IMG/VR virus record: IMGVR_UViG_3300021375_000006
Direction: 5' to 3' (one strand)
DNA: 64,000 nt
From: a virus
Taxonomy: Duplodnaviria > Caudoviricetes
Shown: positions 1-64,000 of the stretch, piece by piece
How positions within the stretch are numbered: the first letter of the stretch is position 1
Layout of the letters: each line of letters starts with the position of its first letter
The notes under the pieces: generated by a model
What the model was told of the DNA's origin: nothing
The model's database searches: none
The model's input: the letters and a program-made list of their open reading frames with translations, nothing else
Program-made: the position numbers and the translations under genes

Positions 1-425
1 TTTGCCATGTACAGGTTAACAATATCTTTACTTGTCATACCGATAGAAATTGCAAAGTTCATATAGAAATGCAAACCATCAATCCATTCATAGAATAATT
101 CTAATTTATCAGCTTCAGAAAGATCTTCGATCTTCATTTCGGCTGCTTGAGCATTAGTACTCTTCCAGTATTTCCATGCACCTGAGGCAATACCGTCGTT
201 GATACCTCCAAGGGCATCAAACATTTCATTTAATTCGTCTGACATTGCGTGTTTATTTACACACCAAAAGTCTGCGATTTGTTTTAAGTTCCAACCTGTA
301 AAGTCGAAACCTAAACGCTTTTGTAGTTCCACTTGCTTATTATAGATTAAGCCAAGTGTGTCTTCCGCTTCTGAATGAAAGTCTTGGACTTCCAAATCTG
401 CACATTTGTTATCTGCGTTCGCCAT
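1..425 (-). CDS. All-alpha NTP pyrophosphohydrolase (dimeric dUTPase / T4 gp56 dCTPase-like), truncated by the window edge
   Basis: Not in the ORF track; translated by hand from the ATG at 425: MANADNKCADLEVQDF...DELNEMFDALGG...WKYWK...ELFYEWIDGLHFYMNFAISIGMTSKDIVNLYMAK. The E-x-x-E...WKxWK...E-x-x-D pattern fits this family. A promoter lies at 442-470. Confidence 0.75.
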   Translation of the reverse strand, partial: MANADNKCADLEVQDFHSEAEDTLGLIYNKQVELQKRLGFDFTGWNLKQIADFWCVNKHAMSDELNEMFDALGGINDGIASGAWKYWKSTNAQAAEMKIEDLSEADKLELFYEWIDGLHFYMNFAISIGMTSKDIVNLYMA

Positions 426-441
426 ATATTTTTATTTAATT

Positions 442-470
442 GTTATAGTTAGATTTACTTATCTGTTTCA
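442..470 (-). promoter_or_regulatory. Class-2 promoter TGAAAC-N17-TATAAC
   Basis: Lies 17 nt upstream of the NTP pyrophosphatase ATG. Confidence 0.65.
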
Positions 471-1351
471 AGTATTTCGCCCCAAGCTCTTTCGGACTTT
501 GTTAACGATTTTGTGTTAATATCTTTTGGTTTTGGATCTCCACCTACATTCCAGAACCAGGCACCAGGAGATCCATGTTTAGTCATGAACTCCCAAGCTT
601 TAGCATCGTAGTTCATAGCCGATGGGAATGGTGGATTATACTGTGGGTCTACATCTTGTGTAAATGCTTTTGGATGAGACCATATAGTTGCATTACCTCT
701 TTCACCCTTCTTGATATTTCTTGCTACTGCAACTGCGTTAAACTTAGCGTCAGGCCAAGCTATTTGTAAAGAGCGTTGTAGAACTCCCGTAGAGATCGCT
801 GACCATACTTCTTCTGGATAACCATATTTCTCTGCAAGATCGTGCGCGACCTTCACAGCGGCTGCTGTAACCAATTCATGGCGAAGTCCTAAAGGAATAA
901 AAAATGCTCCGTTATCTTCTGCCCATTTCTTAGCATGAGCATTTAAGACTGGCATTGCTGCGATTCTCTTGAATTTCATTTCAGCTCCCATCTCAACACA
1001 AATTGCCTGATGGTCTGAAATCTCTTTTTGACTTGGACTAAATAGTACAAGTTTCTTATTATACTTATTTGCTAGGTATGCAAGTGAGATACCTGCAAAT
1101 CCATATCTAGGTTGAACATAGACTAGAGTATCTTGTTTACAAGTACTAACTAGAATATCTCCAAATCTACACTTAGAACCAAAACCCATTAGGTCTTCTC
1201 TGACTACTTTAAATCCATCATGGTCTACTAATTGTGGAGCCTCAAATGGATCTTGCCAATCACCTGCTAAATCCAACCATGCCTGTTTATTCGGCATCAT
1301 CAGATTTAGATCCTGGTTCATAAGTATATCTGTGTGTTTATTATGCGCCAT
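455..1351 (-). CDS. PLP-dependent enzyme, fold type II (TrpB/cysteine synthase/ACC deaminase-like)
   Basis: GSKCRFG (candidate Schiff-base Lys), SAISTGVL phosphate loop, YDAKAW and C-terminal WNVGG. Overlaps the stop of the upstream gene. Confidence 0.75.
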   Translation of the reverse strand: MAHNKHTDILMNQDLNLMMPNKQAWLDLAGDWQDPFEAPQLVDHDGFKVVREDLMGFGSKCRFGDILVSTCKQDTLVYVQPRYGFAGISLAYLANKYNKKLVLFSPSQKEISDHQAICVEMGAEMKFKRIAAMPVLNAHAKKWAEDNGAFFIPLGLRHELVTAAAVKVAHDLAEKYGYPEEVWSAISTGVLQRSLQIAWPDAKFNAVAVARNIKKGERGNATIWSHPKAFTQDVDPQYNPPFPSAMNYDAKAWEFMTKHGSPGAWFWNVGGDPKPKDINTKSLTKSERAWGEILETDK

Positions 1352-2570
1352 AAAATTCTGCTACTTTTTTCTTATATGCTTCTACTGTTAAACCAGCTTC
1401 TGCAATTATTTTATCATCACTAGGATGGTGTTTCATTCCGTTAAATGTTTCTACTAGACCTAAGTCTAACATTGCCTTTTGTCTACCGAATGGATGGTCT
1501 TTAATTACTGAAGAATTCCATACGCCGTCCATATCAATATGTGCATAGTCAGCTCCTGGTCTCATGTAATTCTCAATCCATCTAATAAAGTCACATGCTA
1601 CGTCCTCTGCATTATACGGCAGAGAACCTGTCTGTTCATATATTTTTGTCATCACTGCATCTAGGAAAGGTTCTGATTTTTTACCTTTACCTTCTACGGG
1701 ATCTGCAAGGTAACCAATACATTCTATTGCATTCGTACCATAGTAGAACATTGATTCCCTGTTAACATACTGTGGAAACCAATCTGCTATATCTGCTAAA
1801 ACTGCTGCATATTGGAATTTATATTGTCTTAATCCGTTTGCAACATTCCAATCAAACATCCATTGACCCAATTCTCTTAGGTCTTTCTTACCACCCTCTT
1901 CTAAGAACTTAGCCATGTCTCTAGCTAAGCGTGGTGCGAATTCACATAGGAAATAGTCGCCGCCTCTCTTGTAAGTAAACTGAGGGCCTTCGAACCCCGT
2001 CATCCCAACAAAGACTTCCTCGTTTTGCTGTGGAATCGGGGGTTTTGGGAAAGCTGGGAATTGATACCCAACAGAAGTGTAGAATGACTTGGTTGCTGCT
2101 TTCACTTGCTCACACATTTGTTCTATAGAATCAGATTGCCACAAGTCGAATAGTAGCGTGTTGTGATAGCCACTTGGTTTAGTAGCATAGTTAATTGCAG
2201 ATCCACATACTCTGTGCAGGATGAATATGTAGAGCCATTCTGGTAGGCCGAAGACTTCTTGTTTACCGGTCCAATTGGTAGCGACATCTTTGCGCTGTTC
2301 CGTAACTAAACCAGCCTGCATTCTTGACCAATACGGATGTGCTTCAGTCCAACCGTAAAAAACATCATTCACGATTTGACTAAACCCAGCATACTTCCTT
2401 TCAACCACATCATACAGCTCGATATGTTCCATCAGCGGATCGTCCATCCCGGACTCGGCATGTGGAATGTGGCCTAGGTTACTCTTTTTCTGCTGGTCTA
2501 AGGCTAACTCATAATACCTGATAAACTCATCATAGTATTTAGTAGTCTTAATTTTACACGTCGTACTCAT
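1341..2570 (-). CDS. aGPT-PPlase / amino acid:DNA transferase-like helical protein (thymine hypermodification family)
   Basis: Motifs LYDVVERKYAG, FQYAAVLADIADWFP, YYGTNAIECI and NAEDVACDFIRW resemble the HhH-glycosylase-like aGPT-PPlase clades. It is adjacent to a PLP enzyme, as in known hypermodification clusters. Confidence 0.6.
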   Translation of the reverse strand: MSTTCKIKTTKYYDEFIRYYELALDQQKKSNLGHIPHAESGMDDPLMEHIELYDVVERKYAGFSQIVNDVFYGWTEAHPYWSRMQAGLVTEQRKDVATNWTGKQEVFGLPEWLYIFILHRVCGSAINYATKPSGYHNTLLFDLWQSDSIEQMCEQVKAATKSFYTSVGYQFPAFPKPPIPQQNEEVFVGMTGFEGPQFTYKRGGDYFLCEFAPRLARDMAKFLEEGGKKDLRELGQWMFDWNVANGLRQYKFQYAAVLADIADWFPQYVNRESMFYYGTNAIECIGYLADPVEGKGKKSEPFLDAVMTKIYEQTGSLPYNAEDVACDFIRWIENYMRPGADYAHIDMDGVWNSSVIKDHPFGRQKAMLDLGLVETFNGMKHHPSDDKIIAEAGLTVEAYKKKVAEFYGA

Positions 2571-2736
2571 TCACTTCTAGTATTTCCCAATTTAAGGCTC
2601 TCCGGTTTCTTTGATATTGTTCCATCGACCATTCAATATTGTCTGTTGTCAACTCAATAGTATATGGAGCATCTCCGCGACCGTAAGTTTTTTCTATTGC
2701 AAGATTAGGTGTTATTTTAATTTTATATGTTTTCAT
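2554..2736 (-). CDS. Hypothetical protein, 60 aa
   Basis: ORF track; overlaps both neighbours in the operon. Confidence 0.6.
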   Translation of the reverse strand: MKTYKIKITPNLAIEKTYGRGDAPYTIELTTDNIEWSMEQYQRNRRALNWEILEVNEYDV

Positions 2737-2909
2737 ATTTGGTTGCCAAGTATCTGTCTCGTATTTAATTCAGAAGCTATTGCAGCTGCTGCCGATAACA
2801 GATGATTAAGGTTATGCTTTAATAAACTATCAGAGATATTCTCATCTCCATAAGTCTGTAAACTATTATGTGCAATTTCTACACTTTGTTTAATACCGTT
2901 TATATCCAT
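2733..2909 (-). CDS. Hypothetical protein, 58 aa (MDINGIKQSVEIAHNSLQ...RQILGNQI)
   Basis: Found by hand below the track cutoff. Its TGA overlaps the next ATG (ATGA) and it fills the gap. Confidence 0.6.
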   Translation of the reverse strand: MDINGIKQSVEIAHNSLQTYGDENISDSLLKHNLNHLLSAAAAIASELNTRQILGNQI

Positions 2910-2919
2910 ATTATTATTT

Positions 2920-3084
2920 TTAATTATTCCATCTTCTTAAGATATTCCAAACAATTAATATATTACAAATTACAGCCTGTAATACAATAAGAGTCCTAAA
3001 TATCGCAACAGCATCTGCTTGTTTATCGTCCTCTCCGGCTTTTTCACCAAGCGCTCTTGCCCAGTACTTCCAAAGCTTTTTCAT
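2920..3084 (-). CDS. Small membrane protein, 54 aa (MKKLWKYWARALGEKAGEDDKQADAVAIFRTLIVLQAVICNILIVWNILRRWNN)
   Basis: Found by hand. Has one hydrophobic helix, and the WxxALGEKAG...AD.vA.fRT pattern resembles a small protein common in aquatic T4-like phages. Confidence 0.65.
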   Translation of the reverse strand: MKKLWKYWARALGEKAGEDDKQADAVAIFRTLIVLQAVICNILIVWNILRRWNN

Positions 3085-3085
3085 T

Positions 3086-4162
3086 TTAGAAAAGTGCTTG
3101 AGTTACTGGCTTTAATTTCTGATTGGGTTCATCTTTTACTAAATCCCAACGATAATACTCACGAGCGATATGAACTGACTTAGGCTTTTCCATTACGTCA
3201 AATGTTAACTCTCCAAAAGAGTTTAAAAAGACTGCTGGGTGTTGCCATGTTAACCATCCATTTCTCTCGCACATTGCTTCTACTAACTTGTTAAATTCTT
3301 TTACAAGTTCAGTTCTCTCTGCCCAAGTACCAGCAAAAGGAGTACCTTTATAGTAGCCGGTTTTTGGTAGAGGTCTAGACTCATTCTCAATTGGAAGAGC
3401 CTGAATAACTTCAATATTTTCGATTTCTAAATCGATTAATTGTTTTTCATAATTAGATACCATATCCTTTAAAGATTTCGATGGATTATCTTGTCTCATT
3501 AGGTGGTGTCTTATATCTATATTCCCTAGATATATGCGTAGTGTTGTAATATTTTCTGGTACATAAGATCTAATACCTCTTCTTAAAGTTCCAAAAAGAG
3601 TTAGGCCATCATGTCTATCAGTCATGTAGCCGGGTGTATATTGGCTAAAACTATGTGAGTCTCCAAAACAGAGTTTATCTGTATTTTGTATTCTATCTAC
3701 TTTAGGAATACTAGCACATATTGCCTTAGCTTCTTCTATTTGTGTCTCAAGTGTTTTAAAAAGATCTGAACCTGTCTTTAAACGTTTCTCAATTAGAGTA
3801 CCTACACAAGGCATATCATGGTGGAGCGAATACATTCGTATACCGGGAGCGAACATTCTAATGATTTGATGGTATAAGTCATCGTTCGCCCCACCGAAGA
3901 TATTAAAATTGCCTTTAAATTCCATTCCGTGTTCAATAAGAATCACGTCGAAATCGTCTGCCTTCCAAGCTGAGTTATCTGTAATTATAGAAACATTGGA
4001 GTAACCAGCATGTTTTAATTGATTTGCTAGATGGAATGCCCATCCAGATTTATGTGAAGTTAGTTTGCTACTAAGTTTTCCAACTAGTGCAGAAATACCG
4101 ACACGTATATTAGTGTCTTTCTCTAGATCTGTAAAATAGACTAGGTTATTATTTGTCTCCAT
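3086..4162 (-). CDS. Two-domain protein: T4 beta-glucosyltransferase-like N-terminal domain fused to an SGNH/GDSL-hydrolase-like domain
   Basis: N-half DFDVILIEH...FNIFGG...MYSLHHDMP recalls T4 BGT (DYDRLIVVN...INFFGG...IYYLFTDIRLP). C-half has FGDSHS, LGNIDIR and KPKSVH, matching SGNH blocks I, III and V. Confidence 0.5.
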   Translation of the reverse strand: METNNNLVYFTDLEKDTNIRVGISALVGKLSSKLTSHKSGWAFHLANQLKHAGYSNVSIITDNSAWKADDFDVILIEHGMEFKGNFNIFGGANDDLYHQIIRMFAPGIRMYSLHHDMPCVGTLIEKRLKTGSDLFKTLETQIEEAKAICASIPKVDRIQNTDKLCFGDSHSFSQYTPGYMTDRHDGLTLFGTLRRGIRSYVPENITTLRIYLGNIDIRHHLMRQDNPSKSLKDMVSNYEKQLIDLEIENIEVIQALPIENESRPLPKTGYYKGTPFAGTWAERTELVKEFNKLVEAMCERNGWLTWQHPAVFLNSFGELTFDVMEKPKSVHIAREYYRWDLVKDEPNQKLKPVTQALF

Positions 4163-4481
4163 ATCCAGCGTCTGCGTCAGTTAAATTAATTGGCTTTTCA
4201 GTTTCACCATAGCCATACTTCTTAATATAATTGTCAAGACCGCCGATGTATGCGACGGCATCTAGAAGATTATCTTCTTTATAGTTGTAAGAATGTCTGC
4301 TTAATTTAAGTGCGACAAGTGCTGCATACATATCGGAACCTGACCATTCTTTACCGGTCATTCCTGAACAGATCATCGCGGCACGTCTCATGCCTTCTTC
4401 GAAAGGACCGTACATACGTTCTTTCTCTTCGGATCTGTTGTTAATAATTTCGTCTGCTGTTTTTAGAATGTTCTTGCTCAT
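4149..4481 (-). CDS. DUF6378-like / dNTP diphosphohydrolase-like helical protein
   Basis: ILKTADEIINNR...RMYGPFEE...LVALKLSR...DNLLDAVAYI pattern; promoter at 4506-4534. Confidence 0.6.
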   Translation of the reverse strand: MSKNILKTADEIINNRSEEKERMYGPFEEGMRRAAMICSGMTGKEWSGSDMYAALVALKLSRHSYNYKEDNLLDAVAYIGGLDNYIKKYGYGETEKPINLTDADAGYGDK

Positions 4482-4505
4482 AAAATAACTAATTAAATCT
4501 TAATT

Positions 4506-4534
4506 ATTATAGAGAAGAATGCTAGTTTGTTTCA
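4506..4534 (-). promoter_or_regulatory. Class-2 promoter TGAAAC-N17-TATAAT
   Basis: Upstream of the 4481 start; shares an identical 18-mer (GAAACAAACTAGCATTCT) with the copy at 5241-5269. Confidence 0.7.
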
Positions 4535-5218
4535 CTAATTAATATTAATATGGATAATAACTTCGTTGTAGTATTCTAGGAAACGTTCGTTCCATAGGTT
4601 CCATTTAATATCAGTACCATCTATTGCATAAATTTCATGGTTAGGGAAAAGTTTAAGATATAAATCTCTAAAATGTCTGAATTTTTCTTTAGACTCTGGT
4701 GTGTTTAGATGCCACTCTCCGACTACAAAATCTACATTATCTTTTATCCAAAATAAATTATCGACGTTAAAAATATCATATTCTCCTCCTTCGCAATCTG
4801 TTTTTAAGAAGTTAATTCTATCAATATTATTTTCTTTTATTAGGGTATCGAACCTAATAGATGGTATTTCTATATTTTGTCCATTAGCACCAAATACTTC
4901 ACTAATAGTAATAGTACCATCTACTGGTCCGATACCCTTTTCAATAATGGTTACATTATCTTGGTATACATTTTCCTTTAGAGTCTCATGTTCTAAATGA
5001 GATGGCTCTACGCAAATAACTTGTTTTGGATCTTTATTAAGAATACTATATGTAAATGGACCGATGCTTGCTCCTATATCTAAAACAACATCATCGGCTT
5101 TTACCTCTCTAACCTGTTCATAACATTTATCAATAAAGATCTCTTGAACTAAAGAGTTTTTATGCATTTTAGCTAGATTGGTAAATTCGTCCATCCAGCC
5201 CCACTTAAAAATAGCCAT
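4535..5218 (-). CDS. FkbM-family SAM-dependent methyltransferase
   Basis: VVLDIGASIG (SAM-binding motif I), CVEPS, and FLKTDCEGGEYDI (FkbM KxDxEGxE). Confidence 0.85.
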   Translation of the reverse strand: MAIFKWGWMDEFTNLAKMHKNSLVQEIFIDKCYEQVREVKADDVVLDIGASIGPFTYSILNKDPKQVICVEPSHLEHETLKENVYQDNVTIIEKGIGPVDGTITISEVFGANGQNIEIPSIRFDTLIKENNIDRINFLKTDCEGGEYDIFNVDNLFWIKDNVDFVVGEWHLNTPESKEKFRHFRDLYLKLFPNHEIYAIDGTDIKWNLWNERFLEYYNEVIIHININ

Positions 5219-5240
5219 ATAATTTTATTGGTATTATCTA

Positions 5241-5269
5241 GTTATACTCAAGAATGCTAGTTTGTTTCT
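5241..5269 (-). promoter_or_regulatory. Class-2 promoter AGAAAC-N17-TATAAC
   Basis: Upstream of the FkbM start at 5218; near-duplicate of 4506-4534. Confidence 0.7.
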
Positions 5270-5945
5270 AGAGTTCGTAGATAACCGGGACTCCATTTTC
5301 AATACAAAGATACTCATAAGGAAGTGTATCAATAAAATAGTGGTTATCATCATAGTCAATTTGATGCATGTGTGTATGTCCAGCGATTTGAATAATAGTA
5401 TCATCAAGAGGATTACGTCTTAGTGCTTCAGGTCTAATCCACATTGGACCTTCACCATCATAATTACCATACATTTCCATACCGCTATGATTAAATGATC
5501 TTTTATCATAAGACCAAAGATCATTAATCTGTTCTGAAATATTACCATCTTCTGGGAAATTGGCTTTATACCATTCTTTCGAAACACCAGCATGTGTAAA
5601 TAAAAACTTATCTACTTGATATGCAACTTGTAAGTGGTGCTTATTTTCTCTTAATAGTTCACTAATTTCAGCTGCGTGCCAAGCACTCCAACCACCATAC
5701 CTTCCTCCACAATCTGCCATGTAATGGAAATCATGGTTACCAATCAACATAGTTACTTTAATCTTTGACGCTTCTTTCCACTCAATGATTTCTTTAAAAT
5801 TAAAAATACACTCCGCATGGTTTCTAGTAAAAGAATCAAAGTAATCTCCGATGAATACAAATTCAGTCGCATCGCCATGTGCCTGCATAACTTGCTTCCA
5901 CTTGTTACAGCCATGAATATCTCCGATAACTACAATCTTACTCAT
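5268..5945 (-). CDS. Calcineurin-like metallophosphoesterase
   Basis: GDIHG, GDYFD, GNHD, THAG and GHTH metal-binding motifs. Confidence 0.9.
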   Translation of the reverse strand: MSKIVVIGDIHGCNKWKQVMQAHGDATEFVFIGDYFDSFTRNHAECIFNFKEIIEWKEASKIKVTMLIGNHDFHYMADCGGRYGGWSAWHAAEISELLRENKHHLQVAYQVDKFLFTHAGVSKEWYKANFPEDGNISEQINDLWSYDKRSFNHSGMEMYGNYDGEGPMWIRPEALRRNPLDDTIIQIAGHTHMHQIDYDDNHYFIDTLPYEYLCIENGVPVIYEL

Positions 5946-6099
5946 TGTCTTTGTTTTTGTGTTTCTTCTTTCTTGAGTACTTGGTTTTATCAGGCACTGT
6001 TTGTTGTGTCATCTTCTTAGAAATATGATGTGCAGCCTCACCTGGAGACCATCCTCCGTTAAAGTCTAATTTGTCATCATGTTTCTTTTTCTTGTTCAT
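5938..6099 (-). CDS. Small, highly basic protein, 53 aa (MNKKKKHDDKLDFNGGWSPGEAAHHISKKMTQQTVPDKTKYSRKKKHKNKDNE)
   Basis: Found by hand. The ATG lies 1 nt after the conserved early-type promoter, and the stop abuts the next start. Confidence 0.6.
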   Translation of the reverse strand: MNKKKKHDDKLDFNGGWSPGEAAHHISKKMTQQTVPDKTKYSRKKKHKNKDNE

Positions 6100-6100
6100 C

Positions 6101-6156
6101 ACAGTACTAATATAATAAAAAAGCCTGACATAAAAAAATATCAGGCTAATTATTTT
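6101..6156 (-). promoter_or_regulatory. Class-1 (putative early) promoter element, copy 1
   Basis: On the minus strand: AAAATAATT...TTTTTTTATGTCA-N11-TATATTAGTACTGT, with the same spacing as the copies at 20505 and 53543. Confidence 0.75.
6116..6147 (-). terminator. Intrinsic terminator-like hairpin overlapping the early promoter
   Basis: AGCCTGA(6122-6128)...TCAGGCT(6141-6147) stem followed by a T6 run on the minus strand, just downstream of the 6173-7930 ORF. Confidence 0.65.
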
Positions 6157-6172
6157 GTAAAAAGTTTGTCCT

Positions 6173-7930
6173 TTATAGTGGCCAAATCATGGATGTGCCT
6201 GCATCATGCCATTCACTATACCACCCTTTTTTATTAAGTTCCTTTTCCCATTTGTTATCTACACCAAACGTTCTGTTCTTGTAGTCTTCAGAATAGTAGT
6301 CATAAATTTCTCTACCTTTATACTCATCGCCATTCTCACCTGAAACCCAGATACCACCTTGAGAACCGTTGAACTCTTCAGTAGTTCTTACAAAGTCCAT
6401 ATACTTTTCGATCCACTTAATCATAGCGTCTCTATCAAGTTTCTTTTCAGTAATAGGTTCTACAGATTCAAATGCAACTTCTTTATCAACTATTTCAAAA
6501 CTAACTGAATTATGAATACTTGTTTTTCTCTTCTTTTCTTTACCTTTACTTATTTCAACAAATGCTTCTTGTCCTCCAACTTCACCAGCAACTCTTTTAT
6601 AGAAATAACCATGCTCTGTTTTGATATATTCACCTACATTTACACTCATTGCCTCAGTAACTACAGATTCTGCAAATGCCTCAATATCCCACTGGATTCT
6701 TTGCATTGGGTCATCGTATGGGAATTCTTTCTCTACCCAGTCAATTAGACCTGGTTCAAACTCAGCGTTTTGAGCCATATCAAAAGCATTCTTCCAGCCA
6801 TCATTAGACGCTACATCCTCTAACCACTGGTCATACTTCTTTTGATTCCATCTCTTCATGGCTTTCTTTCTGTTCTTCTCAGCCTCTTTCTTCATGGCAT
6901 CTAATTTAGCCATGTCTGCTCTTCTAAGCTTATCTTGTCTTAGTCTGATTAGAACAGGATCGTTATAGTCCGTCGCCTCTGTCATCATTTCCTCTTGAGC
7001 GAACTTGTTATACTCTTTTGACCACTTCTTCCATTCAGCTGGAGTAGCATAATCTTCTAATACATCAACTACATCTCTGTTACCTTTTTGTTCAATAACT
7101 TGGTCTGCAATCCATCTACCTGCTTTTGCATTTAAGTAATAAAGTGCGCCTGCATCAGAGAATTTGTAAGATTCAGTTAACCATGCCATTGCAGAATGCC
7201 AGTTATCTTCAATCTCTCTACGTTTAAAACCTGCAAGTTCTAATGTACCCCAGAAACCATAGGCTTCATTTACATCGTCGATTGAGTATTGATTTTTCTT
7301 ACCGAACTTAAATGCTTCATTAACTAAAGATTCGCTAACAAAATTATTAAATTGTGTAAATAGTTTAAATCCTTCCATCTCTAGTTTCTTTTTTGTTTTG
7401 TCTTTTTTAGCCTCCTCTTCGTCATCATCAATATCTGCTACTGAAGGTACATCGCCAGAACCTATACCGCCATCAGAAGGTAGAACCACAGGGCCCATAC
7501 CGCCTATATTAGCACTAGGTGTAATATTTTGTGCTGCATGTGCAAAATCTTCATCCACAGCAACACCTCTCTTTTTTAAGATCTTTTCAATTTCTTGGTA
7601 AGCTCTCTTGTAATCAGATTTAGAGTAGTGCATTCCTTTAGCATAGTTAGCATAACCATCTAATGCTCCGTTATACATTCCTAGTAATTCTTCATCTGAC
7701 ATTTTATCATTGAATACAAATGGTCCAATAAATGCTTCATCTACCGTCTCTGGTAGTTTATCATGTTTTGTAGAAGCGTATTTCTTTAAGTCTTTCTTTG
7801 TCATTCCGTCTGATAATGATTTTACTTTGTCTCTATAAGCTGGGTCGATGTCTGAGATTTCCATATCACCGGATTTAACAGCGTATGCCATTCCCATTAA
7901 TCTTTGTTGTGACTTACTTACAGATGGCAT
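6173..7930 (-). CDS. Modular putative internal-head polyprotein with an N-terminal DUF3008-like domain
   Basis: N-terminus MPSVSKSQQRLMGMAYAVKSG...KKYASTKHDKLPE is DUF3008-like. Small domains are separated by VDE/VNE/MTE/VTE/ITE linkers, and there is an internal FTQFNNFVSESLVNE motif. Confidence 0.55.
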   Translation of the reverse strand: MPSVSKSQQRLMGMAYAVKSGDMEISDIDPAYRDKVKSLSDGMTKKDLKKYASTKHDKLPETVDEAFIGPFVFNDKMSDEELLGMYNGALDGYANYAKGMHYSKSDYKRAYQEIEKILKKRGVAVDEDFAHAAQNITPSANIGGMGPVVLPSDGGIGSGDVPSVADIDDDEEEAKKDKTKKKLEMEGFKLFTQFNNFVSESLVNEAFKFGKKNQYSIDDVNEAYGFWGTLELAGFKRREIEDNWHSAMAWLTESYKFSDAGALYYLNAKAGRWIADQVIEQKGNRDVVDVLEDYATPAEWKKWSKEYNKFAQEEMMTEATDYNDPVLIRLRQDKLRRADMAKLDAMKKEAEKNRKKAMKRWNQKKYDQWLEDVASNDGWKNAFDMAQNAEFEPGLIDWVEKEFPYDDPMQRIQWDIEAFAESVVTEAMSVNVGEYIKTEHGYFYKRVAGEVGGQEAFVEISKGKEKKRKTSIHNSVSFEIVDKEVAFESVEPITEKKLDRDAMIKWIEKYMDFVRTTEEFNGSQGGIWVSGENGDEYKGREIYDYYSEDYKNRTFGVDNKWEKELNKKGWYSEWHDAGTSMIWPL

Positions 7931-7931
7931 A

Positions 7932-8474
7932 TTATTTTCCGTCTATTTGAATAACTTCGTTATCTCTAATTTCAAGATTGTTGTTACCAACTGATTCATC
8001 ATATTCACCGTAAATAACTTCACTTTTAGATGCTAATGGAGAATTCATCATTCCAGTCTTATCTATTTTTCTAGCGAATTTTTTACCGTTAACATCATCC
8101 ATAAAGCCTACGTTAATTACTACTTCGTATGAAAGATATAATGTGTTGTCCGGGTCTATATCATTTAAACCATTAACCTCATCTATAGCGAATCCATTAA
8201 AAAGATTGGCAGTAACAAATAAGATACCATCCATGCCACCTGCTCCTTTTTCTACTTGATCTAAAATGATCTTCTTAGCTTTATCTTCAAACTTAGCCCA
8301 CTCTTTATTAACTTCTTCTTGAGTTACTACATTAATACCTTCGTATTTTACTGTTTTAATTTCTTGTTTAAACGCTTGCATTACTTTACCTACAAGACCT
8401 TTAGCCGCGTAGATACCAGTCATTCTATATGACTTCTCGTTTAGGAATTGTTCGAATGTTGGAATTGTTTTCAT
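7932..8474 (-). CDS. Putative capsid-targeted protein, 180 aa
   Basis: Starts MKTIPTFEQFLNE, compared with the T4 capsid-targeting sequence MKTYQEFIAE. Confidence 0.55.
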   Translation of the reverse strand: MKTIPTFEQFLNEKSYRMTGIYAAKGLVGKVMQAFKQEIKTVKYEGINVVTQEEVNKEWAKFEDKAKKIILDQVEKGAGGMDGILFVTANLFNGFAIDEVNGLNDIDPDNTLYLSYEVVINVGFMDDVNGKKFARKIDKTGMMNSPLASKSEVIYGEYDESVGNNNLEIRDNEVIQIDGK

Positions 8475-8491
8475 ATCTTATATTAGTTTTA

Positions 8492-10864
8492 TTACCAAGC
8501 GTAATCGAACTTCTCGATCTTGTTTATTCTTTCTTTAATTTGTTTCGCGTAGTTCTTAGATTCTCTTTCGTAGTAAGATTCTTTTTCGCCATATCTAGCT
8601 TCAGATTCTTCTGCTTGTCTAATGTAATCTACATATCTAGAATAGTCATCTAAAATATTTGACATGTGTTGAGATGCATCTTTTGCTTTTACTTCTTTAC
8701 CTTTTGCGTTTTCACCAATTTTGATTTCTTGGTATCTAGTCTTCTCACCTTTTGCTAAACCATCTGAGATTTGCTTAGCCAGTTTATCGATTGCATCTGC
8801 TACCATTTTATCTAGTGGTAAGCTTGCAGCTTTATTAGCTAAGATCTTGTGGTATCTATTTTGGTTAGCCTCTTTAAAGTCTTTATCAGATTTGAATGCT
8901 GTTGCACCGGCTTTAGCTTCTGCTCTTGCACTTCTTAATTGGTCAGTAGAATACTTTTGTCTAATTAATTCTAGGTTAATAACAATAACTCTATCGGACA
9001 TCTCTGCAATTCTCTTACCGTTGTTAAGACCTGATGCACCCCAACCCCTGTATTTGTGGTTGATACCGATTTGACCCTCAGAACCTTTTTTCTCTTTAGA
9101 CCAAGATCTACCACCTGACCATCTTGACCATTCATTAGCATAGAATTGTCTGTCACCAGACATAGCTGCTAATACAATACCTCCACCAGGAACCATTTTA
9201 TAGTCATTCCATGATCCGTTGTTATGGTCATAGTATGGATTTTCTTTCTCGTTATCTGAGATAAAGAAAAGTACGTGGCTTGAACCGCCGTAGTTTTTAA
9301 ATATCTTTGATACATCGTTGCTAATAATAAAATCTTCATCTTCGATTTTATCAAGAGCTACTTTAGATAGGTTGTAAAAACCTTTAGCTAAATTAGAAAG
9401 ATTTTTCTTACTTTCTTTACCCTCTCTACCGTTCGATAGAACTGTTCTTAATATAGAGGATTTGATTGCTTCGTTAAGAAAGTTAGCTCCAACGAAGTCG
9501 CTAAATGACTCAAACAAGTTTATTTCGTTTTTCATATTTGTATTTTCTTCTAGTTTTTTAGCAGCTAAATCTTTATCTCTTTTGGATACGTTATCTAGGT
9601 AAGAGCCGTCTCCCCAGAATTTAACAACTAATTCAGTTTGAGTAGTTGAATGCATACCTGGTTTGTAAACTGCAATATCTCTTAATTTCTTGTTAGAAGC
9701 AATGGTTTGCTTCATGAAGTCAAGAGCTTGTTTCTCGTTTCTAAACTTTTTCATAGCACTTACACCGTCACTATAGATAACTTCATAGTTTTCAGTAACT
9801 GCAGATTCTTCTAAATATAAGTTTACATATTTACTACCTTTTTCTGAGTAAATTGAAGTAATTTTAAAATCACCTTTAATTGATTTACCAGTATCTTTTT
9901 TATACCAATCTGCATAATAAGCTTTAAAGAATAAGTTTGGTTCTAGTTCTCCAAAGAAGTGTGAAAGTTTACCTAAATAAAATTCAGCTTTAGGATATAC
10001 TTTTAAAATATCTTTTTCTGTTTCAGCATCTAGAACTGCTTTATCAAATTCTTTTACAAATTTAGCTTCAGTAACTTTTGACTCATCCACTCTCTTGATA
10101 GTATCGTGGAACCAATCTTCTGGCTCATCTCTATAATCAGTGTAAACATCAATTTCCCATTCATCACCGAATTGGTCAACGCCAACATAATACCAATCTT
10201 TGCCCTCGTTACCGTGGTCGTCAATAATATCACCTTGGTCAAACTCTACTTCATACTTCTTACCACCATCTTTAAATTCAATATATGGGAATTTATCTTT
10301 AGTAACTTTGATCTTCTCGTTTACTACTGACTCTTCGATATACTCGGCTAAATCTGGATCGTCCCATCCAAGTTCTGGATCTGCTAGTACTTTTTCAAGA
10401 TCCTTTCTCTTACCCTGCATTGTGATAACTGGAGTACCACCGCCTGGACCGTCCATTACTTTATTGATAATCTTAACTTTATTCTTCTTTAAGAATTTTA
10501 AGAAGTCTTTATCATCAGGGTTAATTGCATCCATCTCTACTGTAGCCTCAAATACCTCAGCAGCTTTAGGAGTTTCATCTAGCTCAGCTAGAATTCTACG
10601 TCCCCATTTTGAAAGCTTTACACCATCTTCAGAAACATTAAAGTACTTTCTATTTCTAGAAGCCCATTGATTTGAACTAGTAGATAATTCAGAAAGAATC
10701 TTATTGAATTCTTCTCTTGTTACCACGCCATCTGCAATTGCCTGTAAGACTGCGTTTCTTACGCTAGCAGTTTTACCTACAGTTTGAGCAGGGTGGTTCT
10801 CTGTATATTTTCTTTTGATTTGCAATTTCTTGCCTTCCGATAAAAAGTCTTCGAAGTTTATCAT
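8492..10864 (-). CDS. Modular putative internal-head polyprotein, 790 aa
   Basis: Starts MINFEDFLSE; linkers ESVVNE, ESKVTE and ESAVTE; internal LFESFSDFVGANFLNE. Confidence 0.55.
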   Translation of the reverse strand: MINFEDFLSEGKKLQIKRKYTENHPAQTVGKTASVRNAVLQAIADGVVTREEFNKILSELSTSSNQWASRNRKYFNVSEDGVKLSKWGRRILAELDETPKAAEVFEATVEMDAINPDDKDFLKFLKKNKVKIINKVMDGPGGGTPVITMQGKRKDLEKVLADPELGWDDPDLAEYIEESVVNEKIKVTKDKFPYIEFKDGGKKYEVEFDQGDIIDDHGNEGKDWYYVGVDQFGDEWEIDVYTDYRDEPEDWFHDTIKRVDESKVTEAKFVKEFDKAVLDAETEKDILKVYPKAEFYLGKLSHFFGELEPNLFFKAYYADWYKKDTGKSIKGDFKITSIYSEKGSKYVNLYLEESAVTENYEVIYSDGVSAMKKFRNEKQALDFMKQTIASNKKLRDIAVYKPGMHSTTQTELVVKFWGDGSYLDNVSKRDKDLAAKKLEENTNMKNEINLFESFSDFVGANFLNEAIKSSILRTVLSNGREGKESKKNLSNLAKGFYNLSKVALDKIEDEDFIISNDVSKIFKNYGGSSHVLFFISDNEKENPYYDHNNGSWNDYKMVPGGGIVLAAMSGDRQFYANEWSRWSGGRSWSKEKKGSEGQIGINHKYRGWGASGLNNGKRIAEMSDRVIVINLELIRQKYSTDQLRSARAEAKAGATAFKSDKDFKEANQNRYHKILANKAASLPLDKMVADAIDKLAKQISDGLAKGEKTRYQEIKIGENAKGKEVKAKDASQHMSNILDDYSRYVDYIRQAEESEARYGEKESYYERESKNYAKQIKERINKIEKFDYAW

Positions 10865-10866
10865 AA

Positions 10867-11250
10867 TTATGCTTTAATTTTTGCTAGTTTACCCTGTTTC
10901 TCTTCATACTGGAATGAGAACTTAGACTTTGCGAAAAGTGTTCCCATTGAGAATGAGACATAAACTCCGTCTGGTTTTTTCATAGCAGTCTTATATGCTT
11001 CTGCTGCAGCAGCCTCATCGTCAAAAATACCAATGTATTGTTTCTTGCTACCACCATTCTCTAGTCTAATTCTTTGACCATAGAAGTCTACTTCATTGTG
11101 AGCAAATACTAAATACTTTGTATTACCTTTTTCTGGTAGGTTGTCGCTATGCTCTCCAAATGAAGTTCTATCATTGTAGTAGTAAGAACCAAATTGAATA
11201 GACTCATTTACTGAATCTCTGAAGCCTTCGAATGTTTTTATGTTTTTCAT
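10867..11250 (-). CDS. Putative capsid-targeted protein, 127 aa
   Basis: Starts MKNIKTFEGFRDSVNE; late-type motif GAATATATA at 11271-11279. Confidence 0.5.
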   Translation of the reverse strand: MKNIKTFEGFRDSVNESIQFGSYYYNDRTSFGEHSDNLPEKGNTKYLVFAHNEVDFYGQRIRLENGGSKKQYIGIFDDEAAAAEAYKTAMKKPDGVYVSFSMGTLFAKSKFSFQYEEKQGKLAKIKA

Positions 11251-11269
11251 ATTAATATGCTATATTTGT

Positions 11270-13129
11270 TTATATATTCTTTAAAAAATCATCGAAGGTT
11301 AGGAATTCTGGTTGTGCAGATTCTGCAGCAACACCCATCGAGTCTTCTAATTTCATTTTAAGTTCTCCATACATACCATGTATATCCTTAGGAGTTAATT
11401 TCTTAAATAGTCTTTCGTCACCATCAAGCATTGCGTTTCTAACCTGAGTTGCTGAAATATTCTTGCCTGATCTTGGAATTTCAAATAAACCAAAATCGTC
11501 TCTTACACCTAGATCGTCTCTGTATTCTTGTTTATCTGCTTGATAACTATAGACTTTCATTCTATCAGTTCCAGTTCCCCATAATACTGGCTCGTATTGT
11601 GGTCTTAATTCATTAAACATTTTATCAATTGCTGCAGTAGGTAAAATCTTTACATCTTCAATTGGATAAGAAGATTTTAATTTTTGTAACATTGATAGTT
11701 GAGTCTCTTCGTCGTAAGGTCTCTTGAATGCATCTTCTGCTTTCTTAGTTTTAGACTTAATTAAAAAGATAACTACTGGATAACCGTTTTGTTTATAGAT
11801 AGTTTCAATAACTTTAGCGTGTCCTAATGTAAATGGTTGAAATCTACCAACAAACATATTTACAGGCTTCTTACCTTGATCTTTATACTTAACAGTTAAG
11901 CCTTCCATGATTGGACTAACTTGAGCTGAAATTTTTTGGTTTAATAAATATTGTTTAAAATCCATTACGTCTGATTCATTTGCTTTTGCCATTATTAAAC
12001 CCTCAATGGTTTCAACGATCTCGTTGATCTGCTCCATTAAATCTTTATTAATAAGGTCGGTTTCTTTAGTTCTCTTTTTTCTAAAAGAGCCTAATACAAT
12101 CTTAAATAACTCAGATAATATCTTATCTTGTACTAAAGTAAGTGTCTTTTCGTTTTGAATAAACTTATTATTTAATTCAAACATAGGAGATTCAGAAAAG
12201 TCTGCAGAGTCAAATTTAGCACCAATATATTTTGTAGCATTTTTTTCTACATAATTATTAAAAATAGATGACATTAATTCTAAATATCTTCTATCTACCT
12301 TTCCTTCTTTTAATTCTATTGATGAGAAATCAAATTGTACTAAATGTTCTACAACATCTAAAATTGTAATTTGATACATGTCTGATGGTTTTCTTGGATC
12401 CATCGGTTTTTTATTAAACTTCTCTAATTTAAAAGATTGTAATTCTGTTCCGTCATGAAAATTAATAATAAACCCTGCAACATCTTTTGAAAGATCGTTC
12501 ATTAAAGCAGATTGCTTCATATTCTCATTAAAAATACCGAATACTGTTCTTGTAAAGCTAGGCTTCTCAAAGTCTTCAAATGTCTGTTCAAATTCATTAA
12601 CCGACATTGCAAGAATTTGTTTTAATCTATCCTTTTGACCTGAGTCAAGTTGACCTTCAAATAATATAGGTGGTTTTGAAACATTTAGTTTATCCGCCCA
12701 CTTATTAAGTATTTTGGTATCTCTAATTACCTTTCTAACTTTATTAGGATTAGATGGTTGTAAAACTTGTATATGCGTTAAAATTAAATTTGATTCTGGT
12801 AAAACATCATACTCCACATCAATTGTTTTATTATCGCCAAGATATTCAAATCCAAACTTCCAGTCAAATGGCATATCTTCTATAACTTCTTTAGAAACAG
12901 ACTTAAAGTGGCGAATTGCGTTCTCATAGTATCTGACAATTGTACGATCTACTATATCCATTGGTTGCTTAGAACCAGATTTATAGTATGCAAAATCAGT
13001 ACCTTGTCTTCTTGCATGAAAAGATGAACCGTTGATTTTCTCAGTCACAATACATTTGTGGTTAAGTAGTTTATCAACGTCTGCTGTGTTAGCTCCTTCG
13101 AAATATGTTTTTAAATTGTCTAATGCCAT
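11270..13129 (-). CDS. RNA-ligase-like nucleotidyltransferase domain fused to an HIGH-family cytidyltransferase-like domain
   Basis: N-terminal VTEKINGSS (ligase motif I variant). C-terminal FVGRFQPFTLGH and RSGKNISATQVR (HIGH/KMSKS-like motifs). Confidence 0.7.
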   Translation of the reverse strand: MALDNLKTYFEGANTADVDKLLNHKCIVTEKINGSSFHARRQGTDFAYYKSGSKQPMDIVDRTIVRYYENAIRHFKSVSKEVIEDMPFDWKFGFEYLGDNKTIDVEYDVLPESNLILTHIQVLQPSNPNKVRKVIRDTKILNKWADKLNVSKPPILFEGQLDSGQKDRLKQILAMSVNEFEQTFEDFEKPSFTRTVFGIFNENMKQSALMNDLSKDVAGFIINFHDGTELQSFKLEKFNKKPMDPRKPSDMYQITILDVVEHLVQFDFSSIELKEGKVDRRYLELMSSIFNNYVEKNATKYIGAKFDSADFSESPMFELNNKFIQNEKTLTLVQDKILSELFKIVLGSFRKKRTKETDLINKDLMEQINEIVETIEGLIMAKANESDVMDFKQYLLNQKISAQVSPIMEGLTVKYKDQGKKPVNMFVGRFQPFTLGHAKVIETIYKQNGYPVVIFLIKSKTKKAEDAFKRPYDEETQLSMLQKLKSSYPIEDVKILPTAAIDKMFNELRPQYEPVLWGTGTDRMKVYSYQADKQEYRDDLGVRDDFGLFEIPRSGKNISATQVRNAMLDGDERLFKKLTPKDIHGMYGELKMKLEDSMGVAAESAQPEFLTFDDFLKNI

Positions 13130-13137
13130 AATAGTTT

Positions 13138-14409
13138 TTATCTACCGTATTTAATAATACCCATTAACTGGTTAATAGCGGCAAAAGTTCCAGTTAACTT
13201 GAATGTTTTACCATTGTATTTAAAGACTAGGCCTTCTGTTGGAATGATTGACTCAATACCGCCGATACCTTCTAGTCTCTTTAATTCTTTTTCTACTTTC
13301 TCAATTTGTTTTAGATCTCCGTTCTTTTTAACTTTGTCAGCTTCAGTTCTGATTTGCTTATGTAATCTTGCTTTCTCAGCCTCTGGGTTAGCAGCAACAA
13401 AATTAGAAACGTTCTTTAAAACATCTGCACCTAATTCTAAAAATAGGTTCTCGAAAGGTAGAATGTTTTCTTTATACTTCTTATTTCTTTGACCATCAAA
13501 ATCTTTGACAGCTTTTGCTTGTTCTGGAGTAACTGCTTTCTTTAAGTCTCTCATATTTAGAGTCTTCTTGTCTAAGTATGCCCATCTTAATAGAAGTCCT
13601 TCTTTTAATACTGGGTCTAAATCCCCAAAGTTCTCTTCGATTTGGTTTCTCCACCAAGCCTCGTGATACATTTTAACCTCATCTTGATCTGATAGACTAT
13701 AAGTATCTCTTAGTTTATTTATCGCCTTTTCGTAATAGCCGACTCTCTCATCAAAGTTAATATCTTTTCCTAACTTTAAAATTTGAGGGGGAATTATTGT
13801 AAAGGTCTTTTGCACATCAGCTTTTAACTCTCTAAGTGCTTTTACAATCTCACCTGCAATATTCTCTTCACCTATGATATTACCAGCACCATCAGTAACT
13901 TTCATACCGTGGAATTGAATAACATCTCTGTCATAATAGATTACATTAGGATTCTTAGAGTAAATTAGCTCCATGTTGATAAATGAGTTACCATCTTGGA
14001 ATACAGATTGGTCCTTAAGCTTTGGGAGCGCATCTGCTAGATCTTTAGCAGCAAAGATAAATGTTTCTTCAACCAGCTTTGAAGCATGGCCAGTAAACAT
14101 CTTAATGATACCATTTAGGTCGAGTGGATTAGCTAGTTGCCCTTTATTTCTAGCGAACATAGCTTTACCATCTTTTACAGTTGCAAATACATTCTGACCA
14201 TCTGTCTTTTCAGTTGGTGCCTCTTCAAAATCAAGACCTCCTTGTAGTGCAGACTTTACAATTCTCTTGAAATCTGCAAACGTTAATGAGTGGTCATCGA
14301 ATGGGTGCATCATGTGACCAGCGGCACCACCTTCAAATACGAAATTGTCCAAGTTATTGACCTGGACTTTCTCGTTTAAGAATTCTTTAAATGTATATAG
14401 TTTCTTCAT
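13138..14409 (-). CDS. Ligase-fold (KxDG) nucleotidyltransferase-like protein with a capsid-targeting N-terminus
   Basis: MKKLYTFKEFLNE; EGGAAGHMMHPFDD; motif I TEKTDGQN; motif IV/V EGLVFKYNGKTFKLTG. Confidence 0.55.
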   Translation of the reverse strand: MKKLYTFKEFLNEKVQVNNLDNFVFEGGAAGHMMHPFDDHSLTFADFKRIVKSALQGGLDFEEAPTEKTDGQNVFATVKDGKAMFARNKGQLANPLDLNGIIKMFTGHASKLVEETFIFAAKDLADALPKLKDQSVFQDGNSFINMELIYSKNPNVIYYDRDVIQFHGMKVTDGAGNIIGEENIAGEIVKALRELKADVQKTFTIIPPQILKLGKDINFDERVGYYEKAINKLRDTYSLSDQDEVKMYHEAWWRNQIEENFGDLDPVLKEGLLLRWAYLDKKTLNMRDLKKAVTPEQAKAVKDFDGQRNKKYKENILPFENLFLELGADVLKNVSNFVAANPEAEKARLHKQIRTEADKVKKNGDLKQIEKVEKELKRLEGIGGIESIIPTEGLVFKYNGKTFKLTGTFAAINQLMGIIKYGR

Positions 14410-14428
14410 AAGAAGTTTTAGATTGTTT

Positions 14429-15967
14429 TTATCCTAATGATGATTGTAATGCACCAACTGCTGCACCATAGTCACCGTCGTGTTTAGTTAATAAACCGTC
14501 TACTACTTCTTGAGCTTTTTCTTCATCGAATTCGTCACCGAACGCTTGTTGTAAAACTGAGAATGCATACTCTTTAAAATCTTCGTCTGATTTTACTTCA
14601 GCTTCGTTAGTAGCTTCTTCAGCAACTTCTTCAGTTTCTTCTACTTCTTCAGTTTCTTCTACTTCTTCAGTCTCTTCAACCTCTTCAGTTTCTTCTACTT
14701 CTTCAGTCTCTTCAACCTCTTTAGTTTCTTCTACTTCTTCACCTTCTTCAGTAGCTTCACCTTCTTCGTGGTGTGCTTCTTCAGTAGATTCTGTTTCTTC
14801 TTCAACTTCTTCTCCCTCTTTAATTACAGGATAAGTCTTACCGTTAAACTCAAACTTTTCAGCATCTTCTTCGATTGCTTTAGCTCTTGCGGCTAAAAAA
14901 GCGTTACCTTCATTCATCACAGACTCGTTAGCCCAGATTAATTCAAATGCATCTACAATTTTTTGAGCAGTATCACCATGTCCGAATCCATCTAAGAATA
15001 ATGCCATACCTTCAACGATACCAATACCTGACCATCCAGCTGCATTAGCTAGACCAGAGTAATGTTCGTCTAATAGGTTAATGATTGATTTTTTACCAAC
15101 TGGAACTGACATTCCACCTAAATTATCGATGTCTACCATAATAGTAACAATCTTACCACCTAGTGCTTTACTTACTGGATCTCTATATCTGTGGAAGTTA
15201 GCGTCTGTTAGGGCTTCAGCTAATAAGTATCTACAAACACCTAATAAAAGTGGTCCGTCCATTAATGCAGTATGGTTCGTAAAGAATGATTCTAACCATT
15301 TAGCAACTTTCTTAGCGTCTCTTGCATTACCTTTACTTGGTTTAAATGCTTCATTAATAATTAGTGACTCAAATGCTGGAATTAATTCTTTATCTCCATA
15401 TACATCTGCCATATACCATTTGCCATCTCTTTCATCAAATAGGTAAACGAATTCTGCTCCTGCTCTATCGCTAGCATCAGAAATATAATCGTCGACTTTC
15501 TTAACATCACCTTTTAGTGTTGTTTTATCTCCGTAGAAATTAATCTTACTTGGATCTGCTTCCAAACCTGAGCCACCCCCTTTCTTAAGTAAAAACTTAA
15601 CTGTTCCGGAGTTCATGTAACCCTTCTTAATTGTAGGTAACATGTGGTCTGGATAACCATCGTAGTGCATATACACTGACTCTATTTTTCCTCTTTTAGA
15701 AATAATACCAACTTGTGATCTGGTACCTTCTTCAATGATAGCTAAAGACTCAGATACTTCAGAAGCACCTAGCTTAGCAAAAAATTTGTTTCTATCTTCT
15801 TCGTTTAAATCTTTTACAGATGTAACGCCGAACTCAGATAATAATGTTTCGAATTGGTAAGCTGACTCTGTACGAGCTACTTTTTGTTCTTCTTCTAATT
15901 TCATTTTTGCTGCTTTAGCGGAAGCATTAGCGAAATCTTCAAAAGACTGTAGTTTTAATGAACCCAT
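14429..15967 (-). CDS. Modular putative internal-head / scaffold-like protein with a Glu-rich repeat
   Basis: MGSLKLQSFEDF; a domain GTRSQVG...VYMHYDGYP of a type common in phages; linkers ESLIINE and ESVMNE; (EETEEV)n tract. Confidence 0.5.
   Translation of the reverse strand: MGSLKLQSFEDFANASAKAAKMKLEEEQKVARTESAYQFETLLSEFGVTSVKDLNEEDRNKFFAKLGASEVSESLAIIEEGTRSQVGIISKRGKIESVYMHYDGYPDHMLPTIKKGYMNSGTVKFLLKKGGGSGLEADPSKINFYGDKTTLKGDVKKVDDYISDASDRAGAEFVYLFDERDGKWYMADVYGDKELIPAFESLIINEAFKPSKGNARDAKKVAKWLESFFTNHTALMDGPLLLGVCRYLLAEALTDANFHRYRDPVSKALGGKIVTIMVDIDNLGGMSVPVGKKSIINLLDEHYSGLANAAGWSGIGIVEGMALFLDGFGHGDTAQKIVDAFELIWANESVMNEGNAFLAARAKAIEEDAEKFEFNGKTYPVIKEGEEVEEETESTEEAHHEEGEATEEGEEVEETKEVEETEEVEETEEVEETEEVEETEEVEETEEVAEEATNEAEVKSDEDFKEYAFSVLQQAFGDEFDEEKAQEVVDGLLTKHDGDYGAAVGALQSSLG
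14625..14740. repeat. 18-nt tandem repeat encoding EETEEV, about 6 units
   Basis: Unit acttcttcagtttcttct with synonymous variants, seen directly. Confidence 0.9.
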
Positions 15968-16003
15968 TTTTATTAAATTTATTTTTAATACTTTACTATT
16001 GTA

Positions 16004-17512
16004 TTATATATCACCGTCAAAAGTCACATTTTTTACCTCAAACGGGAACTTCTGTTCCTTATAGATCTTTTGACGCGCTTTGGCATGTCGAATGAGATAG
16101 TTATCCCAGTCTGGTGATGATAAGTCATCTACGAAATCAATGATATTTACCTCTGATTTTGTGTGGTGTTTTCTTAACCCTCTACCGATTGATTGTCTAA
16201 TTATGACTTCCGATTTAAACGATTCGGTAAAGAAGATATTATGTATTTTCTTAATCGAGATCCCTGTTGAGAACGTACCATAAGAGGCAACAATGACAAC
16301 CTGCGCGCCTGCTTCCATCTTCTTCTTGTATTCTTCACGGATGTCCTTGTCGGTATTACCATCCACATAATAGATGGGTTTGTCACTATCTTGGCGCAGT
16401 TTCTCATAAATTCTTTTGCCGTGTTCGATTCGGTGGAAAAGAACAAGGCTATTCCCACGTACTCTGGAAATAATGTTGCAAATGAAAGCCAAGCGCCCTG
16501 TTGAATTGATGACATAATTACTTTCAAATCTGAAAACGTCTTTACTTTCATATCTGTTTTGGGACATCTCATAAAAAGCATTCTTTGTGCTTTGAGGTGC
16601 ATAATCCATTTTTATTACTTTCACATTACAACCTGCAATGTGACCTTCATCTTGAAGGAATGCCGCATTGACCTCTGTAATTACAGGGCCTGTATGTGCC
16701 ATTAGGGTTAATCTATCTAACGTCTTTGCTTTTGGAATTGTCCCCGAGAGTCCAAATCGATAGTTTGCAGCAGTACATTTTTGTAGAATTGTTTTAATAG
16801 AGGTAGACTTAGCCTTGTGAGTCTCATCGATAATTACAGCGTCAAACTGTTCAAAATATTCTTTGTCTTTCTTAACAAGAGATTGATACGTACCAATTAC
16901 CATGTTTCTACCCGGTCTAATCTTTTGACCAGAATAGATCTGTTGTACCTTAATATTCGTTGCATTACGCCAGTTATAGTCCATAAAGTCCTCAGAGGCC
17001 TGTACAACTAACGAAACGTTTGGGACGATAAGTAATATCCTTCCAGCCTTGCCCTTCTCTAACATATACGCAATAGCCATATACGTTATCAAGGTTTTAC
17101 CAGCTGATGTGGCTAACTCACTTAGACATCTTCTAAATTTTAGAATATTATATGCCGCTTCAATTTGATAATCTCTTGGGTTTAATTCATGGCCATCAAA
17201 GTAGTCTTCTGCCCATTTTGTAAACTCTTCTTGTTTTACCGAAGGGTCGAATAGTGTGGTTACACCATTCATCTTTAACTCGAACTTATATTGTTTACAC
17301 AGATCCATCACCTCTTTCCAAAGTCCAGATGGAATCCACTTATCATCCTTAATATAGGAGATATAGCCATCCCATAGACCTTTCTTCACAAGAGGATGAA
17401 AGCGCCAGTTTTCAATTCTACGATTAAATGTGATATTGAGTTGTTCTATTTCTAGTTCACTCGCCTCATCAATACGCAGAAACTGCTTATTATCTGTTAA
17501 ACTCAGTTCCAT
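16004..17512 (-). CDS. uvsW: UvsW-like superfamily 2 DNA helicase
   Basis: LATSAGKT (Walker A), IIDETH (DExH), GLSGT, ASYGTFSTGISIK, QSIGRGLRK. Length 502 aa, adjacent to uvsY. Confidence 0.92.
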   Translation of the reverse strand: MELSLTDNKQFLRIDEASELEIEQLNITFNRRIENWRFHPLVKKGLWDGYISYIKDDKWIPSGLWKEVMDLCKQYKFELKMNGVTTLFDPSVKQEEFTKWAEDYFDGHELNPRDYQIEAAYNILKFRRCLSELATSAGKTLITYMAIAYMLEKGKAGRILLIVPNVSLVVQASEDFMDYNWRNATNIKVQQIYSGQKIRPGRNMVIGTYQSLVKKDKEYFEQFDAVIIDETHKAKSTSIKTILQKCTAANYRFGLSGTIPKAKTLDRLTLMAHTGPVITEVNAAFLQDEGHIAGCNVKVIKMDYAPQSTKNAFYEMSQNRYESKDVFRFESNYVINSTGRLAFICNIISRVRGNSLVLFHRIEHGKRIYEKLRQDSDKPIYYVDGNTDKDIREEYKKKMEAGAQVVIVASYGTFSTGISIKKIHNIFFTESFKSEVIIRQSIGRGLRKHHTKSEVNIIDFVDDLSSPDWDNYLIRHAKARQKIYKEQKFPFEVKNVTFDGDI

Positions 17513-17513
17513 T

Positions 17514-17936
17514 TTATAGTCCGTTTAGAGACAATCTATTTCTTATTGCAAAGCCCATATTATCTAGGGTCTTCACTGAATCTCTAAAAAATTCTAATTG
17601 GTTTTCAAGATGAGATAATACCATGTTCTCATCTGCCATATCATTTTCTAGAAATTTCTCTTTAACTTTTTCACCTAATTTATAGTCGTAATTATAGTAA
17701 CGAATATACGCTTCTCTATATCTAGTAGAGACCGAAATCTTTTGTTCTTTTATCTTTACGTTTAGGTATGCAATCTGATCTACACAGGTCTGTCTTGATG
17801 ATAGTACATTGGCTATCACCTCTTCCATTCCATCTACTTTCTTAAGTCCTTTCGCTAAGGCTCTAATAGTATCAGACCATTGTTGTCTTTGAGCACTCAA
17901 CTTTTGGTCTAGTGCCTGAATCTTTTCTTTACTCAT
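17514..17936 (-). CDS. uvsY: UvsY-like recombination mediator
   Basis: 140-aa helical protein next to uvsW, with C-terminal VKTLDNMGFAIRNRL. Confidence 0.65.
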   Translation of the reverse strand: MSKEKIQALDQKLSAQRQQWSDTIRALAKGLKKVDGMEEVIANVLSSRQTCVDQIAYLNVKIKEQKISVSTRYREAYIRYYNYDYKLGEKVKEKFLENDMADENMVLSHLENQLEFFRDSVKTLDNMGFAIRNRLSLNGL

Positions 17937-17946
17937 ATTAGTTATA

Positions 17947-18156
17947 TTAGAACAACGACTTTTTGTTTGGATTTGACCTTACAAACTTAGCGGCCTTTTG
18001 GCCCTTCTTAAGTTTAGGTTCTTCCACAACAAAGTCTTTGCTCTCTACGTTAAACTCTTCAACATCAAAACCCACGATGAGTTTGTTGCCCTTAAATCTA
18101 TCAGAGTCCTTAAAAAAGTCTTCTAAATTATCTTCCATTTCTTCTATACGTACCAT
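17947..18156 (-). CDS. Hypothetical protein, 69 aa
   Basis: ORF track; overlaps the primase stop. Confidence 0.55.
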   Translation of the reverse strand: MVRIEEMEDNLEDFFKDSDRFKGNKLIVGFDVEEFNVESKDFVVEEPKLKKGQKAAKFVRSNPNKKSLF

Positions 18157-19220
18157 AGATCTAATTCGCTTGATGTGAAATACTTTTCAATTTGTTTCCA
18201 TGCATCTGATTTTTGCTGGTAACATACTTTCACCAAGTCGTTTAAGTCCTTGATATTATATGTATCTAGCTTAAAATCAGTAAGAAATTTAGACCACATA
18301 AACACTGGCCTACCCTTCTTTAGCTTCTCTGCCATTTTCTTTTTACCTGTAGTATCGTTATCAAACATATAACGTACCGTTGCCATCTCATCAAATTCTT
18401 CTGTCGATCGACCGGCAGTGGCCAATGCTAATGAGTTGTGCATAAACTTTGCGTCAAGTGGTCCTTCAAATAGAGTTACTGGCTGTTGGAAATTAACCTG
18501 CATAATTCCAAATAATGTTGAAGCCTTTGCAAGTTTATTTAATTCCTCTTGTGGTAACTCAAGTGGTTTCTTCCACTCTTCATAGAGTTTAGGTAGGTCA
18601 TAAGTCAAATATCTTGACCCATAGCCTTTCATTCGTCTGGATTGTGCGCCGATAATTTTACCTTCTATTCCCTTGTTTAAAATCCAAAGGCGATTACCTT
18701 TAGGGGAAAATAAGAACTCATCAGCTTTATTGTGTAATAGCCTATCTTTAAGCTGGAACCATATCCAGTCTCCTGGTTCAATTTCTTTAGCGCCAAATAT
18801 CTGTTTAAACTCTGCTACAGTTAATGCCTTTTCTTGGACGCTTGCAAGTGAGGCGTTTTGTAATACTTGTTCTTGGCTAACCTGAGTCTTATTGGCTTTA
18901 ATATAGTCAATAATAGTAAATGAGTCACCTGAGTTAGGCATTCTCACTTGATGGTCTTTCAAGAACGAATGTAAATTTGTGTGGTGTGAACAGTTGTAGC
19001 AGTGATACTGTAAAGTGTCCCAATACATGTTACCTCTTTTCTTGGTATCATCTTCATGGGAGTCACCACAATAAGGACATGCCAGGGTTATACGCCCCGG
19101 CATGTCTTTAAGTAGTTGCTTGTTAGGAGTAGAATGTTGTTCTACGCAAACTTGTTTAAGTGCTTTCTTTATTCTACTCTTAAGCTCCTCTGTTATTTGT
19201 ATATTAGAGGTTGAGGTCAT
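18144..19220 (-). CDS. gp61: DNA primase (T4 gp61-like)
   Basis: Zn-binding CPYCGDS...HCYNC; TOPRIM motifs LFEGPLD and MFDND; KDLNDL. Confidence 0.85.
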   Translation of the reverse strand: MTSTSNIQITEELKSRIKKALKQVCVEQHSTPNKQLLKDMPGRITLACPYCGDSHEDDTKKRGNMYWDTLQYHCYNCSHHTNLHSFLKDHQVRMPNSGDSFTIIDYIKANKTQVSQEQVLQNASLASVQEKALTVAEFKQIFGAKEIEPGDWIWFQLKDRLLHNKADEFLFSPKGNRLWILNKGIEGKIIGAQSRRMKGYGSRYLTYDLPKLYEEWKKPLELPQEELNKLAKASTLFGIMQVNFQQPVTLFEGPLDAKFMHNSLALATAGRSTEEFDEMATVRYMFDNDTTGKKKMAEKLKKGRPVFMWSKFLTDFKLDTYNIKDLNDLVKVCYQQKSDAWKQIEKYFTSSELDLWYV

Positions 19221-20130
19221 TCAAGAAAGAATCTAAATCATCATCCGTATTGGCCTTCGCTGGTTCTTCAGTCTTAGTTGCTGTTGCTGTTGCAGCGGCT
19301 ACTGGAGTTGCTTCTCTCTGTGGCTCTGCCTTTGGAGCAGCTTTTGTAGCCGGAGTTGAAGTTACCTCTGCGATAGAATCACCTGGATTTAGATACATTC
19401 TTAGAACGTTATTTACGAATGCTCTTGTGTCTTCGTCCCACGCCTTATAGTCATAAGTTGCAAGTGAAGGAGCGTCTTCTAGTTCTGCTTTAATCGCCGT
19501 CATAGTTTCTTGAGATCTTTCCGCTGGAGCGTCTCCCATTACGATAGCTGATGTGTTAGCTGAGAATTTCGACTTATCATAGTTATTATATTCACCTTGT
19601 CTTGTGATAACTAACTCAAAGTTCTTACCTTCGAAAAGGTCGAATACTTGTGTTGGCTCACCGAAATCAGGCTTCAATTCTGAGTCAATTTTCTCTTTGA
19701 TCTTGTAACCAAACTTGAATACTTTGTAAGTACCCTCTAGTTCTGGGTTTTGTGGATCTTTAATAATTTTGATAAGAGAATAATACTGTTGGCGTCTCTT
19801 TAGTTTCTCAGAAGACTTTCTGTCTACTGCTGAATCTGACTTTCTCAATTTCCAGAATACATCTGCAATTGGACAGTGCTCGCCGACTGTTTGTGGAGAG
19901 TCCACTAGTTTTCCATCTCCATTAGAGTTAGTTAACCAGTGTACGTACTTTTGAATCAGAGATTTTCTTGGGTTCTCTGGGTTTGGAACAAAACGCACTA
20001 GTGCTTTGTAAGTTCCGTCTTTGCCGTCATCGGCGGTTGGTTTGTAAACTTCGTTTACGCTTGTTCTTTCAGGCTGGTGTGTTTCCACATCTTCCACGCC
20101 TAAATTAAAAATGTCAAATGAATCACTCAT
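19204..20130 (-). CDS. gp32: Single-stranded DNA-binding protein (T4 gp32-like)
   Basis: ALVRFVP, CPIAD, YYSLIKIIKDP.NPELEG..KVFKFG.KI, FDLFEG.NF, NYDKSKF; acidic tail DDLDSFLNDL. Confidence 0.92.
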   Translation of the reverse strand: MSDSFDIFNLGVEDVETHQPERTSVNEVYKPTADDGKDGTYKALVRFVPNPENPRKSLIQKYVHWLTNSNGDGKLVDSPQTVGEHCPIADVFWKLRKSDSAVDRKSSEKLKRRQQYYSLIKIIKDPQNPELEGTYKVFKFGYKIKEKIDSELKPDFGEPTQVFDLFEGKNFELVITRQGEYNNYDKSKFSANTSAIVMGDAPAERSQETMTAIKAELEDAPSLATYDYKAWDEDTRAFVNNVLRMYLNPGDSIAEVTSTPATKAAPKAEPQREATPVAAATATATKTEEPAKANTDDDLDSFLNDLNL

Positions 20131-20189
20131 AACTTTTAAAATTGTTTAATTGTTTAATACTTGAAATTACTTTAATGTCCTTTCGTTAC

Positions 20190-20219
20190 CTTATAGTTGT
20201 ACAATATACAATAGTTTCA
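20190..20219 (-). promoter_or_regulatory. Class-2 promoter TGAAAC-N18-TATAAG upstream of gp32
   Basis: Direct motif match 60 nt upstream of the ATG at 20130. Confidence 0.65.
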
Positions 20220-20411
20220 ATCTAGTGTCAAAATAGCTGGACGGCGCCCAGACCTTGGGTCTGCAGGCAATTCCTTCCAGGTCCCGTCCTCTTGCTTAAT
20301 CAGCCCTGATTTGTGTAGCAACTCCTCACGTTCTTGCGAAGTGATTGCGTTGGCTTCCACCATTTGTTTGAGAATCTCATTGAGACGGAAGTAGTCCGCT
20401 GTTATCAACAT
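20217..20411 (-). CDS. Hypothetical protein, 64 aa
   Basis: ORF track; preceded by overlapping class-2 (20440-20468) and class-3 (20442-20449) motifs. Confidence 0.6.
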   Translation of the reverse strand: MLITADYFRLNEILKQMVEANAITSQEREELLHKSGLIKQEDGTWKELPADPRSGRRPAILTLD

Positions 20412-20504
20412 GTCAATTGTACTTTTGTTTATTATACATATTATATATCTGAATTTAGATTTGTTTCTTCATAATATGTTAATAACTTTTTTGCAAAAAA
20501 ATGC

Positions 20505-20570
20505 AAAATAATTGCAAAAAAGGTTTCACATGTCATATTTTTTTCGTATATTAGTACTGTAATTAAAAAC
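20505..20570 (+). promoter_or_regulatory. Class-1 (putative early) promoter element, copy 2
   Basis: AAAATAATTGC(20505)...TGTCA(20531)-N11-TATATTAGTACTGTAATTAAAAAC, about 10 nt before the ATG at 20580. Confidence 0.8.
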
Positions 20571-20579
20571 ATATAAAAC

Positions 20580-20912
20580 ATGAGTAATCCACACTACGAA
20601 CACCAATTAAAATTAGACGCTATGAAGAAACATACTAAATTATCGTCGAGAAACAAAACCCTTCTTTTAATGGGGGCTAAGACCACTGGAAGCTTTCTAG
20701 AGGGTTATTATTATATAGAGGAAAGTTTATACATCGATGAGGCTAACTCGCTTCATTCGTTCTGTACGTGGATTGATGACCACATCGGTGGCGCAGGTCC
20801 AGTTAATATTGATATGTTATGGCTAGGGTTTAAATACCCTGAAGTAGACAGATACTCTAGAGCCTGTGTAGATATTAAGAAACAAATGGACGAAATTAAA
20901 GCATACTGTTAA
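20580..20912 (+). CDS. Hypothetical early protein, 110 aa
   Basis: ORF directly downstream of the class-1 promoter. Confidence 0.7.
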   Translation: MSNPHYEHQLKLDAMKKHTKLSSRNKTLLLMGAKTTGSFLEGYYYIEESLYIDEANSLHSFCTWIDDHIGGAGPVNIDMLWLGFKYPEVDRYSRACVDIKKQMDEIKAYC

Positions 20913-20914
20913 TT

Positions 20915-21061
20915 ATGAAAGATTTTAAATGTGTCATCTGTAAAGAGACTATCAAAGACCAATACGGTAACAATCCAGACCCGGTAAAAACTAGGGGTAA
21001 ATGTTGTGACTCGTGTAACTGGAAGGTTGTAATTCCTGCTAGAATGGTTTACAGCTCTTAA
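20915..21061 (+). CDS. Small zinc-ribbon protein, 48 aa (MKDFKCVICKETIKDQYGNNPDPVKTRGKCCDSCNWKVVIPARMVYSS)
   Basis: Found by hand. CxxC...GNNP.P...CCxxC...VIPAR pattern; starts 2 nt after the previous stop. Confidence 0.7.
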   Translation: MKDFKCVICKETIKDQYGNNPDPVKTRGKCCDSCNWKVVIPARMVYSS

Positions 21062-21124
21062 GTGCCTTAACATGCTAAAAAAATAGCTAGATATATAATA
21101 CATAGATAAACAAATTATATAGAA

Positions 21125-22105
21125 ATGACAGCTAATCAAATATTAGGAAACTCAGATTACCCAATGATCGCGTATAGCGGATTTAGAGGCAAGTCTAGAG
21201 ACGTGGAACCAACCATGGAACAGATCAAAGAAGATCTACAATTACTTGCTGGGAACGGATATAAAGTCATAAAGACTTACGATCTTCAACATGAGTTTGC
21301 TTCAAATGTGCTTAAAGCTATTAAAGAGTTAAAGACTGAGAATGAAAACTTTGAGATGTATGTAATGCTAGGTACATGGATAGAATGTCGTAATGCATGG
21401 ACTCCTGAAAAAGATCACTCTAGAGGAAATTCTCAACAAAATAATGATGAAATAAACAAAGCGATTACCTTAGCTCATGAGTACTCGGATATAGTTAAAA
21501 TCATATCAGTAGGAAACGAGGCTAGAGTACATTGGGCTCATTGGAATTTTGTTCAACCAAAAGAAATTTTAAGGTGGATTAAAGTTTTAAGGGTCTATAT
21601 AGATAATGGTTATTTAGATTCTAATCTATGGATTACAAGCTCTGATAATTATGCTGCATGGGGTGGGGAAGAACTCTATCAATCAGAAGATCTTATAGAG
21701 TTAATTAATGCCGTGGATTATGTTTCAGTACATGTATATCCTTATATTACTATTGGAGATCTACCAGAAGGTATAGATTTAATAGAGAATACATTTAATA
21801 CTGCTATAAATGACTTTATGAAAGTAAAAGAATATCTAAATGAAATTGGTGTTGATAAAGCTGTACATATAGGTGAAACCGGCTGGGCAACCAAAGCATC
21901 AAACTTCTTATCTGATATTTCTAACGAAGAAAACCAGGCTGCATATCACGATACTCTTAAAAACTTTGCAAAACATTCTGAAACTTCTATTTGTTTATTT
22001 TCAGCATTCGACGAACAATGGAAATGTGAATGGGATGCAGACGATCATGAAAACAACTTCGGAATCTTTAACCTAGATAGAACTCTTAAAGGAGCAGGAA
22101 GATAA
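21125..22105 (+). CDS. Glycoside hydrolase family 17 (beta-1,3-glucanase / laminarinase)
   Basis: IAYSGFR...PTMEQIKEDL; SVGNEA (acid/base Glu); ITSSDNYAAWGG; SVHVYPY; IGETGWAT (nucleophile Glu); FSAFDEQWK; NNFGIF. Confidence 0.88.
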   Translation: MTANQILGNSDYPMIAYSGFRGKSRDVEPTMEQIKEDLQLLAGNGYKVIKTYDLQHEFASNVLKAIKELKTENENFEMYVMLGTWIECRNAWTPEKDHSRGNSQQNNDEINKAITLAHEYSDIVKIISVGNEARVHWAHWNFVQPKEILRWIKVLRVYIDNGYLDSNLWITSSDNYAAWGGEELYQSEDLIELINAVDYVSVHVYPYITIGDLPEGIDLIENTFNTAINDFMKVKEYLNEIGVDKAVHIGETGWATKASNFLSDISNEENQAAYHDTLKNFAKHSETSICLFSAFDEQWKCEWDADDHENNFGIFNLDRTLKGAGR

Positions 22106-22143
22106 TCTTACCAAACATCAACTAAAATTACAGGAGGTGTCCT

Positions 22144-22329
22144 ATGTCATGGGACCACAGACCTTGGGAAATGCAATCACGCCAACGCTATGAAATGGAG
22201 TGGGAAAGACGTGAGTTTAAACGGCTTGAAATAGCTGAAGAACTAAGACTTGAAAAAAAGTTGAATAAAATTGAAACCTTTTCTGGGAAGTCGCATATAA
22301 GGCATGTCTTTAAGGCCAAAGAAAGATAA
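22144..22329 (+). CDS. Hypothetical protein, 61 aa
   Basis: ORF track; AGGAGGTG at 22132-22139 just upstream. Confidence 0.5.
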   Translation: MSWDHRPWEMQSRQRYEMEWERREFKRLEIAEELRLEKKLNKIETFSGKSHIRHVFKAKER

Positions 22330-22415
22330 GTACCATTCCAGGGCTGAGGGCAGAGACTAGGCTGAAGGCAGAGATTAGGACAGTTTTGGAGTCCCGCGGT
22401 TTGAAGCAGATTTGG

Positions 22416-23114
22416 TTAGTCTGGCAAATTTTCCCCAAGTTGCTGAAGCAAATAATGATTAAGGAACCAGGCATCGACAATGTCATCAAAAGGCTTCGGC
22501 ACTTTTTTCACCTCACCAATTTCTTTCTGACAGTAAGCAAACAACGGCGAGCTAGCTAACTCATCACTCTCACATACATTATCTAAAAAGGATTGCCAAA
22601 GAGCTAACTTATTCATATTCCCTTTACCAGCATGTTTCTTAATTGTAGTAGGTGCAACGGTCAGTAGATTTTTGACGTCGAGCTGAGCAATCATTTGCTC
22701 TTTTAGAATAGCAGCTCCTGCAGCCATATCAATCATATTATTAGTTCCCATTTTAGAACCGTATGACGTACCTTCAAATGCAATATGATAATCTTGTTTA
22801 GTCTGCGTTATATTAACGATCAGGTTAATAATATCATCAGCAGTCTTAATGTATCTCTTGATTTTTGCGAACTCGTTCTTAGAGTAATCTCCAACAACTA
22901 ATTTCCAGTCAGGTTGATGAACTAGAGTCACGTCTGAGAATGTGCTTATTTCTTCTTGTCGCTTTTGTTCAGCTTTCGTACCTGAACCAGCTTTAATATA
23001 GGAGATAAAGTGATACCTATTCGTGTCAGATGACCAGATACAGATACCAGGGGAATTAAGCGAGAAGTCAACAGTAACTAAATTCAAATTAGAATCTTTT
23101 ACCCATCGCAGCAC
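22416..23114 (-). CDS. ruvC: RuvC-like Holliday junction resolvase
   Basis: VTVDFSLNSPG, IAFEG.SYG, VAPTTIKKHAGKGN and DDIVDAW carry the RNase H-fold acidic residues. The true start may be internal. Confidence 0.75.
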   Translation of the reverse strand: MLRWVKDSNLNLVTVDFSLNSPGICIWSSDTNRYHFISYIKAGSGTKAEQKRQEEISTFSDVTLVHQPDWKLVVGDYSKNEFAKIKRYIKTADDIINLIVNITQTKQDYHIAFEGTSYGSKMGTNNMIDMAAGAAILKEQMIAQLDVKNLLTVAPTTIKKHAGKGNMNKLALWQSFLDNVCESDELASSPLFAYCQKEIGEVKKVPKPFDDIVDAWFLNHYLLQQLGENLPD

Positions 23115-23460
23115 CTAGAGCGGCACCGACTAATCTGGAAGTTAATAGATCGTAGAATATACCTTTTTGAATACCTAGTACTTTGGCTAACATCTTACCG
23201 ATAGATTTTCCTAGTGCAAAACCAGTTAAACCACCGATGATAGAACCTAAAAGACCCTCTTCAACTAGATCTTCTTCTAATCTATCTAAATCAAATTCAC
23301 CAGTCTCTTCATTTAAGTATTGTTTCACAAACTCTTCTAGAGCTTGGTCAACTTTTTCCTCTAATTCAGGAGTCCACTCAGACTGTAGGCCTTCTGTTAA
23401 TAGAGCCATATCAGTTTCTGTGAGTTGTTGTTCAACTAAGTAATCATTAAATGTTTTCAT
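23089..23460 (-). CDS. Capsid-targeted precursor: acidic N-half plus Gly-rich cationic amphipathic C-half
   Basis: MKTFNDYLVE start; C-terminus GLLGSIIGGLTGFALGKSIGKMLAKVLG...; GATATATA at 23465-23472. Confidence 0.55.
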   Translation of the reverse strand: MKTFNDYLVEQQLTETDMALLTEGLQSEWTPELEEKVDQALEEFVKQYLNEETGEFDLDRLEEDLVEEGLLGSIIGGLTGFALGKSIGKMLAKVLGIQKGIFYDLLTSRLVGAALGAAMGKRF

Positions 23461-23474
23461 AATGTATATATCGT

Positions 23475-24026
23475 TTAATCTATTTCTAAATCTAGGCTCA
23501 TCTTATTGTAAACAAAAGTACATTCAAATGTAGAAAAGTCAGCTACATTTTCTGACATATTTAGATTTAACTCGTTAATAGAGTTTAGTATTATTTTTTC
23601 AAATTTCATAAAAGCAACAGAACTGCCTTCTGCATCTAGAATCCTTAAAGTAAATGGTTCAATATAAGGCTCTTTAGTAGTTCTTGCATAATAGTATAAT
23701 AGAGTGTCCATCATAATCCAATAGTTAATAAAACCATCTAGTAACTGGAAAGTAACTGTAAATTCTCTTGTTATTGTATTTTGGATTGGGACTGCGCCTC
23801 TATGGTATCTAGTTGTACCGTCATTATCTGCTTGAGTAATTGGGTCAAATGTAATACCAGGAATATTAATCCCTTGGATAGAATAGTTAACAAAATCCAC
23901 TGGCTCTGCTAACAGTCCACCTGGAATTCTGTTTAAATACTTTTTGTACTTATCTACAACTTCCTCTGGAATAAACTTTCTAGGAAATCTAAAATCGTAT
24001 GCGTTATTTCTACTATTTAAAATCAT
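23475..24026 (-). CDS. Tail tube-fold protein (T4 gp3/gp19-like, tail completion)
   Basis: YSIQGINIPGITF...FTVTFQLLDGFINYWIM...LRILD...FECTFVY pattern. Confidence 0.55.
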   Translation of the reverse strand: MILNSRNNAYDFRFPRKFIPEEVVDKYKKYLNRIPGGLLAEPVDFVNYSIQGINIPGITFDPITQADNDGTTRYHRGAVPIQNTITREFTVTFQLLDGFINYWIMMDTLLYYYARTTKEPYIEPFTLRILDAEGSSVAFMKFEKIILNSINELNLNMSENVADFSTFECTFVYNKMSLDLEID

Positions 24027-26095
24027 TATCCAAGAGTAAATTTACCTTTAGTAACCATAGATTCATCAACACCGTTATCTAAACTAATATAGAAATCTCG
24101 GTTTTGCATACCTCTAATCGAATTTGCATTTTGTTCGTTAATCTTAAATAAGACTTCACCTTTACCCATATCAATATCTTTATTATAGACATGGTTAAAC
24201 TTTAATTTAGATTTACCGTCATTAAAAGTTAAAATAACTAACTCAGCGTTTTCAAAAGATACTAATTCGAAATCATCACCTCTTTTCTTTGCAATCACAA
24301 ATTTAATATATGTAGAAAAAGGAGGGATTGTGATTGATAGATCTCCCTCGTTAACGAAATCAGAAGTATCAAACTCTTCAACCTCTTTTAACATCTCATT
24401 ATTACCTGTACCTGTAAGTTCTACTTTAGCAGAAGAAGCAATTACATTATGTCTTTCAATAAATGTAGGCACGTACTTTGTTGATCTTGGTAAATTATCT
24501 GTAATAAAACCAGAGATCGTTTTGTTAGAAGTTAAACTAGGTAAAACGTTGTAAACTTCCGTCAATATATTTGGGTTGTCAATTTTAAGAGTAGATAATT
24601 TCTTGCCATATTTAGCTGGGTAGTTTACTGTTAAAGCTGCTTTCTTTACAATTTGAGTATTATCTGTTTGATTGTAAATTCTCATCGTCACATCGATCGA
24701 GAAGTTAACCGCAACATTAGCATTTTTAATCACAGGTCTAAAGACAATAGGTGTACTAAAGTCTTCATATTGTGTAAATGTAGTATCTGATGTTTTAATA
24801 AAAGACGTACCCACTTGTTCAAATACTTCAATGTCATATATTACAACAATGTCATCTGAGCTGGTTTGAATTCTATTTAATATATTACTTTCAAAGCCGG
24901 AAATTGAATTATCTTTTTCTCCGTAAATATTAAAGTAATCTCCATCTTCAGCATCTTCAACTACTACGGTAAAATCAGAATACTCATCTTCTCTAGAAAC
25001 TGTAAATTTATTCTCTTCTCCGGTATAGACATAATCAAAACCTGCTATAGTTTCTAATCTATCTAGTAGTTTAAAATTAATACCATAATTAGCAAGTGGA
25101 TTTATATCACTAGTATTAAGAGTACCATCACCATAAAATCTATCTAAGAACTCTTGGTTCTGTCCGATTAATGATGGGATTTTAATATTAATATATTTAG
25201 ACCAAAGTACTTCACCTAAAATAAATGGTTTAGGATTTGAAAATTCATAGTTACTTTGATTTAAGTAGACTAGTTGAGTTAAAAAGTTTTTAATACCAGT
25301 GTTTCTTTCAGTAGTTACCTCGAATAGAAAACCTTCATAACCTCTTGCTGCAAAACTAAATCCAGATCTTAAGTGTAGTCTAACTGTATCATATTGGATA
25401 TAGTTAATATTTTGAGTTGCTTCAGTCTGATAATTTAATAAATCGTTTTCTCTAGAACCTGTCCATTCAACTGCATTATTAATAAAATTATGCATTTCAT
25501 AATCTCCGGTAGAGTCGTAACCCAATAATGCATATTTAGTTTTATCGCCACCAGGTGCGTTAATAGCATGGTATCTACCAATAGTCTGATTAAGATCATT
25601 ACCTGTTGCTTCGTCCGGTGAAGCAAATAGAGGGTTAGCTCTAGTATCAACAATAGCTTTACCACCAATTAAACCAGGGTATGAATATTCTACTGTACCA
25701 TTTTGGTTCGGGGTATATTCTGCGATATTAGTTATTGCTGAGAATGAATAAATACCCAATTCACCGCTAATTGCAAAATCAGCTGGATTAGGTAAAGCGC
25801 TTAAATCAAACTTATATGTCTTTCCATTTTGTAGAAGTAAAGTTCTAGCTGCAAAATTCTCAACAGCTAAATAACCAGATATAGATGTCACATCAAAATT
25901 CACTACCGCAGAACCTAACTCATTAATTAAGTGCCTAGTACTGAAAGGATCTCCCTGGACTGTGTCTAAGAACATCACTTCACTACCATTATCGTCTACT
26001 TCTATACGATATGGCTCAGGATTACCCTGGTCGTGGTAGATAAACTCAAGTAAGATGTCTTGGTCTATCTTAAAATATCTGGATGATTGCGCCAT
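24026..26095 (-). CDS. Virion structural protein, 689 aa
   Basis: Beta-rich; translationally coupled within the structural operon. Confidence 0.5.
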   Translation of the reverse strand: MAQSSRYFKIDQDILLEFIYHDQGNPEPYRIEVDDNGSEVMFLDTVQGDPFSTRHLINELGSAVVNFDVTSISGYLAVENFAARTLLLQNGKTYKFDLSALPNPADFAISGELGIYSFSAITNIAEYTPNQNGTVEYSYPGLIGGKAIVDTRANPLFASPDEATGNDLNQTIGRYHAINAPGGDKTKYALLGYDSTGDYEMHNFINNAVEWTGSRENDLLNYQTEATQNINYIQYDTVRLHLRSGFSFAARGYEGFLFEVTTERNTGIKNFLTQLVYLNQSNYEFSNPKPFILGEVLWSKYINIKIPSLIGQNQEFLDRFYGDGTLNTSDINPLANYGINFKLLDRLETIAGFDYVYTGEENKFTVSREDEYSDFTVVVEDAEDGDYFNIYGEKDNSISGFESNILNRIQTSSDDIVVIYDIEVFEQVGTSFIKTSDTTFTQYEDFSTPIVFRPVIKNANVAVNFSIDVTMRIYNQTDNTQIVKKAALTVNYPAKYGKKLSTLKIDNPNILTEVYNVLPSLTSNKTISGFITDNLPRSTKYVPTFIERHNVIASSAKVELTGTGNNEMLKEVEEFDTSDFVNEGDLSITIPPFSTYIKFVIAKKRGDDFELVSFENAELVILTFNDGKSKLKFNHVYNKDIDMGKGEVLFKINEQNANSIRGMQNRDFYISLDNGVDESMVTKGKFTLG

Positions 26096-26098
26096 GTT

Positions 26099-26905
26099 TT
26101 AAAATTGTAAAAATTTAGGTGACCAGTAAAGTCCCACGCCTATTGAAGGCCCTGTGCTAATTACTTGATCGTTATTTAAGTTAATACCATATCCAACTCC
26201 AAAACCAACTAACCATCTAGATTTCTTTTGGTCTTGTCTATTTAATCTGCTATTTACTAAATTAATATTTTCAATATCTTTAATTTCTAATCCAGGGTAG
26301 CTTGTAGATAATTTTAATCTATCAGCACCATCTACGTTCTCAATTGCTGCCATTAAGCTTAGAGTTTGTATTAACTCAAATTTAGTTTCTAATACTTTAA
26401 ATTGTTCAAATTCATATTTAAAGGTAGAAAACCCTGTTAATTCTCTAGAGTTACCATTGCCAAAATCTTCAGCAGATGAAAATGTAACCCTAGTAGTTGT
26501 CGTGTCTATAGTCTCAGTTGTAGTAGTTACATCTAGACTATCTTTAATTTTTAAGTTAGCTGAGATTAACGAGTTAACCTCTTTTAAATCTTTATTTAAC
26601 GCTAACGCTTTCTGATACTTCTTCGTTAACTTAGTTTGACTAGATTGCATATTTGATAAATCAAATTCATACGATCTAATCTGAGCAAGCTGGTCGCCAT
26701 TATCATTTCTTAATATAGTAACAGAGTCTTGAGCTGCTTTAAAATTATTAAGTTGTCTATCAGCATCTTCTTGTGCTAACTTGACGTCTTGTTTTAAATT
26801 CTCAATACTGTTACACTGTCTAAGAAATAACATAACGACAAGAGCTCCAGCGATAAATGTCACTAGAGTCTTGTTCGAGAGTATATTTTTTATTTTGTCT
26901 TTCAT
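26099..26905 (-). CDS. Membrane-anchored coiled-coil protein, candidate spanin / lysis accessory
   Basis: N-terminal hydrophobic helix ending LFLRQC (Cys31), then a coiled coil, then C-terminal amphipathic beta strands RWLVGFGVGYGI...SIGVGLYW. Confidence 0.4.
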   Translation of the reverse strand: MKDKIKNILSNKTLVTFIAGALVVMLFLRQCNSIENLKQDVKLAQEDADRQLNNFKAAQDSVTILRNDNGDQLAQIRSYEFDLSNMQSSQTKLTKKYQKALALNKDLKEVNSLISANLKIKDSLDVTTTTETIDTTTTRVTFSSAEDFGNGNSRELTGFSTFKYEFEQFKVLETKFELIQTLSLMAAIENVDGADRLKLSTSYPGLEIKDIENINLVNSRLNRQDQKKSRWLVGFGVGYGINLNNDQVISTGPSIGVGLYWSPKFLQF

Positions 26906-26923
26906 AATTTAATTTTTATAGGC

Positions 26924-29008
26924 TTACGAACAAGTCCCTTCAAAGGTTATAGTACCGTTACCTGATGACCATGTTGGACCGCCCGGGAATAAATCGTAAT
27001 CAACCTCATGACATATTGTCATTGAAGGAGTTCCGTAGCCAGGACAACCGGGGTGGACTTGACCAATTGGAGATGACATTTGTACAGTTCCGTCACAATC
27101 ACGCCATTGGAGTATATTACACTCGTTCGTGTATGAACTAGTTACAGTATACTCGTTACAAAGCGGTGGTGCTTGTGTTGTCGCCGGAGTTTGTGTTGTT
27201 GTCGCAACAATATTCCATCTTGCCCAAAGATTTAATTTATCATAAATTCCATCAACCCCTGTATATGCTGATATTGGTGGTTGGTCTCCAGTACTATAAA
27301 CTGTACCAGTACCCATATAACTAGTATTCCAAGAATCAAATGTGTAACCGTCGCGTACGTATGCTGTATTAGCGTATACTGATAATGGGTGTGTACCAGT
27401 TTGATCTGGGATTCCCGTTGACCCACTACCAAGAGTACCACCATTAGGATCGTAACTAATCTTGTATACAGGTGTACCAACTGCAGTATCTTGTGCAACC
27501 ACTTGGGCTCCTGCGTTACTATATCCACTAGGTACTGTAAGAACTAAAGAATAAGTCTCTGAACCTTCTACCATAATTGATGGGTTAAACGTTACTACGC
27601 TAGGACCATTCTGTGCCCAAGTCCATTGGGTTGTGCTACCTTCTACGCCGTCACTAACAGATAGGCCAGCCATCGATGCTGTATATTCTGGTAAAGGAGC
27701 TTGTGTTGTCGCCGGAGCTTGTGTTGTTGTCGCCGGAGCTTGTGTTGTTGTCGCCGGAACAGCGTTCTGTGAAACAGAGATAGTTCCTATCGTATTCGGA
27801 TCTTGTGGGTGTTTAATAGATAAGCTACCACTTCTAGCAGAATATGATGTGTTCGCTTCTACTGTAATATCAATAGAACCTGCAACAGATGCATCAAAAG
27901 TAATCCAGCTAGGTTTACTAGTAATATCACTTGCACTAAATATTAAGTTATCAACAGGACCTGTTTGAATAAACAGTTCTATACCTCCTCCTGCATTACT
28001 CAATCCTGTAAGTACATTTGGATTTTCAAAGCTAATTGTATAATTAGTTGGTGCTTGTGTAGTTGTCACCGGAGCTTGCGTTGTCGTAGTCACTTGAACA
28101 CCAGCCCAATCATTACCAGTATTATCATACTCGTAACTTTCAGTAGGTGGCGTTAATCCAATACTTGGATCGATTGATGTATAAGGAGTACCATATTGAT
28201 TAACTAAAAGATCTCCGTCTGGTTCGATGTTAATAGTATAACCTCCACCGCCTTGACCACAAGGAGCCATACAGAAGTCTACCCAAGTAATATTAGTACC
28301 GTCAGAAATACCACCTTGGAATACATTAGTACTAGAGTTATATCTAATAAGACCTGTATCTGGAGATAATGTATTATTTGCAGGTACTTTAAATGATGAG
28401 TTATCTGCAATAGAAAATCTATTAAAAGCAGCATTAAACTCTACATTAACTGCAGCATCTAAATCAAATGATTTTCCAAAAGTATATTTAACAGAGTTAT
28501 CTGCCTCATCGCTAGAAGATATATCAATAGATACATTTTTACCATTATTATCAGCACCGTGCCATAGTCTTAAATATTCATCAGAGTCTAAACCGCCTTG
28601 TACGCCCTGTGCATGTTTACCAATAGTTAATGTAGCTCTTAAAGTAGTCCAACCATCTGCTGGTGTATTTTCATTAAAAGTCTGATCCCCTAAAAATATA
28701 GTAGGGTGTAAATTATCAGTTGTAATTTTAGGCTTTAATATAGAATAAGTCTCATTAGCTGAGTCAGGATTGACATTAATAACATGCCATGGTGAAGTTG
28801 TAGCGCCTGTTAAACCTTGTGGCCCAACATCACCTTTTTGCCCCTTGCTACCAGTGTTACCCTTGGTACCTTGTATACCTTGGGAACCCTTCTGACCAGA
28901 AGGACCTCCTCCATTCGCTACAATTTGATCAAAGTTATAGTTTATCTTCTCAAACTTAATAGCGTCCGAATCACTAGGGTGTAGTATTTCTTGTATATTA
29001 ATGGCCAT
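26924..29008 (-). CDS. Tail fibre / receptor-binding protein (collagen, BACON-like and InlB B-repeat-like domains, Thr-rich linkers)
   Basis: N-terminal SDS...KINYNF (gp9/gp10-type trimer motif); about 12 Gly-X-Y triplets; SWITF...VEANT...RSG (BACON-like); YDPNGG...GYTFDSWNT...G..Y..G (B-repeat-like). Confidence 0.7.
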   Translation of the reverse strand: MAINIQEILHPSDSDAIKFEKINYNFDQIVANGGGPSGQKGSQGIQGTKGNTGSKGQKGDVGPQGLTGATTSPWHVINVNPDSANETYSILKPKITTDNLHPTIFLGDQTFNENTPADGWTTLRATLTIGKHAQGVQGGLDSDEYLRLWHGADNNGKNVSIDISSSDEADNSVKYTFGKSFDLDAAVNVEFNAAFNRFSIADNSSFKVPANNTLSPDTGLIRYNSSTNVFQGGISDGTNITWVDFCMAPCGQGGGGYTINIEPDGDLLVNQYGTPYTSIDPSIGLTPPTESYEYDNTGNDWAGVQVTTTTQAPVTTTQAPTNYTISFENPNVLTGLSNAGGGIELFIQTGPVDNLIFSASDITSKPSWITFDASVAGSIDITVEANTSYSARSGSLSIKHPQDPNTIGTISVSQNAVPATTTQAPATTTQAPATTQAPLPEYTASMAGLSVSDGVEGSTTQWTWAQNGPSVVTFNPSIMVEGSETYSLVLTVPSGYSNAGAQVVAQDTAVGTPVYKISYDPNGGTLGSGSTGIPDQTGTHPLSVYANTAYVRDGYTFDSWNTSYMGTGTVYSTGDQPPISAYTGVDGIYDKLNLWARWNIVATTTQTPATTQAPPLCNEYTVTSSYTNECNILQWRDCDGTVQMSSPIGQVHPGCPGYGTPSMTICHEVDYDLFPGGPTWSSGNGTITFEGTCS
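27697..27760. repeat. 18/21-nt tandem repeat encoding (A)TTTQAP linkers
   Basis: ggagcttgtgttgt(tgt)cgcc x3, with near-identical copies at about 27166-27200 and 28050-28090. Confidence 0.9.
28799..28906 (-). repeat. Collagen-like Gly-X-Y repeat
   Basis: GPSGQKGSQGIQGTKGNTGSKGQKGDVGPQGLTGAT. Confidence 0.9.
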
Positions 29009-29012
29009 CTTC

Positions 29013-32000
29013 TTATGACGTTATTTTTATCATAGGTCTTATTCTATAAGAGTAACCTAATCTTTTATTATATATCAATCTAAAATTAAGGGGCTTTTGT
29101 TCGTGCGCCTTAAAAGTAAAGTTTTGGTCTTGTGTATATCCACCATCGTCTAATGCGTCGATAGTAGCTGCATTTTCAAAAGCTGAAAACTGTCCTTTGA
29201 TTCTACGCGTAAATAGCTTAATTTGATTTAAGCTAAATAGGTTGACCAAATTTTCTTCAATATAAAGTTGGGCATCATCAACCAAAGTGGTTTTATCTTC
29301 AGCAGAATCAGCCACGGCAACATATTGTTGAATTGCATTGAATACTCCATCCGACGATAATTTATTTTTAATAGTATCTGTAATATAAAAATCTACAATA
29401 ATGTTATCTTTATTTTCAAATATAACTAAATCAGTAGTATTAGTATTATCTAATAAAATTACGTCTTGTTCTTCTTCTGACCCAACATACTCTGAAGTAA
29501 AATTAAGTAAATTATAGCTATCTTTTACTTTCATAATAGTTGAAGCCAAATATGATTTCTCTTCTTTAGTTTCAAATGTACCAGGTACCTGTTCAATATT
29601 TCCACCGGATAAAGATCTAGTATAATAGTTTTTATCCCATGAAGATTTAAACACATGTACGTCTTTTTTATCAATAGCAACTTCACCAATTAATGGGTAA
29701 AGAGGTAGTTTATCTGTAGACGTAGATAGTTTAGTTACCGATGCGGCGTTAAATTCATTTACCTTTCTATAGAAATGGTTTTTAATATAACCCCATTGAT
29801 TATCATGAGTACCACCGTCGTATATAAATCCTAAGTTAAATGCAACACCACATCTATTATATCTCTTATAGTAATCTTTTGCAAGATTAATTTCATTTAT
29901 ATCTGTTAGAGAGTGTTTATACATTTGTTCTTCTAAAATTATCTCTGTAGAATCCGATGTACTCTGTAAAGTATTAGTTTTCATGTGGCCATATACATCT
30001 GTAAAAGTAACCACAGGTTTAGTATCAACTGTATATCCACCATTTTGTCTAACTAGGAATGGATAGTATGTAAAACCATCTGTTAAATCATAACCAATAT
30101 TACCTGAAAACAGTTTAAAAGATTCTGGCTTATCCGTATCAGGAATAGTTTGTACTTTAGAGTCTTTTACAATTTCAGTACCATCTTCTAAATTAATAAC
30201 AAACTGGTTATTTAAAACTTGACCATCATTATTTACGGTTGTAAATACTATATTGTTAGGTTCTCTTAATAACATTGTCGCTACATCTCTAGCGGATAAT
30301 GCGTCTAAAATAGATTTATATGCATTTATACCTCCTTTTTCATAAGTATATTCTGCAGTTGATTGTAAATACGCAGGTATATTTTGTAAATTTGCATTTG
30401 GTGTTAGTGGAACACCATTTGAATCTAACTCGTCACCATTATCACCATCTGAAATATCTTTAGGTGGTTGTGTTAATACTAAAGTATCTTGTCCATCTAA
30501 CCTTGCGATATTTAATCTTAAGAACATCTCACCGAATGGAGATTCTATCTTAACTATTAAGTTACCAAACTTAGAATCATCATCCTTATTAATTTGCTCT
30601 AAAAATTGAGGAATTGAACCATCAGTATGCTGGAATCCATTTACCTCTAAATAATTAGAAGCACTTGGGTCTGTAAAATTAGCATCTCGTAAGTTAAGAG
30701 CTCCATCAATTTTAATATCTGAATATTCAAATGTTAGGTTTTCTGCTTTCCAAACTAATGAATGGTTTAATTCATATAATAATTTTCTGTTTAAAGTACC
30801 ATCTGACCATAAATCATCTAGACTTAATGAAATCATAAAGACAACAAATTTAAACTTTTTATTTTGTATCACTTCATAGTCGATACCATTTGATTCTTGT
30901 GCTGTTTTTACATTTAGTAAAATACTAAATCTATATCCATTAAATTCAGAAGACTTAATAAAATCTACTGGATTAGAGGCAGTAAACTCTTTTCTACCTT
31001 TAAATATAAATTTCAAACCTTTAAATATAGTACTTGCAAATGCAGTATTATTACCACCTTCGACTCTAGCATACTTTTTCTGTCTAGCTGTTTTTACAAA
31101 AGTCTTATAGTTATTATTACCCTTTGTCTCAAATCCTTCTGTTACAAAGAATCTATCAAAATAATCATAATTAGTATCTTTAAATATAGCAGGAGTAATC
31201 TCAAAGTTATCCATAAAGTTAATATAACTAAAAGAATCATTTAGCCTATATACAGGATTAGCATCACTACCCACGTTATTCTTAAAATAAGCTGGTAAAT
31301 TATTAATGTAAAACCACTCATGAGTCATACCTAATCTATTTCTACCATCGGCAGATAAATCAGGTGCAAAATTAGATCTACCGAAAGCCTCATTAGCGTT
31401 TAGGTAGTATGGTTGTTCTCTAACAGTTAAGCTATCTTTTAAAACCCATTTATTAATAGAAGGTACTACTCTTGAATTGATAGCATATTCTTTTAAATAG
31501 TTTTCTTGTAATCTATCAAACTCACTAGTAATTTGATTTTCATTAAACTCATCTGCTTGTTCTTCTAATAAAATATCACTTAATCCGCTAAAATAATCAA
31601 CTGGATTTAACGTATATTCTGTGTTCTCTTTACTACCAAATGGGTATATGTCATTTGAATCATCTTGTTCAGGCTCGTATGCTATATTAGCAGGAGTCTC
31701 GTAAACTAACTCTTTTAAGTCTGAGTTTGAAGTATCATAAAAATCAAAATTCATATCATGAATATCAAACGCAGAAAATAAACCTACTTTAACTAGATTA
31801 TCTGCATAGGTTTTAATTTCACCAGCCTCAATCGTATTAGGTTTTTCCAATACAATTTTCTTATATTGTAAAGGTAATCTTTCAATATCATCTACAATAT
31901 CAATAACTTTATTATAGATCCCTCTAGATTTTGTATTAATATAATCATTTACATTAATATCACTAGCAGAATCTAATGTTACTAATATTGATTTGCCAGT

Positions 32001-35000
32001 TGAATTACCACCATTGAAATAATAAATTGAACTATTATTAATTGTGTTACAGTTCTCTGGGCTATCACACACATTAATATCTAATCTAAGTAAATTATTT
32101 ACATCTAAATTATTTGAATCAACACTAATCCACTGATTAGCATTTGCATTAGGGATTGCAATACCTGCAGATAATAGTCTATAACCTTGTACATCTGTTT
32201 TAATATAGAAGTGGTCAGCTCCATCGTATGATAGTGCTGTAAACCCATTATCTATAGAATTAATAGATTTCACTATTGCACTTGTAACTTGAGGTATGGT
32301 TCCTTGGTTAGAGAAATTAACTCCACCAAATTGACCTGCTGGTATATCTAAAGCAAAGAATGTATTATTATCAATATCATAAGGTACTTGTAGCTCTTCA
32401 ATTCTAACAATAGAATTATTAACACCACTTAATTGCCCTGGAATAAAATCAGGCTGTAATGGTTTTAATGTAGCTCTTTTTTCTGATAATATAATAGATC
32501 TATCTGACTCTACCTCAATGTTTAAATTATTGTAAAGTTCTGGATATATCTTTGCTCCAGTAAATTGGTCTTCCTCTCCAATCCTAGCTTGAATATAATT
32601 AGCAACACCTTGTATACCCTGTCCATCGATATAAATAGGCCCAAACTCTAACAATTGGCCATCAGTAGGATTAACTATTGTAAATTTCCAATCCTCTTGT
32701 CCTAGCGATTGTTGTGGAATTAGCCTAGTAAACTTAAGTCTATATGTTTGTTCTTTTGAAGGGAATATTGCAAACCCATCGTTTATAGCAGGGTTATCTA
32801 AGATACTTACCTTTACAAAGTCACTGCCTGGTTTTCCATCAACCTTTATATCGATCGAATTTCCAGTTTCAGCTAATTTAATTTCTGAAGCAATTGAATT
32901 TCTAGAATCTTCAACATTTAACTCTAGGTTACTAGGGTTGTATACTGTTTTTGAAGATATTTTATAGAATTTATCAGATGTTGCCGCGTACCCTAATGTA
33001 GGAGTTTCAGATATTAATTTATATGGTGGAATAGCAGATGAATTTTCGCTATTAATATATGAATTAATATTTTTAAACTTAAGTCTTCCTGTGTTTGCAG
33101 AATCTAATGTACCGTAACCTGAATCAATATCATTTACATATAAACCAAAATATCTACTAACAGAATAATCAGTAGCAGCGTTATCATTAAATAGGAACTC
33201 TAGGTTAATTAAATTTGCACATGCTAATTTATTTCTTTGGAACCCACTTGTAATTAACTCATTAGCATCGATTAACGTAGAATCTTGACTAATAAAATCG
33301 CTATCTAAATACTCTCCTTTAGAAGTAAACCCTCCGTTTTTTAAATCAATACCATTAAATGAAGACCTTTGTAATTTATCAAAGTTCATTGTAATTGGAG
33401 TTTTAGGGAATGACTCAGATTGTATATGGTTTCTAATATATGTACCTAATTCAGAATCTCTAGATAAATCAAATGTTTTTACAATTTCACTATTCTTTAA
33501 AATCTCTTTTATATTATCTAAATTAGATTGTGTATCAAAGTCTAAAGTACCAATAGGATCTTTTACTCTAAAGATTACAAATTTGTTAGGTATTATTTTA
33601 TCTAACCAAATAGGAGCCATCATTCTAAAGTCTTCATCATGTATCTTAGAATAGTTATAGACTGTACCGTAATGGTAATCCTCTTCTATTTGATTTTCAA
33701 AAGTATCTTGTACTGCAAAGTTTGAGTAAGACTCTTTTACTTTGTATATTTGATCTGCAGGAGTTTTAGTATTTTTAAAGAATCTTTGTAGATCGTATGA
33801 CCATTGTCCATCTTTATTAACTGCCCATTTTTTATATTCAACTGATGCTAATTCTTTTGTAGCCTCTATTGACTCAATATACATTTTACCATTACTATTA
33901 ACTACTAGCTTCGCGTTAGTTGATAATTTAGGGTTTGTTCTTAATAGTGGTTTAGAAATATCATCTAAACTATAATTCTTTTCTAAGTCAAAATTAGGAA
34001 TTGATTTGTTAATAATATCAGCATCATCAACAGTCGCTAATGTGTATGTTTGGGGCAACTCTGTTTGCATCAAACAACCTTCACAATCAGTATATCCATA
34101 ATTAATTACAGCCGCAGAGGATAGCCCTAAATCAACTGGGTTAACCTGAACAGTTCTAATAGAATCATTGTTATATTCTGTTATATTATCTAATATATCT
34201 TGAGCATCATCAATATTAACAGCAACAATTTTATGTTGCATTGACATACACTCTAATACAGTAGGACCGTTTATTATTCCTCTATCACCAATAACCTCAT
34301 GTAATTCTTTTATATAAGAACTCCCATTTTCGGTATCTTTATGTAAACCATCTATGACATATAAATTCCAATAAGGAGATCCATCTTGAAATCTTGCAAC
34401 ACATGATAAAAATGCATAAAATACATTTTCTCTAGAAGCAATCGACTGGAATATATTAAATGTAGAAGAACCTGCAGGTCTTTCAAACTGAGTACTACAT
34501 GTACCTAAAATTATATTAGTATCTTCGGTGCCAGCATTACCAGTACTACCTTGTAATAAATCTGTATCGTTTCCAACTACGCCCTTCCATACATAGTTAC
34601 CAGTATAACCACTTGAGTTATAGTTTTCCCAAACAGCAAATCGCCTATCTGTGTCTAATGAATAAGTTGCATTATTGGAACTATCAACGATAACCTTACT
34701 AGCTAAGAACGTAGTACTTGGCCATGATAATCCATAATCAACTTGGTGCGCAGCCTCTAATGAAGTAAACGGTACTATATTATGTTGTAATATGTATTGT
34801 AATTTAGCCAATTCAGATAAAGACCCTACTCCATCTTCTTGATTAGCTCTAAAATAAAGTTTTGTAAGAACTAAATCACTGTCATTAGCTAAACAAACAT
34901 TATCAATTCTAATAGGATCTACTGTATTATAGTAAACACTAACATCGTATGTTTGGTATTTTATCCTTGCCGGGCAATCTTGTGCATACCCGTTACTTCC

Positions 35001-37547
35001 TTCTACCCAAGCACCTTGTTGAAATTCAAAGTATTTGTCATCACCGGCTGAATCATCATCATTATAGTAACCTGTTAATGCCGTAAACTCGGCAGGCGCA
35101 GAATTACTAAGATATGTATTAGCTATAACTTCATCAGTAAATATCTGTCCTCCTGCTGTAATAACTTGGCTTAATAAGACTGGCTGATTACTTTGATTTG
35201 TAGCATCTATTACGTTTTGCCAAACAGTTTGGCCGCCGTACTCATAAGTGCCTGCACATAAATCATTTACATCTTCATCAAAGTTAACTGTTAGTTCCCA
35301 TGCATTCCCTAAACTAACTTGACATTCTACAATAGTTTCTATTTTATCATAACCAAATGTATCAAGCTGTATAGCTTTGGCATCACCGCCACTATCAGCC
35401 GAAATCGATAACCATCTAGCATTTGGGTTAGAAGCACTAATCGGCGTTGCAAAAGCTGCATCTAAATAAATTTGATCTCCTGGCGTTAAATCAGCTATGC
35501 TAGTATTCCCGCTAGCTGCATCTAAATAACCAGTATTACTTCTAGTTGCTGAACAAGCTTCGTCCGAGTTTGTTACAAATGCAGAATACTTTATTGCAAC
35601 AGCTGTGGTTGGGTTAACAGTTATCACTACAGTATATGGGGTAGTTGCATCTGCATACCCATCATTAACCTGTATTACAAATGTAATTTGATCCTGTTGT
35701 GTTATATTATAGTTAGCCTCATACGTCCAAGCACCAGTTGTATTATCTAAATTTAAAGAACCTGGGTTAGTAATGCCACTCGAAGAAGTTGGCCCTGATA
35801 CGATACTCCATGCTAATGTATCTCCAGTATTAGAGTCAGAAGCAGATGCTGTACCACCAGTACTACTCCATTGATCTAAAGTAGTATTAAATGAAGTATT
35901 TGAAAATGTTGGAGGATTATTACCAGGTGCTAAAGTTCTTAATGTAATTGTACCAACACCACTTGATTCTTCACCATCTGTATCAGTTACCTTGTAATAA
36001 AAATACTCTTCTAGATTACTATTATTAGGTGTTAAATTAAGACTACTCTTTTTTGTATAAGTAAACGTAAAAGCACCTACGTTTGGGTTAACTACAAAAT
36101 CACCGTTCGTTAAACTTGCTGCAACTTGTGCTTCAGTTAGTGTATTACCGGTATTATCGCATAAAGTATATGTTAATGTTATGGGAGCATCATTATCATC
36201 TGTTGAACCAGCTGAGGCAAGATCTTGTTGTGTTGATATATTAGTAATACCAAATCCATTAATAGAATATGTTGCATCTCCAGGAACTGGGGCTTGATTT
36301 TGTGGCGGGTTAACTGTAACTTTAATAGTTCCAGATGCAGTTCCACCGTCACTATCTATTGCAGTATATGAAAAAGTATCTACCGCAGCAAAACCAGTAT
36401 TTGGTGTGTATATTATAGATGGTTGATTTCCAGTTAAAACATCACCTGCCGATAAATTTGACCCCTGTGCATTTGCATCCTGAATATTACCATTTTGCGA
36501 CACACTAGTCATTTCAATAGTTAATCCATTACCAAATTGATCTTCGACATCAGATACATTACCCTGTTGCCCTTGGTCAACTGACCAACCACTACCACTA
36601 GCAAAATTTAAAGTTATTGGAGTACCATTCATAGTCATAGTCCTACTAAAATTAGGAGCTACTGGAAAGTTATTACCACCGGTTTGTGAAATTGTGAAAC
36701 TTGTTGAAGCTACACTACCATTACTATACTCTGGATGTTGTAATGTAAAAGCTTGGCTTCTACCATTAGCAGTTGGGTTAGCATTAATATTAAATTCAAT
36801 ACTACCACCAGTTACAGTTGAAGATATAGTGGCTGAAATCCAATTAACTGTACTAGGATTAGGCACAATGTTACTCGAGTTAAATGCAGTTGAGTTATTT
36901 GTAATTGTAAAAATCCTAGTTGTACTATCTGCCCCGGCCGGAGCATTATATGTGGCATCATTATTCCAAGCAATCGCTGGAGCTAAAGTTGTCGTTGTAC
37001 CTGTCGCACTAGCTTGGCATGGTATAGTCTCACCGGAATTTGAATATCCAGTAGGTGCAATAACATCAACATCATAAGTTGTACTACCTAGTTGATATTC
37101 CGAAGGTGTGATAGTGCCTACTGTACCCTCATCTACAGCTACTGTAACAGTATCTCCAACTGCACCGGCTTGTATTAATACATTAGCTTCAGAACATGTA
37201 AACAGCGGTAGTGTTGTCGTTGTTTGAGCTATAGTTGTCGTACTTGTTGTAGTTGTCGTAAGTGTACTAACTAGACCTGCTGCATCTATTTGAACTGCAG
37301 CAATAGTACCATCTGATTTTTCAAATGCAAAAAAGTCATTTGTCCCTGCAAACGCATTACTTAAAGTACCTGAATCTGCATCAGGATTTTCATCATTGTT
37401 CTCGTAAACAGTTTCTCCGTTGGCAAGATCTAGCCCTGCCATATCAGCCCAAGCAGTAATAACAGTACCAGTCCCCCAGTTTGCTATCGCACTAGGTCCA
37501 TCGGTAAATCCAGTTGTAGTATTAAGTTGAAAACTTATATTTGCCAT
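29013..37547 (-). CDS. Giant virion protein, 2844 aa: N-terminal Ig/cadherin-like (Big) and BACON-like repeats, then a large C-terminal baseplate-type region
   Basis: Repeated N..P.A...YTP..GF...DTFSYT..D.DG motifs; Thr-rich linkers; late motif GATATATA at 37585-37592. Confidence 0.6.
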   Translation of the reverse strand: MANISFQLNTTTGFTDGPSAIANWGTGTVITAWADMAGLDLANGETVYENNDENPDADSGTLSNAFAGTNDFFAFEKSDGTIAAVQIDAAGLVSTLTTTTTSTTTIAQTTTTLPLFTCSEANVLIQAGAVGDTVTVAVDEGTVGTITPSEYQLGSTTYDVDVIAPTGYSNSGETIPCQASATGTTTTLAPAIAWNNDATYNAPAGADSTTRIFTITNNSTAFNSSNIVPNPSTVNWISATISSTVTGGSIEFNINANPTANGRSQAFTLQHPEYSNGSVASTSFTISQTGGNNFPVAPNFSRTMTMNGTPITLNFASGSGWSVDQGQQGNVSDVEDQFGNGLTIEMTSVSQNGNIQDANAQGSNLSAGDVLTGNQPSIIYTPNTGFAAVDTFSYTAIDSDGGTASGTIKVTVNPPQNQAPVPGDATYSINGFGITNISTQQDLASAGSTDDNDAPITLTYTLCDNTGNTLTEAQVAASLTNGDFVVNPNVGAFTFTYTKKSSLNLTPNNSNLEEYFYYKVTDTDGEESSGVGTITLRTLAPGNNPPTFSNTSFNTTLDQWSSTGGTASASDSNTGDTLAWSIVSGPTSSSGITNPGSLNLDNTTGAWTYEANYNITQQDQITFVIQVNDGYADATTPYTVVITVNPTTAVAIKYSAFVTNSDEACSATRSNTGYLDAASGNTSIADLTPGDQIYLDAAFATPISASNPNARWLSISADSGGDAKAIQLDTFGYDKIETIVECQVSLGNAWELTVNFDEDVNDLCAGTYEYGGQTVWQNVIDATNQSNQPVLLSQVITAGGQIFTDEVIANTYLSNSAPAEFTALTGYYNDDDSAGDDKYFEFQQGAWVEGSNGYAQDCPARIKYQTYDVSVYYNTVDPIRIDNVCLANDSDLVLTKLYFRANQEDGVGSLSELAKLQYILQHNIVPFTSLEAAHQVDYGLSWPSTTFLASKVIVDSSNNATYSLDTDRRFAVWENYNSSGYTGNYVWKGVVGNDTDLLQGSTGNAGTEDTNIILGTCSTQFERPAGSSTFNIFQSIASRENVFYAFLSCVARFQDGSPYWNLYVIDGLHKDTENGSSYIKELHEVIGDRGIINGPTVLECMSMQHKIVAVNIDDAQDILDNITEYNNDSIRTVQVNPVDLGLSSAAVINYGYTDCEGCLMQTELPQTYTLATVDDADIINKSIPNFDLEKNYSLDDISKPLLRTNPKLSTNAKLVVNSNGKMYIESIEATKELASVEYKKWAVNKDGQWSYDLQRFFKNTKTPADQIYKVKESYSNFAVQDTFENQIEEDYHYGTVYNYSKIHDEDFRMMAPIWLDKIIPNKFVIFRVKDPIGTLDFDTQSNLDNIKEILKNSEIVKTFDLSRDSELGTYIRNHIQSESFPKTPITMNFDKLQRSSFNGIDLKNGGFTSKGEYLDSDFISQDSTLIDANELITSGFQRNKLACANLINLEFLFNDNAATDYSVSRYFGLYVNDIDSGYGTLDSANTGRLKFKNINSYINSENSSAIPPYKLISETPTLGYAATSDKFYKISSKTVYNPSNLELNVEDSRNSIASEIKLAETGNSIDIKVDGKPGSDFVKVSILDNPAINDGFAIFPSKEQTYRLKFTRLIPQQSLGQEDWKFTIVNPTDGQLLEFGPIYIDGQGIQGVANYIQARIGEEDQFTGAKIYPELYNNLNIEVESDRSIILSEKRATLKPLQPDFIPGQLSGVNNSIVRIEELQVPYDIDNNTFFALDIPAGQFGGVNFSNQGTIPQVTSAIVKSINSIDNGFTALSYDGADHFYIKTDVQGYRLLSAGIAIPNANANQWISVDSNNLDVNNLLRLDINVCDSPENCNTINNSSIYYFNGGNSTGKSILVTLDSASDINVNDYINTKSRGIYNKVIDIVDDIERLPLQYKKIVLEKPNTIEAGEIKTYADNLVKVGLFSAFDIHDMNFDFYDTSNSDLKELVYETPANIAYEPEQDDSNDIYPFGSKENTEYTLNPVDYFSGLSDILLEEQADEFNENQITSEFDRLQENYLKEYAINSRVVPSINKWVLKDSLTVREQPYYLNANEAFGRSNFAPDLSADGRNRLGMTHEWFYINNLPAYFKNNVGSDANPVYRLNDSFSYINFMDNFEITPAIFKDTNYDYFDRFFVTEGFETKGNNNYKTFVKTARQKKYARVEGGNNTAFASTIFKGLKFIFKGRKEFTASNPVDFIKSSEFNGYRFSILLNVKTAQESNGIDYEVIQNKKFKFVVFMISLSLDDLWSDGTLNRKLLYELNHSLVWKAENLTFEYSDIKIDGALNLRDANFTDPSASNYLEVNGFQHTDGSIPQFLEQINKDDDSKFGNLIVKIESPFGEMFLRLNIARLDGQDTLVLTQPPKDISDGDNGDELDSNGVPLTPNANLQNIPAYLQSTAEYTYEKGGINAYKSILDALSARDVATMLLREPNNIVFTTVNNDGQVLNNQFVINLEDGTEIVKDSKVQTIPDTDKPESFKLFSGNIGYDLTDGFTYYPFLVRQNGGYTVDTKPVVTFTDVYGHMKTNTLQSTSDSTEIILEEQMYKHSLTDINEINLAKDYYKRYNRCGVAFNLGFIYDGGTHDNQWGYIKNHFYRKVNEFNAASVTKLSTSTDKLPLYPLIGEVAIDKKDVHVFKSSWDKNYYTRSLSGGNIEQVPGTFETKEEKSYLASTIMKVKDSYNLLNFTSEYVGSEEEQDVILLDNTNTTDLVIFENKDNIIVDFYITDTIKNKLSSDGVFNAIQQYVAVADSAEDKTTLVDDAQLYIEENLVNLFSLNQIKLFTRRIKGQFSAFENAATIDALDDGGYTQDQNFTFKAHEQKPLNFRLIYNKRLGYSYRIRPMIKITS

Positions 37548-37584
37548 TTAACTTTAATTCTATTTTAGAGAATTCCTTCTCTAG

Positions 37585-37592
37585 TATATATC
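37585..37592 (-). promoter_or_regulatory. Class-3 (putative late) promoter GATATATA, representative copy
   Basis: The same octamer precedes starts at 16005-16012, 20442-20449, 21090-21097(+), 23465-23472, 51262-51269, 52598-52605 and 62621-62628. The variant GAATATATA occurs at 11271-11279 and 52980-52988. Confidence 0.7.
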
Positions 37593-37613
37593 CTCACTTT
37601 GAGATACTACTTA

Positions 37614-40600
37614 TTACTGAGATATTGGTCTAAGTAATCTTGCAGCTTTAATAGAATTTAAGTTCTTTCCTTTAGCACCGTATTTAGCAAATACTTCTAA
37701 GTCAAATGAGAATTGTTCACCATACTTATCAAAAATATCTAAACCGATTTTCTTAGTATATGTTAAATTATTAAAAGCAAGTCTAGCTAAACCACCAACT
37801 CTACCAGTATCTATTTGTTCATCATTACCAAAGTAATCAGTCATTCTATATTGAAATACAATATCTACAGAAACTGCATTAGACTCATTATCTTTTTTAG
37901 CTTTAATTGATTTTCCAGATCTTTTGGTTTCACCGCTTACTTTTAGTGTGTCAATATTAACAGGCGATACAAATAAGAATGCACCACATGATTGTCCACC
38001 TAATAGGTATTGGTCACTAGCATCAAACGACATTTTAAGAGGTCTTTCATTAGCTATATCAGAGTCTGACGTTCCCCATAGACCATTACCATCGTGGTAT
38101 GCCATTTGTTGTTTTGAACTAATTTGATTAGTAGTTAAATCATAACCAAAAATACTTAACAACTGAGAACCAGTACCTTGTGTAGCCGACTTAGTCATTG
38201 AAAAAATCATAGATTTTTTAATACTTTCTAAGTCATAATTAGCGGCGTTGTTTTCAACACTGTCCCATATATTTGCTAATAGTGGGTGGTCTTTATGTAA
38301 GAATAAACCATTATTATATGCAGTTAATCCAATTGTTGATGTAGAAGTAACTTTAATTTTATTAGTATTCCAATCCCCAGTAAAGTCCTCAAAATCACCA
38401 GACCAAATAAAATCAGAATCACTATAAGTTCCAGTTGAAGTCCAAGGTAGTACTGTATTGTTTGCGTCAGTATAAGTACTTAAATCATATTCGTAATCTG
38501 AAATTGTAGGGTCTCCAGAAATATTACTTAAAGGAGCTGTTAAATAATGTGGGTTTTGATTAGCCACATCCATATATCTACTATAAACAAATTGACCTCT
38601 TCTTTGAGCAGATTGATATGGAGCCTGATATGTTTTTTCATATAAACCTGCTCCAGAACCTGAACCTACGTTCTGATACTGAATAGGTACTAAATCATAG
38701 TTACCTTCTTCTTGATAGTAATTATCTCTATTTACTTTATTATCAATTCCTGCGCCACCTTGATCGTTTAATCCAATACCAAAATTATTAGAACTTGCAG
38801 GTAAATCATTATTAGATGTAAAAGATCTATATACTGGTTTTATTCTATCACCGATTAGTCTAGATACTAATTCTAATTTAGTAGCCTTACTATTTTCTAA
38901 TTGTAGTTTAAATGTCTTAGTAACAATATGTCCCTTTCTAACTGTTAAGTCTGCAACCTCATCCACATAGTAACCAGCAAATAGCTGCGATGTAGTGTCT
39001 TTTGCAATATTAGTAACAGTACCTTCTTCGTCAACAATCTTAACAACCAATTCACCAACCTCTGCTTCAACCTCAGACTTAAGACCTGCTATTTGAGCTT
39101 CTAGTTGTGCAATTTTATCATAGACTGAAATTGGCTTTTGCTCTGGTGATAAAAATCCAGATGCTATATTAGTTGCAACGTGTGCGTAATAGTTTTCATT
39201 AGCAGTAAATGCATCACTAACGTGAGTAAATACACCTTGTGCAGTTAATTCTTCTGTAATTTGAACTTTAGCAAGTTCTGCAGTATTAACCTCAACTACA
39301 GCAGCAACATCAGTTGTATCAATTTCTTCTTCTGGGAATGAAACTTGAATTGGCTCTGACCAATCAGATAACATTGGATTAGCAGGGAAACCAGCTTCAG
39401 AAACTGACTTAACTCTAATCTCTACTAATTCACCTTGATTAATAGCAATATCTAATTGATTAAAGTTAATCTCTTGACCATCTTCAATCCTAGTATCTTG
39501 CCATGTAAACTTGCTAGAAATATTTCCATCATTATCAATAGATTTAGCTCTATCTCTAACTTTAGTTTTAGCCTCATTCCAATTTGAGAATACCGCTGCT
39601 TTTTCTCTATCTTCTTCTGTAAATTTAAGTTGTGCAACCTCAGCGGCTTTACCAGAAGTTGATAAGTATCTATATTGTACAACAAACTGTACAACGTTTT
39701 GATCTAAAGTATCTGCAACCTGTTTCGGTGCAGGTACAGACCAAAATCCTCTAATTCTATATTTAGGAGAAATCTTAGCTACATTAGATGAAGAAGATAA
39801 TGCCTGAATTTGTGTTACAATCGAGTTGTATAATTTAGCCTCAGAAGTTCTCTCTTCGATCAGCGAGTTTAACTCAGATTTATCTTTATCTTTTTGTACT
39901 TGAGATGCGTATTTTTTAGTTGCAATTTCAGTTCTCTTCTTAGAAATAGTATCATCTAATTTCTTAACAGCCTCTTCAACTGCAGCTTTATCAGCAGATA
40001 ATTTTTTAATCTTATCAGCAGAATCATTTTCAGTTAAGTGTTTATTAATCTGAACTACTTTAAAATTATCAGCTACTAGAGTTGGAGCATTAGGAGTTAC
40101 ACCTACCGTCGCCGGAGGAATATTATCTTGTTTAATAGACGTAATAAGTCTACCAAAGTCAGCCACATTCTCTTTGTAATAATCAGCTAATAAAATAATT
40201 GAACCATCTTCTTGAAGAATCTCTAAATCATTTGAATAGAATCCAGCACCAGGTGACCAGCTTTCAGCTAATATCTTAGATTCAGGATCTACTGCTTTTA
40301 CAAACATTAAGATTCTCTCATCAAATCCAATAGGTACTTCAATCGATAAATTATTATCTTCTACCTTGTAAATAGATAAACCACCTGCACCAATCTTAAT
40401 AGCTTCATAGCCCTCTAGCAATTCTAATTCAACCTGACGCGTCGAAGCATCAAGCTTATTAATCTTATATCTTGTGTTTTTAGAACCACCAGTGACCATC
40501 AATTGATCTCCTACGCGTAGTAATTCAGTCTCATCCAGATCTTTAGTATTATCTGAATACGTTAGTCTATCTAAAGTATAAAGTTTAATAGGCTGTTTAA

Positions 40601-41291
40601 CTGTTACTCCGTTCTCAACAACTTCTCTTTTAGAGTTAGAAATTGATAGGACATCAAATCTACCAGTATATTGTGTAGTTCTATATGGCATATCTCTTAA
40701 CTCTTCATCAAGTGTATATGCAATGTTGTTATTGACAATATCTCTAATCGCAGTTAGATAGTCAATACTATCCTGGTTTCTATAATTTTCATTAAAGAAA
40801 TCTACTGCAACTTGATTTGTACCATCAAATAAAATTCTTTTTACTAAGACTCTTTCTGTATCGTTTGGAATCTGCCCACTTACATCGATTGACGTAGTTA
40901 ACATTGGGTTTAAGAAATCCTCTGCAAAATAATTAGGCTTAGACTCAAACGCAGTCGGTCTTGATAAAGTAGTAATATCGTTTGCAGGCGTCTTTAGCGA
41001 AGTAGTAACTATATTTTGAAAAGTACCATCGGCTAATTTAACCTTAGTTGTACCTTTACTTAGACCTGCTAAAGCTTTTAGATTATTATCTAATCTCTCA
41101 AGCTCTTTTTTCATATAGCCAAAGCCAGGAACTGATACTATTTTAGTGCCCTCGTCAGTTAGTATCTCTAACGGGATGTCCTTAGCATTTGTAGTTACTG
41201 CTTCATTAATACGCTCAAAAGTCTTTAGAGAATTAGTATTAATCTCTAGCAGCTTCTTCAAAGAATTGGATATAGAGTTGTTAGTGTTCAT
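37614..41291 (-). CDS. Large virion structural protein, 1225 aa, with a central coiled coil
   Basis: Position in the tail/baseplate block; coiled coil KIKKLSADKAAVEEAVKKLDD... flanked by beta-rich regions. Confidence 0.5.
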   Translation of the reverse strand: MNTNNSISNSLKKLLEINTNSLKTFERINEAVTTNAKDIPLEILTDEGTKIVSVPGFGYMKKELERLDNNLKALAGLSKGTTKVKLADGTFQNIVTTSLKTPANDITTLSRPTAFESKPNYFAEDFLNPMLTTSIDVSGQIPNDTERVLVKRILFDGTNQVAVDFFNENYRNQDSIDYLTAIRDIVNNNIAYTLDEELRDMPYRTTQYTGRFDVLSISNSKREVVENGVTVKQPIKLYTLDRLTYSDNTKDLDETELLRVGDQLMVTGGSKNTRYKINKLDASTRQVELELLEGYEAIKIGAGGLSIYKVEDNNLSIEVPIGFDERILMFVKAVDPESKILAESWSPGAGFYSNDLEILQEDGSIILLADYYKENVADFGRLITSIKQDNIPPATVGVTPNAPTLVADNFKVVQINKHLTENDSADKIKKLSADKAAVEEAVKKLDDTISKKRTEIATKKYASQVQKDKDKSELNSLIEERTSEAKLYNSIVTQIQALSSSSNVAKISPKYRIRGFWSVPAPKQVADTLDQNVVQFVVQYRYLSTSGKAAEVAQLKFTEEDREKAAVFSNWNEAKTKVRDRAKSIDNDGNISSKFTWQDTRIEDGQEINFNQLDIAINQGELVEIRVKSVSEAGFPANPMLSDWSEPIQVSFPEEEIDTTDVAAVVEVNTAELAKVQITEELTAQGVFTHVSDAFTANENYYAHVATNIASGFLSPEQKPISVYDKIAQLEAQIAGLKSEVEAEVGELVVKIVDEEGTVTNIAKDTTSQLFAGYYVDEVADLTVRKGHIVTKTFKLQLENSKATKLELVSRLIGDRIKPVYRSFTSNNDLPASSNNFGIGLNDQGGAGIDNKVNRDNYYQEEGNYDLVPIQYQNVGSGSGAGLYEKTYQAPYQSAQRRGQFVYSRYMDVANQNPHYLTAPLSNISGDPTISDYEYDLSTYTDANNTVLPWTSTGTYSDSDFIWSGDFEDFTGDWNTNKIKVTSTSTIGLTAYNNGLFLHKDHPLLANIWDSVENNAANYDLESIKKSMIFSMTKSATQGTGSQLLSIFGYDLTTNQISSKQQMAYHDGNGLWGTSDSDIANERPLKMSFDASDQYLLGGQSCGAFLFVSPVNIDTLKVSGETKRSGKSIKAKKDNESNAVSVDIVFQYRMTDYFGNDEQIDTGRVGGLARLAFNNLTYTKKIGLDIFDKYGEQFSFDLEVFAKYGAKGKNLNSIKAARLLRPISQ

Positions 41292-41292
41292 A

Positions 41293-43233
41293 TTATCTTA
41301 AAATATCTACTTCAAATACAAAGTTAACTGGATCTGTACATACCAGTTCAATGTATGGTTTATTCGTTAGTAATTGCGATGGGTCAATATCTACAATATT
41401 TTGCCAACCGCCTGATTTGTTTGTCCAAACTTTAATGTTGTGACCATCTACATCAATAGTATCAAATGCAATTCTGAAAGATTGTCCTAATGTCCAACCT
41501 GTTACTGAATCATCAACATATATATTTAGGTTCCCATTTAGTGGATCGGCACTTAATTTATTCTTTAAGCTTAATCTATTACTATAAGAATTTAATTTAG
41601 TCCAAACACCATTAATATTAGAGTTTGAGTTATCAAATAGATTAGTACCTCCTAATACGCTACCACTTACCACACCAGATGCAATATCCCATTGGAATAC
41701 ATCGTTGACTACATAGCCTTCAACAGAGTTATTAACCTTAATTTTACCAGCAATTGATTTATCAACATTAGTACCTTTACCTGCAAAGATTACATCTGTA
41801 TTATACTGTAACTCTACTGGAATTGTACCATCAATTAGCTGATTAATTTTTGTATGTGCATTATTAATTAGGCTTAATAGTGCATTTGAATCTTGTAGTT
41901 GTAGAGACGATGCTGTAAAGTCATCCTCTAACTCTTTAATTCTACCCTCAAGTGTAGCAGCTTGTGCTGTGCCTAGGATAATATTCTCTAAAGAGTCTAA
42001 TCTCTCTACAATTTTATTATATCTATTATTAGCCTGTAATAACAGATCGGTTGCATTCTCTAACGCAGTGGTTGTGTCCATAAATAGGTCCATTGAGAAA
42101 GTAGTAAAGTCATTTACACTTGTCTCAACACCCACGTTATCTAGTGATGAATTAAATTTAAGATTTAATTTTAAAGAGTATGCATTACCATTTAAACCTG
42201 TAACTTCATTTGGCTTAAACTTAATTTGTTCATGGATTTTAGATCCAGGGCCATAAGCATCTGTAATATCATCTAAGATTAAGATACCATATAGGTTTGT
42301 TGCTCTATTCGCAGGAATAGAAGAACTATATAAATCGTAATAAACTAAAACAGCATTAAATCTGAACTGTTGTCCAGTCTTTGCATAATCCAGTAGTGAT
42401 TGAACATCTGGATTATTTTGAATTGGCTCATAAGATACAGTGTCCCAGTCAATTTGAACTGAGTTTGTAGCATTAGTTTGAATATCATAATATGCTGCAG
42501 TATTTGCCGTTGAACCAGCATCCACTATAGGTAATAAGTTGATATTTGGGTCAGGGTGCGTTTGCCCTTCTCTACCCTCAACATTAGTATTATTTACATC
42601 TAAATAAAGTTTAGTTGCAGACGTATTATAGTCTGTTGGTTTAAATAAAACTAGAGGTGTATAACCTACCGATGTCGGCACGTTAATATAAACTTCATGA
42701 TAAGTATTACCTTGATATGCTACGTCGTTCTCTGCGTCAATACTACCTAAGTACTTAACTACTTTATCGTAGTTCGAGCCACCTAAGATCGCATTATCGT
42801 TCTCAGCGTAGGCTCCTGTAGAAGACTCATTAGAGTCAGTTGGTCTAAAATCAATTGCACCCAATGAAGCTAACCACTTAAAGAAAATCTTTTCTGAATC
42901 TGATTGCAGTAAGATTGGGTCATAGTCATCGTCCTTTAGAAGTAGCTCTTCTAAATTCAATGCATAATTTTGGAATGTTTGTGCGAAATCCACATTCGGC
43001 ATATTGGCGTTATATGCTGCACCAGATTGTTCTTTCAAGTTCAGTTCAAAGTCGATAGTATTAGAACCATTAACAGAGTCTGTAAAATCAGGTAAGTCTA
43101 GTAAAGCGAATTTACTAAACTCAAAATTGATGTCAGCGCTATTAAATGCTCTAGTAATATCTTTTGCTGATGAAGCAAAAGCATACATCGTGCCGCCCTG
43201 CGGTTGTGGTATTCTTACTAATGGTGTTGCCAT
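41293..43233 (-). CDS. Virion structural protein, 646 aa
   Basis: Coupled within the structural operon; contains a short coiled coil. Confidence 0.5.
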   Translation of the reverse strand: MATPLVRIPQPQGGTMYAFASSAKDITRAFNSADINFEFSKFALLDLPDFTDSVNGSNTIDFELNLKEQSGAAYNANMPNVDFAQTFQNYALNLEELLLKDDDYDPILLQSDSEKIFFKWLASLGAIDFRPTDSNESSTGAYAENDNAILGGSNYDKVVKYLGSIDAENDVAYQGNTYHEVYINVPTSVGYTPLVLFKPTDYNTSATKLYLDVNNTNVEGREGQTHPDPNINLLPIVDAGSTANTAAYYDIQTNATNSVQIDWDTVSYEPIQNNPDVQSLLDYAKTGQQFRFNAVLVYYDLYSSSIPANRATNLYGILILDDITDAYGPGSKIHEQIKFKPNEVTGLNGNAYSLKLNLKFNSSLDNVGVETSVNDFTTFSMDLFMDTTTALENATDLLLQANNRYNKIVERLDSLENIILGTAQAATLEGRIKELEDDFTASSLQLQDSNALLSLINNAHTKINQLIDGTIPVELQYNTDVIFAGKGTNVDKSIAGKIKVNNSVEGYVVNDVFQWDIASGVVSGSVLGGTNLFDNSNSNINGVWTKLNSYSNRLSLKNKLSADPLNGNLNIYVDDSVTGWTLGQSFRIAFDTIDVDGHNIKVWTNKSGGWQNIVDIDPSQLLTNKPYIELVCTDPVNFVFEVDILR

Positions 43234-43258
43234 CTACAGTTTCGGTTTAATTTAATTA

Positions 43259-43816
43259 TTATGATATTGTACAAGCGTGTGCGCTAATTACATACCATAC
43301 GTTTTCAAAACATCTTAGTGTTATCGTTGAGTTATTGCCATCTAAAGAGATTGAAGCAGCTCCTAAACTAACTGTACCAGATGCTGTTACAGTAGCAGCT
43401 CCGCCGCTCTTGTTGATTAAAGTAACCTCTTGTCCGTCTACACCTGCTGGAATGTCATAGTTGCCATTCATAAAGTAAGTGCTCTTATCGATAGTCGTTG
43501 GAGCAGCTACTGGTGCACTTGCAGAACCACCTACACCTGATTTAACAATTGAACCACCAAAGCTCGTAGATGAAGAGAATGTAGCTGCTGTGCCAATTAA
43601 TGCACCTGCAGTACTTACTCTAAATAATGTAGATCCATTGACCACATTAAGTTCTTGAGATGTAGCATTTGTTAAACCGGCTAATACTGCAGTTGTTGGG
43701 TCTAATAGACCTGTAACTGTAGCTAGTTCGTCGTTTAGAAGTTCGAAGTTACTGTTGATAACTGGTCTTGAAGATGAAACCGAGTCTGTACCTAAAATTT
43801 CAGTAATGTTTGCCAT
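43259..43816 (-). CDS. Short baseplate/fibre-like trimeric protein
   Basis: N-terminal EILGTDS...VINSNF motif shared with the 26924-29008 fibre; Ala/Gly/Ser-rich beta region. Confidence 0.5.
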   Translation of the reverse strand: MANITEILGTDSVSSSRPVINSNFELLNDELATVTGLLDPTTAVLAGLTNATSQELNVVNGSTLFRVSTAGALIGTAATFSSSTSFGGSIVKSGVGGSASAPVAAPTTIDKSTYFMNGNYDIPAGVDGQEVTLINKSGGAATVTASGTVSLGAASISLDGNNSTITLRCFENVWYVISAHACTIS

Positions 43817-43823
43817 TTTTTGT

Positions 43824-46589
43824 TTATTTTACTTTTAACATGTTGCGTTGTACAACGTTCTTATTTCCATACGTGTCCTCCGCTTCCAGTTGTATCGAGT
43901 AATCACCCGGCTCCTGGAAAATGTACGTGAGCCACATATTATTATAGTATATATCATTCACATTTGGGTTACTTATATTAGTAATCGTCCATTTTGGGTT
44001 TCTTGCGCCCGGGAACTTAGAAATGTCGGTTGATATAGTGACATGGGTAGATCTTTCAACTTCTGCCCAGTTTTTAAATACTTTTAAATTATCCCATGAT
44101 GGGTTATATGTTACAGCGTGAACTTCACCACTTACCTCTGAATTTACGTTACCTCTAATGCTTACGCTTTCAAAATCGTATGTTTTAGAATATTCTTGTC
44201 CAGAACATAAAATAAATTGAAATTGATCTTGTGTATCAATATCATTATCGCTGTCCATATCCTTAAAAATAGCATTGTAATTAAATTTAGAAATAATAGG
44301 GTTTTGACTAGCCTCTAATTCATTTGCTATTGACTTCCATGATTCTACATCATTTACACTAGTTGGTGTTGATGACATAACCACATGCGTACCAGTTACA
44401 ACCTCATTAGTTATAGGGTTTTTATGTGTAATAGATAGTTGATCTCCCTGTTGAATCCAATCTATTTTAAAAGAAGAACTTAAATCCGGTCCTACTCTCA
44501 TATTATTCCACCAGTTATGTACTGTATCTTTCCATCTAAAAGAACACTCGTCCCATTGGTATGGTCCAGTAGTCTCCGAGTAACCAGTATCTGAGTAGAT
44601 GTCAATAAATCTTCTCACTGTTGAGAATCTTACACCCTGATCTGTAGCGTCTTTTGGATAATTAGCTCTATCTAATGTCAGATAGAAAGTAGCAATTGAA
44701 TCCTCTACTTTATTTGTATTATCTTGTGGGAAATCCCAATAACCACCAGAATGATTCCAATCTAATACTTTATTATTCCAAGGTGCTATATTATCTTTCT
44801 TATCAGTTTCTAACCAAGAGTAAATACCATATAATTCAATCTCTTTTAATTTAACATCAAAAAGATCTTTTTTCTTATAGTAAGACATGTGACCAAATAG
44901 ATCGTAATATCTTAATTCAACTGTATATGAACCTACATAGGGTAGATTAAGTGGCAATCTCTTGTAGTCATCGACAGGTCCTCTATATTCTTTGTGCCAT
45001 CCTTCTGGTCCATCAATAATCCATTCAACTTCATAGACCCATCTCTTCCACCAGTTTTCCCAGGTTACTTTAAGGTTTGCGTTAGCGTCGACGGCATCAT
45101 CCCATACAAATTGAGCCTCGTCCCATACATCATCCCAAGATTCCATCGAGTCTAAAATAACTGGACAACCAATTGGAATTAAGTTTTGACCGAAGTTCTG
45201 GTTCCATGAGTTCATCTCTCTATCATGATATGTCTCATAGAATTTTTCATAGACAGTTTTTAACTCTGTTCTTTGAGCCTCTGTTAAATTAGACTCATCA
45301 CCAATGCCTAAATTTAAGAATGTAGTGTAGTCATTAGTTAAATCGTTTTGATCTAGGTAAGACTTTAATACCATTGAAGTATCTTCAATAAATAAGTCTC
45401 TATCTTTAGGGAATACATCAAACTTTACTCTATGTCCTTCGGTGAAGAATCCAATTGGATTTTGAATCTTCCAGATGTTTAAGTTCTTCTGAGCGAAATA
45501 GTCGCCTTCCCCTGTGATGTCTACGATTTTAGCTTCGAGGGGTAAAAAATCTCGTTGTAATCTATTCTTTAAACCGTATAATTTAATTAGGACTTCTTCT
45601 GGAGTATAATCAAATACTTCATCTACATTAGCAAAATCCCACTGATCGAATGTACCATTAGGCTCATTTAATCTGTAGACTAGAGAGAATCTACTAGTTT
45701 TCTTCTGCGTAGCAGAAGGCATTTTAAACTTAAGTAGTTTTCTAGTCATCTCACCTCTTACAGATGAGTTAGGTACTGGGATTGCATGTAACTTACCGAA
45801 AGTCTTCGAGTCTTTATCTACATTAATCCAATACTCTTTAAGTGTAATCTTATCGTAACCAAAGAAGTCGATAGCATTTAGGATAGCCTTATATGTACCA
45901 ACGAATGGTTTAATATTATTTAGTTCTAATAGTAACTCCTTTCTCTTTTGGTTTAAGAGTTGATAGTCTGGATGCATTTCAGAAATGTCATGCGATTTGA
46001 ATATCATAAAGTCTTCGTCTTCTAAAGACGCACCTAAGTTACCTAATAAAACTTTTAGTCTTTCATCCTCTGCTTCTACTTCTCCGTAGAATTCAATCTC
46101 AGCGATTAGTGTTGTACCGGCTTTAACCTGCAATACTCTCTTGTGAATACCTTCGTTCTGTGAAGAGACCGCGATATTGATTTGTAGTGCAATATTCTCA
46201 TGTACATTTACATTCTTTAGATAATCACCATCCTGTGATGTTATCGTTGAATAGTCTGCTAAGTCTAATGATTGGGATTTAAGCTCCTTTATATAGGCCT
46301 TACCACCATCCATTCTCATACCATACATAATAACATCTTTCGACTGATCTTTTTCTAAAGCCTTCCAGCTAAAGTCAAATTTTGTTATTATACCATTTGG
46401 TGAGATTGGCTTATTGATTAAAGTTTGCCCTTCTTTTAAAACCTCTTCTAATACAAATAGATTAACAGTTTCATACAGATTTGCAGATACTTCAGGTAGA
46501 TAGACCTTACCAGTCCAAACACCTGCTGCGTTCTGTACCAACTGTAATTCAGAAGTAGTACCATTAAAGAATCTTAAATTATTCCACAT
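43824..46589 (-). CDS. Baseplate wedge-associated protein with a C-terminal PKD-like domain
   Basis: GTYKAILNAIDFFG (wedge gp7/P2 I-like); C-terminal YIFQEPGDYSIQLEAEDTYGN (PKD-like). Confidence 0.5.
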   Translation of the reverse strand: MWNNLRFFNGTTSELQLVQNAAGVWTGKVYLPEVSANLYETVNLFVLEEVLKEGQTLINKPISPNGIITKFDFSWKALEKDQSKDVIMYGMRMDGGKAYIKELKSQSLDLADYSTITSQDGDYLKNVNVHENIALQINIAVSSQNEGIHKRVLQVKAGTTLIAEIEFYGEVEAEDERLKVLLGNLGASLEDEDFMIFKSHDISEMHPDYQLLNQKRKELLLELNNIKPFVGTYKAILNAIDFFGYDKITLKEYWINVDKDSKTFGKLHAIPVPNSSVRGEMTRKLLKFKMPSATQKKTSRFSLVYRLNEPNGTFDQWDFANVDEVFDYTPEEVLIKLYGLKNRLQRDFLPLEAKIVDITGEGDYFAQKNLNIWKIQNPIGFFTEGHRVKFDVFPKDRDLFIEDTSMVLKSYLDQNDLTNDYTTFLNLGIGDESNLTEAQRTELKTVYEKFYETYHDREMNSWNQNFGQNLIPIGCPVILDSMESWDDVWDEAQFVWDDAVDANANLKVTWENWWKRWVYEVEWIIDGPEGWHKEYRGPVDDYKRLPLNLPYVGSYTVELRYYDLFGHMSYYKKKDLFDVKLKEIELYGIYSWLETDKKDNIAPWNNKVLDWNHSGGYWDFPQDNTNKVEDSIATFYLTLDRANYPKDATDQGVRFSTVRRFIDIYSDTGYSETTGPYQWDECSFRWKDTVHNWWNNMRVGPDLSSSFKIDWIQQGDQLSITHKNPITNEVVTGTHVVMSSTPTSVNDVESWKSIANELEASQNPIISKFNYNAIFKDMDSDNDIDTQDQFQFILCSGQEYSKTYDFESVSIRGNVNSEVSGEVHAVTYNPSWDNLKVFKNWAEVERSTHVTISTDISKFPGARNPKWTITNISNPNVNDIYYNNMWLTYIFQEPGDYSIQLEAEDTYGNKNVVQRNMLKVK

Positions 46590-46591
46590 AG

Positions 46592-46867
46592 TTATCTAGT
46601 TGTCTCGTCGTCTTTTTGTACTGTAAAGTTTTTATAGTTCTTTAAATATCTTACTTGATCTAAAAGAGCTACCATATAATCGTTGATAAAGAGTAAAAAC
46701 TCTCTTATCGTTTGGTTTCTTTGAATATGAGGGGAAACTTGTCTACCAATTAGACCTCTTTGACCAGACTTATAGTCGTACTTGGTATTCTTAAGATCGT
46801 CTCTTCTATGCTTGGCCACTTTATACAGCCTTTTACGCTTGTAAACTAATAGGTCTTTAAATAACAT
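46592..46867 (-). CDS. Hypothetical basic protein, 91 aa
   Basis: ORF track; coupled to the gp6-like stop. Confidence 0.6.
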   Translation of the reverse strand: MLFKDLLVYKRKRLYKVAKHRRDDLKNTKYDYKSGQRGLIGRQVSPHIQRNQTIREFLLFINDYMVALLDQVRYLKNYKNFTVQKDDETTR

Positions 46868-48696
46868 TATTTCAAGGCTTTTCTATTTCCAGCCTGTACT
46901 CTAGTGTATATTGTTCTAGGTACCGGCGTTTCATCAAAATTCACACTAAGTGCAGCTTCAGCATTAATACGGGCGTCGTCAATAATAGGGTCACCATCTC
47001 GGTCTTGCCATCCGCCTCTAAAGACAGCGACTTCTTCTTTCTCCATGATGATGTCACCCCATTCGTCTAAGCCTGCAACTGTATAAGGAATTTGGGTAGT
47101 AGCATCTACATCCACGGTCTTAACTTCCTCAATGCGCTTAAAGAAAATATATTTTTGTTTGCCGTTACCAATATCTTCTAAAACTACAGGTTCTTGTGGA
47201 ACAACAGATACAGTTTTAGACTCATAGTAACCTAGACGTCTAGCTGTCTCTTCTGTTTCTGAGATAAATCTCACATTTACTGAATCAATACCATCAATTT
47301 CTTCTAGAATATACACAATATCAGATTTAGGCAATTTATCTCTTCTTGTAATATTCAATAAGTAGTCACTTACTCTAGCTCTAACTTCGCTAAAGATTTC
47401 TTGTTTCGTATAGCCCTCAAAATATCTAATATTAATATCTAAGCTATATTTTCTAATTTGAGGTTTAACAAATACCACTTCAGTAGTAACCATTTGTTGG
47501 CCACTATCTTGAATCACTTGTGACATTTTGTCATATTCGTTTTGGTCAAAGAACATTTCATTCTGTGGAATAGAGAAATAGTCTTGACTTGCTAATAGTT
47601 TTCTTTTTATATCTGGTACAGCAAAAATATAGATAACATTATCATCATCTAAATACTGATCCGATGTGGTATTGTAAGCATCCACATACGAGAACATACC
47701 ATATCTTGATAAGAAATACTCGTAATTGTCTGGAGTTGCTAAGACGTAAGATTTGGAAGCGAGAGGTGCCATTAACTTAGTAAACTCTATCGACTCTTTA
47801 TCTGCGCCCATTTTAGGTGAAGAAGTTACATTAACCTCTAGGTATTCATTTAAGTCAAAATCATCACCATTAGAATCTACACCATCTGATAACCATTGAA
47901 AAATAATATCTTGACCATCGTCAATATTACCTAAAGCACCTTTGTGTTTTACATATTCGATTTGAATATCAGATCCAGCTGGTGGAATTGCACCAAAATT
48001 ACCAGTACCAAAGTAAACATCTAATCCGCCTGAAATACCCGTTTTAAGTATATAGCCTTTTTCTTCGTTTAATAAGTCATACATGGACTCATGTTTAGTC
48101 CATTGCTCTCCGTTAATAGCAACTGTAACTTTTGAATGATCTGTTAACTCATTAATTTTTATATTGTAAGATTGCATTGGCTCTCCAGTTCCAGTAAATG
48201 TTTGTTGTTCAAACAGACCCTGAATAATAGCACACTTAACTTTAAGTTTATTAGATTTTTCCAATCTAAACTTTTCTTGTTGGCTTAATATAGTATATTT
48301 TAAACCATTTAATTCACATGATAGTTCTGATCTAGCATCAATATTTAAACCAGTACCTGCAATCTTACCAAGATCTGCACCTACTTTCCATCTAAATTCA
48401 ATCTCACCAGTTGCAGCAAAACCTCTAGTTGCATCATGACCAGTTAATCTTGATAGACCATATATAGACTCTGGTTGCTGAGCAGTATAAATGTTTTGTT
48501 CTACCGTAGCATCTTCTACATAGAACATAATTAGTTCACCAAGCTCTGCCATTACATTTACAATCTGAGCAAATGGTGAAGCCTCTGTAAATAGAGTACT
48601 TGCACGATTATATACTCTTGCAATATAAGTACGAGCGTCTACCTTAATTTGGTTAGCGCTGGTTCTTAGTGTACTTAAAAATTTTAATTCTGCCAT
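46867..48696 (-). CDS. gp6: Baseplate wedge subunit (T4 gp6 / baseplate J-like)
   Basis: YIFYVEDATVEQNIYTAQQPESIYGLSRLTGH; YFGTGNFGAIP; GADKESIE...AP..YVLATPDNYE. Confidence 0.8.
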   Translation of the reverse strand: MAELKFLSTLRTSANQIKVDARTYIARVYNRASTLFTEASPFAQIVNVMAELGELIMFYVEDATVEQNIYTAQQPESIYGLSRLTGHDATRGFAATGEIEFRWKVGADLGKIAGTGLNIDARSELSCELNGLKYTILSQQEKFRLEKSNKLKVKCAIIQGLFEQQTFTGTGEPMQSYNIKINELTDHSKVTVAINGEQWTKHESMYDLLNEEKGYILKTGISGGLDVYFGTGNFGAIPPAGSDIQIEYVKHKGALGNIDDGQDIIFQWLSDGVDSNGDDFDLNEYLEVNVTSSPKMGADKESIEFTKLMAPLASKSYVLATPDNYEYFLSRYGMFSYVDAYNTTSDQYLDDDNVIYIFAVPDIKRKLLASQDYFSIPQNEMFFDQNEYDKMSQVIQDSGQQMVTTEVVFVKPQIRKYSLDINIRYFEGYTKQEIFSEVRARVSDYLLNITRRDKLPKSDIVYILEEIDGIDSVNVRFISETEETARRLGYYESKTVSVVPQEPVVLEDIGNGKQKYIFFKRIEEVKTVDVDATTQIPYTVAGLDEWGDIIMEKEEVAVFRGGWQDRDGDPIIDDARINAEAALSVNFDETPVPRTIYTRVQAGNRKALK

Positions 48697-48703
48697 TAGT
48701 TAT

Positions 48704-49060
48704 TTATCTTAAATTTACTTGGATTGTGTACTCATTATTTACAGTAATGTCTACATAACAAATATCTCTAACTTCACCTTTGAAAAACTTAACATCTACT
48801 GACGTATCGTATTTTCTAGAAAGGGGTACATAATTAGATAGTTGTTTTTCAATCTCGTTTCTAATTTGGAATTCATTTTGGTTTAAACTATACACCAAAT
48901 CTTCTAAATTACATCCAAAATCAGGTTCACCTAATACATCATTCTTTCTAGTAAAAAGAGTATTCTCGATCTGTACCAATAACTGCTCTATCTCACCGTT
49001 GTTTTGTACAACATTTGTTTGATAGTTAGGGTCACCTATATGTTTAATGTAAAAATCCAT
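48704..49060 (-). CDS. gp25: Baseplate wedge / sheath initiator (gp25-like)
   Basis: IENTLFTRKNDVLGEPDFGCNLEDLV, a typical gp25 motif; upstream of gp6. Confidence 0.8.
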   Translation of the reverse strand: MDFYIKHIGDPNYQTNVVQNNGEIEQLLVQIENTLFTRKNDVLGEPDFGCNLEDLVYSLNQNEFQIRNEIEKQLSNYVPLSRKYDTSVDVKFFKGEVRDICYVDITVNNEYTIQVNLR

Positions 49061-49080
49061 TTATATATGTATTCGGCTCA

Positions 49081-49923
49081 TTATGAGTGGAACATCCAGT
49101 CCACGCCTTCGTCACCCTTAATTTCCTCAATAATCGACTCTAATTCGGTGTCTCCCATGTCTTTTATTGCGTCATAATCAAATTCTACATTACCAGGTAA
49201 TGCAAATTTAAAGATACCAAGTTTGGCACCTAAAGACTGCTTTATTTTAGCAGAACAATATCTAAAAAATATTTCATCTTCATAAATAGCACAATCTGGT
49301 AGAGTTTCATATACGTGTAGAATTACATCCTTCTTTGGTGTATCACCTAAGATCTTTAACTCACCAGTTAATCTTGAGTATTGAAATGAAATAGGATTTT
49401 CCATAATTTGTCTAGACAAATCAGCTAAAGATTGATTTAATACATAGTATTGTAATTCTTCTGCAGCTTCCGCAGCTCCAGCACCTTCATACATTCCTCT
49501 AAATAACATTTTTTCTAAAGCGAAGTCTCCACCACTTTGAAATCTTACATCTAATCCACCTCCAGTAGAATTAAAACCAGAACCAGTATCATGGACACCA
49601 AATACAGAAAATACTGCACCTGAACCATCTACACTTGCATTAGGTAAATTTAAAGACCTGTGGTTTTTAAAATACGTAGAAGCAAATACTTCTGCTGGAA
49701 CATGATAATAGTTCTCTCTAACAGCGTCTTCATAGTTTTTATAGAACCATTTCTTAGCTCTTTTAACTATATTAATAATTTCTCTTTGAGGTAGGTTAAC
49801 AGGAACCATACATGCACCAGTCATGTCATCACCCAATTCTTGAAGGAATGCGTTTAAACAACTATCGCCGAATGATCTTTCGGTGCTTAAGTTAGTTTCG
49901 TTACCTGATCTTATTTCACTCAT
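49081..49923 (-). CDS. gp13: Neck / head-completion protein (T4 gp13-like)
   Basis: YCSAKIKQSLGAKLGIFKFALPGNVEFDYDAI resembles the gp13 C-terminal LPGGV motif. Confidence 0.7.
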   Translation of the reverse strand: MSEIRSGNETNLSTERSFGDSCLNAFLQELGDDMTGACMVPVNLPQREIINIVKRAKKWFYKNYEDAVRENYYHVPAEVFASTYFKNHRSLNLPNASVDGSGAVFSVFGVHDTGSGFNSTGGGLDVRFQSGGDFALEKMLFRGMYEGAGAAEAAEELQYYVLNQSLADLSRQIMENPISFQYSRLTGELKILGDTPKKDVILHVYETLPDCAIYEDEIFFRYCSAKIKQSLGAKLGIFKFALPGNVEFDYDAIKDMGDTELESIIEEIKGDEGVDWMFHS

Positions 49924-49924
49924 T

Positions 49925-51235
49925 TTAACTATTTATTTTTGTACTTACCACTATTTCAGTATCGTCAAATCTAGCATGTGGACCAATACCACCCTCTCTG
50001 AAAATACCTCCAACCATTCTACCTTTGAAAATACCATCCTTCCCAAAGACAAAACAATTTGTTAATTGACAACTACCGTGCACATAAGAAGACTCAACTT
50101 TTGAATCCTTTACCTCACAACCTTTATAGAGTTGTGATCTTACTATTTGTGCACCATCAACAACACCACCGTAAATACCACTATTTTCGATGTTACCTGA
50201 TAGCTCGCAATCTATAAACTCAAAGCCATCTAACAAGTATGCAGTTTTAAATTTACCGCCTTTAACCTGTACCATACCATAGTCGGAATCGTAGTTAATA
50301 ATACCTTCTTCCATACCACCGTGCGCGAGTAGCGCTAGAACTTTATGTTTAAATCTGTCCCATTGTACCTCGATTACTTGCTCGTTATCTGTTAAGTCTA
50401 CTAATATATTTATCTTCTTCCAATATTTATTTACTGCTTTGTAATCTTTTAGCATTTCCATTAGAGGTCTATTCTTCTCTAAGATGCGTTTAAGTTCAAT
50501 TTTATTCTCAGGAGTAAATTTAGGATTGAAACAAGATTTAAAAACAGACATGATAAATCCATCCGCAAGATGTAGAATATCATCTGTTCTTTTTTCATAA
50601 CCCTCACCACCTAAATATCTAAACTCTAAATAGTTCTTCTGTGCCTTTTCAAAGTTAATACCATAATATTTAGTATTAGCAAAAGTAAAGTTATCTGAAC
50701 TAATTAGATTTTCGTTATAGTAAAAAGCTTCATGTTTAGGCATAATCCATTTAATAGATTTTGCATAAGTAGAATCTTCTCTGTTTGGGAAATACTTGTA
50801 TACTCTAGCCTCATCAAACTCTAGGATAAATTTCAACACAGACATGCGTTGAACCATATTTTTATCTACTAAATAATCAGGGTTAAATGACATATTAAGG
50901 TGGATTGAAGCTCGGTCATTTGTATAACCATTCTTTTCAATCCATCTTAACATTTTTTGAATTACAATTCTAGCATTTCTATAAGGCATAGGACCCGTTA
51001 CGAGTTCAATTAAGCCTTTACCACCTGACATATCAGGTTCCATCTTAAAGACATCAGCGCTTGGCTGGAAATCAGAATGTGCTTTATCTTCTAACCTAAT
51101 CTTTCTATTTACTAACTCAGATACAGATTTTTGTGTTTCCTCTAATTCTAGATTAGAATAAAACTCAAACTCAATTCCAATCTGGCTAGCGTTTAGAATA
51201 GATTGCCTATCCGAAGATGCGTTTAATTTTTGCAT
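49925..51235 (-). CDS. Putative amidoligase (COOH-NH2 ligase type 2) with a C-terminal beta-helix-like tail
   Basis: IGIEFEF, EPDMSG...IELVTGP, ASIHLNMSF, KYYGINF and YLEFR motifs. Confidence 0.75.
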   Translation of the reverse strand: MQKLNASSDRQSILNASQIGIEFEFYSNLELEETQKSVSELVNRKIRLEDKAHSDFQPSADVFKMEPDMSGGKGLIELVTGPMPYRNARIVIQKMLRWIEKNGYTNDRASIHLNMSFNPDYLVDKNMVQRMSVLKFILEFDEARVYKYFPNREDSTYAKSIKWIMPKHEAFYYNENLISSDNFTFANTKYYGINFEKAQKNYLEFRYLGGEGYEKRTDDILHLADGFIMSVFKSCFNPKFTPENKIELKRILEKNRPLMEMLKDYKAVNKYWKKINILVDLTDNEQVIEVQWDRFKHKVLALLAHGGMEEGIINYDSDYGMVQVKGGKFKTAYLLDGFEFIDCELSGNIENSGIYGGVVDGAQIVRSQLYKGCEVKDSKVESSYVHGSCQLTNCFVFGKDGIFKGRMVGGIFREGGIGPHARFDDTEIVVSTKINS

Positions 51236-51286
51236 GTTAAGAGTATGATATTACTTTTGAATATATATCAAACTCTGTTGGGATAG

Positions 51287-52570
51287 TTATTGGGGTAATT
51301 TTAAAAATACCTTCATAGACGATTCATCAATTCTAGTAATTTGTACATCTAAAGAATCACCTATCATATATTCTTCAAGTTTATTATCTGGAAGCTCACT
51401 TACATGTAATAAACCAGTTACGCCCTCTTCAATATTTACAAATATACCATAATCCTTTTTAGTCTTTACTTTTGCAGCAACAATAGAAGGTATTTGGTAT
51501 CTTGATGAAATATTAATCCATGGGTTAATAGCAGTCCCCTCTTTTTGAGTTAATGTAATTTTGTTATCGCTAATAATATCTTTTACAAAGAATTTAATTG
51601 GCTCGCCAGGTTTAATATCTCTATTCTTAAATCTAATTAGAGTATCTTCATTTAATTCATTATTATGAATCATTCCAGTTAAACATTTATCAAACTCAAC
51701 AAATACTCCATATTTTGCAGTTCCTGTTACGTTACCTTCTTTAGGTTCTTGTATATTCTCTTTTAAGTTATTAATAGCCTGTGGAATTAAAGCTTGTAAA
51801 TATTTTCTATGTGATACTACAATTGTACCTCTATCTGGAGAGAAACTAACTGGTACTACATAAATTTCTTCACCGACAATAGAACTAAAGTCAGATAGTT
51901 TATTAATACCTGCAAGTGAACCTGGCATAAAGCAATCTATACCTTGTACTCTTACAATATAACCACCGTTCTCAATCATATTTTTAACCTTACCGATCCA
52001 GGCAGTATTACCCTCTTCGATACCAGCTCTTAGGTCCATGAAAGTTTTATGTTTCACTCCACCTGTAATAGATCCAGTTAATGTACCCCTTGTTTCTGTA
52101 ATTAAGACTGCAGTCTCTTCACCAGGCAACATCATTCTAACTTCTTCAGATTCTTTTGAAGCCTTTACATATACAGACTCTCTATATCCTATATCAACAG
52201 TAATCCATTCTTGGTCTACTGCATAGATATTACCTGTATGGATTTCTCCAATATTTAAACTTGGTTTAATTTCAGGGCTATTTTCAACTAAAATATCATA
52301 TAACTCTTGCGCATAAGGTTCTCTTGAATAGACCTTATCACCATGTCTAGTCTTAATATGTGGATTTGGTTTTCTGGTTTTAGTAACACACGTAGCTTCG
52401 TATGCGTCCCATAAGAATTCGCCGTTCTCATCATAGAACTGTGCATGGGGATCTTGAGTTTCCTCTTTTACTTCTTTAATTTCTTCTGTGGGTTTTTGAA
52501 TAGTTTCAACTAATTCAACTGTGCTTGCTTCTTGGGTTGCAGAAATTCTGCGTCTTTTTTTATCTGACAT
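51287..52570 (-). CDS. rpsA: Phage-encoded ribosomal protein bS1 homolog (four S1/OB domains)
   Basis: D1 VDIGYRESVYV; D2 GGYIVRVQGIDCFMPGS...IVVSHRK; D3 YGVFVEF...GMIHNNEL; D4 NPW...YGIFVNIEEGVTGLLHVSEL. The N-terminal FLWDAYE recalls Bacteroidetes bS1 (FNWDAF/YE). Confidence 0.85.
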   Translation of the reverse strand: MSDKKRRRISATQEASTVELVETIQKPTEEIKEVKEETQDPHAQFYDENGEFLWDAYEATCVTKTRKPNPHIKTRHGDKVYSREPYAQELYDILVENSPEIKPSLNIGEIHTGNIYAVDQEWITVDIGYRESVYVKASKESEEVRMMLPGEETAVLITETRGTLTGSITGGVKHKTFMDLRAGIEEGNTAWIGKVKNMIENGGYIVRVQGIDCFMPGSLAGINKLSDFSSIVGEEIYVVPVSFSPDRGTIVVSHRKYLQALIPQAINNLKENIQEPKEGNVTGTAKYGVFVEFDKCLTGMIHNNELNEDTLIRFKNRDIKPGEPIKFFVKDIISDNKITLTQKEGTAINPWINISSRYQIPSIVAAKVKTKKDYGIFVNIEEGVTGLLHVSELPDNKLEEYMIGDSLDVQITRIDESSMKVFLKLPQ

Positions 52571-52604
52571 TTATTTTAGATTAACAGTGTAACATATTAT
52601 ATAT

Positions 52605-52973
52605 CTACTTAAGTATTCGTTTTATCCAAGCGTAATGTTTTCTACCACTTAGGTAACTTAAGTTATCATCGTTATCATAAGCCTCTCTTTCAAACGAGAT
52701 ATTATAGTAGGCTTTTTTACCATAAAAGAATAGTTTAATAAACCACTCAGTTACATACCAAATATAAAATGGTATAATTAACATCTCTTCTTGTTGTTTA
52801 ATATGAATAGTCTCGTGGTTAATTATCCTAGCCGCCCTTCTTCTCCACGGTGGAGTCGAATTGTAAATCTCTCTTAAGATAACATACGGCCAGAGAGTAA
52901 TACCACCGATTCGCATAAATATGCCAATTCGATCTAGAAACTTATCATTATACTTAATAATAGGTGTTTTCAT
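52605..52973 (-). CDS. Small HEXXH (zincin-like) protein
   Basis: INHETIHIKQQEE...AYYNISFEREAY. Confidence 0.65.
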   Translation of the reverse strand: MKTPIIKYNDKFLDRIGIFMRIGGITLWPYVILREIYNSTPPWRRRAARIINHETIHIKQQEEMLIIPFYIWYVTEWFIKLFFYGKKAYYNISFEREAYDNDDNLSYLSGRKHYAWIKRILK

Positions 52974-52987
52974 ATAATTTATATATT

Positions 52988-53461
52988 CTATTTACAAACC
53001 TCCGCGCTGGGTATAAATAGCGCGTCTGTTACTTTTTCAGCATGTTGCTCCCATGGTCTATCTTCCCATGGTTGTTTCCATGTAGATATTTGACCTCTCC
53101 ACGTAACTAGGCCGAATCCTTCTTTTAATAAACCCCTTTCAAATTGATAAACATGAACTAGTTCATGAAAGAATGTTCTCTCTAATCTTTCTAACGTATA
53201 TCTACTATTTAATTGAATTAGATAAATGTTAGGTAATATTTCTGTAGTTAGTCCAATAATCCTAAAATCTAATGGGGCCATTTCTGTTTTAATCACAGGT
53301 GACATAAGAGGTGGATTTCGTAACAGGGAATCTCTTAAAAACTTTTTTGAACTTTCATTATCAATAACCTCTGCTACAGTTGGTCTTTTTTTAATTAAAA
53401 TATTACTGTGCTTCGGCGTATTATCTTCTGCAATCTGAGCTGCAAAGAGATAAAAGGCCAA
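52988..53461 (-). CDS. HEXXH metallopeptidase-like protein with a probable signal peptide
   Basis: FFHELVHVYQ...PWEQHA. The reading frame is open upstream to 53503, giving LKRFIFLLAFYLFAAQIA. Confidence 0.65.
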   Translation of the reverse strand: MAFYLFAAQIAEDNTPKHSNILIKKRPTVAEVIDNESSKKFLRDSLLRNPPLMSPVIKTEMAPLDFRIIGLTTEILPNIYLIQLNSRYTLERLERTFFHELVHVYQFERGLLKEGFGLVTWRGQISTWKQPWEDRPWEQHAEKVTDALFIPSAEVCK

Positions 53462-53542
53462 CAGAAAGATAAATCTTTTAAGGATAATGTTAGGATTTGA
53501 TTGTTATTATATGTATCTGCAAAAAACTTTGCCATTTTAGAC

Positions 53543-53608
53543 AAAATAATTGCCTCTAGATTTTTTTATGTCAATTATTTTTCGTATATTAGTACTGTAA
53601 TTAAAAAC
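53543..53608 (+). promoter_or_regulatory. Class-1 (putative early) promoter element, copy 3
   Basis: AAAATAATTGC(53543)...TTTTTTTATGTCA-N11-TATATTAGTACTGTAATTAAAAAC; 31 nt identical to copy 2. Confidence 0.8.
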
Positions 53609-53619
53609 AAACAATAACT

Positions 53620-54096
53620 ATGTATATTAAAGAACACAAGGGGTATAGCGACGAAACAGTCTACTCTATCGAGCAAAACATTAACGGTAAAATGCACAAG
53701 TTCCATACCAGCGAATATGGCTTCAAATGGGATGTAGAATATGACTATAGGGTCGTTACGAAATGTGTAGCCGGATGGATGACTATCTCAGAAGGTAAAT
53801 CAACTCTGCAAGCCCTAGTTAATAGGTATAAGAAGAATGCCTTACAGACGATCGAACTTAAGTCTACCCACCCAGGGTCAGATACGTATTTAACTGCTCT
53901 TGCACTTAAAGCCAATAAGTTCGCCACAGTGGCCAATTGTATCTTGGAGAATATAACTATAGGTACGATCCATAGCTCTTTCCCAAAGATGGCTGACCAC
54001 GGACACTGGAAATCTATCGGATCTAAAACTTGGGCCGACAACGCTTACAAGTTGGAAGATCAATTCAAAAATATGACAATCGAAGTTATCAAATAA
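53620..54096 (+). CDS. Hypothetical early protein, 158 aa
   Basis: Directly downstream of the class-1 promoter. Confidence 0.7.
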   Translation: MYIKEHKGYSDETVYSIEQNINGKMHKFHTSEYGFKWDVEYDYRVVTKCVAGWMTISEGKSTLQALVNRYKKNALQTIELKSTHPGSDTYLTALALKANKFATVANCILENITIGTIHSSFPKMADHGHWKSIGSKTWADNAYKLEDQFKNMTIEVIK

Positions 54097-54097
54097 T

Positions 54098-54508
54098 ATG
54101 AAACAATTTAACTATAAAGAAATCAAATGTAACGGTATTGGTGGCTCAGGCTACCAAGCCGTTCTTAAACACAAAGATCAAATTCAATCTATCTGTCAAG
54201 AGGTTCGAGACTTACTCGGCGATAAACTCTGGGAAAAGATGATTAAGCAAGCGTCTGAAGTAGATACTTATACTGACTATCACTCAGGTCGTAGATACAA
54301 TAGTGTAGAAGATAACTCTTACCGATTAGTTACCGGAATTGCAAAACATGTATCTTCTTACCTTAACGATGATTTGCTAATTGAGATGCACGTAGGCGCG
54401 GTTCTAAACAACCTAACTATTGACGAAAAGGTTTATATGGTTCTAGATGCTCTTCGCGACTGCGCGTCTGCAGACCATTGGTATACTTTCGAAAAGGACT
54501 GGGGTTAA
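54098..54508 (+). CDS. Hypothetical early protein, 136 aa
   Basis: Coupled to the previous ORF; convergent with the 54505 ORF. Confidence 0.7.
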   Translation: MKQFNYKEIKCNGIGGSGYQAVLKHKDQIQSICQEVRDLLGDKLWEKMIKQASEVDTYTDYHSGRRYNSVEDNSYRLVTGIAKHVSSYLNDDLLIEMHVGAVLNNLTIDEKVYMVLDALRDCASADHWYTFEKDWG

Positions 54509-56313
54509 AATACAATCGGTACAAAACCTACCATTGGAACTGGTCCGACAGGAGTCGGAATACCACCAAGATAAAGCAACTTAAATTCTAGTAGATGCAG
54601 GGCATAAGCTCCTGCAACTGCTGTACTTACTGCCATCGCGGGTGGTTGTTTTGCCGGCAACTTACTAAAAGACTTACCTGTATTCCAGGCTCTTCTTAAA
54701 TTATTAGCTAGGCGATTTGCACTTCCATAATAAATTGGAATGTAGATACCTGTTAAAGGTGGAGCAATTAACGCTGGAGGAGCAGAAGGAGTTGGCTTAA
54801 ATGGCTTAACAACACAAGCATACCAATATGCAATCGTTACTCTAGCCATCATCATATATGGATCTCCAGAATAGGTCTTACCTCCAGGTGTTGAACCACT
54901 AGGATCCCATGGATGTGCTACTTCTGTTAAATCTTCTTCACATTCTTCGGCTTTCTTTTTAGCACATTTAGCTCTATGGTATTCAAATTTAAAAAGAGTG
55001 CCTTCTGGTTTTGGATTAATTTGAAAGAATGCTTTTTGTGCATCTGCCTTTTTAGAAGCAGCCCTTAATTTAGACTTTGGTACTTTTCTCCACTTCTTTT
55101 CCCATTCATTCTTTTCATACTTACTCTTTACCCAGTTTTTTGATTTAATAAACTTAGGTGCATTAGTAACTACACCGCTTGCATTTGCAGTAAAATTACC
55201 ACTTCTTACTCCAGGGTACCAACTAAAAGTAGCCACTACATTTGAGGTTAAAATCTTTGGTCTTTGGCTAGGGTTTTCCGGTGGGTAGTGTTCAAAATCA
55301 TAAGCCACTTGAATTTTATATTCATTTAATGGGCAGTCTAATTCATAAGGTAGAGTAATCGGCCCTGTTGGATCTTTTTTAATTCTATTTCTTAATAATG
55401 TAGTATTAAAGAATGTCCATGTATTCTCCTCTTCTTCAGGATGTACTTCATGAATAGCTTCAATACAAAGAGTACTAACATTATCTACTAATTCCTTCCA
55501 ATCATAACCAGCATCTTCAATATCATTTCTAGCAGTAGTATTAACATTAGGATAAGGCATGCCAGACCAACCACTGCCAAATCCACTTGAATTGCTATAG
55601 TTCTCTGAGCCAAGACATGCTAACCAAATATAGAATTCCCATTTAGTATTCTTATTTGTAATCCTTTCAAATTGCTGTAATAGTCTAGATGCAAATATCT
55701 TTTCTAATTCATCTTGAGTCTCATTACCATCAATACATGGAAATTGAAAAAATCTAAATTTATATAAGTCGTATTCCTCTTTAGCAGCATCAACGAATTG
55801 ATTAAAAGCCTTATCATTTTCTTTTTCTAATTCTGCTAATTCTTCAGCACTTGGTGGTTCTACTTCTGGGCAAAAATCAGCATAGGCAGGATGTGACTCT
55901 TTCCCCATCTCAATTAGATTACCATCTTCATCATATTGGTCTTGTAGAGGTATATCACCCTCTCTTAATAATCGTTCGAATGCAATACCATATCCCTGTT
56001 TTAACAACAGCTCAGCAGCACCATTATTAATATGGAATTCTGCAACATGGGTTTGTGCATTATTTTTTACAGCTTCAATATAATGTTCTGCAACCTGAAC
56101 TCCAAAATCATATCTACCAGATAATGGGTTTGGATTAATCGCATTTATATAATCAGCTTTATTAGATTTTAAACTATTATTAAGTGGATTACCTACCTCG
56201 GATTTGAACTCAGGAAGATCGTAAGAAACTACAGCTCCACCTGGTTTAGTAAACTGCTGACTTGTAATAGTGTTAGCCAAGTCAGGAATAAATTTAGGCC
56301 ACATTGCAGGCAT
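54505..56313 (-). CDS. Hypothetical virion-associated protein downstream of the spike gene, 602 aa
   Basis: Directly follows the gp5-like gene; Pro-rich hydrophobic C-terminus. Confidence 0.5.
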   Translation of the reverse strand: MPAMWPKFIPDLANTITSQQFTKPGGAVVSYDLPEFKSEVGNPLNNSLKSNKADYINAINPNPLSGRYDFGVQVAEHYIEAVKNNAQTHVAEFHINNGAAELLLKQGYGIAFERLLREGDIPLQDQYDEDGNLIEMGKESHPAYADFCPEVEPPSAEELAELEKENDKAFNQFVDAAKEEYDLYKFRFFQFPCIDGNETQDELEKIFASRLLQQFERITNKNTKWEFYIWLACLGSENYSNSSGFGSGWSGMPYPNVNTTARNDIEDAGYDWKELVDNVSTLCIEAIHEVHPEEEENTWTFFNTTLLRNRIKKDPTGPITLPYELDCPLNEYKIQVAYDFEHYPPENPSQRPKILTSNVVATFSWYPGVRSGNFTANASGVVTNAPKFIKSKNWVKSKYEKNEWEKKWRKVPKSKLRAASKKADAQKAFFQINPKPEGTLFKFEYHRAKCAKKKAEECEEDLTEVAHPWDPSGSTPGGKTYSGDPYMMMARVTIAYWYACVVKPFKPTPSAPPALIAPPLTGIYIPIYYGSANRLANNLRRAWNTGKSFSKLPAKQPPAMAVSTAVAGAYALHLLEFKLLYLGGIPTPVGPVPMVGFVPIVF

Positions 56314-56316
56314 AGC

Positions 56317-57033
56317 TTACTTGTTCTTTTGTTGATAGTTAATATGTGTCGAACCTAATTTTGCAACTGTTGCCGGAGTAGGAGGCATCGGAGGACCAGA
56401 TGGCCCAACACCAGTTGGATGGATATGTGCATTGTAATCATCTAATAGAGCCTGTAACCAATCTTGTAGAGATTGACCTCTTACCGCAGGTTCTGTTTCA
56501 TCTGCTCCAGACTCACCTGTATTAGATACAAATATATCTCCACAATCTAAAAAGACTTTAGCGTCTGTAGAAATCTTAATAAAACCCTCTTCATCAATTT
56601 GAAGCATAGGTCTTTCTTTTGCGCCCTCACCTCTAGTAATGACTAAGCCATCTTCTGGTGAGTGGTAAATTCTTAAGTTACGTTCTGCATCGTAAACCAG
56701 GGATATAACATCTTGTGGTGCGTCAGATGACTCTAGGATGTCTCCCTTTAAGTCATCATTCTGATCTACTTGAAACCAGTATTCTGGGTGGTAGATATTA
56801 CCATTATCAAATCTAACTGCAACAATATCACCAACTCTAGGTACAGCATGTGCACCCACCTGATCTCTATTCATAGGAGTTGCCCATGGAATCTGGTCGT
56901 CTGGTAATTTATCAAATTTACCGAATACTTTTACTCTAACCCTACCTTGAAGAAGTGGGTCTTCATTAATAACCACTTCACCTAACCAATGAGTCTCTCG
57001 TAAATTATCTCTGTAAAGTTCATTATTATTCAT
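56317..57033 (-). CDS. gp5: Baseplate central spike (gp5/gpV-like OB fold, no lysozyme domain)
   Basis: WLGEVVINEDPLLQGRVRVKVFG...IPWA...VPRVGDIVAVRF; C-terminal HIHP metal-binding tip motif. Confidence 0.8.
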   Translation of the reverse strand: MNNNELYRDNLRETHWLGEVVINEDPLLQGRVRVKVFGKFDKLPDDQIPWATPMNRDQVGAHAVPRVGDIVAVRFDNGNIYHPEYWFQVDQNDDLKGDILESSDAPQDVISLVYDAERNLRIYHSPEDGLVITRGEGAKERPMLQIDEEGFIKISTDAKVFLDCGDIFVSNTGESGADETEPAVRGQSLQDWLQALLDDYNAHIHPTGVGPSGPPMPPTPATVAKLGSTHINYQQKNK

Positions 57034-58447
57034 GTACGTTTTCGTTTATTGGTCCATCAGTATCTGGTGGTGTATCACCGTGAATATTATCTGGGCCTAA
57101 TGGGGCTTCTGGTTGAAGTAGTCCATCATTAAGCTCATCATAAATTCTACCTAATTTTATATTATCTGGAGTAGAATCAGATCCAGCTAAACCTACATTA
57201 CCTAAACCACCAATACCAGGACCTCCATTACCATCGTTATTTTTACCTATTAGATTTCCTACTAGGTTGCCGACTGCATTTAAACTACCTGTTTTTAAAG
57301 CAGTTGATATATCATTTATTGTACCACCTAATCCGTGAACATTACCTAAAAGTAGAGACCCTGTTAAATCGTCAGTTGCCTTATCTAAAAGGTTTTTAAC
57401 AATACCAGGTTGATCTGGGTTAGCGAACGAATTAGCAATACTATTTGCTTGAGCAGTAGCTGCGTCTTTTGCATTTTGTAAGACAGATTCAACTTTACCA
57501 ATTGTTCTACCTCTAATAGCATCTAAATATTTCTGACCAGTGGATTGACCCGCACCGTTATCTACTCTACCAATCTTTTGAGCCTCTTCTATTCTTTTAT
57601 TAATAGGTTTATCTGAATCTTCTTTTTCGTTAAACAAGTTCGAACCTAATTTTTGATCTATTTGTCTACATGTACCCCAATTAATTTTAATGCTTGGTCT
57701 TACAGCTTCTGGGTTTTTAGTTAATTCACCAAAAAACGACGCTAAAGAGTCTTTATCAAATTCACAATGGGTAAATCTTAATCTAACAAAAGGAGTTACA
57801 TCAGCCGATGTAAAGTCTTTATTAACATAATTTTCATGTAAATCAGTTACTGTACCACCAGCAGAATTACTTGAATTACCAAAATTAGAATCTTCATTAT
57901 CAGTACTACCTAAGTTTCTAGAATTAGTATCTTTTTGAAATACTCTAATCTCAGATACAATTATATCCATTGAAAATTCTCTTAAGTTTCTAGGTACCAC
58001 CTCTACATATCTTTCAAAATCAAAACAGGCTCTTTTATATAAGTCCATCAAACCAATTGCTGTAAACTCCATGTTTTCTTCTAGACATGTAATTTCTAGT
58101 TCTGGTTTTTCAGCACCTCTCCATGGCTCTGTCATATCACCATAAGTCATAGCAGCATCTAAGCCTTTTAAACCCTGCCAAAACCAAGGCATTTCTTGAT
58201 TAACCTTTCTTAATACTCTATTAAAGTTCTTTAAATTAGCAGCAAGTTTATTTCCAACATCGTCTCTAATTACATCTTGTAGATAACGTTCTGCCGTACC
58301 ATCAAGCAGGGGCGAGTGCCCAACATCAGGGTGGTCGTCAAAATGGAATAATATAAGAAAACTCAAATACGTAGGATCTTCATCAATCAAACGTATTCGA
58401 GAGCCCTTTTTAAACTCATTCCTTGTTCTAAAATCTAAATCTGCCAT
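57026..58447 (-). CDS. Tail-tube-fold baseplate protein (gp54/gp48-like) with a Gly/Asn-rich tail
   Basis: Position between hub and spike; LEITCLE...LMDLYKRA...FSMDIIVSE pattern. Confidence 0.35.
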   Translation of the reverse strand: MADLDFRTRNEFKKGSRIRLIDEDPTYLSFLILFHFDDHPDVGHSPLLDGTAERYLQDVIRDDVGNKLAANLKNFNRVLRKVNQEMPWFWQGLKGLDAAMTYGDMTEPWRGAEKPELEITCLEENMEFTAIGLMDLYKRACFDFERYVEVVPRNLREFSMDIIVSEIRVFQKDTNSRNLGSTDNEDSNFGNSSNSAGGTVTDLHENYVNKDFTSADVTPFVRLRFTHCEFDKDSLASFFGELTKNPEAVRPSIKINWGTCRQIDQKLGSNLFNEKEDSDKPINKRIEEAQKIGRVDNGAGQSTGQKYLDAIRGRTIGKVESVLQNAKDAATAQANSIANSFANPDQPGIVKNLLDKATDDLTGSLLLGNVHGLGGTINDISTALKTGSLNAVGNLVGNLIGKNNDGNGGPGIGGLGNVGLAGSDSTPDNIKLGRIYDELNDGLLQPEAPLGPDNIHGDTPPDTDGPINENVHE

Positions 58448-58467
58448 AGATTATCTATCTTACTTTT

Positions 58468-59976
58468 TTATGCTAGATTTCGAGAACGAGACGGCCACTC
58501 TCTCCTAAGTAGAGTGAAGTAGGTTATCATACCATCCTCTTTATCGTATTTATAGTCAATATTTTCTACCACGTAAAACCCAGATATAAATTTATCCATC
58601 ATCTGGTCCATTTCATTTAGGTCTACTTTAGGTTTACCAGCTTGCATAGGCCTTTCTGTTAAACCAGCCTCTTCTCTCTTTTGATCTGCCTTTTGTTCAG
58701 CTTCGATCTTAACTTTATCATAGTGATAAATGACTACAGGTACTTTAGAAAATTTATACAATGATGGATTAAAACCTTCAACTGTAAGCTTTAATTTCAT
58801 TTTCTCTAATTCCATTTGGTTTTGAGCTCTATGTAGTTTAGTAAATGCAGCGTTGGCATGTGTATTACCTAATCCATCATCACCAGCATTTTGTCTACCT
58901 ACATATTTGTACTTAACCTGATCTTTATACCTCTCGTCCTTTCTATTACCCTTTAGTGGTTCGTCTAATTCAGATAATTCTTCAGTGGTTAAAGGTTCTA
59001 TTGTAAACTCTTGGAATCTTTCTCCAGGTTCAGAATTATTATCATAAATCTGTACGTTTCTAGAGTTACCCGCCTTTAAACTTATTTTAGAAGAATTATT
59101 TACTATTTCAAAGTCTCTAATATAACAACTTAAACCTGTAAGTTCTACATGGTTAGTTAATAATAAAGGTACTTTTACGTTATCTGAATCTGTAGTATCT
59201 TCTGCAGTTCTTCTCTGTGCTTCTGAATTAGCAAACGAAGTTAATACAGACATTACTTCATCTAGCTTAGGATTTTTAGAATTGAATATCTTATTAATAT
59301 CCACATAGGTTAGATAGTAATACTGGTCAATATACCATTTAGCAAACGCGTCATCTGAAATATATGAATCTTCTACAATAGACTTAATAAAATCTAAGAA
59401 AGTTTCATAAGCTTGAATTCTAGACTGCTTATCGTCTGTGCTTTCTACATTTGTAGCCAATCCTAACTCTAAATCTCTAGCAATCTTTTCTAAATGTGCT
59501 AATGAAGTATCTGAATCTAATACTTGACAGTCTTCTCCAAATAACCTAGGTATTTTAGCAATACCCTCTAATGTTATTTCGCTACCACCTTCTACATCCG
59601 GGGAATCCGGTGCTGAAATTACTTCTATTATATCAAAATCCATGTGAACTGACTTAAAAGTCTCTTGGTGTTTTGAATTTAATAGGATTGTAAAGAAGTC
59701 ACCATCTCTGGGCATTGAATCAACTTTAAAAGCACCTAGATCTGTAAAAGATACTGAACATTTAGGTACATTACCACTTAACTCAATTTCAAAAGACTCT
59801 ATATTAACTCTTTTTACCTGTACGCCATTACATAAAATGAAAGGTTCAAATGCACCAATAGCTTTAGTTTGCTTATCTACATTATCACCCTTCTCTTCTG
59901 CTAGGGCTTCCATCTTAATCTCGGTAGGCATAAGAGCCGGCTCAACTACCGCTAATATATGATTATCTAATTCCAT
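58468..59976 (-). CDS. Baseplate hub protein (gp27-like)
   Basis: Lies between the gp53-like and gp5-like genes; C-terminal ISGFYVVENIDYKY...YFTLLRR is typical of hub proteins. Confidence 0.5.
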   Translation of the reverse strand: MELDNHILAVVEPALMPTEIKMEALAEEKGDNVDKQTKAIGAFEPFILCNGVQVKRVNIESFEIELSGNVPKCSVSFTDLGAFKVDSMPRDGDFFTILLNSKHQETFKSVHMDFDIIEVISAPDSPDVEGGSEITLEGIAKIPRLFGEDCQVLDSDTSLAHLEKIARDLELGLATNVESTDDKQSRIQAYETFLDFIKSIVEDSYISDDAFAKWYIDQYYYLTYVDINKIFNSKNPKLDEVMSVLTSFANSEAQRRTAEDTTDSDNVKVPLLLTNHVELTGLSCYIRDFEIVNNSSKISLKAGNSRNVQIYDNNSEPGERFQEFTIEPLTTEELSELDEPLKGNRKDERYKDQVKYKYVGRQNAGDDGLGNTHANAAFTKLHRAQNQMELEKMKLKLTVEGFNPSLYKFSKVPVVIYHYDKVKIEAEQKADQKREEAGLTERPMQAGKPKVDLNEMDQMMDKFISGFYVVENIDYKYDKEDGMITYFTLLRREWPSRSRNLA

Positions 59977-59985
59977 CTTTTAATA

Positions 59986-60783
59986 TTAGTTACAAGGAGC
60001 GCCGTCGTTAGAAACTCCATCTGCATTACCAGTACCCTGAGGGCCATCACCAGTATTTTGATTACTAGAATTTTCTGTAGCTGTTACACCTCGGCCACCG
60101 CCTGAACCAGAAGTAAGTTTACCTTTACCAACTCCTTTATCTAATAATTTATCAAGTTGATTTTCAGTTAAACCTCTACCGCCGCCAAAACCAGATCCAC
60201 CGCCAGATTCTACGTCAGTTGGTGTAAATGTAGCGGCCAAATCAGGAGCCACATCTTCTAATATATTTTTCACTACAGGGTCATTAAGCTCTCCTCTTTG
60301 AGCCTGCGCACCAAACGTTACTAAACCTTTATCAAACTTATAGTTTTTCTTACCAATAGGTATTACGTTAGGTGGAAGTAAAACTTCTTTATTGTATTTC
60401 TTCTTTAATGCCTCTATTCTTCTATCATCTTTTTTAGAGAATCGCTTACCCTGTAAAAACTGATTTTTAATAGCATTATCTTCGCCTCCTTCTGGTCTAT
60501 CTAATTTATGAAATGCAATTCCAGATGAAGGTATTTCTAATACATCTCCAGCCTGTAATGAGAACGGATCGGAAATGCCGTTATATTTTAAAATAATATC
60601 AGTCTTAGTCTGATCTCCATAATATTCTAATGCGATCAAATCAGGTCTAGTTGCTTCATCATCTTTAACAATATGCTCGCGCACTCCAGTCTGTTCAGCT
60701 TTATTTGTAAATAACATTGTAGGCTGAGTCATTATTAATTTGACTGTATCTTTAGTCTTATTTAAAAGTGTTCTAAAATCCAT
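59986..60783 (-). CDS. gp53: Baseplate wedge gp53-like LysM protein
   Basis: RPDLIALEYYGD...IILKYNGISDPFSLQAGDVLEIP. Confidence 0.75.
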   Translation of the reverse strand: MDFRTLLNKTKDTVKLIMTQPTMLFTNKAEQTGVREHIVKDDEATRPDLIALEYYGDQTKTDIILKYNGISDPFSLQAGDVLEIPSSGIAFHKLDRPEGGEDNAIKNQFLQGKRFSKKDDRRIEALKKKYNKEVLLPPNVIPIGKKNYKFDKGLVTFGAQAQRGELNDPVVKNILEDVAPDLAATFTPTDVESGGGSGFGGGRGLTENQLDKLLDKGVGKGKLTSGSGGGRGVTATENSSNQNTGDGPQGTGNADGVSNDGAPCN

Positions 60784-60786
60784 CTA

Positions 60787-62598
60787 TTAACCTGCAGCGA
60801 AGTCTGAATTTCTAAGCGTTCTATCGCCAGTCATTCTTCTTCTATCTTTATTTCCAAATTGTGATACATCCATTACATCGTCTAGAGATTTACCTTCAAC
60901 TTCTGGTTGTAAGTACATTCTACCTCTACCTGCATTAAACATAGACTCAATTTCTGATTTATCTCTAGGTCTACCGGGTTTTAGAGTTACTACCATCTTT
61001 AACTTAGATGGAAAACCTTCAAAACCTAAAGGACCTTCAAATTCAAATTTAGCATTTTGTAATGCTAAGTTACCACAAACCAGCATAGGGTTCATAGGAT
61101 TACCTACCGTTAAGTGCCATTGACCTGTTGGATCGCCTGTTAAAAAGGCTTTTACAATATCACCACCAGAGGGAGAACCTAAATGTTTCATTAACGCACC
61201 ACCAACTAGGTTATCCATAATCTTTGAATCACCAATTGCATTGACATCACCTGATAATAAACCTTTTACACCTTTTCCTAAGTCTGCAAATCCAGATCCT
61301 AATGAAGATTTTACTTGTGTCATAACAGAACCCAAATAACCAGCATAATCACCAGACTTTAATTTGTTAAAGTCTCCAAATGGTTTACCCGTAGAACCAC
61401 TACCTGAATATCTAGTGGCACCACCCCAGAAAGGAGCATTGTTATATGTAATCGCTAGTAGATTCGACAGTACGTCCATAAATACTACCTTTGGTGATGT
61501 ATTATCAAAACCTCTTAAGTCATAGTAGAAATTAAGAGTAAATTCTTTATCAAAACTTAAACCTTTATCATCTCTTGCTAATACAGATTTAATTGCATTG
61601 TAAGGTCCATATACGTGGTTAGGATATGTGTCTGATAATGGATCGAAACCATGGCCTTTAGTAGAAATCATATCTGATTGTGCAGCGGAATAACCGTTAA
61701 CACCAGCCTCAACTCCTTTTGCAAAAGGAGACGCTTCAATCATTGCACCTAAAGTACCTCTTCTCTTATCAGCACCTGCAGTTTGAGCTGTTTGAACCGA
61801 TGACTCAACATTTGTCCAACCAAATCCAGTTCCGAATGATAGAATATCTTTCATCTCATTACCTAATTTAGGGGACATCCATGTAATTGCACGTGCTAAA
61901 TCCGGTTCTGATTTATCAAACTCTTTTCCGGCCTCATCATAAGTTACAGCATTTCTAATATCATCTCCTACTGGAAATGCAAATCTTCTTAAAGTAACTA
62001 AAAACTCATTCGAGATTTGACCATAATGTTCAGCCTGAATAAAGTCTCTATAACTATAAGAAAAACCTAAACCACCATTATTTCCAGCATACTCTACAAT
62101 ACGCTTAGCAGTTGGGTTTAAAATATTATCTTTATCTGAGTGTAGTACTGTTTTATTATAGTCTCCATATTTTGGGTTTGAATATGTAGTACCACCTGCA
62201 TAGTTTCTATAATTTAATAATGTCCATGCATTAGATTTAGATCTTATAGATTTAACACCTTCGATAGTTTTTTCCGGGTCTTTAATCTCATAAGCTCTAC
62301 TACCTAAAGCGGCGTTACCATATATTGAATTTTGTTCACCAGAACTTGTACCAGTATTTGTAGTATTACCGGGTGAAGTTACTTCTTGTGACTCAGCTGG
62401 AGTTGACCCTAATGCAGAATTTTCAGAATTAGCTTGTGCGCCTGCATCAGTATTAGCCTCTGACATTGGATTACCATTTGAATCTAATGGTGTATCACTA
62501 GTTACAACGTCTCCAGTCTCAATATTTTGATATTGAAATGCTGAAGACATTCCTCCACCTCCTAATAAAAAGCTAGTATCTATTAATTCACCGCCCAT
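60787..62598 (-). CDS. Baseplate tail-tube cap-like protein (gp48-like)
   Basis: FTLNFYYDLR...WHLTVGNP...FPSKLKMVVTLKP; late motif at 62621-62628. Confidence 0.4.
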   Translation of the reverse strand: MGGELIDTSFLLGGGGMSSAFQYQNIETGDVVTSDTPLDSNGNPMSEANTDAGAQANSENSALGSTPAESQEVTSPGNTTNTGTSSGEQNSIYGNAALGSRAYEIKDPEKTIEGVKSIRSKSNAWTLLNYRNYAGGTTYSNPKYGDYNKTVLHSDKDNILNPTAKRIVEYAGNNGGLGFSYSYRDFIQAEHYGQISNEFLVTLRRFAFPVGDDIRNAVTYDEAGKEFDKSEPDLARAITWMSPKLGNEMKDILSFGTGFGWTNVESSVQTAQTAGADKRRGTLGAMIEASPFAKGVEAGVNGYSAAQSDMISTKGHGFDPLSDTYPNHVYGPYNAIKSVLARDDKGLSFDKEFTLNFYYDLRGFDNTSPKVVFMDVLSNLLAITYNNAPFWGGATRYSGSGSTGKPFGDFNKLKSGDYAGYLGSVMTQVKSSLGSGFADLGKGVKGLLSGDVNAIGDSKIMDNLVGGALMKHLGSPSGGDIVKAFLTGDPTGQWHLTVGNPMNPMLVCGNLALQNAKFEFEGPLGFEGFPSKLKMVVTLKPGRPRDKSEIESMFNAGRGRMYLQPEVEGKSLDDVMDVSQFGNKDRRRMTGDRTLRNSDFAAG

Positions 62599-62652
62599 AT
62601 AAATATGATTTCTTTTTTATTATATATCTGACTATGTATCAGGATATTATAT

Positions 62653-63249
62653 TTAGATCCACTCTCCTCGGTCTAATTCATCATGATTTGGTCTATAAAG
62701 TATAGTATCGACCCAATCTTTATCCTTAGGGTATCTATCTACTAAAAACTTTTGAAGAGCTTTAACGTATTCACCTTTACTTTGAAACTTAAATTGACCT
62801 GTATATTGAGTACGGCTTGTGAGCTCATAGAGTTCCTTTAGAGCCACTTCTACCTGAAAGTCTTGTATCTTATTGAATAGTTTATCTTGTTCGGCCTTGG
62901 TCTTCACACAAAATACTGAATCGACAGTAATAAGATATTGTTTCCATTTCTCGCCATCAAAGACTCTTTCTTCTAGTGCTTTAACAGTTTTATATTCCTG
63001 TCTTTTTAGGTTAATTCTAGTCTCTTTACCTTCAAAGTCTCTGATAAATCGGCCACCAAATAAATACGCTTTTAAAAAAACTATATTATCATAGAACTTT
63101 TTAATACGAATTTGATACCTAGGGTTTACATCGTCAAATTTAACGTCGTAAATTAGGGCTCGAACTGGAATAAGTACATTTGGGTTTTGTGTAGTAGATA
63201 TTAAAGCTTGTACGTATTCACCTTTAGTAAATATCTTATGCTTAATCAT
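62653..63249 (-). CDS. Hypothetical protein, 198 aa
   Basis: ORF track; coupled to neighbours. Confidence 0.7.
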   Translation of the reverse strand: MIKHKIFTKGEYVQALISTTQNPNVLIPVRALIYDVKFDDVNPRYQIRIKKFYDNIVFLKAYLFGGRFIRDFEGKETRINLKRQEYKTVKALEERVFDGEKWKQYLITVDSVFCVKTKAEQDKLFNKIQDFQVEVALKELYELTSRTQYTGQFKFQSKGEYVKALQKFLVDRYPKDKDWVDTILYRPNHDELDRGEWI

Positions 63250-63649
63250 GGTCTATAAATCTAACATTATCAAACTTACTGAGTACACCTCTTTTAGGGT
63301 AATCGCATCTGTTGATAATAATTAGATCCATATCATAAAGTTCACCTGTTAGGTCCGCTATAAAATGTTTAAAATTTAAAACAGCATTGCTATCTAAGTT
63401 TTTAAACATATAGAGTAACTTTGCATCATTATTTTCACCTTCTAATTTATCGTTAATTAACTTTTGAATTAATTTACGAATATACAGTGAAACAATTACA
63501 TCTGATGGTTCCTCGCTATACGGGTCACTTTTAACTAGTCTATTTACAATATCGAAATAGGATATAGTTAAATCATAATCACCAGACTTTGCTAATTTTT
63601 CAAACTCAGTCCTAGTTTTACACCAAACACCTTCTATTTTTAGTGTCAT
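63242..63649 (-). CDS. Hypothetical protein, 135 aa
   Basis: ORF track; overlapping start/stop. Confidence 0.7.
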   Translation of the reverse strand: MTLKIEGVWCKTRTEFEKLAKSGDYDLTISYFDIVNRLVKSDPYSEEPSDVIVSLYIRKLIQKLINDKLEGENNDAKLLYMFKNLDSNAVLNFKHFIADLTGELYDMDLIIINRCDYPKRGVLSKFDNVRFIDHD

Positions 63650-63969
63650 TTCTTTAGTTTAGCCTCCAGTATTTTTAGTTCTTTTTTTAATTCTGAGGCT
63701 CTTAATTTTAATTCAGCTTCATTTGGGTTATACTGTTTACCCCATTCAGTTTTGACTACTATTTTATCTCTATCTAGGTCACTGCCTGTAGCAAGACCTA
63801 AGTCTAAAACAATATCTTTTAGAAACTTAACCTGGTTTGCTCGACCTAAAGCACTGTCAAATTCATATACAACGCGAGAGGTGAATTCCTCACCTCCGCC
63901 ATTGACATTATCATCAATTAAAAACTTGACCACACCATTATCAGCCGGCTCAATTTGAATAGTAATCAT
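63646..63969 (-). CDS. Hypothetical protein, 107 aa
   Basis: ORF track; ATGA overlap. Confidence 0.7.
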   Translation of the reverse strand: MITIQIEPADNGVVKFLIDDNVNGGGEEFTSRVVYEFDSALGRANQVKFLKDIVLDLGLATGSDLDRDKIVVKTEWGKQYNPNEAELKLRASELKKELKILEAKLKK

Positions 63970-64000
63970 TAACTAATATTATTTTTTACGAGAATCTAAA

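Follow-up and report, generated by a model that had tools for sequence, protein, structure and literature searches.

A candidate cytosine-hypermodification cassette beside the DNA polymerase genes of a large uncultured marine phage

Gene content and organization of the locus

We analyzed a 64-kb stretch of phage DNA (hereafter the window), at the left end of which a minus-strand operon encodes a pyrophosphatase, a pyridoxal phosphate (PLP)-dependent enzyme, a helix-hairpin-helix (HhH) protein, a Rossmann/SGNH protein, and several smaller or accessory products (Table 1). Its member genes overlap (by 11, 17, 4, and 14 nt) or nearly abut (1-10 nt spacing), and the tightly overlapping arrangement described in an earlier sequence-only reading held up, with all named genes and three promoter-like motif copies present. 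Just three larger intergenic gaps occur (29, 53, and 49 nt), each containing one copy of GAAACA-N16-TATAAY. This motif is found four times in the 64-kb window, always on the minus strand, against 0.1 copies expected by chance, and three of the four lie within the operon; the copies preceding the DUF6378 and FkbM genes share an identical 19-nt core. We infer a promoter function for this motif. A terminator-like hairpin closes the upstream late gene and marks the upstream boundary of the cassette.

The phage backbone carries T4-like replication genes (gp32, UvsW, and family-B polymerase). A hydroxymethylase or kinase had been suggested to lie beyond base 1; neither was found to the left of it, where a split family-B polymerase and a ribonucleotide reductase (RNR) are encoded instead. 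The cassette of this large uncultured marine phage thus adjoins its DNA polymerase, amid nucleotide-pool genes. The gene order DUF6378 - SGNH - 409-aa gene - PALP - pyrophosphatase was found again in 80 related IMG/VR loci, to which the presence counts below refer, and the arrangement is therefore far beyond chance.

Table 1. Features of the cassette and its boundary
Feature	Position	Strand	Basis or remark
T4 gp56-type dCTP pyrophosphatase (all-alpha dUTPase_2/MazG-like), N-terminal 141 aa	3..425	-	homology; last 13 aa beyond base 1
Promoter-like motif GAAACA-N16-TATAAC, 5' of dCTPase gene	442..469	-	motif scan
Divergent fold-type II (PALP) PLP-dependent enzyme, 298 aa	455..1351	-	phrog_7093 at 1e-41
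HhH-glycosylase-fold enzyme, 409 aa; candidate group transferase on 5-hydroxymethyl-pyrimidine in DNA	1341..2570	-	AF2 model, fold match, motif
Conserved 60-aa ORF between SGNH and HhH genes	2554..2736	-	same-position homologue in 54/80 loci
Two small ORFs, 58 and 54 aa (2733-2909, 2920-3084)	2733..3084	-	closest relatives only: 1/80 IMG/VR loci and L005
Two-domain enzyme, 358 aa: Rossmann-like N-domain (about 1-155), SGNH hydrolase/acyltransferase domain (about 160-347)	3086..4162	-	model
DUF6378 protein, 110 aa, overlapping SGNH gene start	4149..4481	-	Pfam DUF6378 38.6 bits, 1.4e-9, above cut-off
Promoter-like motif, 5' of DUF6378 gene	4506..4533	-	motif scan
FkbM-family SAM methyltransferase	4535..5218	-	Methyltransf_21 47.8 bits, above Pfam cut-off
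Promoter-like motif, 5' of FkbM gene	5241..5268	-	motif scan
Calcineurin-like metallophosphoesterase	5268..5945	-	Metallophos 53.1 bits, above Pfam cut-off
Terminator-like hairpin	6122..6147	-	10-bp stem, then T-run

Conserved and accessory products

The 409-aa product had no match in Pfam or PHROG, and its family is present in all 80 related loci. Its AF2 model (pLDDT 93.6) adopts an HhH glycosylase fold, and each of the 16 structural matches with Z>=5 is a member of the HhH superfamily. The top match of 48,161 solved chains was 8z2m, PaMx11 gp46/PUGT (Z 9.2, which is modest for a helical protein; rmsd 4.1, 211 aa), to our knowledge the sole solved amino-acid:DNA transferase (AADT). QNG1/DUF2419 ranked second (Z 8.2), and all other matches were DNA glycosylases. 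The model thus has the HhH-glycosylase/aGPT-PPlase type of fold on which the sequence-only reading had made its proposal depend. Sequence-level AADT homology of the family was not detected: the aGPT-Pplase/ADDT profiles gave no match, hmmsearch was empty, and hhalign against a PaMx11-type profile returned a probability of 2%. Glu322 and Cys326, arranged as Glu-x3-Cys, are both invariant (59/59 sequences). The catalytic pair E243/C247 of PaMx11 gp46 (PMC11472151) and the essential Glu/Cys of M6 gp51 and ViI gp247 (PMC8989533) have the same spacing, a likeness in spacing alone. In many relatives, the 409-aa gene is accompanied by a distant paralogue (hhalign 91%, E 1e-6), which has an E-D-K-T-C motif of its own.

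The 358-aa protein, whose family is likewise found in 80 of 80 loci, was modelled with a pLDDT of 89 and matched the SGNH fold at Z 10-13. G167-D-S169, G213-N214, and H331 are invariant in the family, and the SGNH domain has Lys instead of Asp three residues before the His. It had been labelled "BGT-like", a label that we abandon, as Pfam, profile, and fold searches revealed no likeness to T4 beta-glucosyltransferase. Its homologues form the N-terminal half of fusions to the 409-aa family within one polypeptide (seven 50%-identity cluster representatives), as well as of ORF233c of Aeromonas phage 31; the SGNH family also occurs in the Aeromonas T4-like phages 44RR and 25.

The PLP enzyme noticed earlier proved to be a conserved partner of the 409-aa gene (66 of 80 loci), although its Pfam PALP match (26.4 bits, 5.5e-6) falls under the cut-off of 35. 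Lys60, within GSKCR, aligns weakly with the Schiff-base lysine of CysK and is conserved in five lineages, while the PALP "asparagine loop", by which CysK holds the carboxylate of its substrate, has not been retained. Among cultured homologues, the nearest are domains joined to N6/N4 DNA methylases, and the PALP gene also adjoins SGNH/409-aa genes in unrelated phage backbones (L096, L097, and L098).

Among the remaining genes, the 60-aa ORF had no family match. DUF6378 is encoded in 71 of 80 loci, directly upstream every time; neither a PDB match nor functional literature was found, and hence no evidence for the dNTP-purging role once assigned to it. The sequence-only reading had also drawn the FkbM enzyme into the chemistry, but distribution supports such a part neither for it nor for the phosphoesterase. 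The FkbM gene is shared with L004 and L005 alone, both of them near-identical, and occurs in none of the 80 loci (best cultured homologue in Synechococcus phage DSL-LC02), and the metallophosphoesterase is present in 17 of 80. From their occurrence, we regard both as accessory to the cassette, and the FkbM gene as a lineage-specific insertion that brought its own promoter-motif copy.

The target base

The pyrophosphatase remains a dNTP-pool enzyme, as previously read, but is now specifically assigned as a gp56 dCTPase homologue. The full-length copy in L004 (154 aa), to which it is 96% identical, matched 1,439 phage records in tblastn, mostly T4-like and with the matches annotated as dCTPase/dCTP pyrophosphatase (E 1e-16 to 1e-22 against T4-like dCTPases, T4 gene 56 included). 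The window copy matched phrog_173 at 1.5e-13 and Pfam dUTPase_2 at 21.9 bits, under the 22.9 cut-off, and the gene occurs in 51 of 80 loci.

Evidence for a gp42-type hydroxymethylase comes from the genomes of relatives. G002 and G003 (complete genome) encode a canonical ThyA together with a thymidylate synthase (TS) homologue closest to T4 dCMP hydroxymethylase (1b49, E 3e-20), which has Asp, the dCMP-specifying residue, at the N177/D179 specificity position. D169 is kept as well, and a 5-hydroxy-dCMP synthase is therefore disfavoured (PMC13326640). In the L075 lineage, 1.5 kb separates the cassette from a gp42-type gene upstream of it. The polA phage L097 has an Asp-type TS homologue alongside an SGNH/409-aa fusion, and one operon of the P0289 contig combines a dUTPase_2 gene, an SGNH/409-aa fusion, and a TS-family gene; a dCMP deaminase is also encoded on that contig. 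All TS homologues with readable sequence have Asp at the base-specifying position. No HMUDK_hel or ADDT profile match, and hence no 5-hmU DNA kinase, was found in the relatives, including a complete 256-kb genome. With both linked enzymes, hydroxymethylase and pyrophosphatase, belonging to the gp42/gp56 type that handles dCMP/dCTP, cytosine and not thymine is the probable target base, and the M6/ViI-type 5hmU frame of the sequence-only reading gives way on the same evidence.

Proposed pathway and alternative explanations

The genes described here very probably constitute a DNA base-hypermodification cassette, whose conserved set (dCTPase, HhH transferase-like protein, SGNH partner, and PLP enzyme) most likely decorates 5hmC by an undescribed route. 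We give a probability of roughly 0.55 to a pathway of cytosine hypermodification in which the cassette supplies the post-replicative half; its chemistry and product are deduced from the fold and motif, the fusions, and the linkage of the genes. In the pre-replicative half, judged by homology, the gp56-type dCTPase and a dCMP hydroxymethylase of gp42 type, whose gene would lie elsewhere in the genome, would lead the phage polymerase to insert 5hmC instead of cytosine. The 409-aa enzyme would then flip out 5hmC, with Cys326 attacking C6 aided by Glu322, and replace the activated 5-CH2-O group by a nucleophile, which would most likely be an amino acid; the solved AADT performs such an exchange on 5-phosphomethyl-uracil. 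In known pathways, the hydroxymethyl group is activated by a P-loop 5-hmU DNA kinase. The 358-aa protein, fused to the transferase in other phages, may stand in the kinase's place; its probable role is to activate that group by esterification, or else to prepare or trim it in another way, and this is the weakest step of the scheme. The PALP enzyme could subsequently tailor the amino acid on the DNA, e.g., decarboxylating it to a cationic amine in the manner of M6 gp52 and ViI gp226. DUF6378 is an operon member, and the FkbM and phosphoesterase genes are lineage-specific additions. The expected gain is DNA that resists host nucleases. Points that weigh against the scheme are the failure to detect AADT homology in sequence, the modest Z of the fold match, the Lys in the SGNH domain, and the lost asparagine loop of the PALP enzyme.

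Other explanations account for parts of these data. A true DNA glycosylase or lyase, serving repair, host-DNA attack, or anti-defence next to unrelated auxiliary metabolic genes, would suit the glycosylases that make up the fold matches besides PUGT and QNG1, as well as the wide metabolic occurrence of SGNH and PALP enzymes. We consider it very unlikely, given the SGNH/409-aa fusions and PALP adjacency in unrelated phages, which favour a single pathway, the invariant Glu/Cys in place of the Lys/Asp pair that follows the HhH-GPD motif, and the co-occurring gp42/gp56-type genes, which suit modification. The prospects are just as poor for thymidine (5hmU) hypermodification of the M6/ViI/PaMx11 kind with hydroxymethylase and kinase outside the window: it runs counter to the gp56-like pyrophosphatase, the Asp of every readable TS homologue beside a normal ThyA, the lack of HMUDK_hel/ADDT matches in relatives (complete genome included), and polB and RNR left of the window, even though the best structural match of the HhH enzyme acts on 5-phosphomethyl-dU, a dCMP deaminase is present on the P0289 contig, and M6 and ViI also have a PLP partner (PMC8989533).

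Somewhat less improbable, but still unlikely, is the modification of free nucleotides or nucleosides before replication, in which a QNG1-like HhH protein (queuosine salvage) would work with PALP and SGNH enzymes that build an unusual dCMP/dCTP analogue or salvage bases. The second-best fold match, the position amid nucleotide-pool genes adjoining the polymerase, and the insertion into the cassette of some relatives of a gene of the LOG/SLOG family, which comprises nucleotide N-glycosidases, are in keeping with it; however, a DNA-acting transferase is favoured by the top fold match as well as by Glu-x3-Cys, PALP domains are fused to DNA methyltransferases, and in Aeromonas phages the SGNH homologues are joined to a domain that weakly matches HMUDK_hel. 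We see a similarly small chance that the SGNH protein, with its invariant catalytic Ser and His, alone makes the final mark (e.g., O-acyl-5hmC), with HhH and PALP proteins separate or regulatory. This may happen in the Aeromonas T4-like phages, which have the SGNH family without a PALP gene, an observation that counts against our scheme, and without a recognisable 409-aa homologue. Yet their SGNH protein is still fused to a helical domain of about 400 aa with E-x3-C near its end, and the three genes stay together in marine phages.

Comparison with known systems

Thymidine hypermodification (M6, ViI, PaMx11, SP10, and PhiW-14) combines 5-HMUDK, aGPT-Pplase2/AADT, and a PLP decarboxylase (PMC5889632, PMC8989533, PMC11472151). 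The cassette resembles these systems in its HhH-fold enzyme closest to AADT, the Glu-x3-Cys pair, a small fold-type II PLP partner, fusions of pathway enzymes, the HhH paralogue pairs of many relatives, which recall paralogous aGPT-Pplase pairs, and a TS-homologue hydroxymethylase and dNTP pyrophosphatase upstream in the pathway. It differs in having no profile-level homology to ADDT, aGPT-Pplase, or HMUDK_hel, a two-domain SGNH protein in place of the P-loop DNA kinase, and linked hydroxymethylase/pyrophosphatase genes of gp42/gp56 type. With the T-even hmC system (gp42, gp56, and alpha-/beta-glucosyltransferases), it shares the gp56 homologue, the gp42-type Asp enzyme of relatives, and the retained ThyA, whereas no alpha- or beta-glucosyltransferase family member was found and HhH, SGNH, and PALP proteins would decorate the base instead. 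Phage contigs with TET and C5-methyltransferase encode a P-loop kinase and aG/PT-PPlase, and aGPT-Pplase-type action on 5hmC has been proposed for them but is uncharacterised (PMC8256090). There, 5hmC arises post-replication through methyltransferase and TET and the kinase is kept, whereas our cassette pairs the pre-replicative gp42/gp56 route with no kinase.

A close parallel to the 358-aa protein is the uncharacterised ORF233c of Aeromonas phage 31, with homologues in phages 44RR2.8t, 25, Aes508, and phiAS4, Stenotrophomonas IME13, and Tenacibaculum PTm1. Their N-terminal 340 aa are 29-34% identical to it (E 1e-33 to 1e-50; Foldseek E 1e-28). The group consists of hmC phages without glucosyltransferases; phages 31, 44RR, and 25 carry genes 42 and 56 (PMC2993671). 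It differs from the cassette in that the SGNH part is fused to another helical domain, which has no detectable similarity to the 409-aa family, and in that a Na+/solute symporter gene, rather than a PALP gene, adjoins.

Operon structure and genomic setting

The minus-strand cassette at the left end of the window is tightly packed, with adjacent genes either overlapping by 4-17 nt or separated by 1-10 nt, and its sole real gaps each hold the motif GAAACA-N16-TATAAY. Four copies of this motif occur in the 64 kb (0.1 expected), all on the minus strand, three of them in the cassette and the fourth at 20440-20467, and we consider it a putative promoter. Moreover, an identical 19-nt core, GAAACAAACTAGCATTCTT, precedes both the DUF6378 and the FkbM genes. 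Given the tight gene spacing, the motif copies in the gaps, and a terminator-like hairpin bounding the cassette, the operon described in an earlier sequence-only reading of this DNA is real.

Features of the cassette, the remaining window and related loci, with the number of IMG/VR loci (of 80) matched by each cassette protein
Feature	Location	Strand	Loci matched
NTP pyrophosphatase, cut by the window edge	3-425	-	51
PALP-type PLP enzyme	455-1351	-	66
409-aa protein, without family match	1341-2570	-	80
Three small ORFs	2554-2736, 2733-2909, 2920-3084	-	
358-aa protein	3086-4162	-	80
DUF6378 protein	4149-4481	-	71
Motif copy with the 19-nt core, preceding DUF6378	4506-4533		
FkbM methyltransferase	4535-5218	-	0
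Motif copy with the 19-nt core, preceding FkbM	5241-5268		
Calcineurin-like phosphoesterase	5268-5945	-	17
Terminator-like hairpin	6122-6147		
619-aa protein with cytidylyltransferase-like domain	11270-13129		
Fourth motif copy	20440-20467	-	
2,844-aa ORF	29013-37547		
LOG/SLOG insert genes in three relatives	L028:12348-13022, L077:12368-13045, L046:3943-4665		
Split family-B polymerase in a relative	L004:14203-20700		
Phage 31 ORF234c	L002:4468-5991		
Phage vB_EliS_R6L gp1	L003:6894-9314		
Canonical ThyA of relative genome G002	L087 (G002:C1:132735-133769)		
gp42-type gene region of G002, with ClpP and ClpB-like genes	L090:319-996, 2180-3619		

The cassette DNA had no cultured phage match in a near-identical DNA search of 50,697 phage records, and close relatives of the window proteins, numbering in the hundreds, occur on contigs of 120-256 kb from marine metagenomes and IMG/VR. 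The source virus is a large T4-distant myophage, and the remaining window codes for gp32, UvsW, baseplate proteins, and a 2,844-aa ORF, as well as a 619-aa protein with a cytidylyltransferase-like domain. One further ORF (within 6173-63969, outside 13138-22105) matches Amidoligase_2 (Pfam, E 2.3e-6), a family noted on thymidine-hypermodification contigs (PMC8989533).

The region left of base 1 was read from a 177-kb, 95% identical contig (L004), where the last 13 codons of the pyrophosphatase are followed by a family-B DNA polymerase interrupted into two by nrdB and nrdA. A hydroxymethylase or kinase, which had been suspected beyond base 1, is absent from the immediate left of that position in this contig. 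One polymerase gene (468 aa) holds the exonuclease and the N-terminal portion of the polymerase, and the other (402 aa) the C-terminal portion; nrdB, nrdA, and a 247-aa gene lie between them, and this layout is kept in three contigs (L001, L004, and L005).

Core and accessory genes

Gene conservation was assessed by searching 80 IMG/VR loci with the window proteins (tblastn), which revealed a kept order of DUF6378, 358-aa protein, (60-aa ORF), 409-aa protein, an insert of 0-3 kb, PALP, and pyrophosphatase; contig ends account for most of the missing genes. DUF6378 had no PDB match, and no literature was found on its function. The FkbM and phosphoesterase genes are probably outside the core. 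The FkbM protein is a clear Methyltransf_21 member (47.8 bits, cut-off 22.7), found outside the window only in the near-identical L004 and L005. This restricted distribution, together with the duplicated promoter core, suggests that FkbM was recently inserted, carrying the duplicated putative promoter with it. Its cultured-phage homologues (one cyanophage) showed no tie to DNA modification, and the part in the modification chemistry once assigned to it finds no support among the related loci.

Three kinds of genes occupy the variable insert. One encodes a protein of 350-388 aa that is distantly paralogous to the 409-aa family (hhalign 91%, E 1e-6) and has its own E-D-K-T-C motif, another encodes a LOG/'lysine decarboxylase'/SLOG-family protein (PF03641, 4.5e-31) between the HhH gene and PALP, and the third, at the same site in L069, L082, and L067, encodes a NUMOD3 homing endonuclease.

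An HhH-fold protein resembling amino-acid:DNA transferases

The 409-aa protein had no Pfam or PHROG match even at E 10, no PDB sequence match, and zero tblastn matches in 50,697 phage records. Its family, which resolves into 933 clusters at 90% identity and 143 representatives at 50%, is distributed across marine phage contigs of 120-256 kb and unrelated polA phages. We obtained an AF2 model from 59 sequences (pLDDT 93.6), for which Foldseek alone returned no PDB match below E 0.9, and the fold was resolved by VIA-align only. The best match was 8z2m (Z 9.2, rmsd 4.1 A, 211 residues, model residues 14-341), ranking first among Foldseek's candidates and again when 48,161 chains were scanned in an unbiased way. 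This structure is gp46/PUGT, the 5-phosphomethyl-dU glycinyltransferase of phage PaMx11 (PMC11472151). All 16 matches with Z>=5 belong to the HhH superfamily (QNG1, AGOG, Ogg, AlkA, Mag1, and EndoIII), and the model thus has a DNA-glycosylase-like HhH fold resembling gp46/PUGT.

Nine residues are invariant in the family, including E322 and C326; the E322-x3-C326 motif, a candidate counterpart of E243/C247 of gp46, is invariant in 59/59 sequences and lies on a C-terminal helix of the model at a comparable position. In gp46 the nucleophile C247 is four residues past E243 (PMC11472151), and M6 gp51 and ViI gp247 require the corresponding Cys and Glu (PMC8989533). At the level of sequence profiles, the window protein did not match ADDT (PF18724) in Pfam even at E<=10, only 1/59 relatives reached E 1e-3 with this profile, and no ADDT match was found in the relatives' genomes. 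Likewise, hhalign assigned the family a probability of 2% against a PaMx11-type profile built from 25 sequences, and hmmsearch --max found no bridge to the amino-acid:DNA transferases (AADT). The aGPT-Pplase/ADDT profile membership anticipated for this protein was accordingly not recovered. Fold and motif together indicate a predicted AADT-like enzyme that nevertheless lies outside Pfam ADDT, a likeness for which sequence-profile comparison found no homology.

The Rossmann/SGNH protein and its fusions

The model of the 358-aa protein (pLDDT 89) consists of two domains. Residues 160-347 form an SGNH domain (Z 10-13 against many SGNH esterases and O-acetyltransferases, including sialate O-acetylesterase, PAF-AH, and the peptidoglycan O-acetyltransferases PatB and OatA), with invariant blocks I (GDS167-169, Ser), III (GN213-214, Asn), and V (H331, His); Lys328 replaces the usual Asp three residues ahead of this His. 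The Rossmann-like domain (residues 1-155) has S36-H37, N87, G90-G91, and R127 as its invariant positions, and the closest two-domain look-alike in the fold search was NeuA (nucleotidyltransferase and SGNH esterase). A likeness to T4 beta-glucosyltransferase (BGT) had been read from the sequence. In our searches, however, the protein had no Pfam match to T4 BGT (PF09198) at E<=10, a profile of 24 N-domains recovered no BGT chain from the PDB at E<=10, and BGT was absent from the top rows of the Foldseek PDB, BFVD, and Swiss-Prot searches with the full 358-aa model, leaving that likeness unsupported. An ESM Atlas feature search with the N-domain was empty.

Seven 409-aa-family representatives of 640-790 aa carry an N-terminal half 28-42% identical to the 358-aa protein, and these fusions therefore place both proteins in one pathway. 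A complex prediction for the two separate proteins scored 0.00, which counts neither for nor against this. In the known thymidine systems, the partner of PLP and aGPT-Pplase domains in matching fusions is the DNA kinase (PMC8989533), whereas in the fusions of these phages the SGNH protein takes the place of the DNA kinase. No P-loop 5-hmU DNA kinase was found in the cassette, and a search of five relatives, one of them a complete genome of 256 kb, gave no match to the kinase profile HMUDK_hel.

A divergent, putative PLP enzyme

The window PALP domain scores 26.4 bits against a Pfam cut-off of 35, and the homologous domain of an Erythrobacter phage R6L protein reaches 40.6 bits. Lys60 (in GSKCR) is paired with the Schiff-base lysine of CysK in a weak alignment (E 0.2) and recurs in six sequences representing five lineages; the CysK carboxylate-binding loop is not retained in this divergent enzyme. 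ViI gp226 was likewise modeled on a tryptophan-synthase-beta-like template (PMC8989533). In cultured phages, its sole homologues are domains within N6/N4 DNA methyltransferases encoded by Erythrobacter phages R6L and ZS04 and by Microcystis phage Mae-JY30; one of these, the 807-aa R6L gp1, has a PALP domain 36% identical to the window's PLP enzyme. Because its cultured homologues sit inside DNA methyltransferase proteins, a DNA-directed role would fit the PLP enzyme.

Cytosine versus thymine as the modified base

The window pyrophosphatase is 96% identical to the full-length L004 copy, which matched 1,439 records by tblastn (31-40% identity over 86-100% of the query), T4 gene 56 among them (E 5e-16). 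Judged by sequence, the enzyme is a whole-length homologue of the T4-like gp56 dCTPases. We further examined two relative genomes: G002, in which the 409-aa protein shows 87% identity, and G003, which is complete at 256 kb and bears terminal repeats. Both encode a canonical ThyA together with a second thymidylate synthase (TS) homologue. The best PDB match of the latter is 1b49, T4 dCMP hydroxymethylase (E 3e-20); it is of the RSNDIFYGLTFD type and contains DFVCT (catalytic Cys) and MRSNDIFYGLTFD, with Asp at the position of Asn177 in thymidylate synthases/dUMP enzymes and of Asp179 in T4 gp42. A change of D169 to Asn marks 5-hydroxy-dCMP synthases (PMC13326640), and the retention of D169 argues against the second homologue being one of these. 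The canonical ThyA of G002 (360 aa) carries two insertions, of ~30 and ~35 aa, that ordinary thymidylate synthases lack. In the same genome the gp42-type gene is separated by a 105-aa ORF from phage ClpP and lies near a ClpB-like AAA+ gene, and these neighbors include no additional modification genes.

Similar linkage was found in other lineages. In the L075 lineage, 1.5 kb separates a gp42-type gene (MRSNDVVFGYRND) from the 409-aa, paralogue, PALP, and SGNH genes downstream of it. In a polA phage (L097), genes for a MazG-like pyrophosphatase, a dNMP-kinase-like protein, and a TS homologue of the Asp type (MRSSDIWLGWVYD) come before those for the polymerase, the fusion protein, and PALP. On another contig (P0289), one operon comprises dCMP deaminase, dUTPase_2, fusion, 293-aa, 178-aa, and TS genes. 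The base-specifying residue of the linked TS homologues (G002, G003, L075, and L097) is Asp, not Asn, and ThyX, HMUDK_hel, ADDT, and the T4 alpha-/beta-glucosyltransferase families (including PF09198) were not found in these relatives. The thymine (5hmU) target of the sequence-only reading runs against the gp56-type pyrophosphatase, the Asp-type TS homologues, and the lack of a 5-hmU kinase in the relatives. Thus, the gp56-type dCTPase, the gp42-type linkage, and the missing kinase, ADDT, ThyX, and glucosyltransferases suggest that the substrate base is likely 5hmC rather than 5hmU.

A candidate kinase-independent route on 5hmC

The cassette very probably represents a system of post-replicative pyrimidine hypermodification. 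Drawing on the observed gene content and order, folds, invariant residues, fusions, and gp42/gp56-type linkage, we tentatively propose a kinase-independent 5hmC route, to which we give a probability of roughly 0.3. The phage DNA would contain 5hmC; the SGNH protein would esterify hmC, providing an ester leaving group in the kinase's stead; the HhH enzyme, as a member of a hitherto unrecognized branch of the AADT-like HhH superfamily, would replace the 5-CH2-O group with an amino acid by means of Cys326 and Glu322; and the PALP enzyme would tailor the tethered amino acid, bearing a free alpha-amine, trimming it to a cationic side chain. Our confidence falls from 5hmC in the DNA to the HhH substitution, then to PALP tailoring, and finally to the SGNH leaving group.

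To our knowledge, all characterized amino-acid-type DNA hypermodifications are on thymine and begin with a DNA kinase, and for hmC or hoC made before replication, every characterized decoration is a sugar. The cassette would unite both, with AADT-like chemistry on cytosine and a different activating enzyme. Given the spread of the 409-aa family, the cassette is not rare, and if the route is correct, this module would be common across marine large phages. If they act on DNA, these new SGNH, HhH, and PLP enzymes may also offer potential 5hmC-labeling tools. Our literature search found no description of this module, and the nearest idea, that kinase and aG/PT-PPlase genes on TET contigs act on 5hmC, was a suggestion only (PMC8256090).

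Cultured phages carrying the 358-aa family

The only cultured carriers found were 38 Aeromonas T4-like phages (including 31, 44RR2.8t, 25, and Aes508), Stenotrophomonas IME13, and three Tenacibaculum phages. In phage 31, the 358-aa family forms the N-half of the 795-aa ORF233c, whose C-half matches HMUDK_hel only weakly (E 0.0036) and carries a C-terminal 'CEIACC'; no bridge was found between this C-domain and the 409-aa family, its paralogue, or AADT. Phage 31 also encodes td and a gp42-type gene with Asp, and no glucosyltransferase of the T4 alpha/beta families was found in it. Petrov et al. 2010 highlighted 44RR, 31, and 25 as carriers of genes 42 and 56 that lack glucosyltransferase genes, leaving unanswered what becomes of Hm-dCMP in phages of this kind (PMC2993671). 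If the proposed route holds, the fused variant would account for the long-unknown hmC decoration of the glucosyltransferase-less Aeromonas T4-like phages, providing a concrete candidate for what 44RR, 31, and 25 do with hmC; as these phages are cultured, the prediction is directly testable. Directly upstream of ORF233c, ORF234c encodes a Na+/solute symporter (SSF, 7e-53), which may import the group attached to DNA.

What the first reader, a model, noticed from the sequence alone, without database searches (positions are those of the whole stretch)
3086..4162. T4 beta-glucosyltransferase-like N-domain fused to an SGNH hydrolase domain in place of the sugar-donor domain
SEEN: residues about 18-120 align by eye with the T4 BGT N-terminal (DNA-acceptor) Rossmann domain, including the FN(I/F)FGG loop. 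The C-half instead carries SGNH motifs (GDSH, GNID, KSVH). INFERENCE: this could be a DNA base acyltransferase or esterase that reuses BGT's base-flipping domain, transferring an acyl group rather than glucose. I do not know of this architecture being described.
Basis: inference. Interest (0 to 1): 0.72.

Follow-up and report, generated by a model that had tools for sequence, protein, structure and literature searches.

The report
Hybrid phage enzyme for DNA modification
This phage gene joins the DNA-binding half of T4's DNA-glucosylating enzyme to an esterase/acyltransferase-type catalytic half, and its fixed gene partners suggest it helps build an unknown chemical decoration on hydroxymethylcytosine in phage DNA.

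Summary

The family is large, viral and unannotated. It sits in a conserved cassette with DUF6378, a helical protein of the 5-hmdU-kinase-helical/aGPT-Pplase type, dCTPase/dUTPase genes and tailoring enzymes. In at least nine 50%-identity representative proteins it is fused to that helical protein. Thymidylate-synthase homologues linked to the cassette carry the published signature of 5-hydroxymethyl-dCMP synthases. I found no P-loop DNA kinase.

Best reading (inferred, untested): a DNA-directed acyl-enzyme acts on the hydroxyl of 5hmC and takes the place of the kinase step of thymidine hypermodification.

Aeromonas phages 44RR, 31 and 25 have genes 42 and 56 but no glucosyltransferase. They carry this domain pair fused to the helical domain, so the idea can be tested in culture.

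The scan had already noted a similar "kinase-less hmC cassette" on other DNA.

The parts
3086..4162 (-). Gene for the 358-aa two-domain protein (BGT-like N-domain plus SGNH domain)
   Evidence: ORF. AlphaFold2 model has pLDDT 95.9. The family has 961 clusters at 90% identity and 409 representatives at 50% identity, all unnamed. PHROG 13881/17781 'unknown function', E about 1e-56.
3776..4114 (-). N-domain, residues 17-129, homologous to T4 beta-glucosyltransferase residues 1-118 (the DNA-acceptor side of the GT-B fold)
3890..3904 (-). N-I-F-G-G loop (N87, G90, G91), aligned with BGT N70, G73, G74
   Evidence: N70, G73 and G74 are invariant in 33 BGT homologues. In this family N87 is in 99/107 sequences, G90 in 88/107 and G91 in 95/107. 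Alignment.
4052..4057 (-). S36-H37, the other two near-invariant N-domain residues, at the end of the long loop between the first strand and the first long helix
   Evidence: S36 is in 99/107 and H37 in 104/107 sequences. Secondary structure. Their role as part of a composite active site is inference only.
3113..3685 (-). SGNH hydrolase-fold domain, residues 160-350
3653..3664 (-). Block I G-D-S-H, directly after the first strand of the domain; Ser169 is the presumed nucleophile
   Evidence: G167 in 105/107, D168 in 107/107, S169 in 106/107 (the other is Thr), H170 in 107/107. Position after strand 163-167.
3503..3526 (-). Block III-like G-N-I-D-I-R-H-H after strand 207-211; the basic residues are specific to this family
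   Evidence: G213 in 103, N214 in 94, D216 in 107, R218 in 107, H219 in 99 and H220 in 104 of 107 sequences.
3170..3178 (-). Block V-like S-V-H; His331 is the presumed general base, and invariant E325 lies six residues upstream
   Evidence: S329 in 101, H331 in 105 and E325 in 107 of 107 sequences.
4149..4481 (-). DUF6378 gene; its stop overlaps the target's start by 14 nt
   Evidence: Pfam DUF6378 E 1.4e-9. Found directly upstream of the target in 74-75 of 80 viral loci. Overlap read.
1341..2570 (-). 409-aa helical partner, probably of the HMUDK_hel/AADT/aGPT-Pplase superfamily
   Evidence: Found about 1.2 kb downstream of the target in 60/80 loci. Fused to the C-terminus of the target domain in P0156, P0250, P0126, P0150, P0166, P0196 and P0216, hmmsearch E 3.9e-13 to 2.9e-102. 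Its nearest named Atlas clusters carry HMUDK_hel, ADDT or aGPT-Pplase3, scores 0.90-0.99. Pfam itself does not hit it.
455..1351 (-). Fold-type II PLP enzyme (threonine dehydratase/cysteine synthase-like)
   Evidence: Pfam PALP E 5.5e-6, PHROG 7093 E 1.2e-41. Present in 42/80 loci.
3..425 (-). T4 gp56-like dCTPase/dUTPase; the gene runs off the window
   Evidence: tblastn with T4 gp56, E 4e-15. PHROG 173 NTP pyrophosphohydrolase.
4535..5218 (-). FkbM-family methyltransferase
   Evidence: Pfam Methyltransf_21 E 2.3e-12 and TIGR01444 E 5.4e-19. Fused to HMUDK_hel plus the target domain in P0139. It sits elsewhere in the cassette in relatives.

Best explanation
The protein is a two-domain enzyme that works on phage DNA, probably on the hydroxyl of 5-hydroxymethylcytosine (5hmC).

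Shown: its N-domain descends from the acceptor (DNA) domain of T4 beta-glucosyltransferase. It keeps that family's invariant Asn-x-x-Gly-Gly loop but not its catalytic Thr-Asp. Its C-domain is an SGNH fold with a conserved Ser169/His331 pair. The gene always travels with, and is often fused to, a helical protein of the 5-hmdU-DNA-kinase-helical/aGPT-Pplase type. The cassette is tied to 5hm-dCMP-synthase-type and dCTPase/dUTPase genes, and I found no P-loop DNA kinase.

Inferred: the BGT-like domain presents the 5-CH2OH of a 5hmC in DNA to the cleft between the two domains. Ser169 carries an acyl group taken from an ester or thioester donor, and that acyl group is passed to the hydroxymethyl oxygen. 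The resulting 5-acyloxymethylcytosine is either the final mark or, more likely, an activated intermediate. In the second case the carboxylate leaves and the helical aGPT-Pplase-like partner installs a nucleophile. That nucleophile would be supplied or reshaped by the variable PLP enzyme or inositol-1-phosphate-synthase-like enzyme and by the FkbM methyltransferase. The SGNH module would then do the job that the 5-HMUDK kinase does in thymidine hypermodification. Textbook metabolism has the same alternative: O-acetyl- or O-succinyl-homoserine serves in place of O-phospho-homoserine as an activated hydroxyl.
For: Architecture.

Catalytic residues: S169 in 106/107, H331 in 105/107 and N214 in 94/107 sequences. 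D168, H170, D216, R218, R263, R283 and E325 are in all 107. The motifs sit at the canonical loop positions after strands 1 and 3 and near the C-terminus. The many invariant Arg and His residues suit an anionic substrate such as DNA or a CoA-type donor (inference).

Coupling to the helical protein: seven 50%-identity representative proteins fuse the target to the window's 409-aa family. 44RR ORF233c/P0177 and P0139 fuse it to the Pfam-positive HMUDK_hel family, E 9e-81 and 2e-112 against a profile of cassette members. 60/80 loci carry the 409-aa family and 17/80 carry the HMUDK_hel family just downstream.

Which base: cassette-linked thymidylate-synthase homologues all have the three residues that PMC13326640 gives for T4-type 5hm-dCMP synthases. 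In ThyA numbering these are L143D, D169 kept and N177D. True TS genes in the same genomes have L, D and N. A gp56 homologue lies in the window.

No kinase: no conserved neighbour family has a real Walker A motif. HMUDK_hel matches only once in the complete 293-kb genome G002 and once in 44RR, each time in the cassette protein itself.

Known chemistry of the partner family: phosphate leaves from C5-CH2-O-P and an amine attacks the exocyclic methylene (PMC8989533).

Aeromonas phages 44RR, 31 and 25 have genes 42 and 56 but no glucosyltransferase (PMC2993671; own check with a T4 positive control).

Against: The SGNH motifs are atypical: G-N-x-D instead of G-x-N-D, and no Asp three residues before the His. 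Pfam GDSL scores are below threshold. SGNH folds cannot be sorted into transferases and hydrolases by sequence. No acyl donor is indicated by the gene context.

The window's 409-aa partner is tied to aGPT-Pplase only through language-model features and its position in the cassette. Pfam and hhalign do not connect it to the HMUDK_hel family.

A hydroxymethylase gene was not seen in the window. The window's own genome is not held, so the 5hmC link rests on relatives.
Confidence: 0.5

Rival explanations
1. Same pathway, opposite direction. The SGNH domain is a hydrolase (esterase or deacylase) that trims an ester-linked group. This could be an O-acyl or O-aminoacyl intermediate on the modified base, or a protecting group on the donor. 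It does not transfer an acyl group onto DNA.
For: Most structural neighbours are esterases, for example sialate O-acetylesterase, acetyl-xylan esterases and PAF acetylhydrolase. The Ser/His pair is conserved. The context evidence for DNA hypermodification fits this reading equally well.
Confidence: 0.2
2. The enzyme is not DNA-directed. The BGT-like domain has been re-used to bind a sugar, cyclitol, nucleotide or other small-molecule precursor, and the SGNH domain acylates or deacylates that precursor before the helical transferase puts it on DNA. It could also act on a host envelope glycan.
For: The BGT catalytic base is lost. The structural likeness to BGT is modest. Relatives sit next to an inositol-1-phosphate-synthase-like gene or a Na+/solute symporter (44RR), which points to a sugar-like or cyclitol-like building block. 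FkbM methyltransferases usually O-methylate sugars or polyketides (general knowledge).
Against: What the N-domain kept from BGT is the N-x-x-G-G loop that is invariant in DNA glucosyltransferases. Fusion is to the DNA-side helical domain, in the same N-to-C order as kinase plus helical domain in 5-HMUDK-type proteins such as SP10 gp186. I saw no hydrophobic signal-peptide-like stretch in the N-terminal sequence (read by eye, no predictor run). The gene lies among early replication and nucleotide genes.
Confidence: 0.12
3. The SGNH domain is catalytically silent and serves as a nucleic-acid-binding scaffold, like the OSK domain of Drosophila Oskar. It would help the helical transferase hold DNA.
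Against: In a silent SGNH domain the catalytic residues would be free to drift. Here Ser169, His331 and the GDS motif are kept in 105-107 of 107 sequences that are only 27-61% identical.
Confidence: 0.05
4. It is simply a divergent GT-B DNA glycosyltransferase whose C-domain was misread.
For: The N-domain is homologous to BGT.
Confidence: 0.02

Closest known systems
T4 beta-glucosyltransferase (BGT; Pfam PF09198; PDB 1c3j and related)
   Same: The N-terminal Rossmann-like domain is homologous (hhalign 97.8%). The invariant Asn-x-x-Gly-Gly loop is shared. Both belong to T4-type phages that carry a gp42-type 5hm-dCMP synthase and a gp56-type dCTPase.
   Different: There is no GT-B donor domain and there are no UDP-binding residues. 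BGT's catalytic Thr99-Asp100 falls in an alignment gap. No family member reaches the Pfam threshold. The catalytic half is an SGNH fold.
SGNH/GDSL esterases and O-acetyltransferases (for example sialate O-acetylesterase 7pzg, peptidoglycan O-acetyltransferases PatB 7tjb and OatA 6vjp)
   Different: Known members act on glycans, lipids or small esters, not on DNA bases. Here Block III reads G-N-x-D, the Asp of DxxH is missing, and there is a family-specific set of invariant residues: H170, D216, R218, H219, H220, R223, R263, R283 and E325. The domain is welded to a BGT-type domain.
5-hmdU DNA kinase (5-HMUDK) of phages M6, ViI, PhiW-14 and SP10
   Same: It holds the same place in the pathway logic: a catalytic module that travels with, or is fused N-terminally to, an HMUDK_hel/aGPT-Pplase-type helical domain, next to PLP and other tailoring enzymes.
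   Different: 5-HMUDK is a P-loop kinase that phosphorylates 5hmU using ATP. This protein has no Walker A motif, has an SGNH fold, and is linked to 5hm-dCMP-synthase-type genes, so cytosine rather than uracil. The analogy is functional and inferred; the two are not homologous.
Thymidine hypermodification clusters (aGPT-Pplase/AADT plus PLP enzyme; PMC8989533)
   Same: A helical DNA transferase-type protein, a PLP enzyme, nucleotide-pool enzymes and a thymidylate-synthase homologue are grouped near the DNA polymerase.
   Different: There is no kinase. The base is probably 5hmC. Extra constant members are the BGT-like/SGNH protein and DUF6378. Alternative tailoring enzymes are an inositol-1-phosphate-synthase-like protein and an FkbM methyltransferase.

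Membership tests
T4 beta-glucosyltransferase family (PF09198, GT-B) | N-terminal Rossmann-like acceptor domain with the invariant Asn70-x-x-Gly73-Gly74 loop | tested here: met
   hhalign 97.8%, E 7.7e-13, with controls negative. N87 is in 99/107, G90 in 88/107 and G91 in 95/107 sequences. BGT invariants.
T4 beta-glucosyltransferase family (PF09198, GT-B) | Catalytic Thr99-Asp100 after the fourth strand of the N-domain | tested here: not met
   This pair falls in a 4-residue gap of the profile alignment. In the neighbouring columns Asp is found in only 42/107 (position 114) and 16/107 (position 116) sequences.
T4 beta-glucosyltransferase family (PF09198, GT-B) | C-terminal GT-B donor domain with UDP-binding Arg191, Arg195, Arg269 and Glu272 | tested here: not met
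   The C-half is an SGNH fold. The full-length profile aligns to BGT only in the N-domain.
T4 beta-glucosyltransferase family (PF09198, GT-B) | Score above the Pfam gathering threshold (27 bits) | tested here: not met
   The window protein gives no hit. Three of 107 relatives give weak hits, best E 0.024.
SGNH hydrolase superfamily | Three-layer alpha/beta/alpha fold with five parallel strands | tested here: met
SGNH hydrolase superfamily | Block I Gly-Asp-Ser with the nucleophilic Ser after strand 1 | tested here: met
   G167 in 105, D168 in 107 and S169 in 106 of 107 sequences. The motif follows strand 163-167.
SGNH hydrolase superfamily | Block II Gly and Block III Gly-x-Asn-Asp (oxyanion hole) | tested here: inconclusive
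   G186 is in 74/107 and G191 in 90/107 sequences. Block III reads G213-N214-I215-D216, so the Asn is one position early; N214 is in 94/107. No coordinates were available to check the geometry.
SGNH hydrolase superfamily | Block V Asp-x-x-His | tested here: inconclusive
   His331 is in 105/107 sequences, but the residue three before it is Lys, Arg or Gln. Invariant Glu325 might supply the acid. Ser-His dyads are known in this superfamily (general knowledge).
SGNH hydrolase superfamily | Score above the Pfam Lipase_GDSL gathering threshold | tested here: not met
   12 bits against 23.6 for the window protein. Best relative: Lipase_GDSL_2, E 2.1e-4.
5-hmdU DNA kinase (5-HMUDK) | P-loop (Walker A) kinase domain | tested here: not met
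   There is no Walker A motif in the target family. The only G-x4-G-K-S/T strings in neighbours are unconserved and not in a P-loop setting.

The most novel reading that the evidence does not exclude
The SGNH half O-acylates 5-hydroxymethylcytosine in double-stranded phage DNA, held by a domain inherited from beta-glucosyltransferase. The ester is the leaving group for an aGPT-Pplase-type transferase. This would be the first DNA-base O-acyltransferase. It would also be the first kinase-independent route of 5-hydroxymethylpyrimidine hypermodification and the first aGPT-Pplase-type hypermodification of cytosine. It would further name the enzyme that modifies hmC in Aeromonas phages 44RR, 31 and 25 and in many marine T4-like phages.
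Probability: 0.3. Interest if true: 0.85.

Novelty: new variant of a known kind. Interest (0 to 1): 0.72.

Why it matters
Phage DNA hypermodifications decide the outcome of restriction, CRISPR and glycosylase defences, and they have given useful enzymes such as BGT and 5-HMUDK. All characterised aGPT-Pplase pathways start from 5hmU and need a DNA kinase.

This family points to a widespread cassette with a different design. It appears in more than 590 IMG/VR loci and 409 clusters at 50% identity. It is tied to 5hmC, lacks the kinase, and instead carries a chimera of a DNA-glucosyltransferase domain and an acyl-enzyme domain.

It also offers a concrete candidate for a question left open in 2010: what modifies hmC in Aeromonas phages 44RR, 31 and 25, which have genes 42 and 56 but no glucosyltransferase? 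Those phages are cultured, so the prediction can be tested directly.

Tried and rejected
- Sequence searches of the PDB with the protein and with the family profile found nothing useful. BLASTP against T4 BGT found nothing.
- Foldseek of the isolated N-domain against the PDB gave no hit below 1e-3, only generic CheY/TIR-like folds.
- Complex prediction of the target with the 409-aa neighbour returned 'no answer'. I do not count it for or against binding.
- I tried to link the window's 409-aa protein to HMUDK_hel by sequence. Pfam on 30 members gave no hit, the Pfam model on three related genomes gave no hit, and hhalign against the Pfam-positive cassette family gave probability 0.4%. A profile search of the PDB gave only spurious TPR matches. 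Its best 120 sequence relatives carry no Pfam annotation. The link therefore rests on Atlas features and on equivalent position and fusion.
- The window's own genome is not held, and the nearest record is a 31-kb fragment without a TS homologue. Five further related contigs, 17-44% complete, had no gp42-like match, which is uninformative.
- Walker A pattern matches in some cassette helical proteins proved spurious.
- I considered the possibility that the TS homologues are 5-hydroxy-dCMP synthases, as in RB69, and rejected it on the published D169N signature.
- Literature searches combining SGNH with hypermodification or hm-bases found no description.
- Model coordinates are not exposed, so I could not measure distances between the N-domain conserved residues and the Ser/His site.

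Full report
**The gene.** The ORF at 3086-4162 on the minus strand encodes 358 aa. It lies in a tightly packed minus-strand block:
- a gp56-like dCTPase/dUTPase at 3-425 (tblastn with T4 gp56, E 4e-15);
- a fold-type II PLP enzyme at 455-1351;
- a 409-aa protein at 1341-2570;
- three small ORFs;
- the target;
- DUF6378 at 4149-4481, whose stop overlaps the target's start by 14 nt;
- an FkbM methyltransferase at 4535-5218;
- a metallophosphatase at 5268-5945.

Pfam gives the target only a sub-threshold GDSL hit. PHROGs place it in two families of unknown function. The family is large and unnamed: 961 clusters at 90% identity, 409 at 50%, and at least 593 loci in IMG/VR.

The decisive test was profile against profile. 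The N-half family against 33 BGT homologues gives probability 97.8%, E 7.7e-13, over 104 columns. The reversed profile and 20 shuffled profiles score at most 20 against 84.8. N87, G90 and G91 align with N70, G73 and G74, which are invariant in BGTs. BGT's invariant Thr99-Asp100 falls in a gap. The full-length profile aligns with BGT only in this domain.

The two-domain fold recurs only in viral clusters of the ESM Atlas.

**Context.** In 80 IMG/VR loci the neighbourhood is fixed.
- Window-like loci (52-88% identity) read DUF6378, target, small ORF, 409-aa protein, PLP enzyme, gp56-like.
- More distant loci (39-46% identity) read thymidylate-synthase homologue, DUF6378, dUTPase, target, inositol-1-phosphate-synthase-like, FkbM methyltransferase, a 133-aa ORF, and a protein that passes Pfam HMUDK_hel.

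Fusions tie the pieces together.
- Seven 50%-identity representative proteins join the target to the window's 409-aa family, E 3.9e-13 to 2.9e-102.
- Aeromonas phage 44RR ORF233c (795 aa) joins it to the HMUDK_hel family, E 9e-81.
- P0139 (981 aa) is FkbM plus HMUDK_hel plus target, and sits next to a thymidylate-synthase homologue.

The 409-aa protein itself is connected to HMUDK_hel/ADDT/aGPT-Pplase only by Atlas features and by its equivalent position. Pfam and hhalign do not connect it.

**Which base.** All cassette-linked thymidylate-synthase homologues share a three-residue signature with T4 gp42. These include the ones in 44RR and in a 71%-identity relative of the window phage. In ThyA numbering the signature is Asp at L143, Asp kept at D169 and Asp at N177. 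Bona fide TS genes in the same genomes have Leu, Asp and Asn. PMC13326640 gives N177D as the dCMP-specificity residue, L143D/E as the hydroxymethyl signature and D169N as the mark of 5-hydroxy-dCMP synthases. By these criteria the genes are 5hm-dCMP synthases. The target base is therefore probably 5hmC, not 5hmU or 5hoC.

**No kinase.** Known aGPT-Pplase pathways need a P-loop kinase, 5-HMUDK, to make the phosphate leaving group (PMC8989533). Among conserved neighbours here, none has a genuine Walker A motif. HMUDK_hel matches only the cassette protein itself in the complete genome G002 and in 44RR.

**Mechanism (inferred).** The one constant enzyme beside the helical partner is this chimera. 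It occupies the place the kinase domain holds in kinase-plus-helical proteins such as SP10 gp186. I therefore propose three steps:
1. The BGT-derived domain presents the 5-CH2OH of 5hmC.
2. Ser169 passes an acyl group to that hydroxyl.
3. The ester either stays as the mark or, more likely, is displaced by a nucleophile under the helical transferase.

The variable PLP enzyme or inositol-phosphate-synthase-like enzyme, and the FkbM methyltransferase, would shape the appended group. Acyl esters replacing phosphate esters as activated hydroxyls is ordinary biochemistry (O-acetyl- or O-succinyl-homoserine in place of O-phospho-homoserine).

Rivals, in order of weight: an esterase step in the same pathway; action on a small-molecule precursor; a silent scaffold; a misread glycosyltransferase (excluded). 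None of the chemistry was tested.

**Cultured models.** Petrov et al. (PMC2993671) noted that Aeromonas phages 44RR, 31 and 25 carry genes 42 and 56 but no glucosyltransferase. I confirmed genes 42 and 56 in 44RR, and the absence of a PF09198 match with T4 as the positive control. These phages, with Stenotrophomonas phage IME13 and relatives, are the only isolates in the phage collection that carry the two-domain form of the family; Tenacibaculum phages PTm1/PTm5 match only its C-half. ORF233c is therefore the obvious candidate for their unknown hmC chemistry.

**Earlier notes of this scan.** They had flagged the same operon in this genome. They also flagged a 'kinase-less hydroxymethylcytosine cassette' in another marine T4-like phage, and a true BGT fused to DUF6378 elsewhere. 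I used these as leads only. I re-derived the kinase-less and hmC points independently here. I did not check the BGT-DUF6378 fusion, or the gp42-like gene said to lie beyond this window.

**Novelty.** No paper in the searchable library links SGNH enzymes to hm-base or hypermodification chemistry. I rate this a new variant of a known kind: phage 5-hydroxymethylpyrimidine hypermodification with a new catalytic module and a new base. The architecture and context are solid; the chemistry is inferred.

Noticed in passing
L001:4468-5991 (Aeromonas phage 44RR, ORF234c): A Na+/solute symporter gene (SSF family, annotated as similar to the Na+/glucose cotransporter) lies directly upstream of the 795-aa target-plus-HMUDK_hel fusion. 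Distant cassettes have an inositol-1-phosphate-synthase-like gene right after the target instead. Both hint at a sugar-like or cyclitol-like building block.
   Followed up: partly
L082:14837-16986 (complete 293-kb IMG/VR genome G002): Directly after the cassette's HMUDK_hel gene come a C5-cytosine DNA methyltransferase (Pfam E 3e-19) and an NAD-dependent sugar epimerase/dehydratase (E 3e-48). This suggests further DNA or sugar chemistry in that lineage.
   Followed up: no
window 4535-5218; L100:13814-14395; L008:3326-4024: The FkbM methyltransferase stays in the cassette but moves around. It lies upstream of DUF6378 in the window, after the gp56-like gene in an 83%-identity relative, after the inositol-phosphate-synthase-like gene in distant loci, and is fused in P0139.
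   Followed up: partly
window 2554-2736, 2733-2909, 2920-3084: Of the three small ORFs between the target and the 409-aa gene, only the 60-aa one (2554-2736) has tblastn matches, in 38/80 related loci. The 58-aa and 54-aa ORFs have none. They may be fast-evolving or not genes at all.
   Followed up: partly
L051:3352-4458, L040:12571-13629 and about 36 other loci: Many window-like cassettes carry an extra gene of about 350-370 aa, with no Pfam match, inserted between the helical protein and the PLP enzyme. It is absent from the window.
   Followed up: partly
L100:14386-15792 and 19675-20883; L099:5997-8718: In an 83%-identity relative, the family B DNA polymerase next to the cassette is split into two genes, with nrdB, nrdA and another gene between them. 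Aeromonas phage 44RR also has a split gene 43. The split polymerase and this cassette travel together in both lineages.
   Followed up: no
L002:5608-6627 (Tenacibaculum phage PTm1 gp050): A 339-aa protein lying between ribonucleotide reductase genes matches only the SGNH half of the target (residues 138-337, 34% identity). Its N-terminal part is different, so the SGNH module also occurs without the BGT-like domain.
   Followed up: no
L098, L040, L004 (gp42-like genes): Cassette-linked 5hm-dCMP-synthase-type proteins fall into two motif groups at the specificity site: R/C-N-D as in T4, and T-F/Y-D. Whether this reflects a different substrate or product is unknown.
   Followed up: no

Follow-up and report, generated by a model that had tools for sequence, protein, structure and literature searches.

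The 64,000-nucleotide stretch analysed here (the window; IMG/VR virus record IMGVR_UViG_3300021375_000006, Caudoviricetes) carries seven consecutive ORFs between positions 6173 and 15967, all on the minus strand and at the coordinates first assigned to them. The cluster is surrounded by replication and DNA-modification genes and lies outside the head module. Three of the ORFs are long chains of four to seven modules each. The 512-aa polyprotein (14429..15967) has an N-terminal region (residues 1-80) that begins with MGSLKLQSFEDF and ends in ESLAIIEE, followed by module N (81-206, PHROG 1987 family, ending ESLIINE), module O (207-353, ending ESVMNE) and an acidic, EETEEV-repeat C-terminal part (354-512). 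PHROG 1987 is a free-standing family, and position 2 of its profile aligns to residue 81, immediately past the predicted cut. The 790-aa polyprotein (8492..10864) consists of a capsid-targeting sequence (CTS; residues 1-10), the winged-helix-like module A (11-97), a spacer (98-106), modules B (107-183), C (184-266), D (267-358) and E (359-440), an internal CTS-like segment (441-465; nt 9470-9544) and domain F (466-790; nt 8495-9469). In the 585-aa polyprotein (6173..7930), a DUF3008 domain (1-65, ending VDE) precedes module H (66-200), which includes low-complexity sequence and the internal CTS-like FKLFTQFNNFVSE-SLVNE at nt 7316-7369, and modules I (206-318), J (319-426), K (427-495) and L (496-585).

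The remaining four genes are simpler. The 127-aa protein (10867..11250) and the 180-aa protein (7932..8474) each combine a targeting peptide (MKNIKTFEGFRDSVNE, residues 1-16, and MKTIPTFEQFLNE, residues 1-13, respectively) with one module, of 111 and 167 aa. In the 423-aa protein (13138..14409), the targeting peptide MKKLYTFKEFLNE (residues 1-13) is followed by an enzyme-like body of 410 aa that contains a KxDG-type motif (EKTDGQN) and whose look-alikes are viral DUF6267 clusters; this protein adjoins the polyproteins in all relatives. The 619-aa two-part protein (11270..13129) has an N-terminal half with a KxNG motif, an internal targeting-like MDFKQYL...PIME (389-420) and a C-terminal half (approximately 420-605) with a cytidylyltransferase/NMNAT-like domain and the tail FLTFDDFLKNI. 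Modules measure 69-147 aa, with one additional C-terminal domain of 325 aa, rather than the 50-100 aa given initially, and segmentation of the seven ORFs yields about 20 predicted mature products, which fits the earlier estimate of 15-20.

Targeting-like termini

The CTS of phage T4 is MKTYQEFIAE (PMC8442874), in which residues 4 and 7 function in targeting and residues 8 and 10 in processing (PMC9026906). The initial annotation had reported F-x-x-F motifs at the N-termini of five of the seven ORFs, internal copies in the 585-aa ORF (FTQFNNFVSE), the 790-aa ORF (FESFSDF...FLNE) and the 619-aa ORF (MDFKQYL, residue 389), and FLTFDDFL at the C-terminus of the last; all of these are present. The N-termini follow the T4 register, aromatic(4)-x-x-aromatic(7)-aliphatic(8)-x-Glu(10), as in FEQFLNE, FEDFLSE and FKEFLNE, and four ORFs match it strictly or nearly (MKTIPTFEQFLNE, MINFEDFLSE, MKKLYTFKEFLNE and, with a longer spacer, MKNIKTFEGFRDSVNE). 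The motif is partial in the 512-aa ORF, where no aliphatic-x-Glu site comes directly after MGSLKLQSFEDF, and the 585-aa and 619-aa ORFs have no N-terminal copy. Outside the cluster, a separate 123-aa gene (23089..23460, minus strand) that adjoins the tail-fibre genes and is conserved in the relative L009 is a sixth with a targeting-like N-terminus, MKTFNDYLVE; its product is probably another capsid-addressed protein.

Head protease, virion proteins and expression

In two related contigs (G002 and G003), the orthologous cluster and a gp21-type protease occur on one contig, the latter recognized by PF03420 (Peptidase_S77) matches above the cut-off (E values of 8e-15 and 4e-15). By inference from relatives that share about 55-90% identity with it across the cluster, this phage would also have a gp21-type protease; the nearest virus record, a 31-kb fragment (G001), does not cover the cluster region and gave no protease match. 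The head module of the relatives is ordered as portal, a small protein beginning with MKIIKTFEEFIQE, a protease-scaffold fusion rich in [LIVM][NT]E and a capsid protein that begins MANLINE/A. Indirect links to virions come from cyanophage S-SCSM1. The C-domain of the 619-aa ORF is 27% identical to the S-SCSM1 NMNAT ORF91, which was detected in the purified-virion proteome by mass spectrometry, and the DUF3008 of the 585-aa ORF is 49% identical to S-SCSM1 ORF93 (DUF3008), a virion protein by record annotation. Both carry a targeting-like peptide (MKSFLQFLKE at the N-terminus of ORF91 and TFKEFLEYIE at the C-terminus of ORF93); they are single-domain ORFs, not polyproteins, and the authors drew no link to the targeting sequence.

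A candidate promoter, GATATATAAT, lies at 16003..16012 (minus strand), immediately before the first cluster gene. This decamer has 7 matches versus 1.35 expected, all upstream of genes in the correct orientation, including tail-fibre and baseplate genes. The T4 late promoter TATAAATA has 4 matches versus 13 expected and is thus not used here.

The F-x-x-F motif could have another interaction partner, for example a sliding clamp or other replication or repair factor on which it docks, and the cluster would then belong to the early or middle genes associated with replication instead of encoding virion cargo. Its position directly downstream of the genes for a gp32-like SSB, a primase and a UvsW-like helicase, on the same strand and with short gaps, would fit this idea, as would its ligase-like and nucleotidyltransferase-like enzymes and the F-x-x-F motif at the C-terminus of the 619-aa ORF. 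However, this motif also begins the small protein encoded between portal and protease in a relative, as well as the virion-proteome NMNAT of S-SCSM1, tail genes are preceded by the same decamer as the cluster, and docking leaves the cut-type linkers described below, and their depletion inside domains, unexplained. We therefore consider docking highly improbable.

Linkers and predicted cleavage sites

All seven linkers were found where they had first been placed: ESLVNE (7316-7333) and ESVVTE (6653-6670) in the 585-aa ORF, ESVVNE (10316-10333), ESKVTE (10067-10084) and ESAVTE (9791-9808) in the 790-aa ORF, and ESVMNE (14909-14926) and ESLIINE (15350-15370) in the 512-aa ORF, each with a cut predicted after the last Glu. 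Against shuffle controls, which take no account of secondary-structure sequence biases, the pattern ES-x-[LIVM]-[NT]-E occurs six times in the 3,236 aa of the cluster versus 0.043 expected (5,000 shuffles, maximum 2), and inclusion of the seven-residue variant gives seven linkers versus 0.068 expected; the remaining 17,440 aa of the window contain one occurrence. The linkers fit the T4-type (L/I/V)-x-E rule, in agreement with the original proposal, and correspond to module boundaries in hundreds of relatives. Cut-type sites without 'ES' also occur at module boundaries, at LDE97, VFE106, LEE440 and LNE465 of the 790-aa ORF, VDE65, MTE318 and ITE495 of the 585-aa ORF and IEE80 of the 512-aa ORF, and an (L/I/V)-x-E-type motif was found at every predicted cut site. 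All four [LIVM][NT]E tripeptides of the 790-aa ORF are at boundaries. This tripeptide is depleted within the F-domain family (11 versus 25.7 +/- 4.9), whereas the non-cluster proteins of the window show no depletion (38 versus 32.5 +/- 5.6).

The same regularity extends to metagenomic relatives of the 790-aa ORF, of which 649 cluster representatives were found. In the best 150 of these 649, 191 of 194 module starts (98%) have [LIVMF]-x-E within 2 residues, irrespective of the upstream neighbour, compared with 13% of random positions by the same criterion. At 139 internal junctions in these 150 relatives, P3 is V in 70, L in 35, I in 33 and M in 1, P2 is N or T in most cases, and P1 is invariably E. 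The linkers had been expected between folded domains and not inside them, and AlphaFold modelling of the whole 790-aa ORF (mean pLDDT 80.2) agrees: six of the eight predicted cuts are within or at the edge of segments with pLDDT <50, the cuts 106/107 and 465/466 fall in intermediate-confidence blocks at a domain edge, and the flanking domains have pLDDT 83-98, with module C poorly modelled.

At silent positions, the codons of the seven linker copies vary, indicating that the linker is conserved at the peptide level. Because of this variation, a fixed DNA recombination site is rejected for this phage, and the earlier suggestion that the linkers are DNA-level shuffling joints is weakened. Selection may simply have removed variants with module breaks elsewhere than at linkers.

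It is also conceivable that the long ORFs work uncut as multidomain proteins of the polyvalent type, packaged or not, in which duplication and recombination have spread ES-x-V-(N/T)-E as a preferred flexible linker. Phage proteins of this type are known to have 2-15 domains per chain (PMC5512222), and cleavage is here a prediction from sequence. Several features argue against this explanation, which we regard as quite unlikely: the P3 and P1 residues of the linkers are those of the site that ends the N-terminal targeting peptide; module starts in the best 150 of the 649 relatives follow [LIVMF]-x-E whatever their neighbours; the cut motif is depleted inside domain F; linker conservation is at the peptide level, with varying codons; and neither polyvalent hallmark domains nor an embedded peptidase are found.

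Modules as mobile units in relatives

The 790-aa ORF has the order A-B-C-D-E-F in this phage, and relatives depart from it. In L006, the order is A-C-D-E-I-F, with B in the 512-type gene and I derived from the 585-type gene; L007 has B-A-D-E-..-F; and in L009, module D is located in the 512-type gene. Thus, the predicted domain shuffling at linkers is borne out in homologs, in which modules are gained, lost, reordered and moved among the three genes, with breaks at the linkers. Modules also occur as stand-alone ORFs behind a CTS: B in P0146, D (with Met-CTS) in P0150, E in P0103 and P0134, and domain F in P0114, P0088 and P0101. Neither the cluster nor the 790-aa ORF has a match in 50,697 GenBank phage records (megablast and tblastn); only the DUF3008 head of the 585-aa ORF matches GenBank phages, namely cyanophages.

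Domain F is the most conserved part of the 790-aa ORF family and is always C-terminal, which would be expected if only F and its equivalents were mature head proteins and the upstream modules served as a long propeptide- or scaffold-like region, cut at several points, broken down and cleared during maturation. Long multi-cut propeptides that help to clear the head are found in phiKZ and SPN3US (PMC5694885; PMC9026906), and the acidic tract that ends the 512-aa ORF is like the scaffold of the relatives in composition. This resemblance is not significant, however, and modules A-E are conserved and, in the models, confidently folded domains that also occur as stand-alone targeted ORFs without F, while the 585-aa and 512-aa polyproteins have no F at all. 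The mature IPI and IPII proteins of T4, which are retained in the head, are similar in size to the modules, and this also counts against a discarded propeptide. Taken together, we judge such a fate of the upstream modules to be unlikely.

Searches for fold and function

Pfam and PHROG scans of the seven ORFs gave nothing beyond DUF3008, CTP_transf_like and unnamed PHROGs. Domain F has no Pfam or PDB-sequence match and no fold match by Foldseek against PDB and BFVD, in a wide VIA-align search, or in AFDB clusters and the ESM Atlas, and an ESM Atlas feature search returned nothing for domain F or module A. Weak rows suggesting a papain-like domain F were discarded, as neither a Cys nor a His is conserved in the family, and matches to its C-terminal helical bundle (Z 7-8.7) are generic. 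The ligase-like halves of the 423-aa and 619-aa ORFs have no sequence match to solved ligases, so that the ligase reading derives only from the KxDG and KxNG motifs. No module could be assigned to a known effector or anti-defence family, and family or fold matches bearing on such a role were absent apart from a tentative winged-helix module. Of the initial polyprotein-magazine reading, the computable parts stand, whereas the anti-defence or takeover role is unsupported and the DNA-level joint is, as noted above, weakened.

Discussion

We propose, with a probability of roughly 0.72, that a marine T4-like jumbo myophage of roughly 300 kb has its internal-protein (capsid cargo) locus in this cluster, which would encode cleaved polyproteins. 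The linker conforms to the cleavage rule of T4-type head proteases, so the modules probably enter the capsid, are separated by cleavage and accompany the DNA on delivery. A T4-type targeting peptide (aromatic-x-x-aromatic-aliphatic-x-Glu) would bring the proteins into the prohead scaffolding core, where the gp21-type (Peptidase S77) prohead protease would cut after the Glu of (V/L/I)-(N/T)-E to remove the targeting peptide and would also split the three long polyproteins at each ES-x-V-(N/T)-E linker. The seven genes would yield about 20 mature proteins of ~70-150 aa, together with the 325-aa domain and two or three enzyme-like proteins, all of which would remain in the head until they exit together with the DNA. 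Packaging, in vivo cleavage, head retention and ejection of the modules are what we infer; that the modules act early in infection, in DNA binding, host takeover or counter-defence, is speculative.

The closest parallel is with the internal proteins of T4. IPI, IPII, IPIII and Alt likewise carry a short N-terminal peptide in the MKTYQEFIAE register and are cut after the Glu of aliphatic-x-Glu, as at the predicted sites of the cluster, and their genes are also scattered outside the head module and hypervariable among relatives. Enzyme cargo is represented by Alt in T4 and by the NMNAT-like domain in this cluster and in cyanophages. In contrast, the T4 proteins are single-module ORFs with one cut beside the targeting peptide, whereas the cluster has up to six or seven modules per ORF, a standardised ES-x-V-(N/T)-E linker and modules that move between ORFs; it has no sequence similarity to the mature T4 internal proteins. 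No description of a polyprotein version of the T4 internal-protein system was found in the searchable papers.

Two other systems share part of this organization. In the giant phages phiKZ, 201phi2-1 and SPN3US, a gp21-related protease (gp175/gp245) cleaves numerous head proteins at several Glu positions, and the head holds a large protein cargo; the cargo of the cluster is predicted from its sequence. Their motif is S/A/G-x-E, whereas P3 in the cluster is V, L or I, as in T4. Repeated cutting in these phages affects long propeptides that are presumed to be cleared, whereas in the cluster it would release conserved folded modules, which occur as separate genes as well. Polyvalent proteins (Iyer, Burroughs, Anand, de Souza and Aravind 2017) resemble the cluster in combining many unrelated domains per polypeptide in highly variable architectures and in being predicted to be packaged and delivered with DNA. 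They differ in having recognisable enzymatic effector domains (ART, MuF, ParB-like and lysozyme) and an MPTase peptidase among their hallmarks, none of which was found in the cluster. Their processing, where it occurs, has been ascribed to an embedded zincin-like peptidase, whereas the linkers of the cluster fit cleavage in trans by the head protease.

More broadly, and tentatively, with the odds somewhat against it, such plug-and-play cargo could be widespread among the T4-like jumbo phages of marine and fresh waters: any module placed behind a head-protease linker would become cargo, one targeting peptide would load many proteins in fixed ratios, and modules would pass freely from gene to gene and from phage to phage, forming a toolkit of injected takeover or counter-defence factors for the arms race. 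If the cargo reading is true, head-protease processing extends beyond capsid maturation to a polyprotein strategy that dispenses many small virion proteins from few genes. This would explain a large unannotated metagenomic protein family, with its 649 cluster representatives for the 790-aa ORF alone, and would supply a simple sequence rule to predict the injected proteome of uncultured T4-like phages. The small modules would form a catalogue of candidate first-minute effectors, individually testable, and the grammar of linker and targeting peptide could also serve to pack several proteins into capsids of the T4 type.

Targeting-like starts and repeated linkers in the cluster

We read the seven minus-strand ORFs at 6173-15967 (512, 423, 619, 127, 790, 180 and 585 aa) as a T4-type internal-protein locus whose cargo modules are strung together and freed by the head protease, with a probability of roughly 0.7. 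The ORFs and the seven linkers of the polyproteins (ESVVTE, 6653-6670; ESLVNE, 7316-7333; ESAVTE, 9791-9808; ESKVTE, 10067-10084; ESVVNE, 10316-10333; ESVMNE, 14909-14926; ESLIINE, 15350-15370) lie where the initial annotation had placed them. The cluster (3,236 residues) holds six copies of the peptide ES-x-[LIVM]-[NT]-E where 0.043 are expected from 5,000 shuffles, none of which exceeded 2; the other 17,440 residues of the window hold one. Because synonymous codons differ among the seven linker copies, it is the peptide and not the DNA that the linker conserves. The F-x-x-F starts reported for five ORFs were likewise recovered; four of these ORFs have an aliphatic-x-Glu immediately after the motif or a few residues further on. 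The T4 capsid-targeting sequence (CTS) is MKTYQEFIAE (PMC8442874), with residues 4 and 7 acting in targeting and 8 and 10 in processing (PMC9026906); FEQFLNE, FEDFLSE and FKEFLNE carry aromatic, aromatic, aliphatic and Glu residues at exactly these places, and the internal linkers end in V/I/M-(N/T)-E, with P3 and P1 as at the site closing the N-terminal peptide.

A sixth gene with a targeting-like start (MKTFNDYLVE) lies outside the cluster at 23089-23460 (minus strand, 123 aa), adjoining tail-fibre genes. It has a Gly/Ala-rich hydrophobic C-terminus (LVGAALGAAMGKRF) and is kept in a related locus (L009), and its product may be a membrane-active capsid-addressed protein.

Modules begin at predicted cut sites and are shuffled among relatives

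With the 790-aa ORF (8492-10864; modules A-E and domain F) as query, a profile-free HMMER search across 1.84 billion metagenomic cluster representatives matched 649 proteins at E ≤0.001, 466 of them at ≤1e-10; GenBank phage records gave no match. BLAST segment ends concentrate at query residues ~97, 183, 266, 358, 441 and 465. When the first residue of A, C, D, E and F was projected onto the best 150 of the 649 matches, [LIVMF]-x-E lay ≤2 residues from the module start in 191 of 194 junctions, compared with 13% for randomly chosen positions of those proteins. P1 was Glu in all 139 internal junctions, P3 was V (70), L (35), I (33) or M (1), and P2 included N (72) and T (34), while the sequence upstream varied from one protein to the next. 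Small ORFs also carry single modules immediately after Met and a targeting peptide: D in P0150 (103 aa; MKHVKLFEQFITE), B in P0146, E in P0103 and P0134, and F in P0114, P0088 and P0101. Similarly, position 2 of the profile of a free-standing family, PHROG 1987, aligns to residue 81 of the 512-aa ORF, just past ESLAIIEE, and in the 790-aa ORF the segment 441-465 (NTNMKNEINLFESFSDFVGANFLNE) resembles the N-terminus of a formerly separate domain F gene. Judged from these alignments, the module, beginning after the predicted cut site, is the evolutionary unit. A disposable propeptide cut at multiple sites would also carry recurring cleavage motifs; set beside modules that recur on their own, we consider it unlikely.

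In the 619-aa ORF (11270-13129, minus strand), an internal MDFKQYL...PIME|G divides a KxNG-motif N-half from an NMNAT-like C-half, and the whole resembles two formerly separate targeted genes joined into one.

The same cluster occupies the same place in nine related IMG/VR loci, and the slot is kept in two more distant ENA and JGI lineages, with the order helicase, polyprotein, 423-type, 619-type, polyproteins, then DNA-modification genes and polymerase. The 790-type gene reads A-B-C-D-E-F in the window and L001, A-C-..-D-..-F in L003, A-C-..-F in L004, A-C-D-E-I-F in L006 (I being one of the modules in the window's 585-aa ORF) and B-A-D-E-..-F in L007, where the protein starts directly with the first residues of module B (MATVTMDA...). 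Module B is found in the 512-type gene of L003 and L006, and D in that of L009, a locus on which the 790-type gene is not present. In the alignments, homology starts one residue past the linker Glu in every mapped case. Module breaks do coincide with the linkers. The proposal that these act as shuffling joints at the DNA level is weakened in this phage by the varying codons; as the linker DNA is not fixed, we interpret the exact break positions as reflecting selection for modules that are intact and can be released, and not the action of a dedicated recombination site.

Predicted structure and avoidance of the cut motif

The 790-aa protein, modelled whole from a checked 109-row alignment, has a mean pLDDT of 80.2, with confident domains at 25-97, 107-175, 268-352, 359-438 and 466-790 and pLDDT <50 at 11-19, 98-102, 176-194, 242-266, 353-358 and 439-462; module C is poorly modelled. 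As the initial annotation had suggested, linkers fall between folded domains in this model: of the eight predicted cuts (after the Glu at residues 10, 97, 106, 183, 266, 358, 440 and 465), six lie within or border low-confidence segments, and the other two (106|107 and 465|466) lie in intermediate-confidence blocks at the edge of a domain. The first strand begins at residue 107 in module B and at 360 in module E. Domain F modelled alone reached a pLDDT of 87.6 (75-row alignment) and had no significant match in the fold libraries searched. Module A is tentatively a winged-helix DNA-binding-like domain, as modelled: it resembles the CggR DNA-binding domain, the T4 MotA N-terminal domain and PadR (Foldseek probability 0.9-0.99; rmsd 3.2-4.0 Å across ~72 columns), with E-values that are not significant.

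All four [LIVM][NT]E tripeptides of the 790-aa ORF are at module boundaries. Among 75 F-domain sequences, both [LIVM][NT]E (11 vs 25.7 ± 4.9 in shuffles) and [LIVM]-x-E (188 vs 256.5 ± 13.5) are depleted, and the window's 41 non-cluster proteins have no such depletion (38 vs 32.5 ± 5.6 and 289 vs 246.8 ± 12.7, respectively). Such a depletion in the F domain is what one would expect of a cargo protein exposed to the protease. Multidomain proteins that stay uncut would equally consist of folded domains with flexible joints; alongside the motif depletion, we hold this to be quite improbable.

Head protease and virion context

The orthologous cluster is present on the contigs of two relatives, G002 (101 kb) and G003 (60 kb), both of which also have a Peptidase_S77 (T4 gp21) match above Pfam's cut-off at a distance of 20-35 kb. 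In G002 the head genes run as follows: a portal; a 112-aa protein that begins MKIIKTFEEFIQE; a protease to which a long acidic scaffold containing eleven [LIVM][NTSQ]E sites is fused; a capsid protein whose first residues read MANLINE|AEI...GINE|S; and a further ORF with ...KLFEEF... near its start. The fusion is one 728-aa ORF (L013 6743-8929) that combines a gp21-type protease with a long scaffold-like stretch of strongly acidic composition; T4 encodes protease and scaffold separately, as genes 21 and 22. The C-terminal part of the 512-aa ORF (14432-14908, minus strand) has EETEEV repeats and the string TEEAHHEE, also present in this scaffold region, a likeness that is only compositional (BLAST between the two was not significant).

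In the cultured T4-like cyanophage S-SCSM1, ORF93 matches the DUF3008 head of the 585-aa ORF, and ORF91 (NMNAT), which starts MKSFLQFLKE, has 27% identity to the C-domain of the 619-aa ORF; ORF89 and ORF90 start MDSKTFNSLSE and MATVAETLLALNE. ORF91 was identified in purified S-SCSM1 virions by mass spectrometry, and ORF93 carries the annotation of a virion protein. The S-SCSM1 paper describes NMNAT-like proteins as recurrent in cyanophage virion proteomes, without a link to a targeting peptide. Because the conserved C-terminus of the 619-aa ORF, FLTFDDFLKNI, resembles the C-terminal end of the DUF3008 virion protein ORF93 (TFKEFLEYIE), C-terminal targeting peptides possibly exist.

The T4 late promoter TATAAATA is under-represented in the window (4 vs 13 expected). 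The decamer GATATATAWT occurs seven times (1.35 expected), always just upstream of a gene and in the right orientation: before the cluster's first gene (16003-16012), and at 20440-20449, 21090-21099, 29067-29076, 51260-51269, 52596-52605 and 62619-62628, before tail-fibre and baseplate genes and a few small genes. We propose it as a candidate phage (late?) promoter element in place of the T4 one. These positions hint that the cluster is co-expressed with virion genes. That the targeting motif serves a non-virion role appears very improbable next to the cyanophage and promoter observations.

The window has a G+C of ~34% and nearly all genes on the minus strand, and encodes a T4-type replication set (UvsW-like helicase, primase, gp32-like SSB) and a contractile-tail and baseplate module. 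The best GenBank match of its helicase is in an uncultured 462-kb phage (55% identity). Because related IMG/VR contigs of 34-101 kb are an estimated 10-33% complete, the genome size would be roughly 300 kb. Near-identical DNA is present in seawater, marine and marsh metagenomes of 14 studies, metatranscriptomes among these. Window positions 1-6099 (minus strand) hold a methyltransferase-like ORF, a metallophosphoesterase and other ORFs, and the matching region of relatives holds DUF6378, AGT-like and epimerase-like genes. The region appears to be a DNA-modification operon whose content differs among relatives.

Discussion

We found no description of targeted polyproteins of this kind in the searchable literature; the closest known systems are T4 CTS biology, phiKZ and SPN3US processing, and polyvalent proteins. 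For the internal-protein locus proposed here, we infer that the cluster proteins are packaged, cleaved and ejected, and we speculate that the modules may act as effectors or in counter-defence.

Follow-up and report, generated by a model that had tools for sequence, protein, structure and literature searches.

We analysed a 64,000-nt stretch of viral DNA (IMG/VR record IMGVR_UViG_3300021375_000006, hereafter the window), which belongs to an uncultured T4-like jumbo myophage, and identified in it the gene for a small protein of a large, virus-only, unannotated family. The layout of the 123-residue product and the alignment of its relatives indicate that it is probably a capsid-targeted precursor, processed by an S77 protease with predicted cuts after E10 and E68. 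Head-internal proteins that carry a T4-type tag and are processed by a protease are a known kind, and this family is a variant of that kind. Our best overall explanation, which we hold tentatively, is that the gene encodes a head-internal precursor, which would be built into the prohead of this phage, cut, retained in part with the capsid DNA and used at infection. That the retained part would be a membrane-penetrating ejection peptide is plausible by analogy with other systems, though distinctly uncertain.

Layout and distribution of the probable precursor family

Translation of the minus-strand ORF (Table 1) agreed with what a sequence-only reading had claimed for it. The protein starts MKTFNDYLVE, 22 of its residues 1-68 are Asp or Glu and this segment ends ...DLVEE. 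The coordinates given for a Gly-rich tail of 55 aa were also correct, and the tail has seven Lys or Arg and a single Asp (D104), with a net charge of +6. The ORF is not a chance one, because it has 677 homologues (clusters at 90% identity, E <= 0.01) and 270 representatives of 50%-identity clusters.

The charge split was found family-wide. Among 94 representatives, the pro-part had a median length of 63 aa and a net charge of -11, and the tail had a median length of 56 aa and a net charge of +4, with tail charges across the family ranging from +2 to +9. Pairwise identity was 59% for the tail versus 23% for the pro-part. The pro-part was also considered as a folded domain, which was rejected as it was poorly conserved and poorly predicted.

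Table 1. Precursor gene, its predicted parts and related features of the window (all on the minus strand).
Feature	Position	Strand	Basis
Tail tube gene, 183 aa, upstream neighbour	23475..24026	-	phrog_45, E 3e-6; adjacency kept in distant relatives
GATATATA motif, ends 4 nt before ATG, candidate late-type promoter element	23465..23472	-	position of window copies
Precursor, whole ORF (P0001), 123 aa + stop	23089..23460	-	translation; large conserved family
MKTFNDYLVE, residues 1-10, T4-type capsid targeting sequence, predicted cut after E10 (L-V-E)	23431..23460	-	T4 IPII/IPIII; family N-terminal profile
Acidic spacer/pro-part, residues 11-68, with eight further [LIVM]xE sites	23257..23430	-	site listing; charge; 23% identity
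V66-E67-E68↓G69, predicted maturation cleavage site	23254..23265	-	alignment of 142 representatives; polyprotein linkers
Predicted mature 55-aa cationic glycine-zipper peptide, residues 69-123	23092..23256; stop 23091-23089	-	module alignment; Pfam
Predicted helix 1, residues 66-95: Gly-rich hydrophobic start, then Lys/Gly-striped amphipathic stretch	23176..23265	-	AF2; hydrophobic moment
Predicted helix 2, residues 101-120: Y103-D104-x-x-T107-S108-R109 core and G112/G116/G120	23101..23160	-	AF2; alignment
Tagged 423-aa ligase-like protein (...YTFKEFLNE)	13138..14409	-	motif scan; LR756500 homologue also tagged
Tagged 180-aa ORF (...PTFEQFLNE)	7932..8474	-	motif scan

Members of the family were found in marine T4-like jumbo phages, a 462-kb huge phage and Lak megaphages. 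Relatives were encoded on 198 IMG/VR stretches, and many of the 90% clusters came from Tara, JGI and ENA marine samples. Among deposited phage genomes, a homologue was present only in LR756500.1 (uncultured, 462 kb, 47% identity) and, more distantly, in Prevotella Lak megaphages. The homologue of Lak-C1, read with TAG as Gln, has 108 aa and contains ...IVDE↓GLF...LLTSRLV....

No PHROGs family matched the protein, a near-identity DNA search with 8 kb against phage records gave no match, and tblastn with a divergent member gave none in cultured phages. A scan with the module alignment of one genome from each of 185,579 prokaryote species found no cellular relative. The ESM Atlas neighbours were all viral hypothetical proteins. 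Apart from one homologue named as a YeaQ/YmgE-type membrane protein by JGI, members of the family were annotated only as "hypothetical".

Comparison of the N-terminal tag with T4

The first ten residues had been taken for a capsid-targeting sequence from the window alone, and the comparison with T4 upheld this assignment. IPII and IPIII of T4 both start MKTYQEFIAE (read from the T4 record). Relative to this tag, M1, K2, T3 and E10 of the window protein are identical and the changes Y4F, Q5N, E6D, F7Y, I8L and A9V are conservative, with the kind of residue kept at positions 4, 7, 8 and 10. In the T4 tag, residues 4 and 7 are the main determinants of targeting, and residues 8 and 10 those of processing (Black's work, reviewed in PMC9026906). 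Of 141 family representatives, 69 begin M-x-x-[F/Y]; all of these have Phe or Tyr at position 4, 63 have Glu or Asp at position 6, 49 have K2 and 33 have E10. Many other members showed the same motif after 2-4 extra N-terminal residues.

A strict back-translated DNA pattern for the tag matched one homologue only, and the motif was instead scanned at the protein level as [TS][FY]x[DEKQNS][FY][LIV]xE. All three matches among the window ORFs were N-terminal (Table 1), as were seven of the eight matches in the 462-kb relative LR756500, where they stood on different proteins. The binomial estimate for this N-terminal bias was about 1e-4 for the window and 1e-7 for LR756500. Two further relatives (G002 and G003) encode a tagged acidic protein of 112-113 aa between the portal and protease genes, at the site of gp67/gp68 in T4.

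Predicted head-protease junctions

In the alignment of 142 representatives, the residue before the module (P1) was Glu in 141 and Asp in one. The first module residue (P1') was Gly in 130 and Ser in 10, P2 was Asn, Asp or Glu in 129, and P3 was Ile, Leu, Val or Met in 118 and Thr in 20. Both LVE(67) and VEE(68) are possible sites in the window protein, and the family alignment marks E68 as the near-invariant residue. The predicted junction, [I/L/V]-[N/D/E]-E↓G, is that of the T4 gp21 rule. A preference for Ile or Leu at P3 is T4-like, and the sites of the T4 internal proteins, which read I-A-E↓A, agree with it. Cutting after Glu is common to the proteases of T4 and of giant phages (PMC5694885).

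Release of the tail at E68 by the head protease had been put forward for use in DNA injection or lysis. The predicted release was supported by comparison: the junction obeys the gp21 rule, and relatives have an S77 prohead protease, which is encoded on the same contigs as the homologues (G002, G003, LR756500 and Lak-C1). Nothing supported a role in lysis, and we dropped this part.

The cargo polyproteins of the same phage (6173-15967) have linkers that read ES-x-V/M-N/T-E, and the window junction E-D-L-V-E-E↓G fits these neighbouring linkers. In longer members of the family (up to 1176 aa), the module stands at the extreme C-terminus, with either an ES-I/V-N-E linker about 45 residues upstream of it or a second, internal copy of the tag. 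In these proteins the module would look like the terminal "bead" of a cargo polyprotein.

The pro-part contained a mean of 4.97 [LIVM]xE triplets versus 2.83 in shuffled sequences (1.75-fold), and 91 of 94 representatives were above their own shuffle mean. Long propeptides are cut into pieces small enough to exit the capsid (PMC5694885), and the predicted sites of the pro-part would agree with such fragmentation. The module itself was almost free of cleavage motifs; an I/V-G-E triplet, which may be an internal cut site, occurred inside it in 14 of the 142 representatives.

Conservation and predicted fold of the tail

The invariant or near-invariant residues of the tail were G76, G77, G80, G84, G88, L95, G96, G100, Y103, D104, T107, S108, R109 and G116. 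A stripe of small residues runs through the window tail (G72, G76/G77, G80, G84, G88, A92, G96 and G100, followed by G112, G116 and G120). Antimicrobial peptides usually show far less conservation than this tail.

AF2 on the module-only alignment predicted a helical hairpin (pLDDT 83) of residues 66-95 and 101-120 with a turn at residues 96-100, and AF2 on the full-length protein gave a low-confidence model (pLDDT 66). The first 16 residues of the tail in helix 1 are uncharged, Gly-rich and hydrophobic. The later part of this helix is amphipathic, with Lys85, 89 and 93 beside the Gly/Ala stripe, and the hydrophobic moment peaked at about 0.4 (to 0.41) around residues 78-101. The Kyte-Doolittle maximum was 1.12 over 18 residues, below the value of about 1.6 or more (over 18-19 residues) that is used for bilayer-spanning helices. 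The conserved residues K85, K89, K93, D104 and R109 are located within the predicted helices.

Residues 66-123 alone scored 25.1 bits against Pfam Gly-zipper_Omp (PF13488), for which the gathering cut-off is 25, and the whole protein scored 22.7 bits. Sequence searches of the PDB gave only sub-threshold compositional matches (the Gly-rich tract of prion protein, and OpcA), and a Foldseek search of the hairpin model against the PDB found nothing below E 3. A second glycine-zipper module was sought in the window, G002, G003 and LR756500; none was found, and the gene is single-copy.

Genomic context

A long minus-strand block of baseplate, fibre and tail genes ends with the precursor gene, which is separated by 14 nt from the tube gene before it. 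Genes for a RuvC-like resolvase, a gp32-type SSB, a primase and a helicase come next. The motif GATATATA may be a late-type promoter element; nine of its ten copies in the window were on the coding strand, and most of them stood 23-38 nt ahead of a start codon. A related 31-kb fragment, which is without a protease, shared 29% of the sampled 31-letter words of the window. This fragment was rated 11% complete, which implies a genome near 280 kb.

In LR756500, the homologue also follows a tube gene, whose product is 48% identical to the tube protein of the window, and two distant metagenomic loci (L104 and L131) have tube-sized ORFs directly upstream of the homologue. The order of sheath-sized ORF, tube and homologue was kept in all three. 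"Sheath" here is an assignment by size and position only, as the 689-aa upstream ORF showed no BLASTP similarity to T4 gp18.

A 101-kb relative (G002) carries an 89%-identical copy of the gene together with a head module. This module encodes a gp4-like head closure protein, a gp2-like end protector, the portal, the 112-aa protein, the protease and the major head protein, and its order is that of T4. The head maturation protease of this relative has 728 aa with a Peptidase_S77 domain. In T4, the sheath gene is followed by tube, portal, 67, 68 and protease.

The Lak-C1 homologue lies 3.4 kb, or three genes, upstream of the prohead protease gene on the same strand. A 189-aa ORF of Lak-C1 was considered as a tube homologue and rejected on comparison. 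The gene for a 975-aa fusion form of the family (P0244) was located in another gene context. Two fusion proteins (P0209 and P0203) sit on short contigs with uninformative context.

Discussion

For the proposed head-internal precursor we envisage four steps, of which the first two are probable. The tag MKTFNDYLVE would bind the scaffolding core and the protein would be built into the prohead, as T4 proteins are by MKTYQEFIAE. A gp21-type (S77) protease would cut after E10, at several [LIVM]xE sites of the spacer and at E68↓G69. In the producing cell, the acidic part may hold the tail in a soluble and harmless state. The small acidic fragments could exit the capsid, and the freed 55-mer, a glycine-zipper hairpin of net charge +6 with a new Gly N-terminus, would stay with the capsid DNA. 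The last step is the least certain, being drawn from analogy: at infection the peptide might leave through the tail, before the DNA or together with it, insert in the cytoplasmic membrane and help to open a path for the genome and for the many tagged cargo proteins of this phage.

We propose a membrane role because of the glycine zipper, the fusion-peptide-like new N-terminus, the amphipathic Lys helix and the precedents described below. Retention of the peptide and its action at infection, taken together, are possible, with considerable doubt. The broad form of the proposal, that giant T4-like and Lak phages store a protease-activated membrane-penetrating peptide which is expelled through the tail and opens the host cytoplasmic membrane to the genome and a large set of tagged cargo, is doubtful. 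Several observations count against these readings. In most lineages the neighbours of the gene are tail genes and not head genes, which speaks against the overall explanation, and the hydrophobicity of the tail is below that of classical membrane-spanning helices, which speaks against the membrane reading. The very strong conservation of the tail would be expected of a protein-protein interface at least as much as of a lipid-active peptide. Comparable small core proteins of T4 undergo simple degradation (PMC9958956), and the I/V-G-E triplet in some modules would be a possible internal cut site.

The main rival, which we consider unlikely, is a component of the prohead core (scaffold) comparable to T4 gp68. 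The protein would be targeted and cut, and its hairpin would pack with the core, portal or shell and set the size or shape of the head; it would then be discarded or stay inert, with no role at infection. Such a structural role would fit equally well because the tail is insufficiently hydrophobic and is conserved beyond usual antimicrobial peptides, and a tail that is highly conserved while other parts diverge would fit a conserved protein partner. T4 gp68 (141 aa) has the same layout, with about the first 67 residues acidic (net about -13), six [LIVM]xE sites and a strongly basic tail, and the precursor gene follows sheath-sized and tube genes much as the head-core genes of T4 follow sheath, tube and portal. 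The T4 protein is a non-essential core protein of about 240 copies (PMC9958956). However, gp68 is degraded to small peptides (PMC9958956), whereas the present module should survive whole because it is almost free of cleavage motifs. There was also no detectable homology when the family alignment was compared with T4 gp68 by hhalign (probability 0.1), the interval between portal and protease in G002 holds a single, different tagged protein, and cationic hairpins with a glycine zipper are not known among scaffold elements. If this alternative were true, the family would be a widespread new type of prohead-core protein.

Three other roles were weighed against the head-internal ejection peptide. 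A peptide that only neutralises or organises the packed genome of a giant head, with no membrane role, would agree with the positive tail charge throughout the family and with the about 1000 molecules of basic internal protein that T4 packs with its DNA (PMC3012670, PMC9958956). We regard it as improbable: the charge density is low (7 Lys or Arg in 55 residues, compared with the Lys/Arg-rich tail of gp68), invariance falls on Gly, Tyr, Asp, Thr and Ser rather than on the basic residues, and the first 16 tail residues are uncharged and hydrophobic. There is likewise a small chance that the protein is not packaged and acts in a membrane of the infected cell, with the acidic part facing the cytoplasm and the C-terminal hairpin in the membrane, as a holin or antiholin, a superinfection-exclusion factor or a tether for the nascent prohead. 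The weak Pfam matches to glycine-zipper membrane families, the YeaQ/YmgE-type name of one homologue, the position of the module always at the extreme C-terminus, like a tail anchor, and the assembly of T4 proheads on the membrane (PMC5694885) all point this way. On the other side are a hydrophobicity below the transmembrane range, conserved charged residues inside both helices, and the lack of a cellular homologue in the prokaryote scan; a T4-type tag and a near-invariant Glu before the module would also be left unexplained. A tail component or assembly factor, such as a plug of the tube lumen, a tape-measure-like peptide or a chaperone, is very improbable, even though the gene keeps its place after the sheath-sized and tube ORFs in LR756500 and the two metagenomic loci. 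Genes for small acidic chaperones are often found after the tube gene in other myophages, and Gly-rich hydrophobic segments are frequent in tape-measure proteins. A tail role would account neither for the head-type tag nor for the protease site, as the prohead protease acts inside heads; moreover, the Lak-C1 gene is near the prohead protease gene and not beside a tube gene, and the 975-aa fusion is in another context.

Among known systems, the T4 internal proteins IPI, IPII, IPIII and Alt share with the precursor a ten-residue tag that has aromatic residues at positions 4 and 7, Ile or Leu at 8 and Glu at 10. In both cases the tag is common to several unrelated proteins of the same phage, and a gp21-type protease is encoded (here, in relatives). 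The T4 proteins lose only the short tag, whereas removal of a long acidic spacer is also predicted here. They are fast-evolving anti-restriction or host-modifying proteins, in contrast to a tiny and extremely conserved glycine-zipper peptide, and have no sequence homology to this family beyond the tag. T4 gp68 and gp67 resemble the precursor as small late proteins with an acidic N-terminal half, several [LIVM]xE sites and a cationic C-terminal half, and in their neighbourhood, in which sheath and tube genes precede the head-core cluster. The tail of gp68 is Lys/Arg-rich and hydrophilic, whereas the present one is Gly-rich, hydrophobic or amphipathic and nearly without cut sites.

Glycine zippers with repeated GxxxG are found at the N-terminus of the T6SS effector Tde1 and at the C-terminus of the T7SS protein TelE. 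The zipper of Tde1 permeabilises the cytoplasmic membrane of the target for translocation, and its delivery machine, the T6SS, is related to a phage tail (PMC10240207); the zipper of TelE destabilises membranes (PMC10765036). These are bacterial toxin domains, which, unlike the predicted peptide, are not matured in a capsid by proteolysis, and they are not homologous to this family. The Pfam families PF13488 (Gly-zipper_Omp) and PF05433 (2TM glycine zipper) share the GxxxGxxxG pattern and the two-helix layout predicted here, but consist of cellular envelope proteins, whereas the prokaryote scan gave no cellular relative for this family.

Adenovirus protein VI and picornavirus VP4 are membrane-lytic peptides of non-enveloped animal viruses, and the predicted new N-terminus, G-L-L-G-S-I..., presumably resembles the Gly-rich N-terminus of the influenza HA2 fusion peptide. 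In nodaviruses, lytic gamma peptides are released after maturation cleavage, and the particle then stores a short peptide of amphipathic or hydrophobic character (PMC8046363), as is here predicted from sequence. Peptides of the nodavirus and HA2 type belong to other virus lineages and other entry routes. To our knowledge, no maturation-released membrane-lytic peptide has been described for any tailed phage, and a full-text literature search gave no paper that connects glycine zippers with prohead proteases or with ejection by phages.

If the proposal were true, a conserved glycine-zipper peptide that is packaged in the capsid and activated by the head protease would offer a molecular answer to a question that stands even for T4, namely how a contractile-tailed phage gets its DNA across the cytoplasmic membrane. 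It would be a concrete candidate for this step and an easy one to test, since a peptide of 55 residues is within reach of synthesis. In function it would match the nodavirus gamma peptide or a viral fusion peptide, and it would link tailed phages to the strategy of capsid-stored lytic peptides in non-enveloped animal viruses. Whatever its function, the family marks a lineage that bears the T4-type tag on many proteins and reaches from jumbo phages of the marine flavobacterial type to the Lak megaphages of the gut, which makes the family useful for predicting injected phage proteins.

Range of the glycine-zipper family

We found a member of the glycine-zipper family in the Prevotella megaphage Lak-C1, encoded three genes upstream of the S77 prohead protease gene. 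Marine jumbo phages and gut megaphages are thus connected through this family, and the hosts of both groups are probably Bacteroidota. In one representative, the 360-aa metagenomic protein P0143, the module was preceded by a lipoprotein-type signal peptide, a Pfam 'Scaffold' domain and a PG_binding_1 domain. P0143 could be a genuine bacterial-type fusion or an assembly chimera.

Upstream region and neighboring genes

The GATATATA motif may be a late promoter element, since 9 of its 10 copies lay on the coding strand and most of these were located 23-38 nt before a start codon. The total number of copies was not above chance (10 observed vs 6.7 expected, with at least 10 in 17 of 100 shuffles). 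At the gene under study (window:23089-23460) the motif ended just 4 nt ahead of the ATG. With so short a gap, the transcript would have to be leaderless or arise by read-through from the upstream tube gene. No Shine-Dalgarno sequence was present at this gene. The sheath-sized ORF upstream of the tube gene showed no PHROG or Pfam match, and no similarity to T4 gp18 by BLASTP.

Head genes of the relatives

The tagged 112-113-aa protein of the two relatives G002 and G003 had no PHROG; its position and composition mark it as the T4 gp67 counterpart. The prohead protease ORFs of G002 and the 462-kb phage LR756500 were much longer than T4 gp21 (212 aa), and may carry the scaffold fused on, with gp21 and gp22 as one gene.

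Coordinates of the features described in this section
Feature	Location	Strand	Length (aa)	Description
Lak-C1 family member	L130:3803-4129		108	TAG=Gln; …IVDE/GLFTALLG…LLTSRLV…
GATATATA motif	window:23465-23472 and nine other window sites			
Tagged protein	L092:12340-12678 (G002), G003:4055-4396		112-113	MKIIKTFEEFIQE…; poly-Glu C-terminus; between portal and protease genes
Prohead protease ORFs	L092:12742-14928 (G002), L083:31-1929 (LR756500)		632-728	S77 domain N-terminal, long extension after
Sheath-sized ORF	window:24026-26095	(-)	689	size and position of tail sheath
Ligase-like protein	window:13138-14409	(-)	423	N-terminal tag …YTFKEFLNE, same as gene under study
Five more tagged ORFs	LR756500.1 197835-201793, 265653-265937, 317088-317720		303/257/491/94/210	same tag, at residue 6

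Other tagged proteins

The ligase-like protein carried a K-x-D-G motif of the nucleotidyltransferase/ligase type (…EKTDGQN…) together with a GHMMHPFDD motif. Its homologue in LR756500 (267941-269206, 33% identity) was also tagged (…KSYEEFLNE). These features point to a candidate ligase-like enzyme that would be packaged and injected. The five additional tag-bearing ORFs of LR756500.1 provide a list of candidate packaged proteins for this phage.
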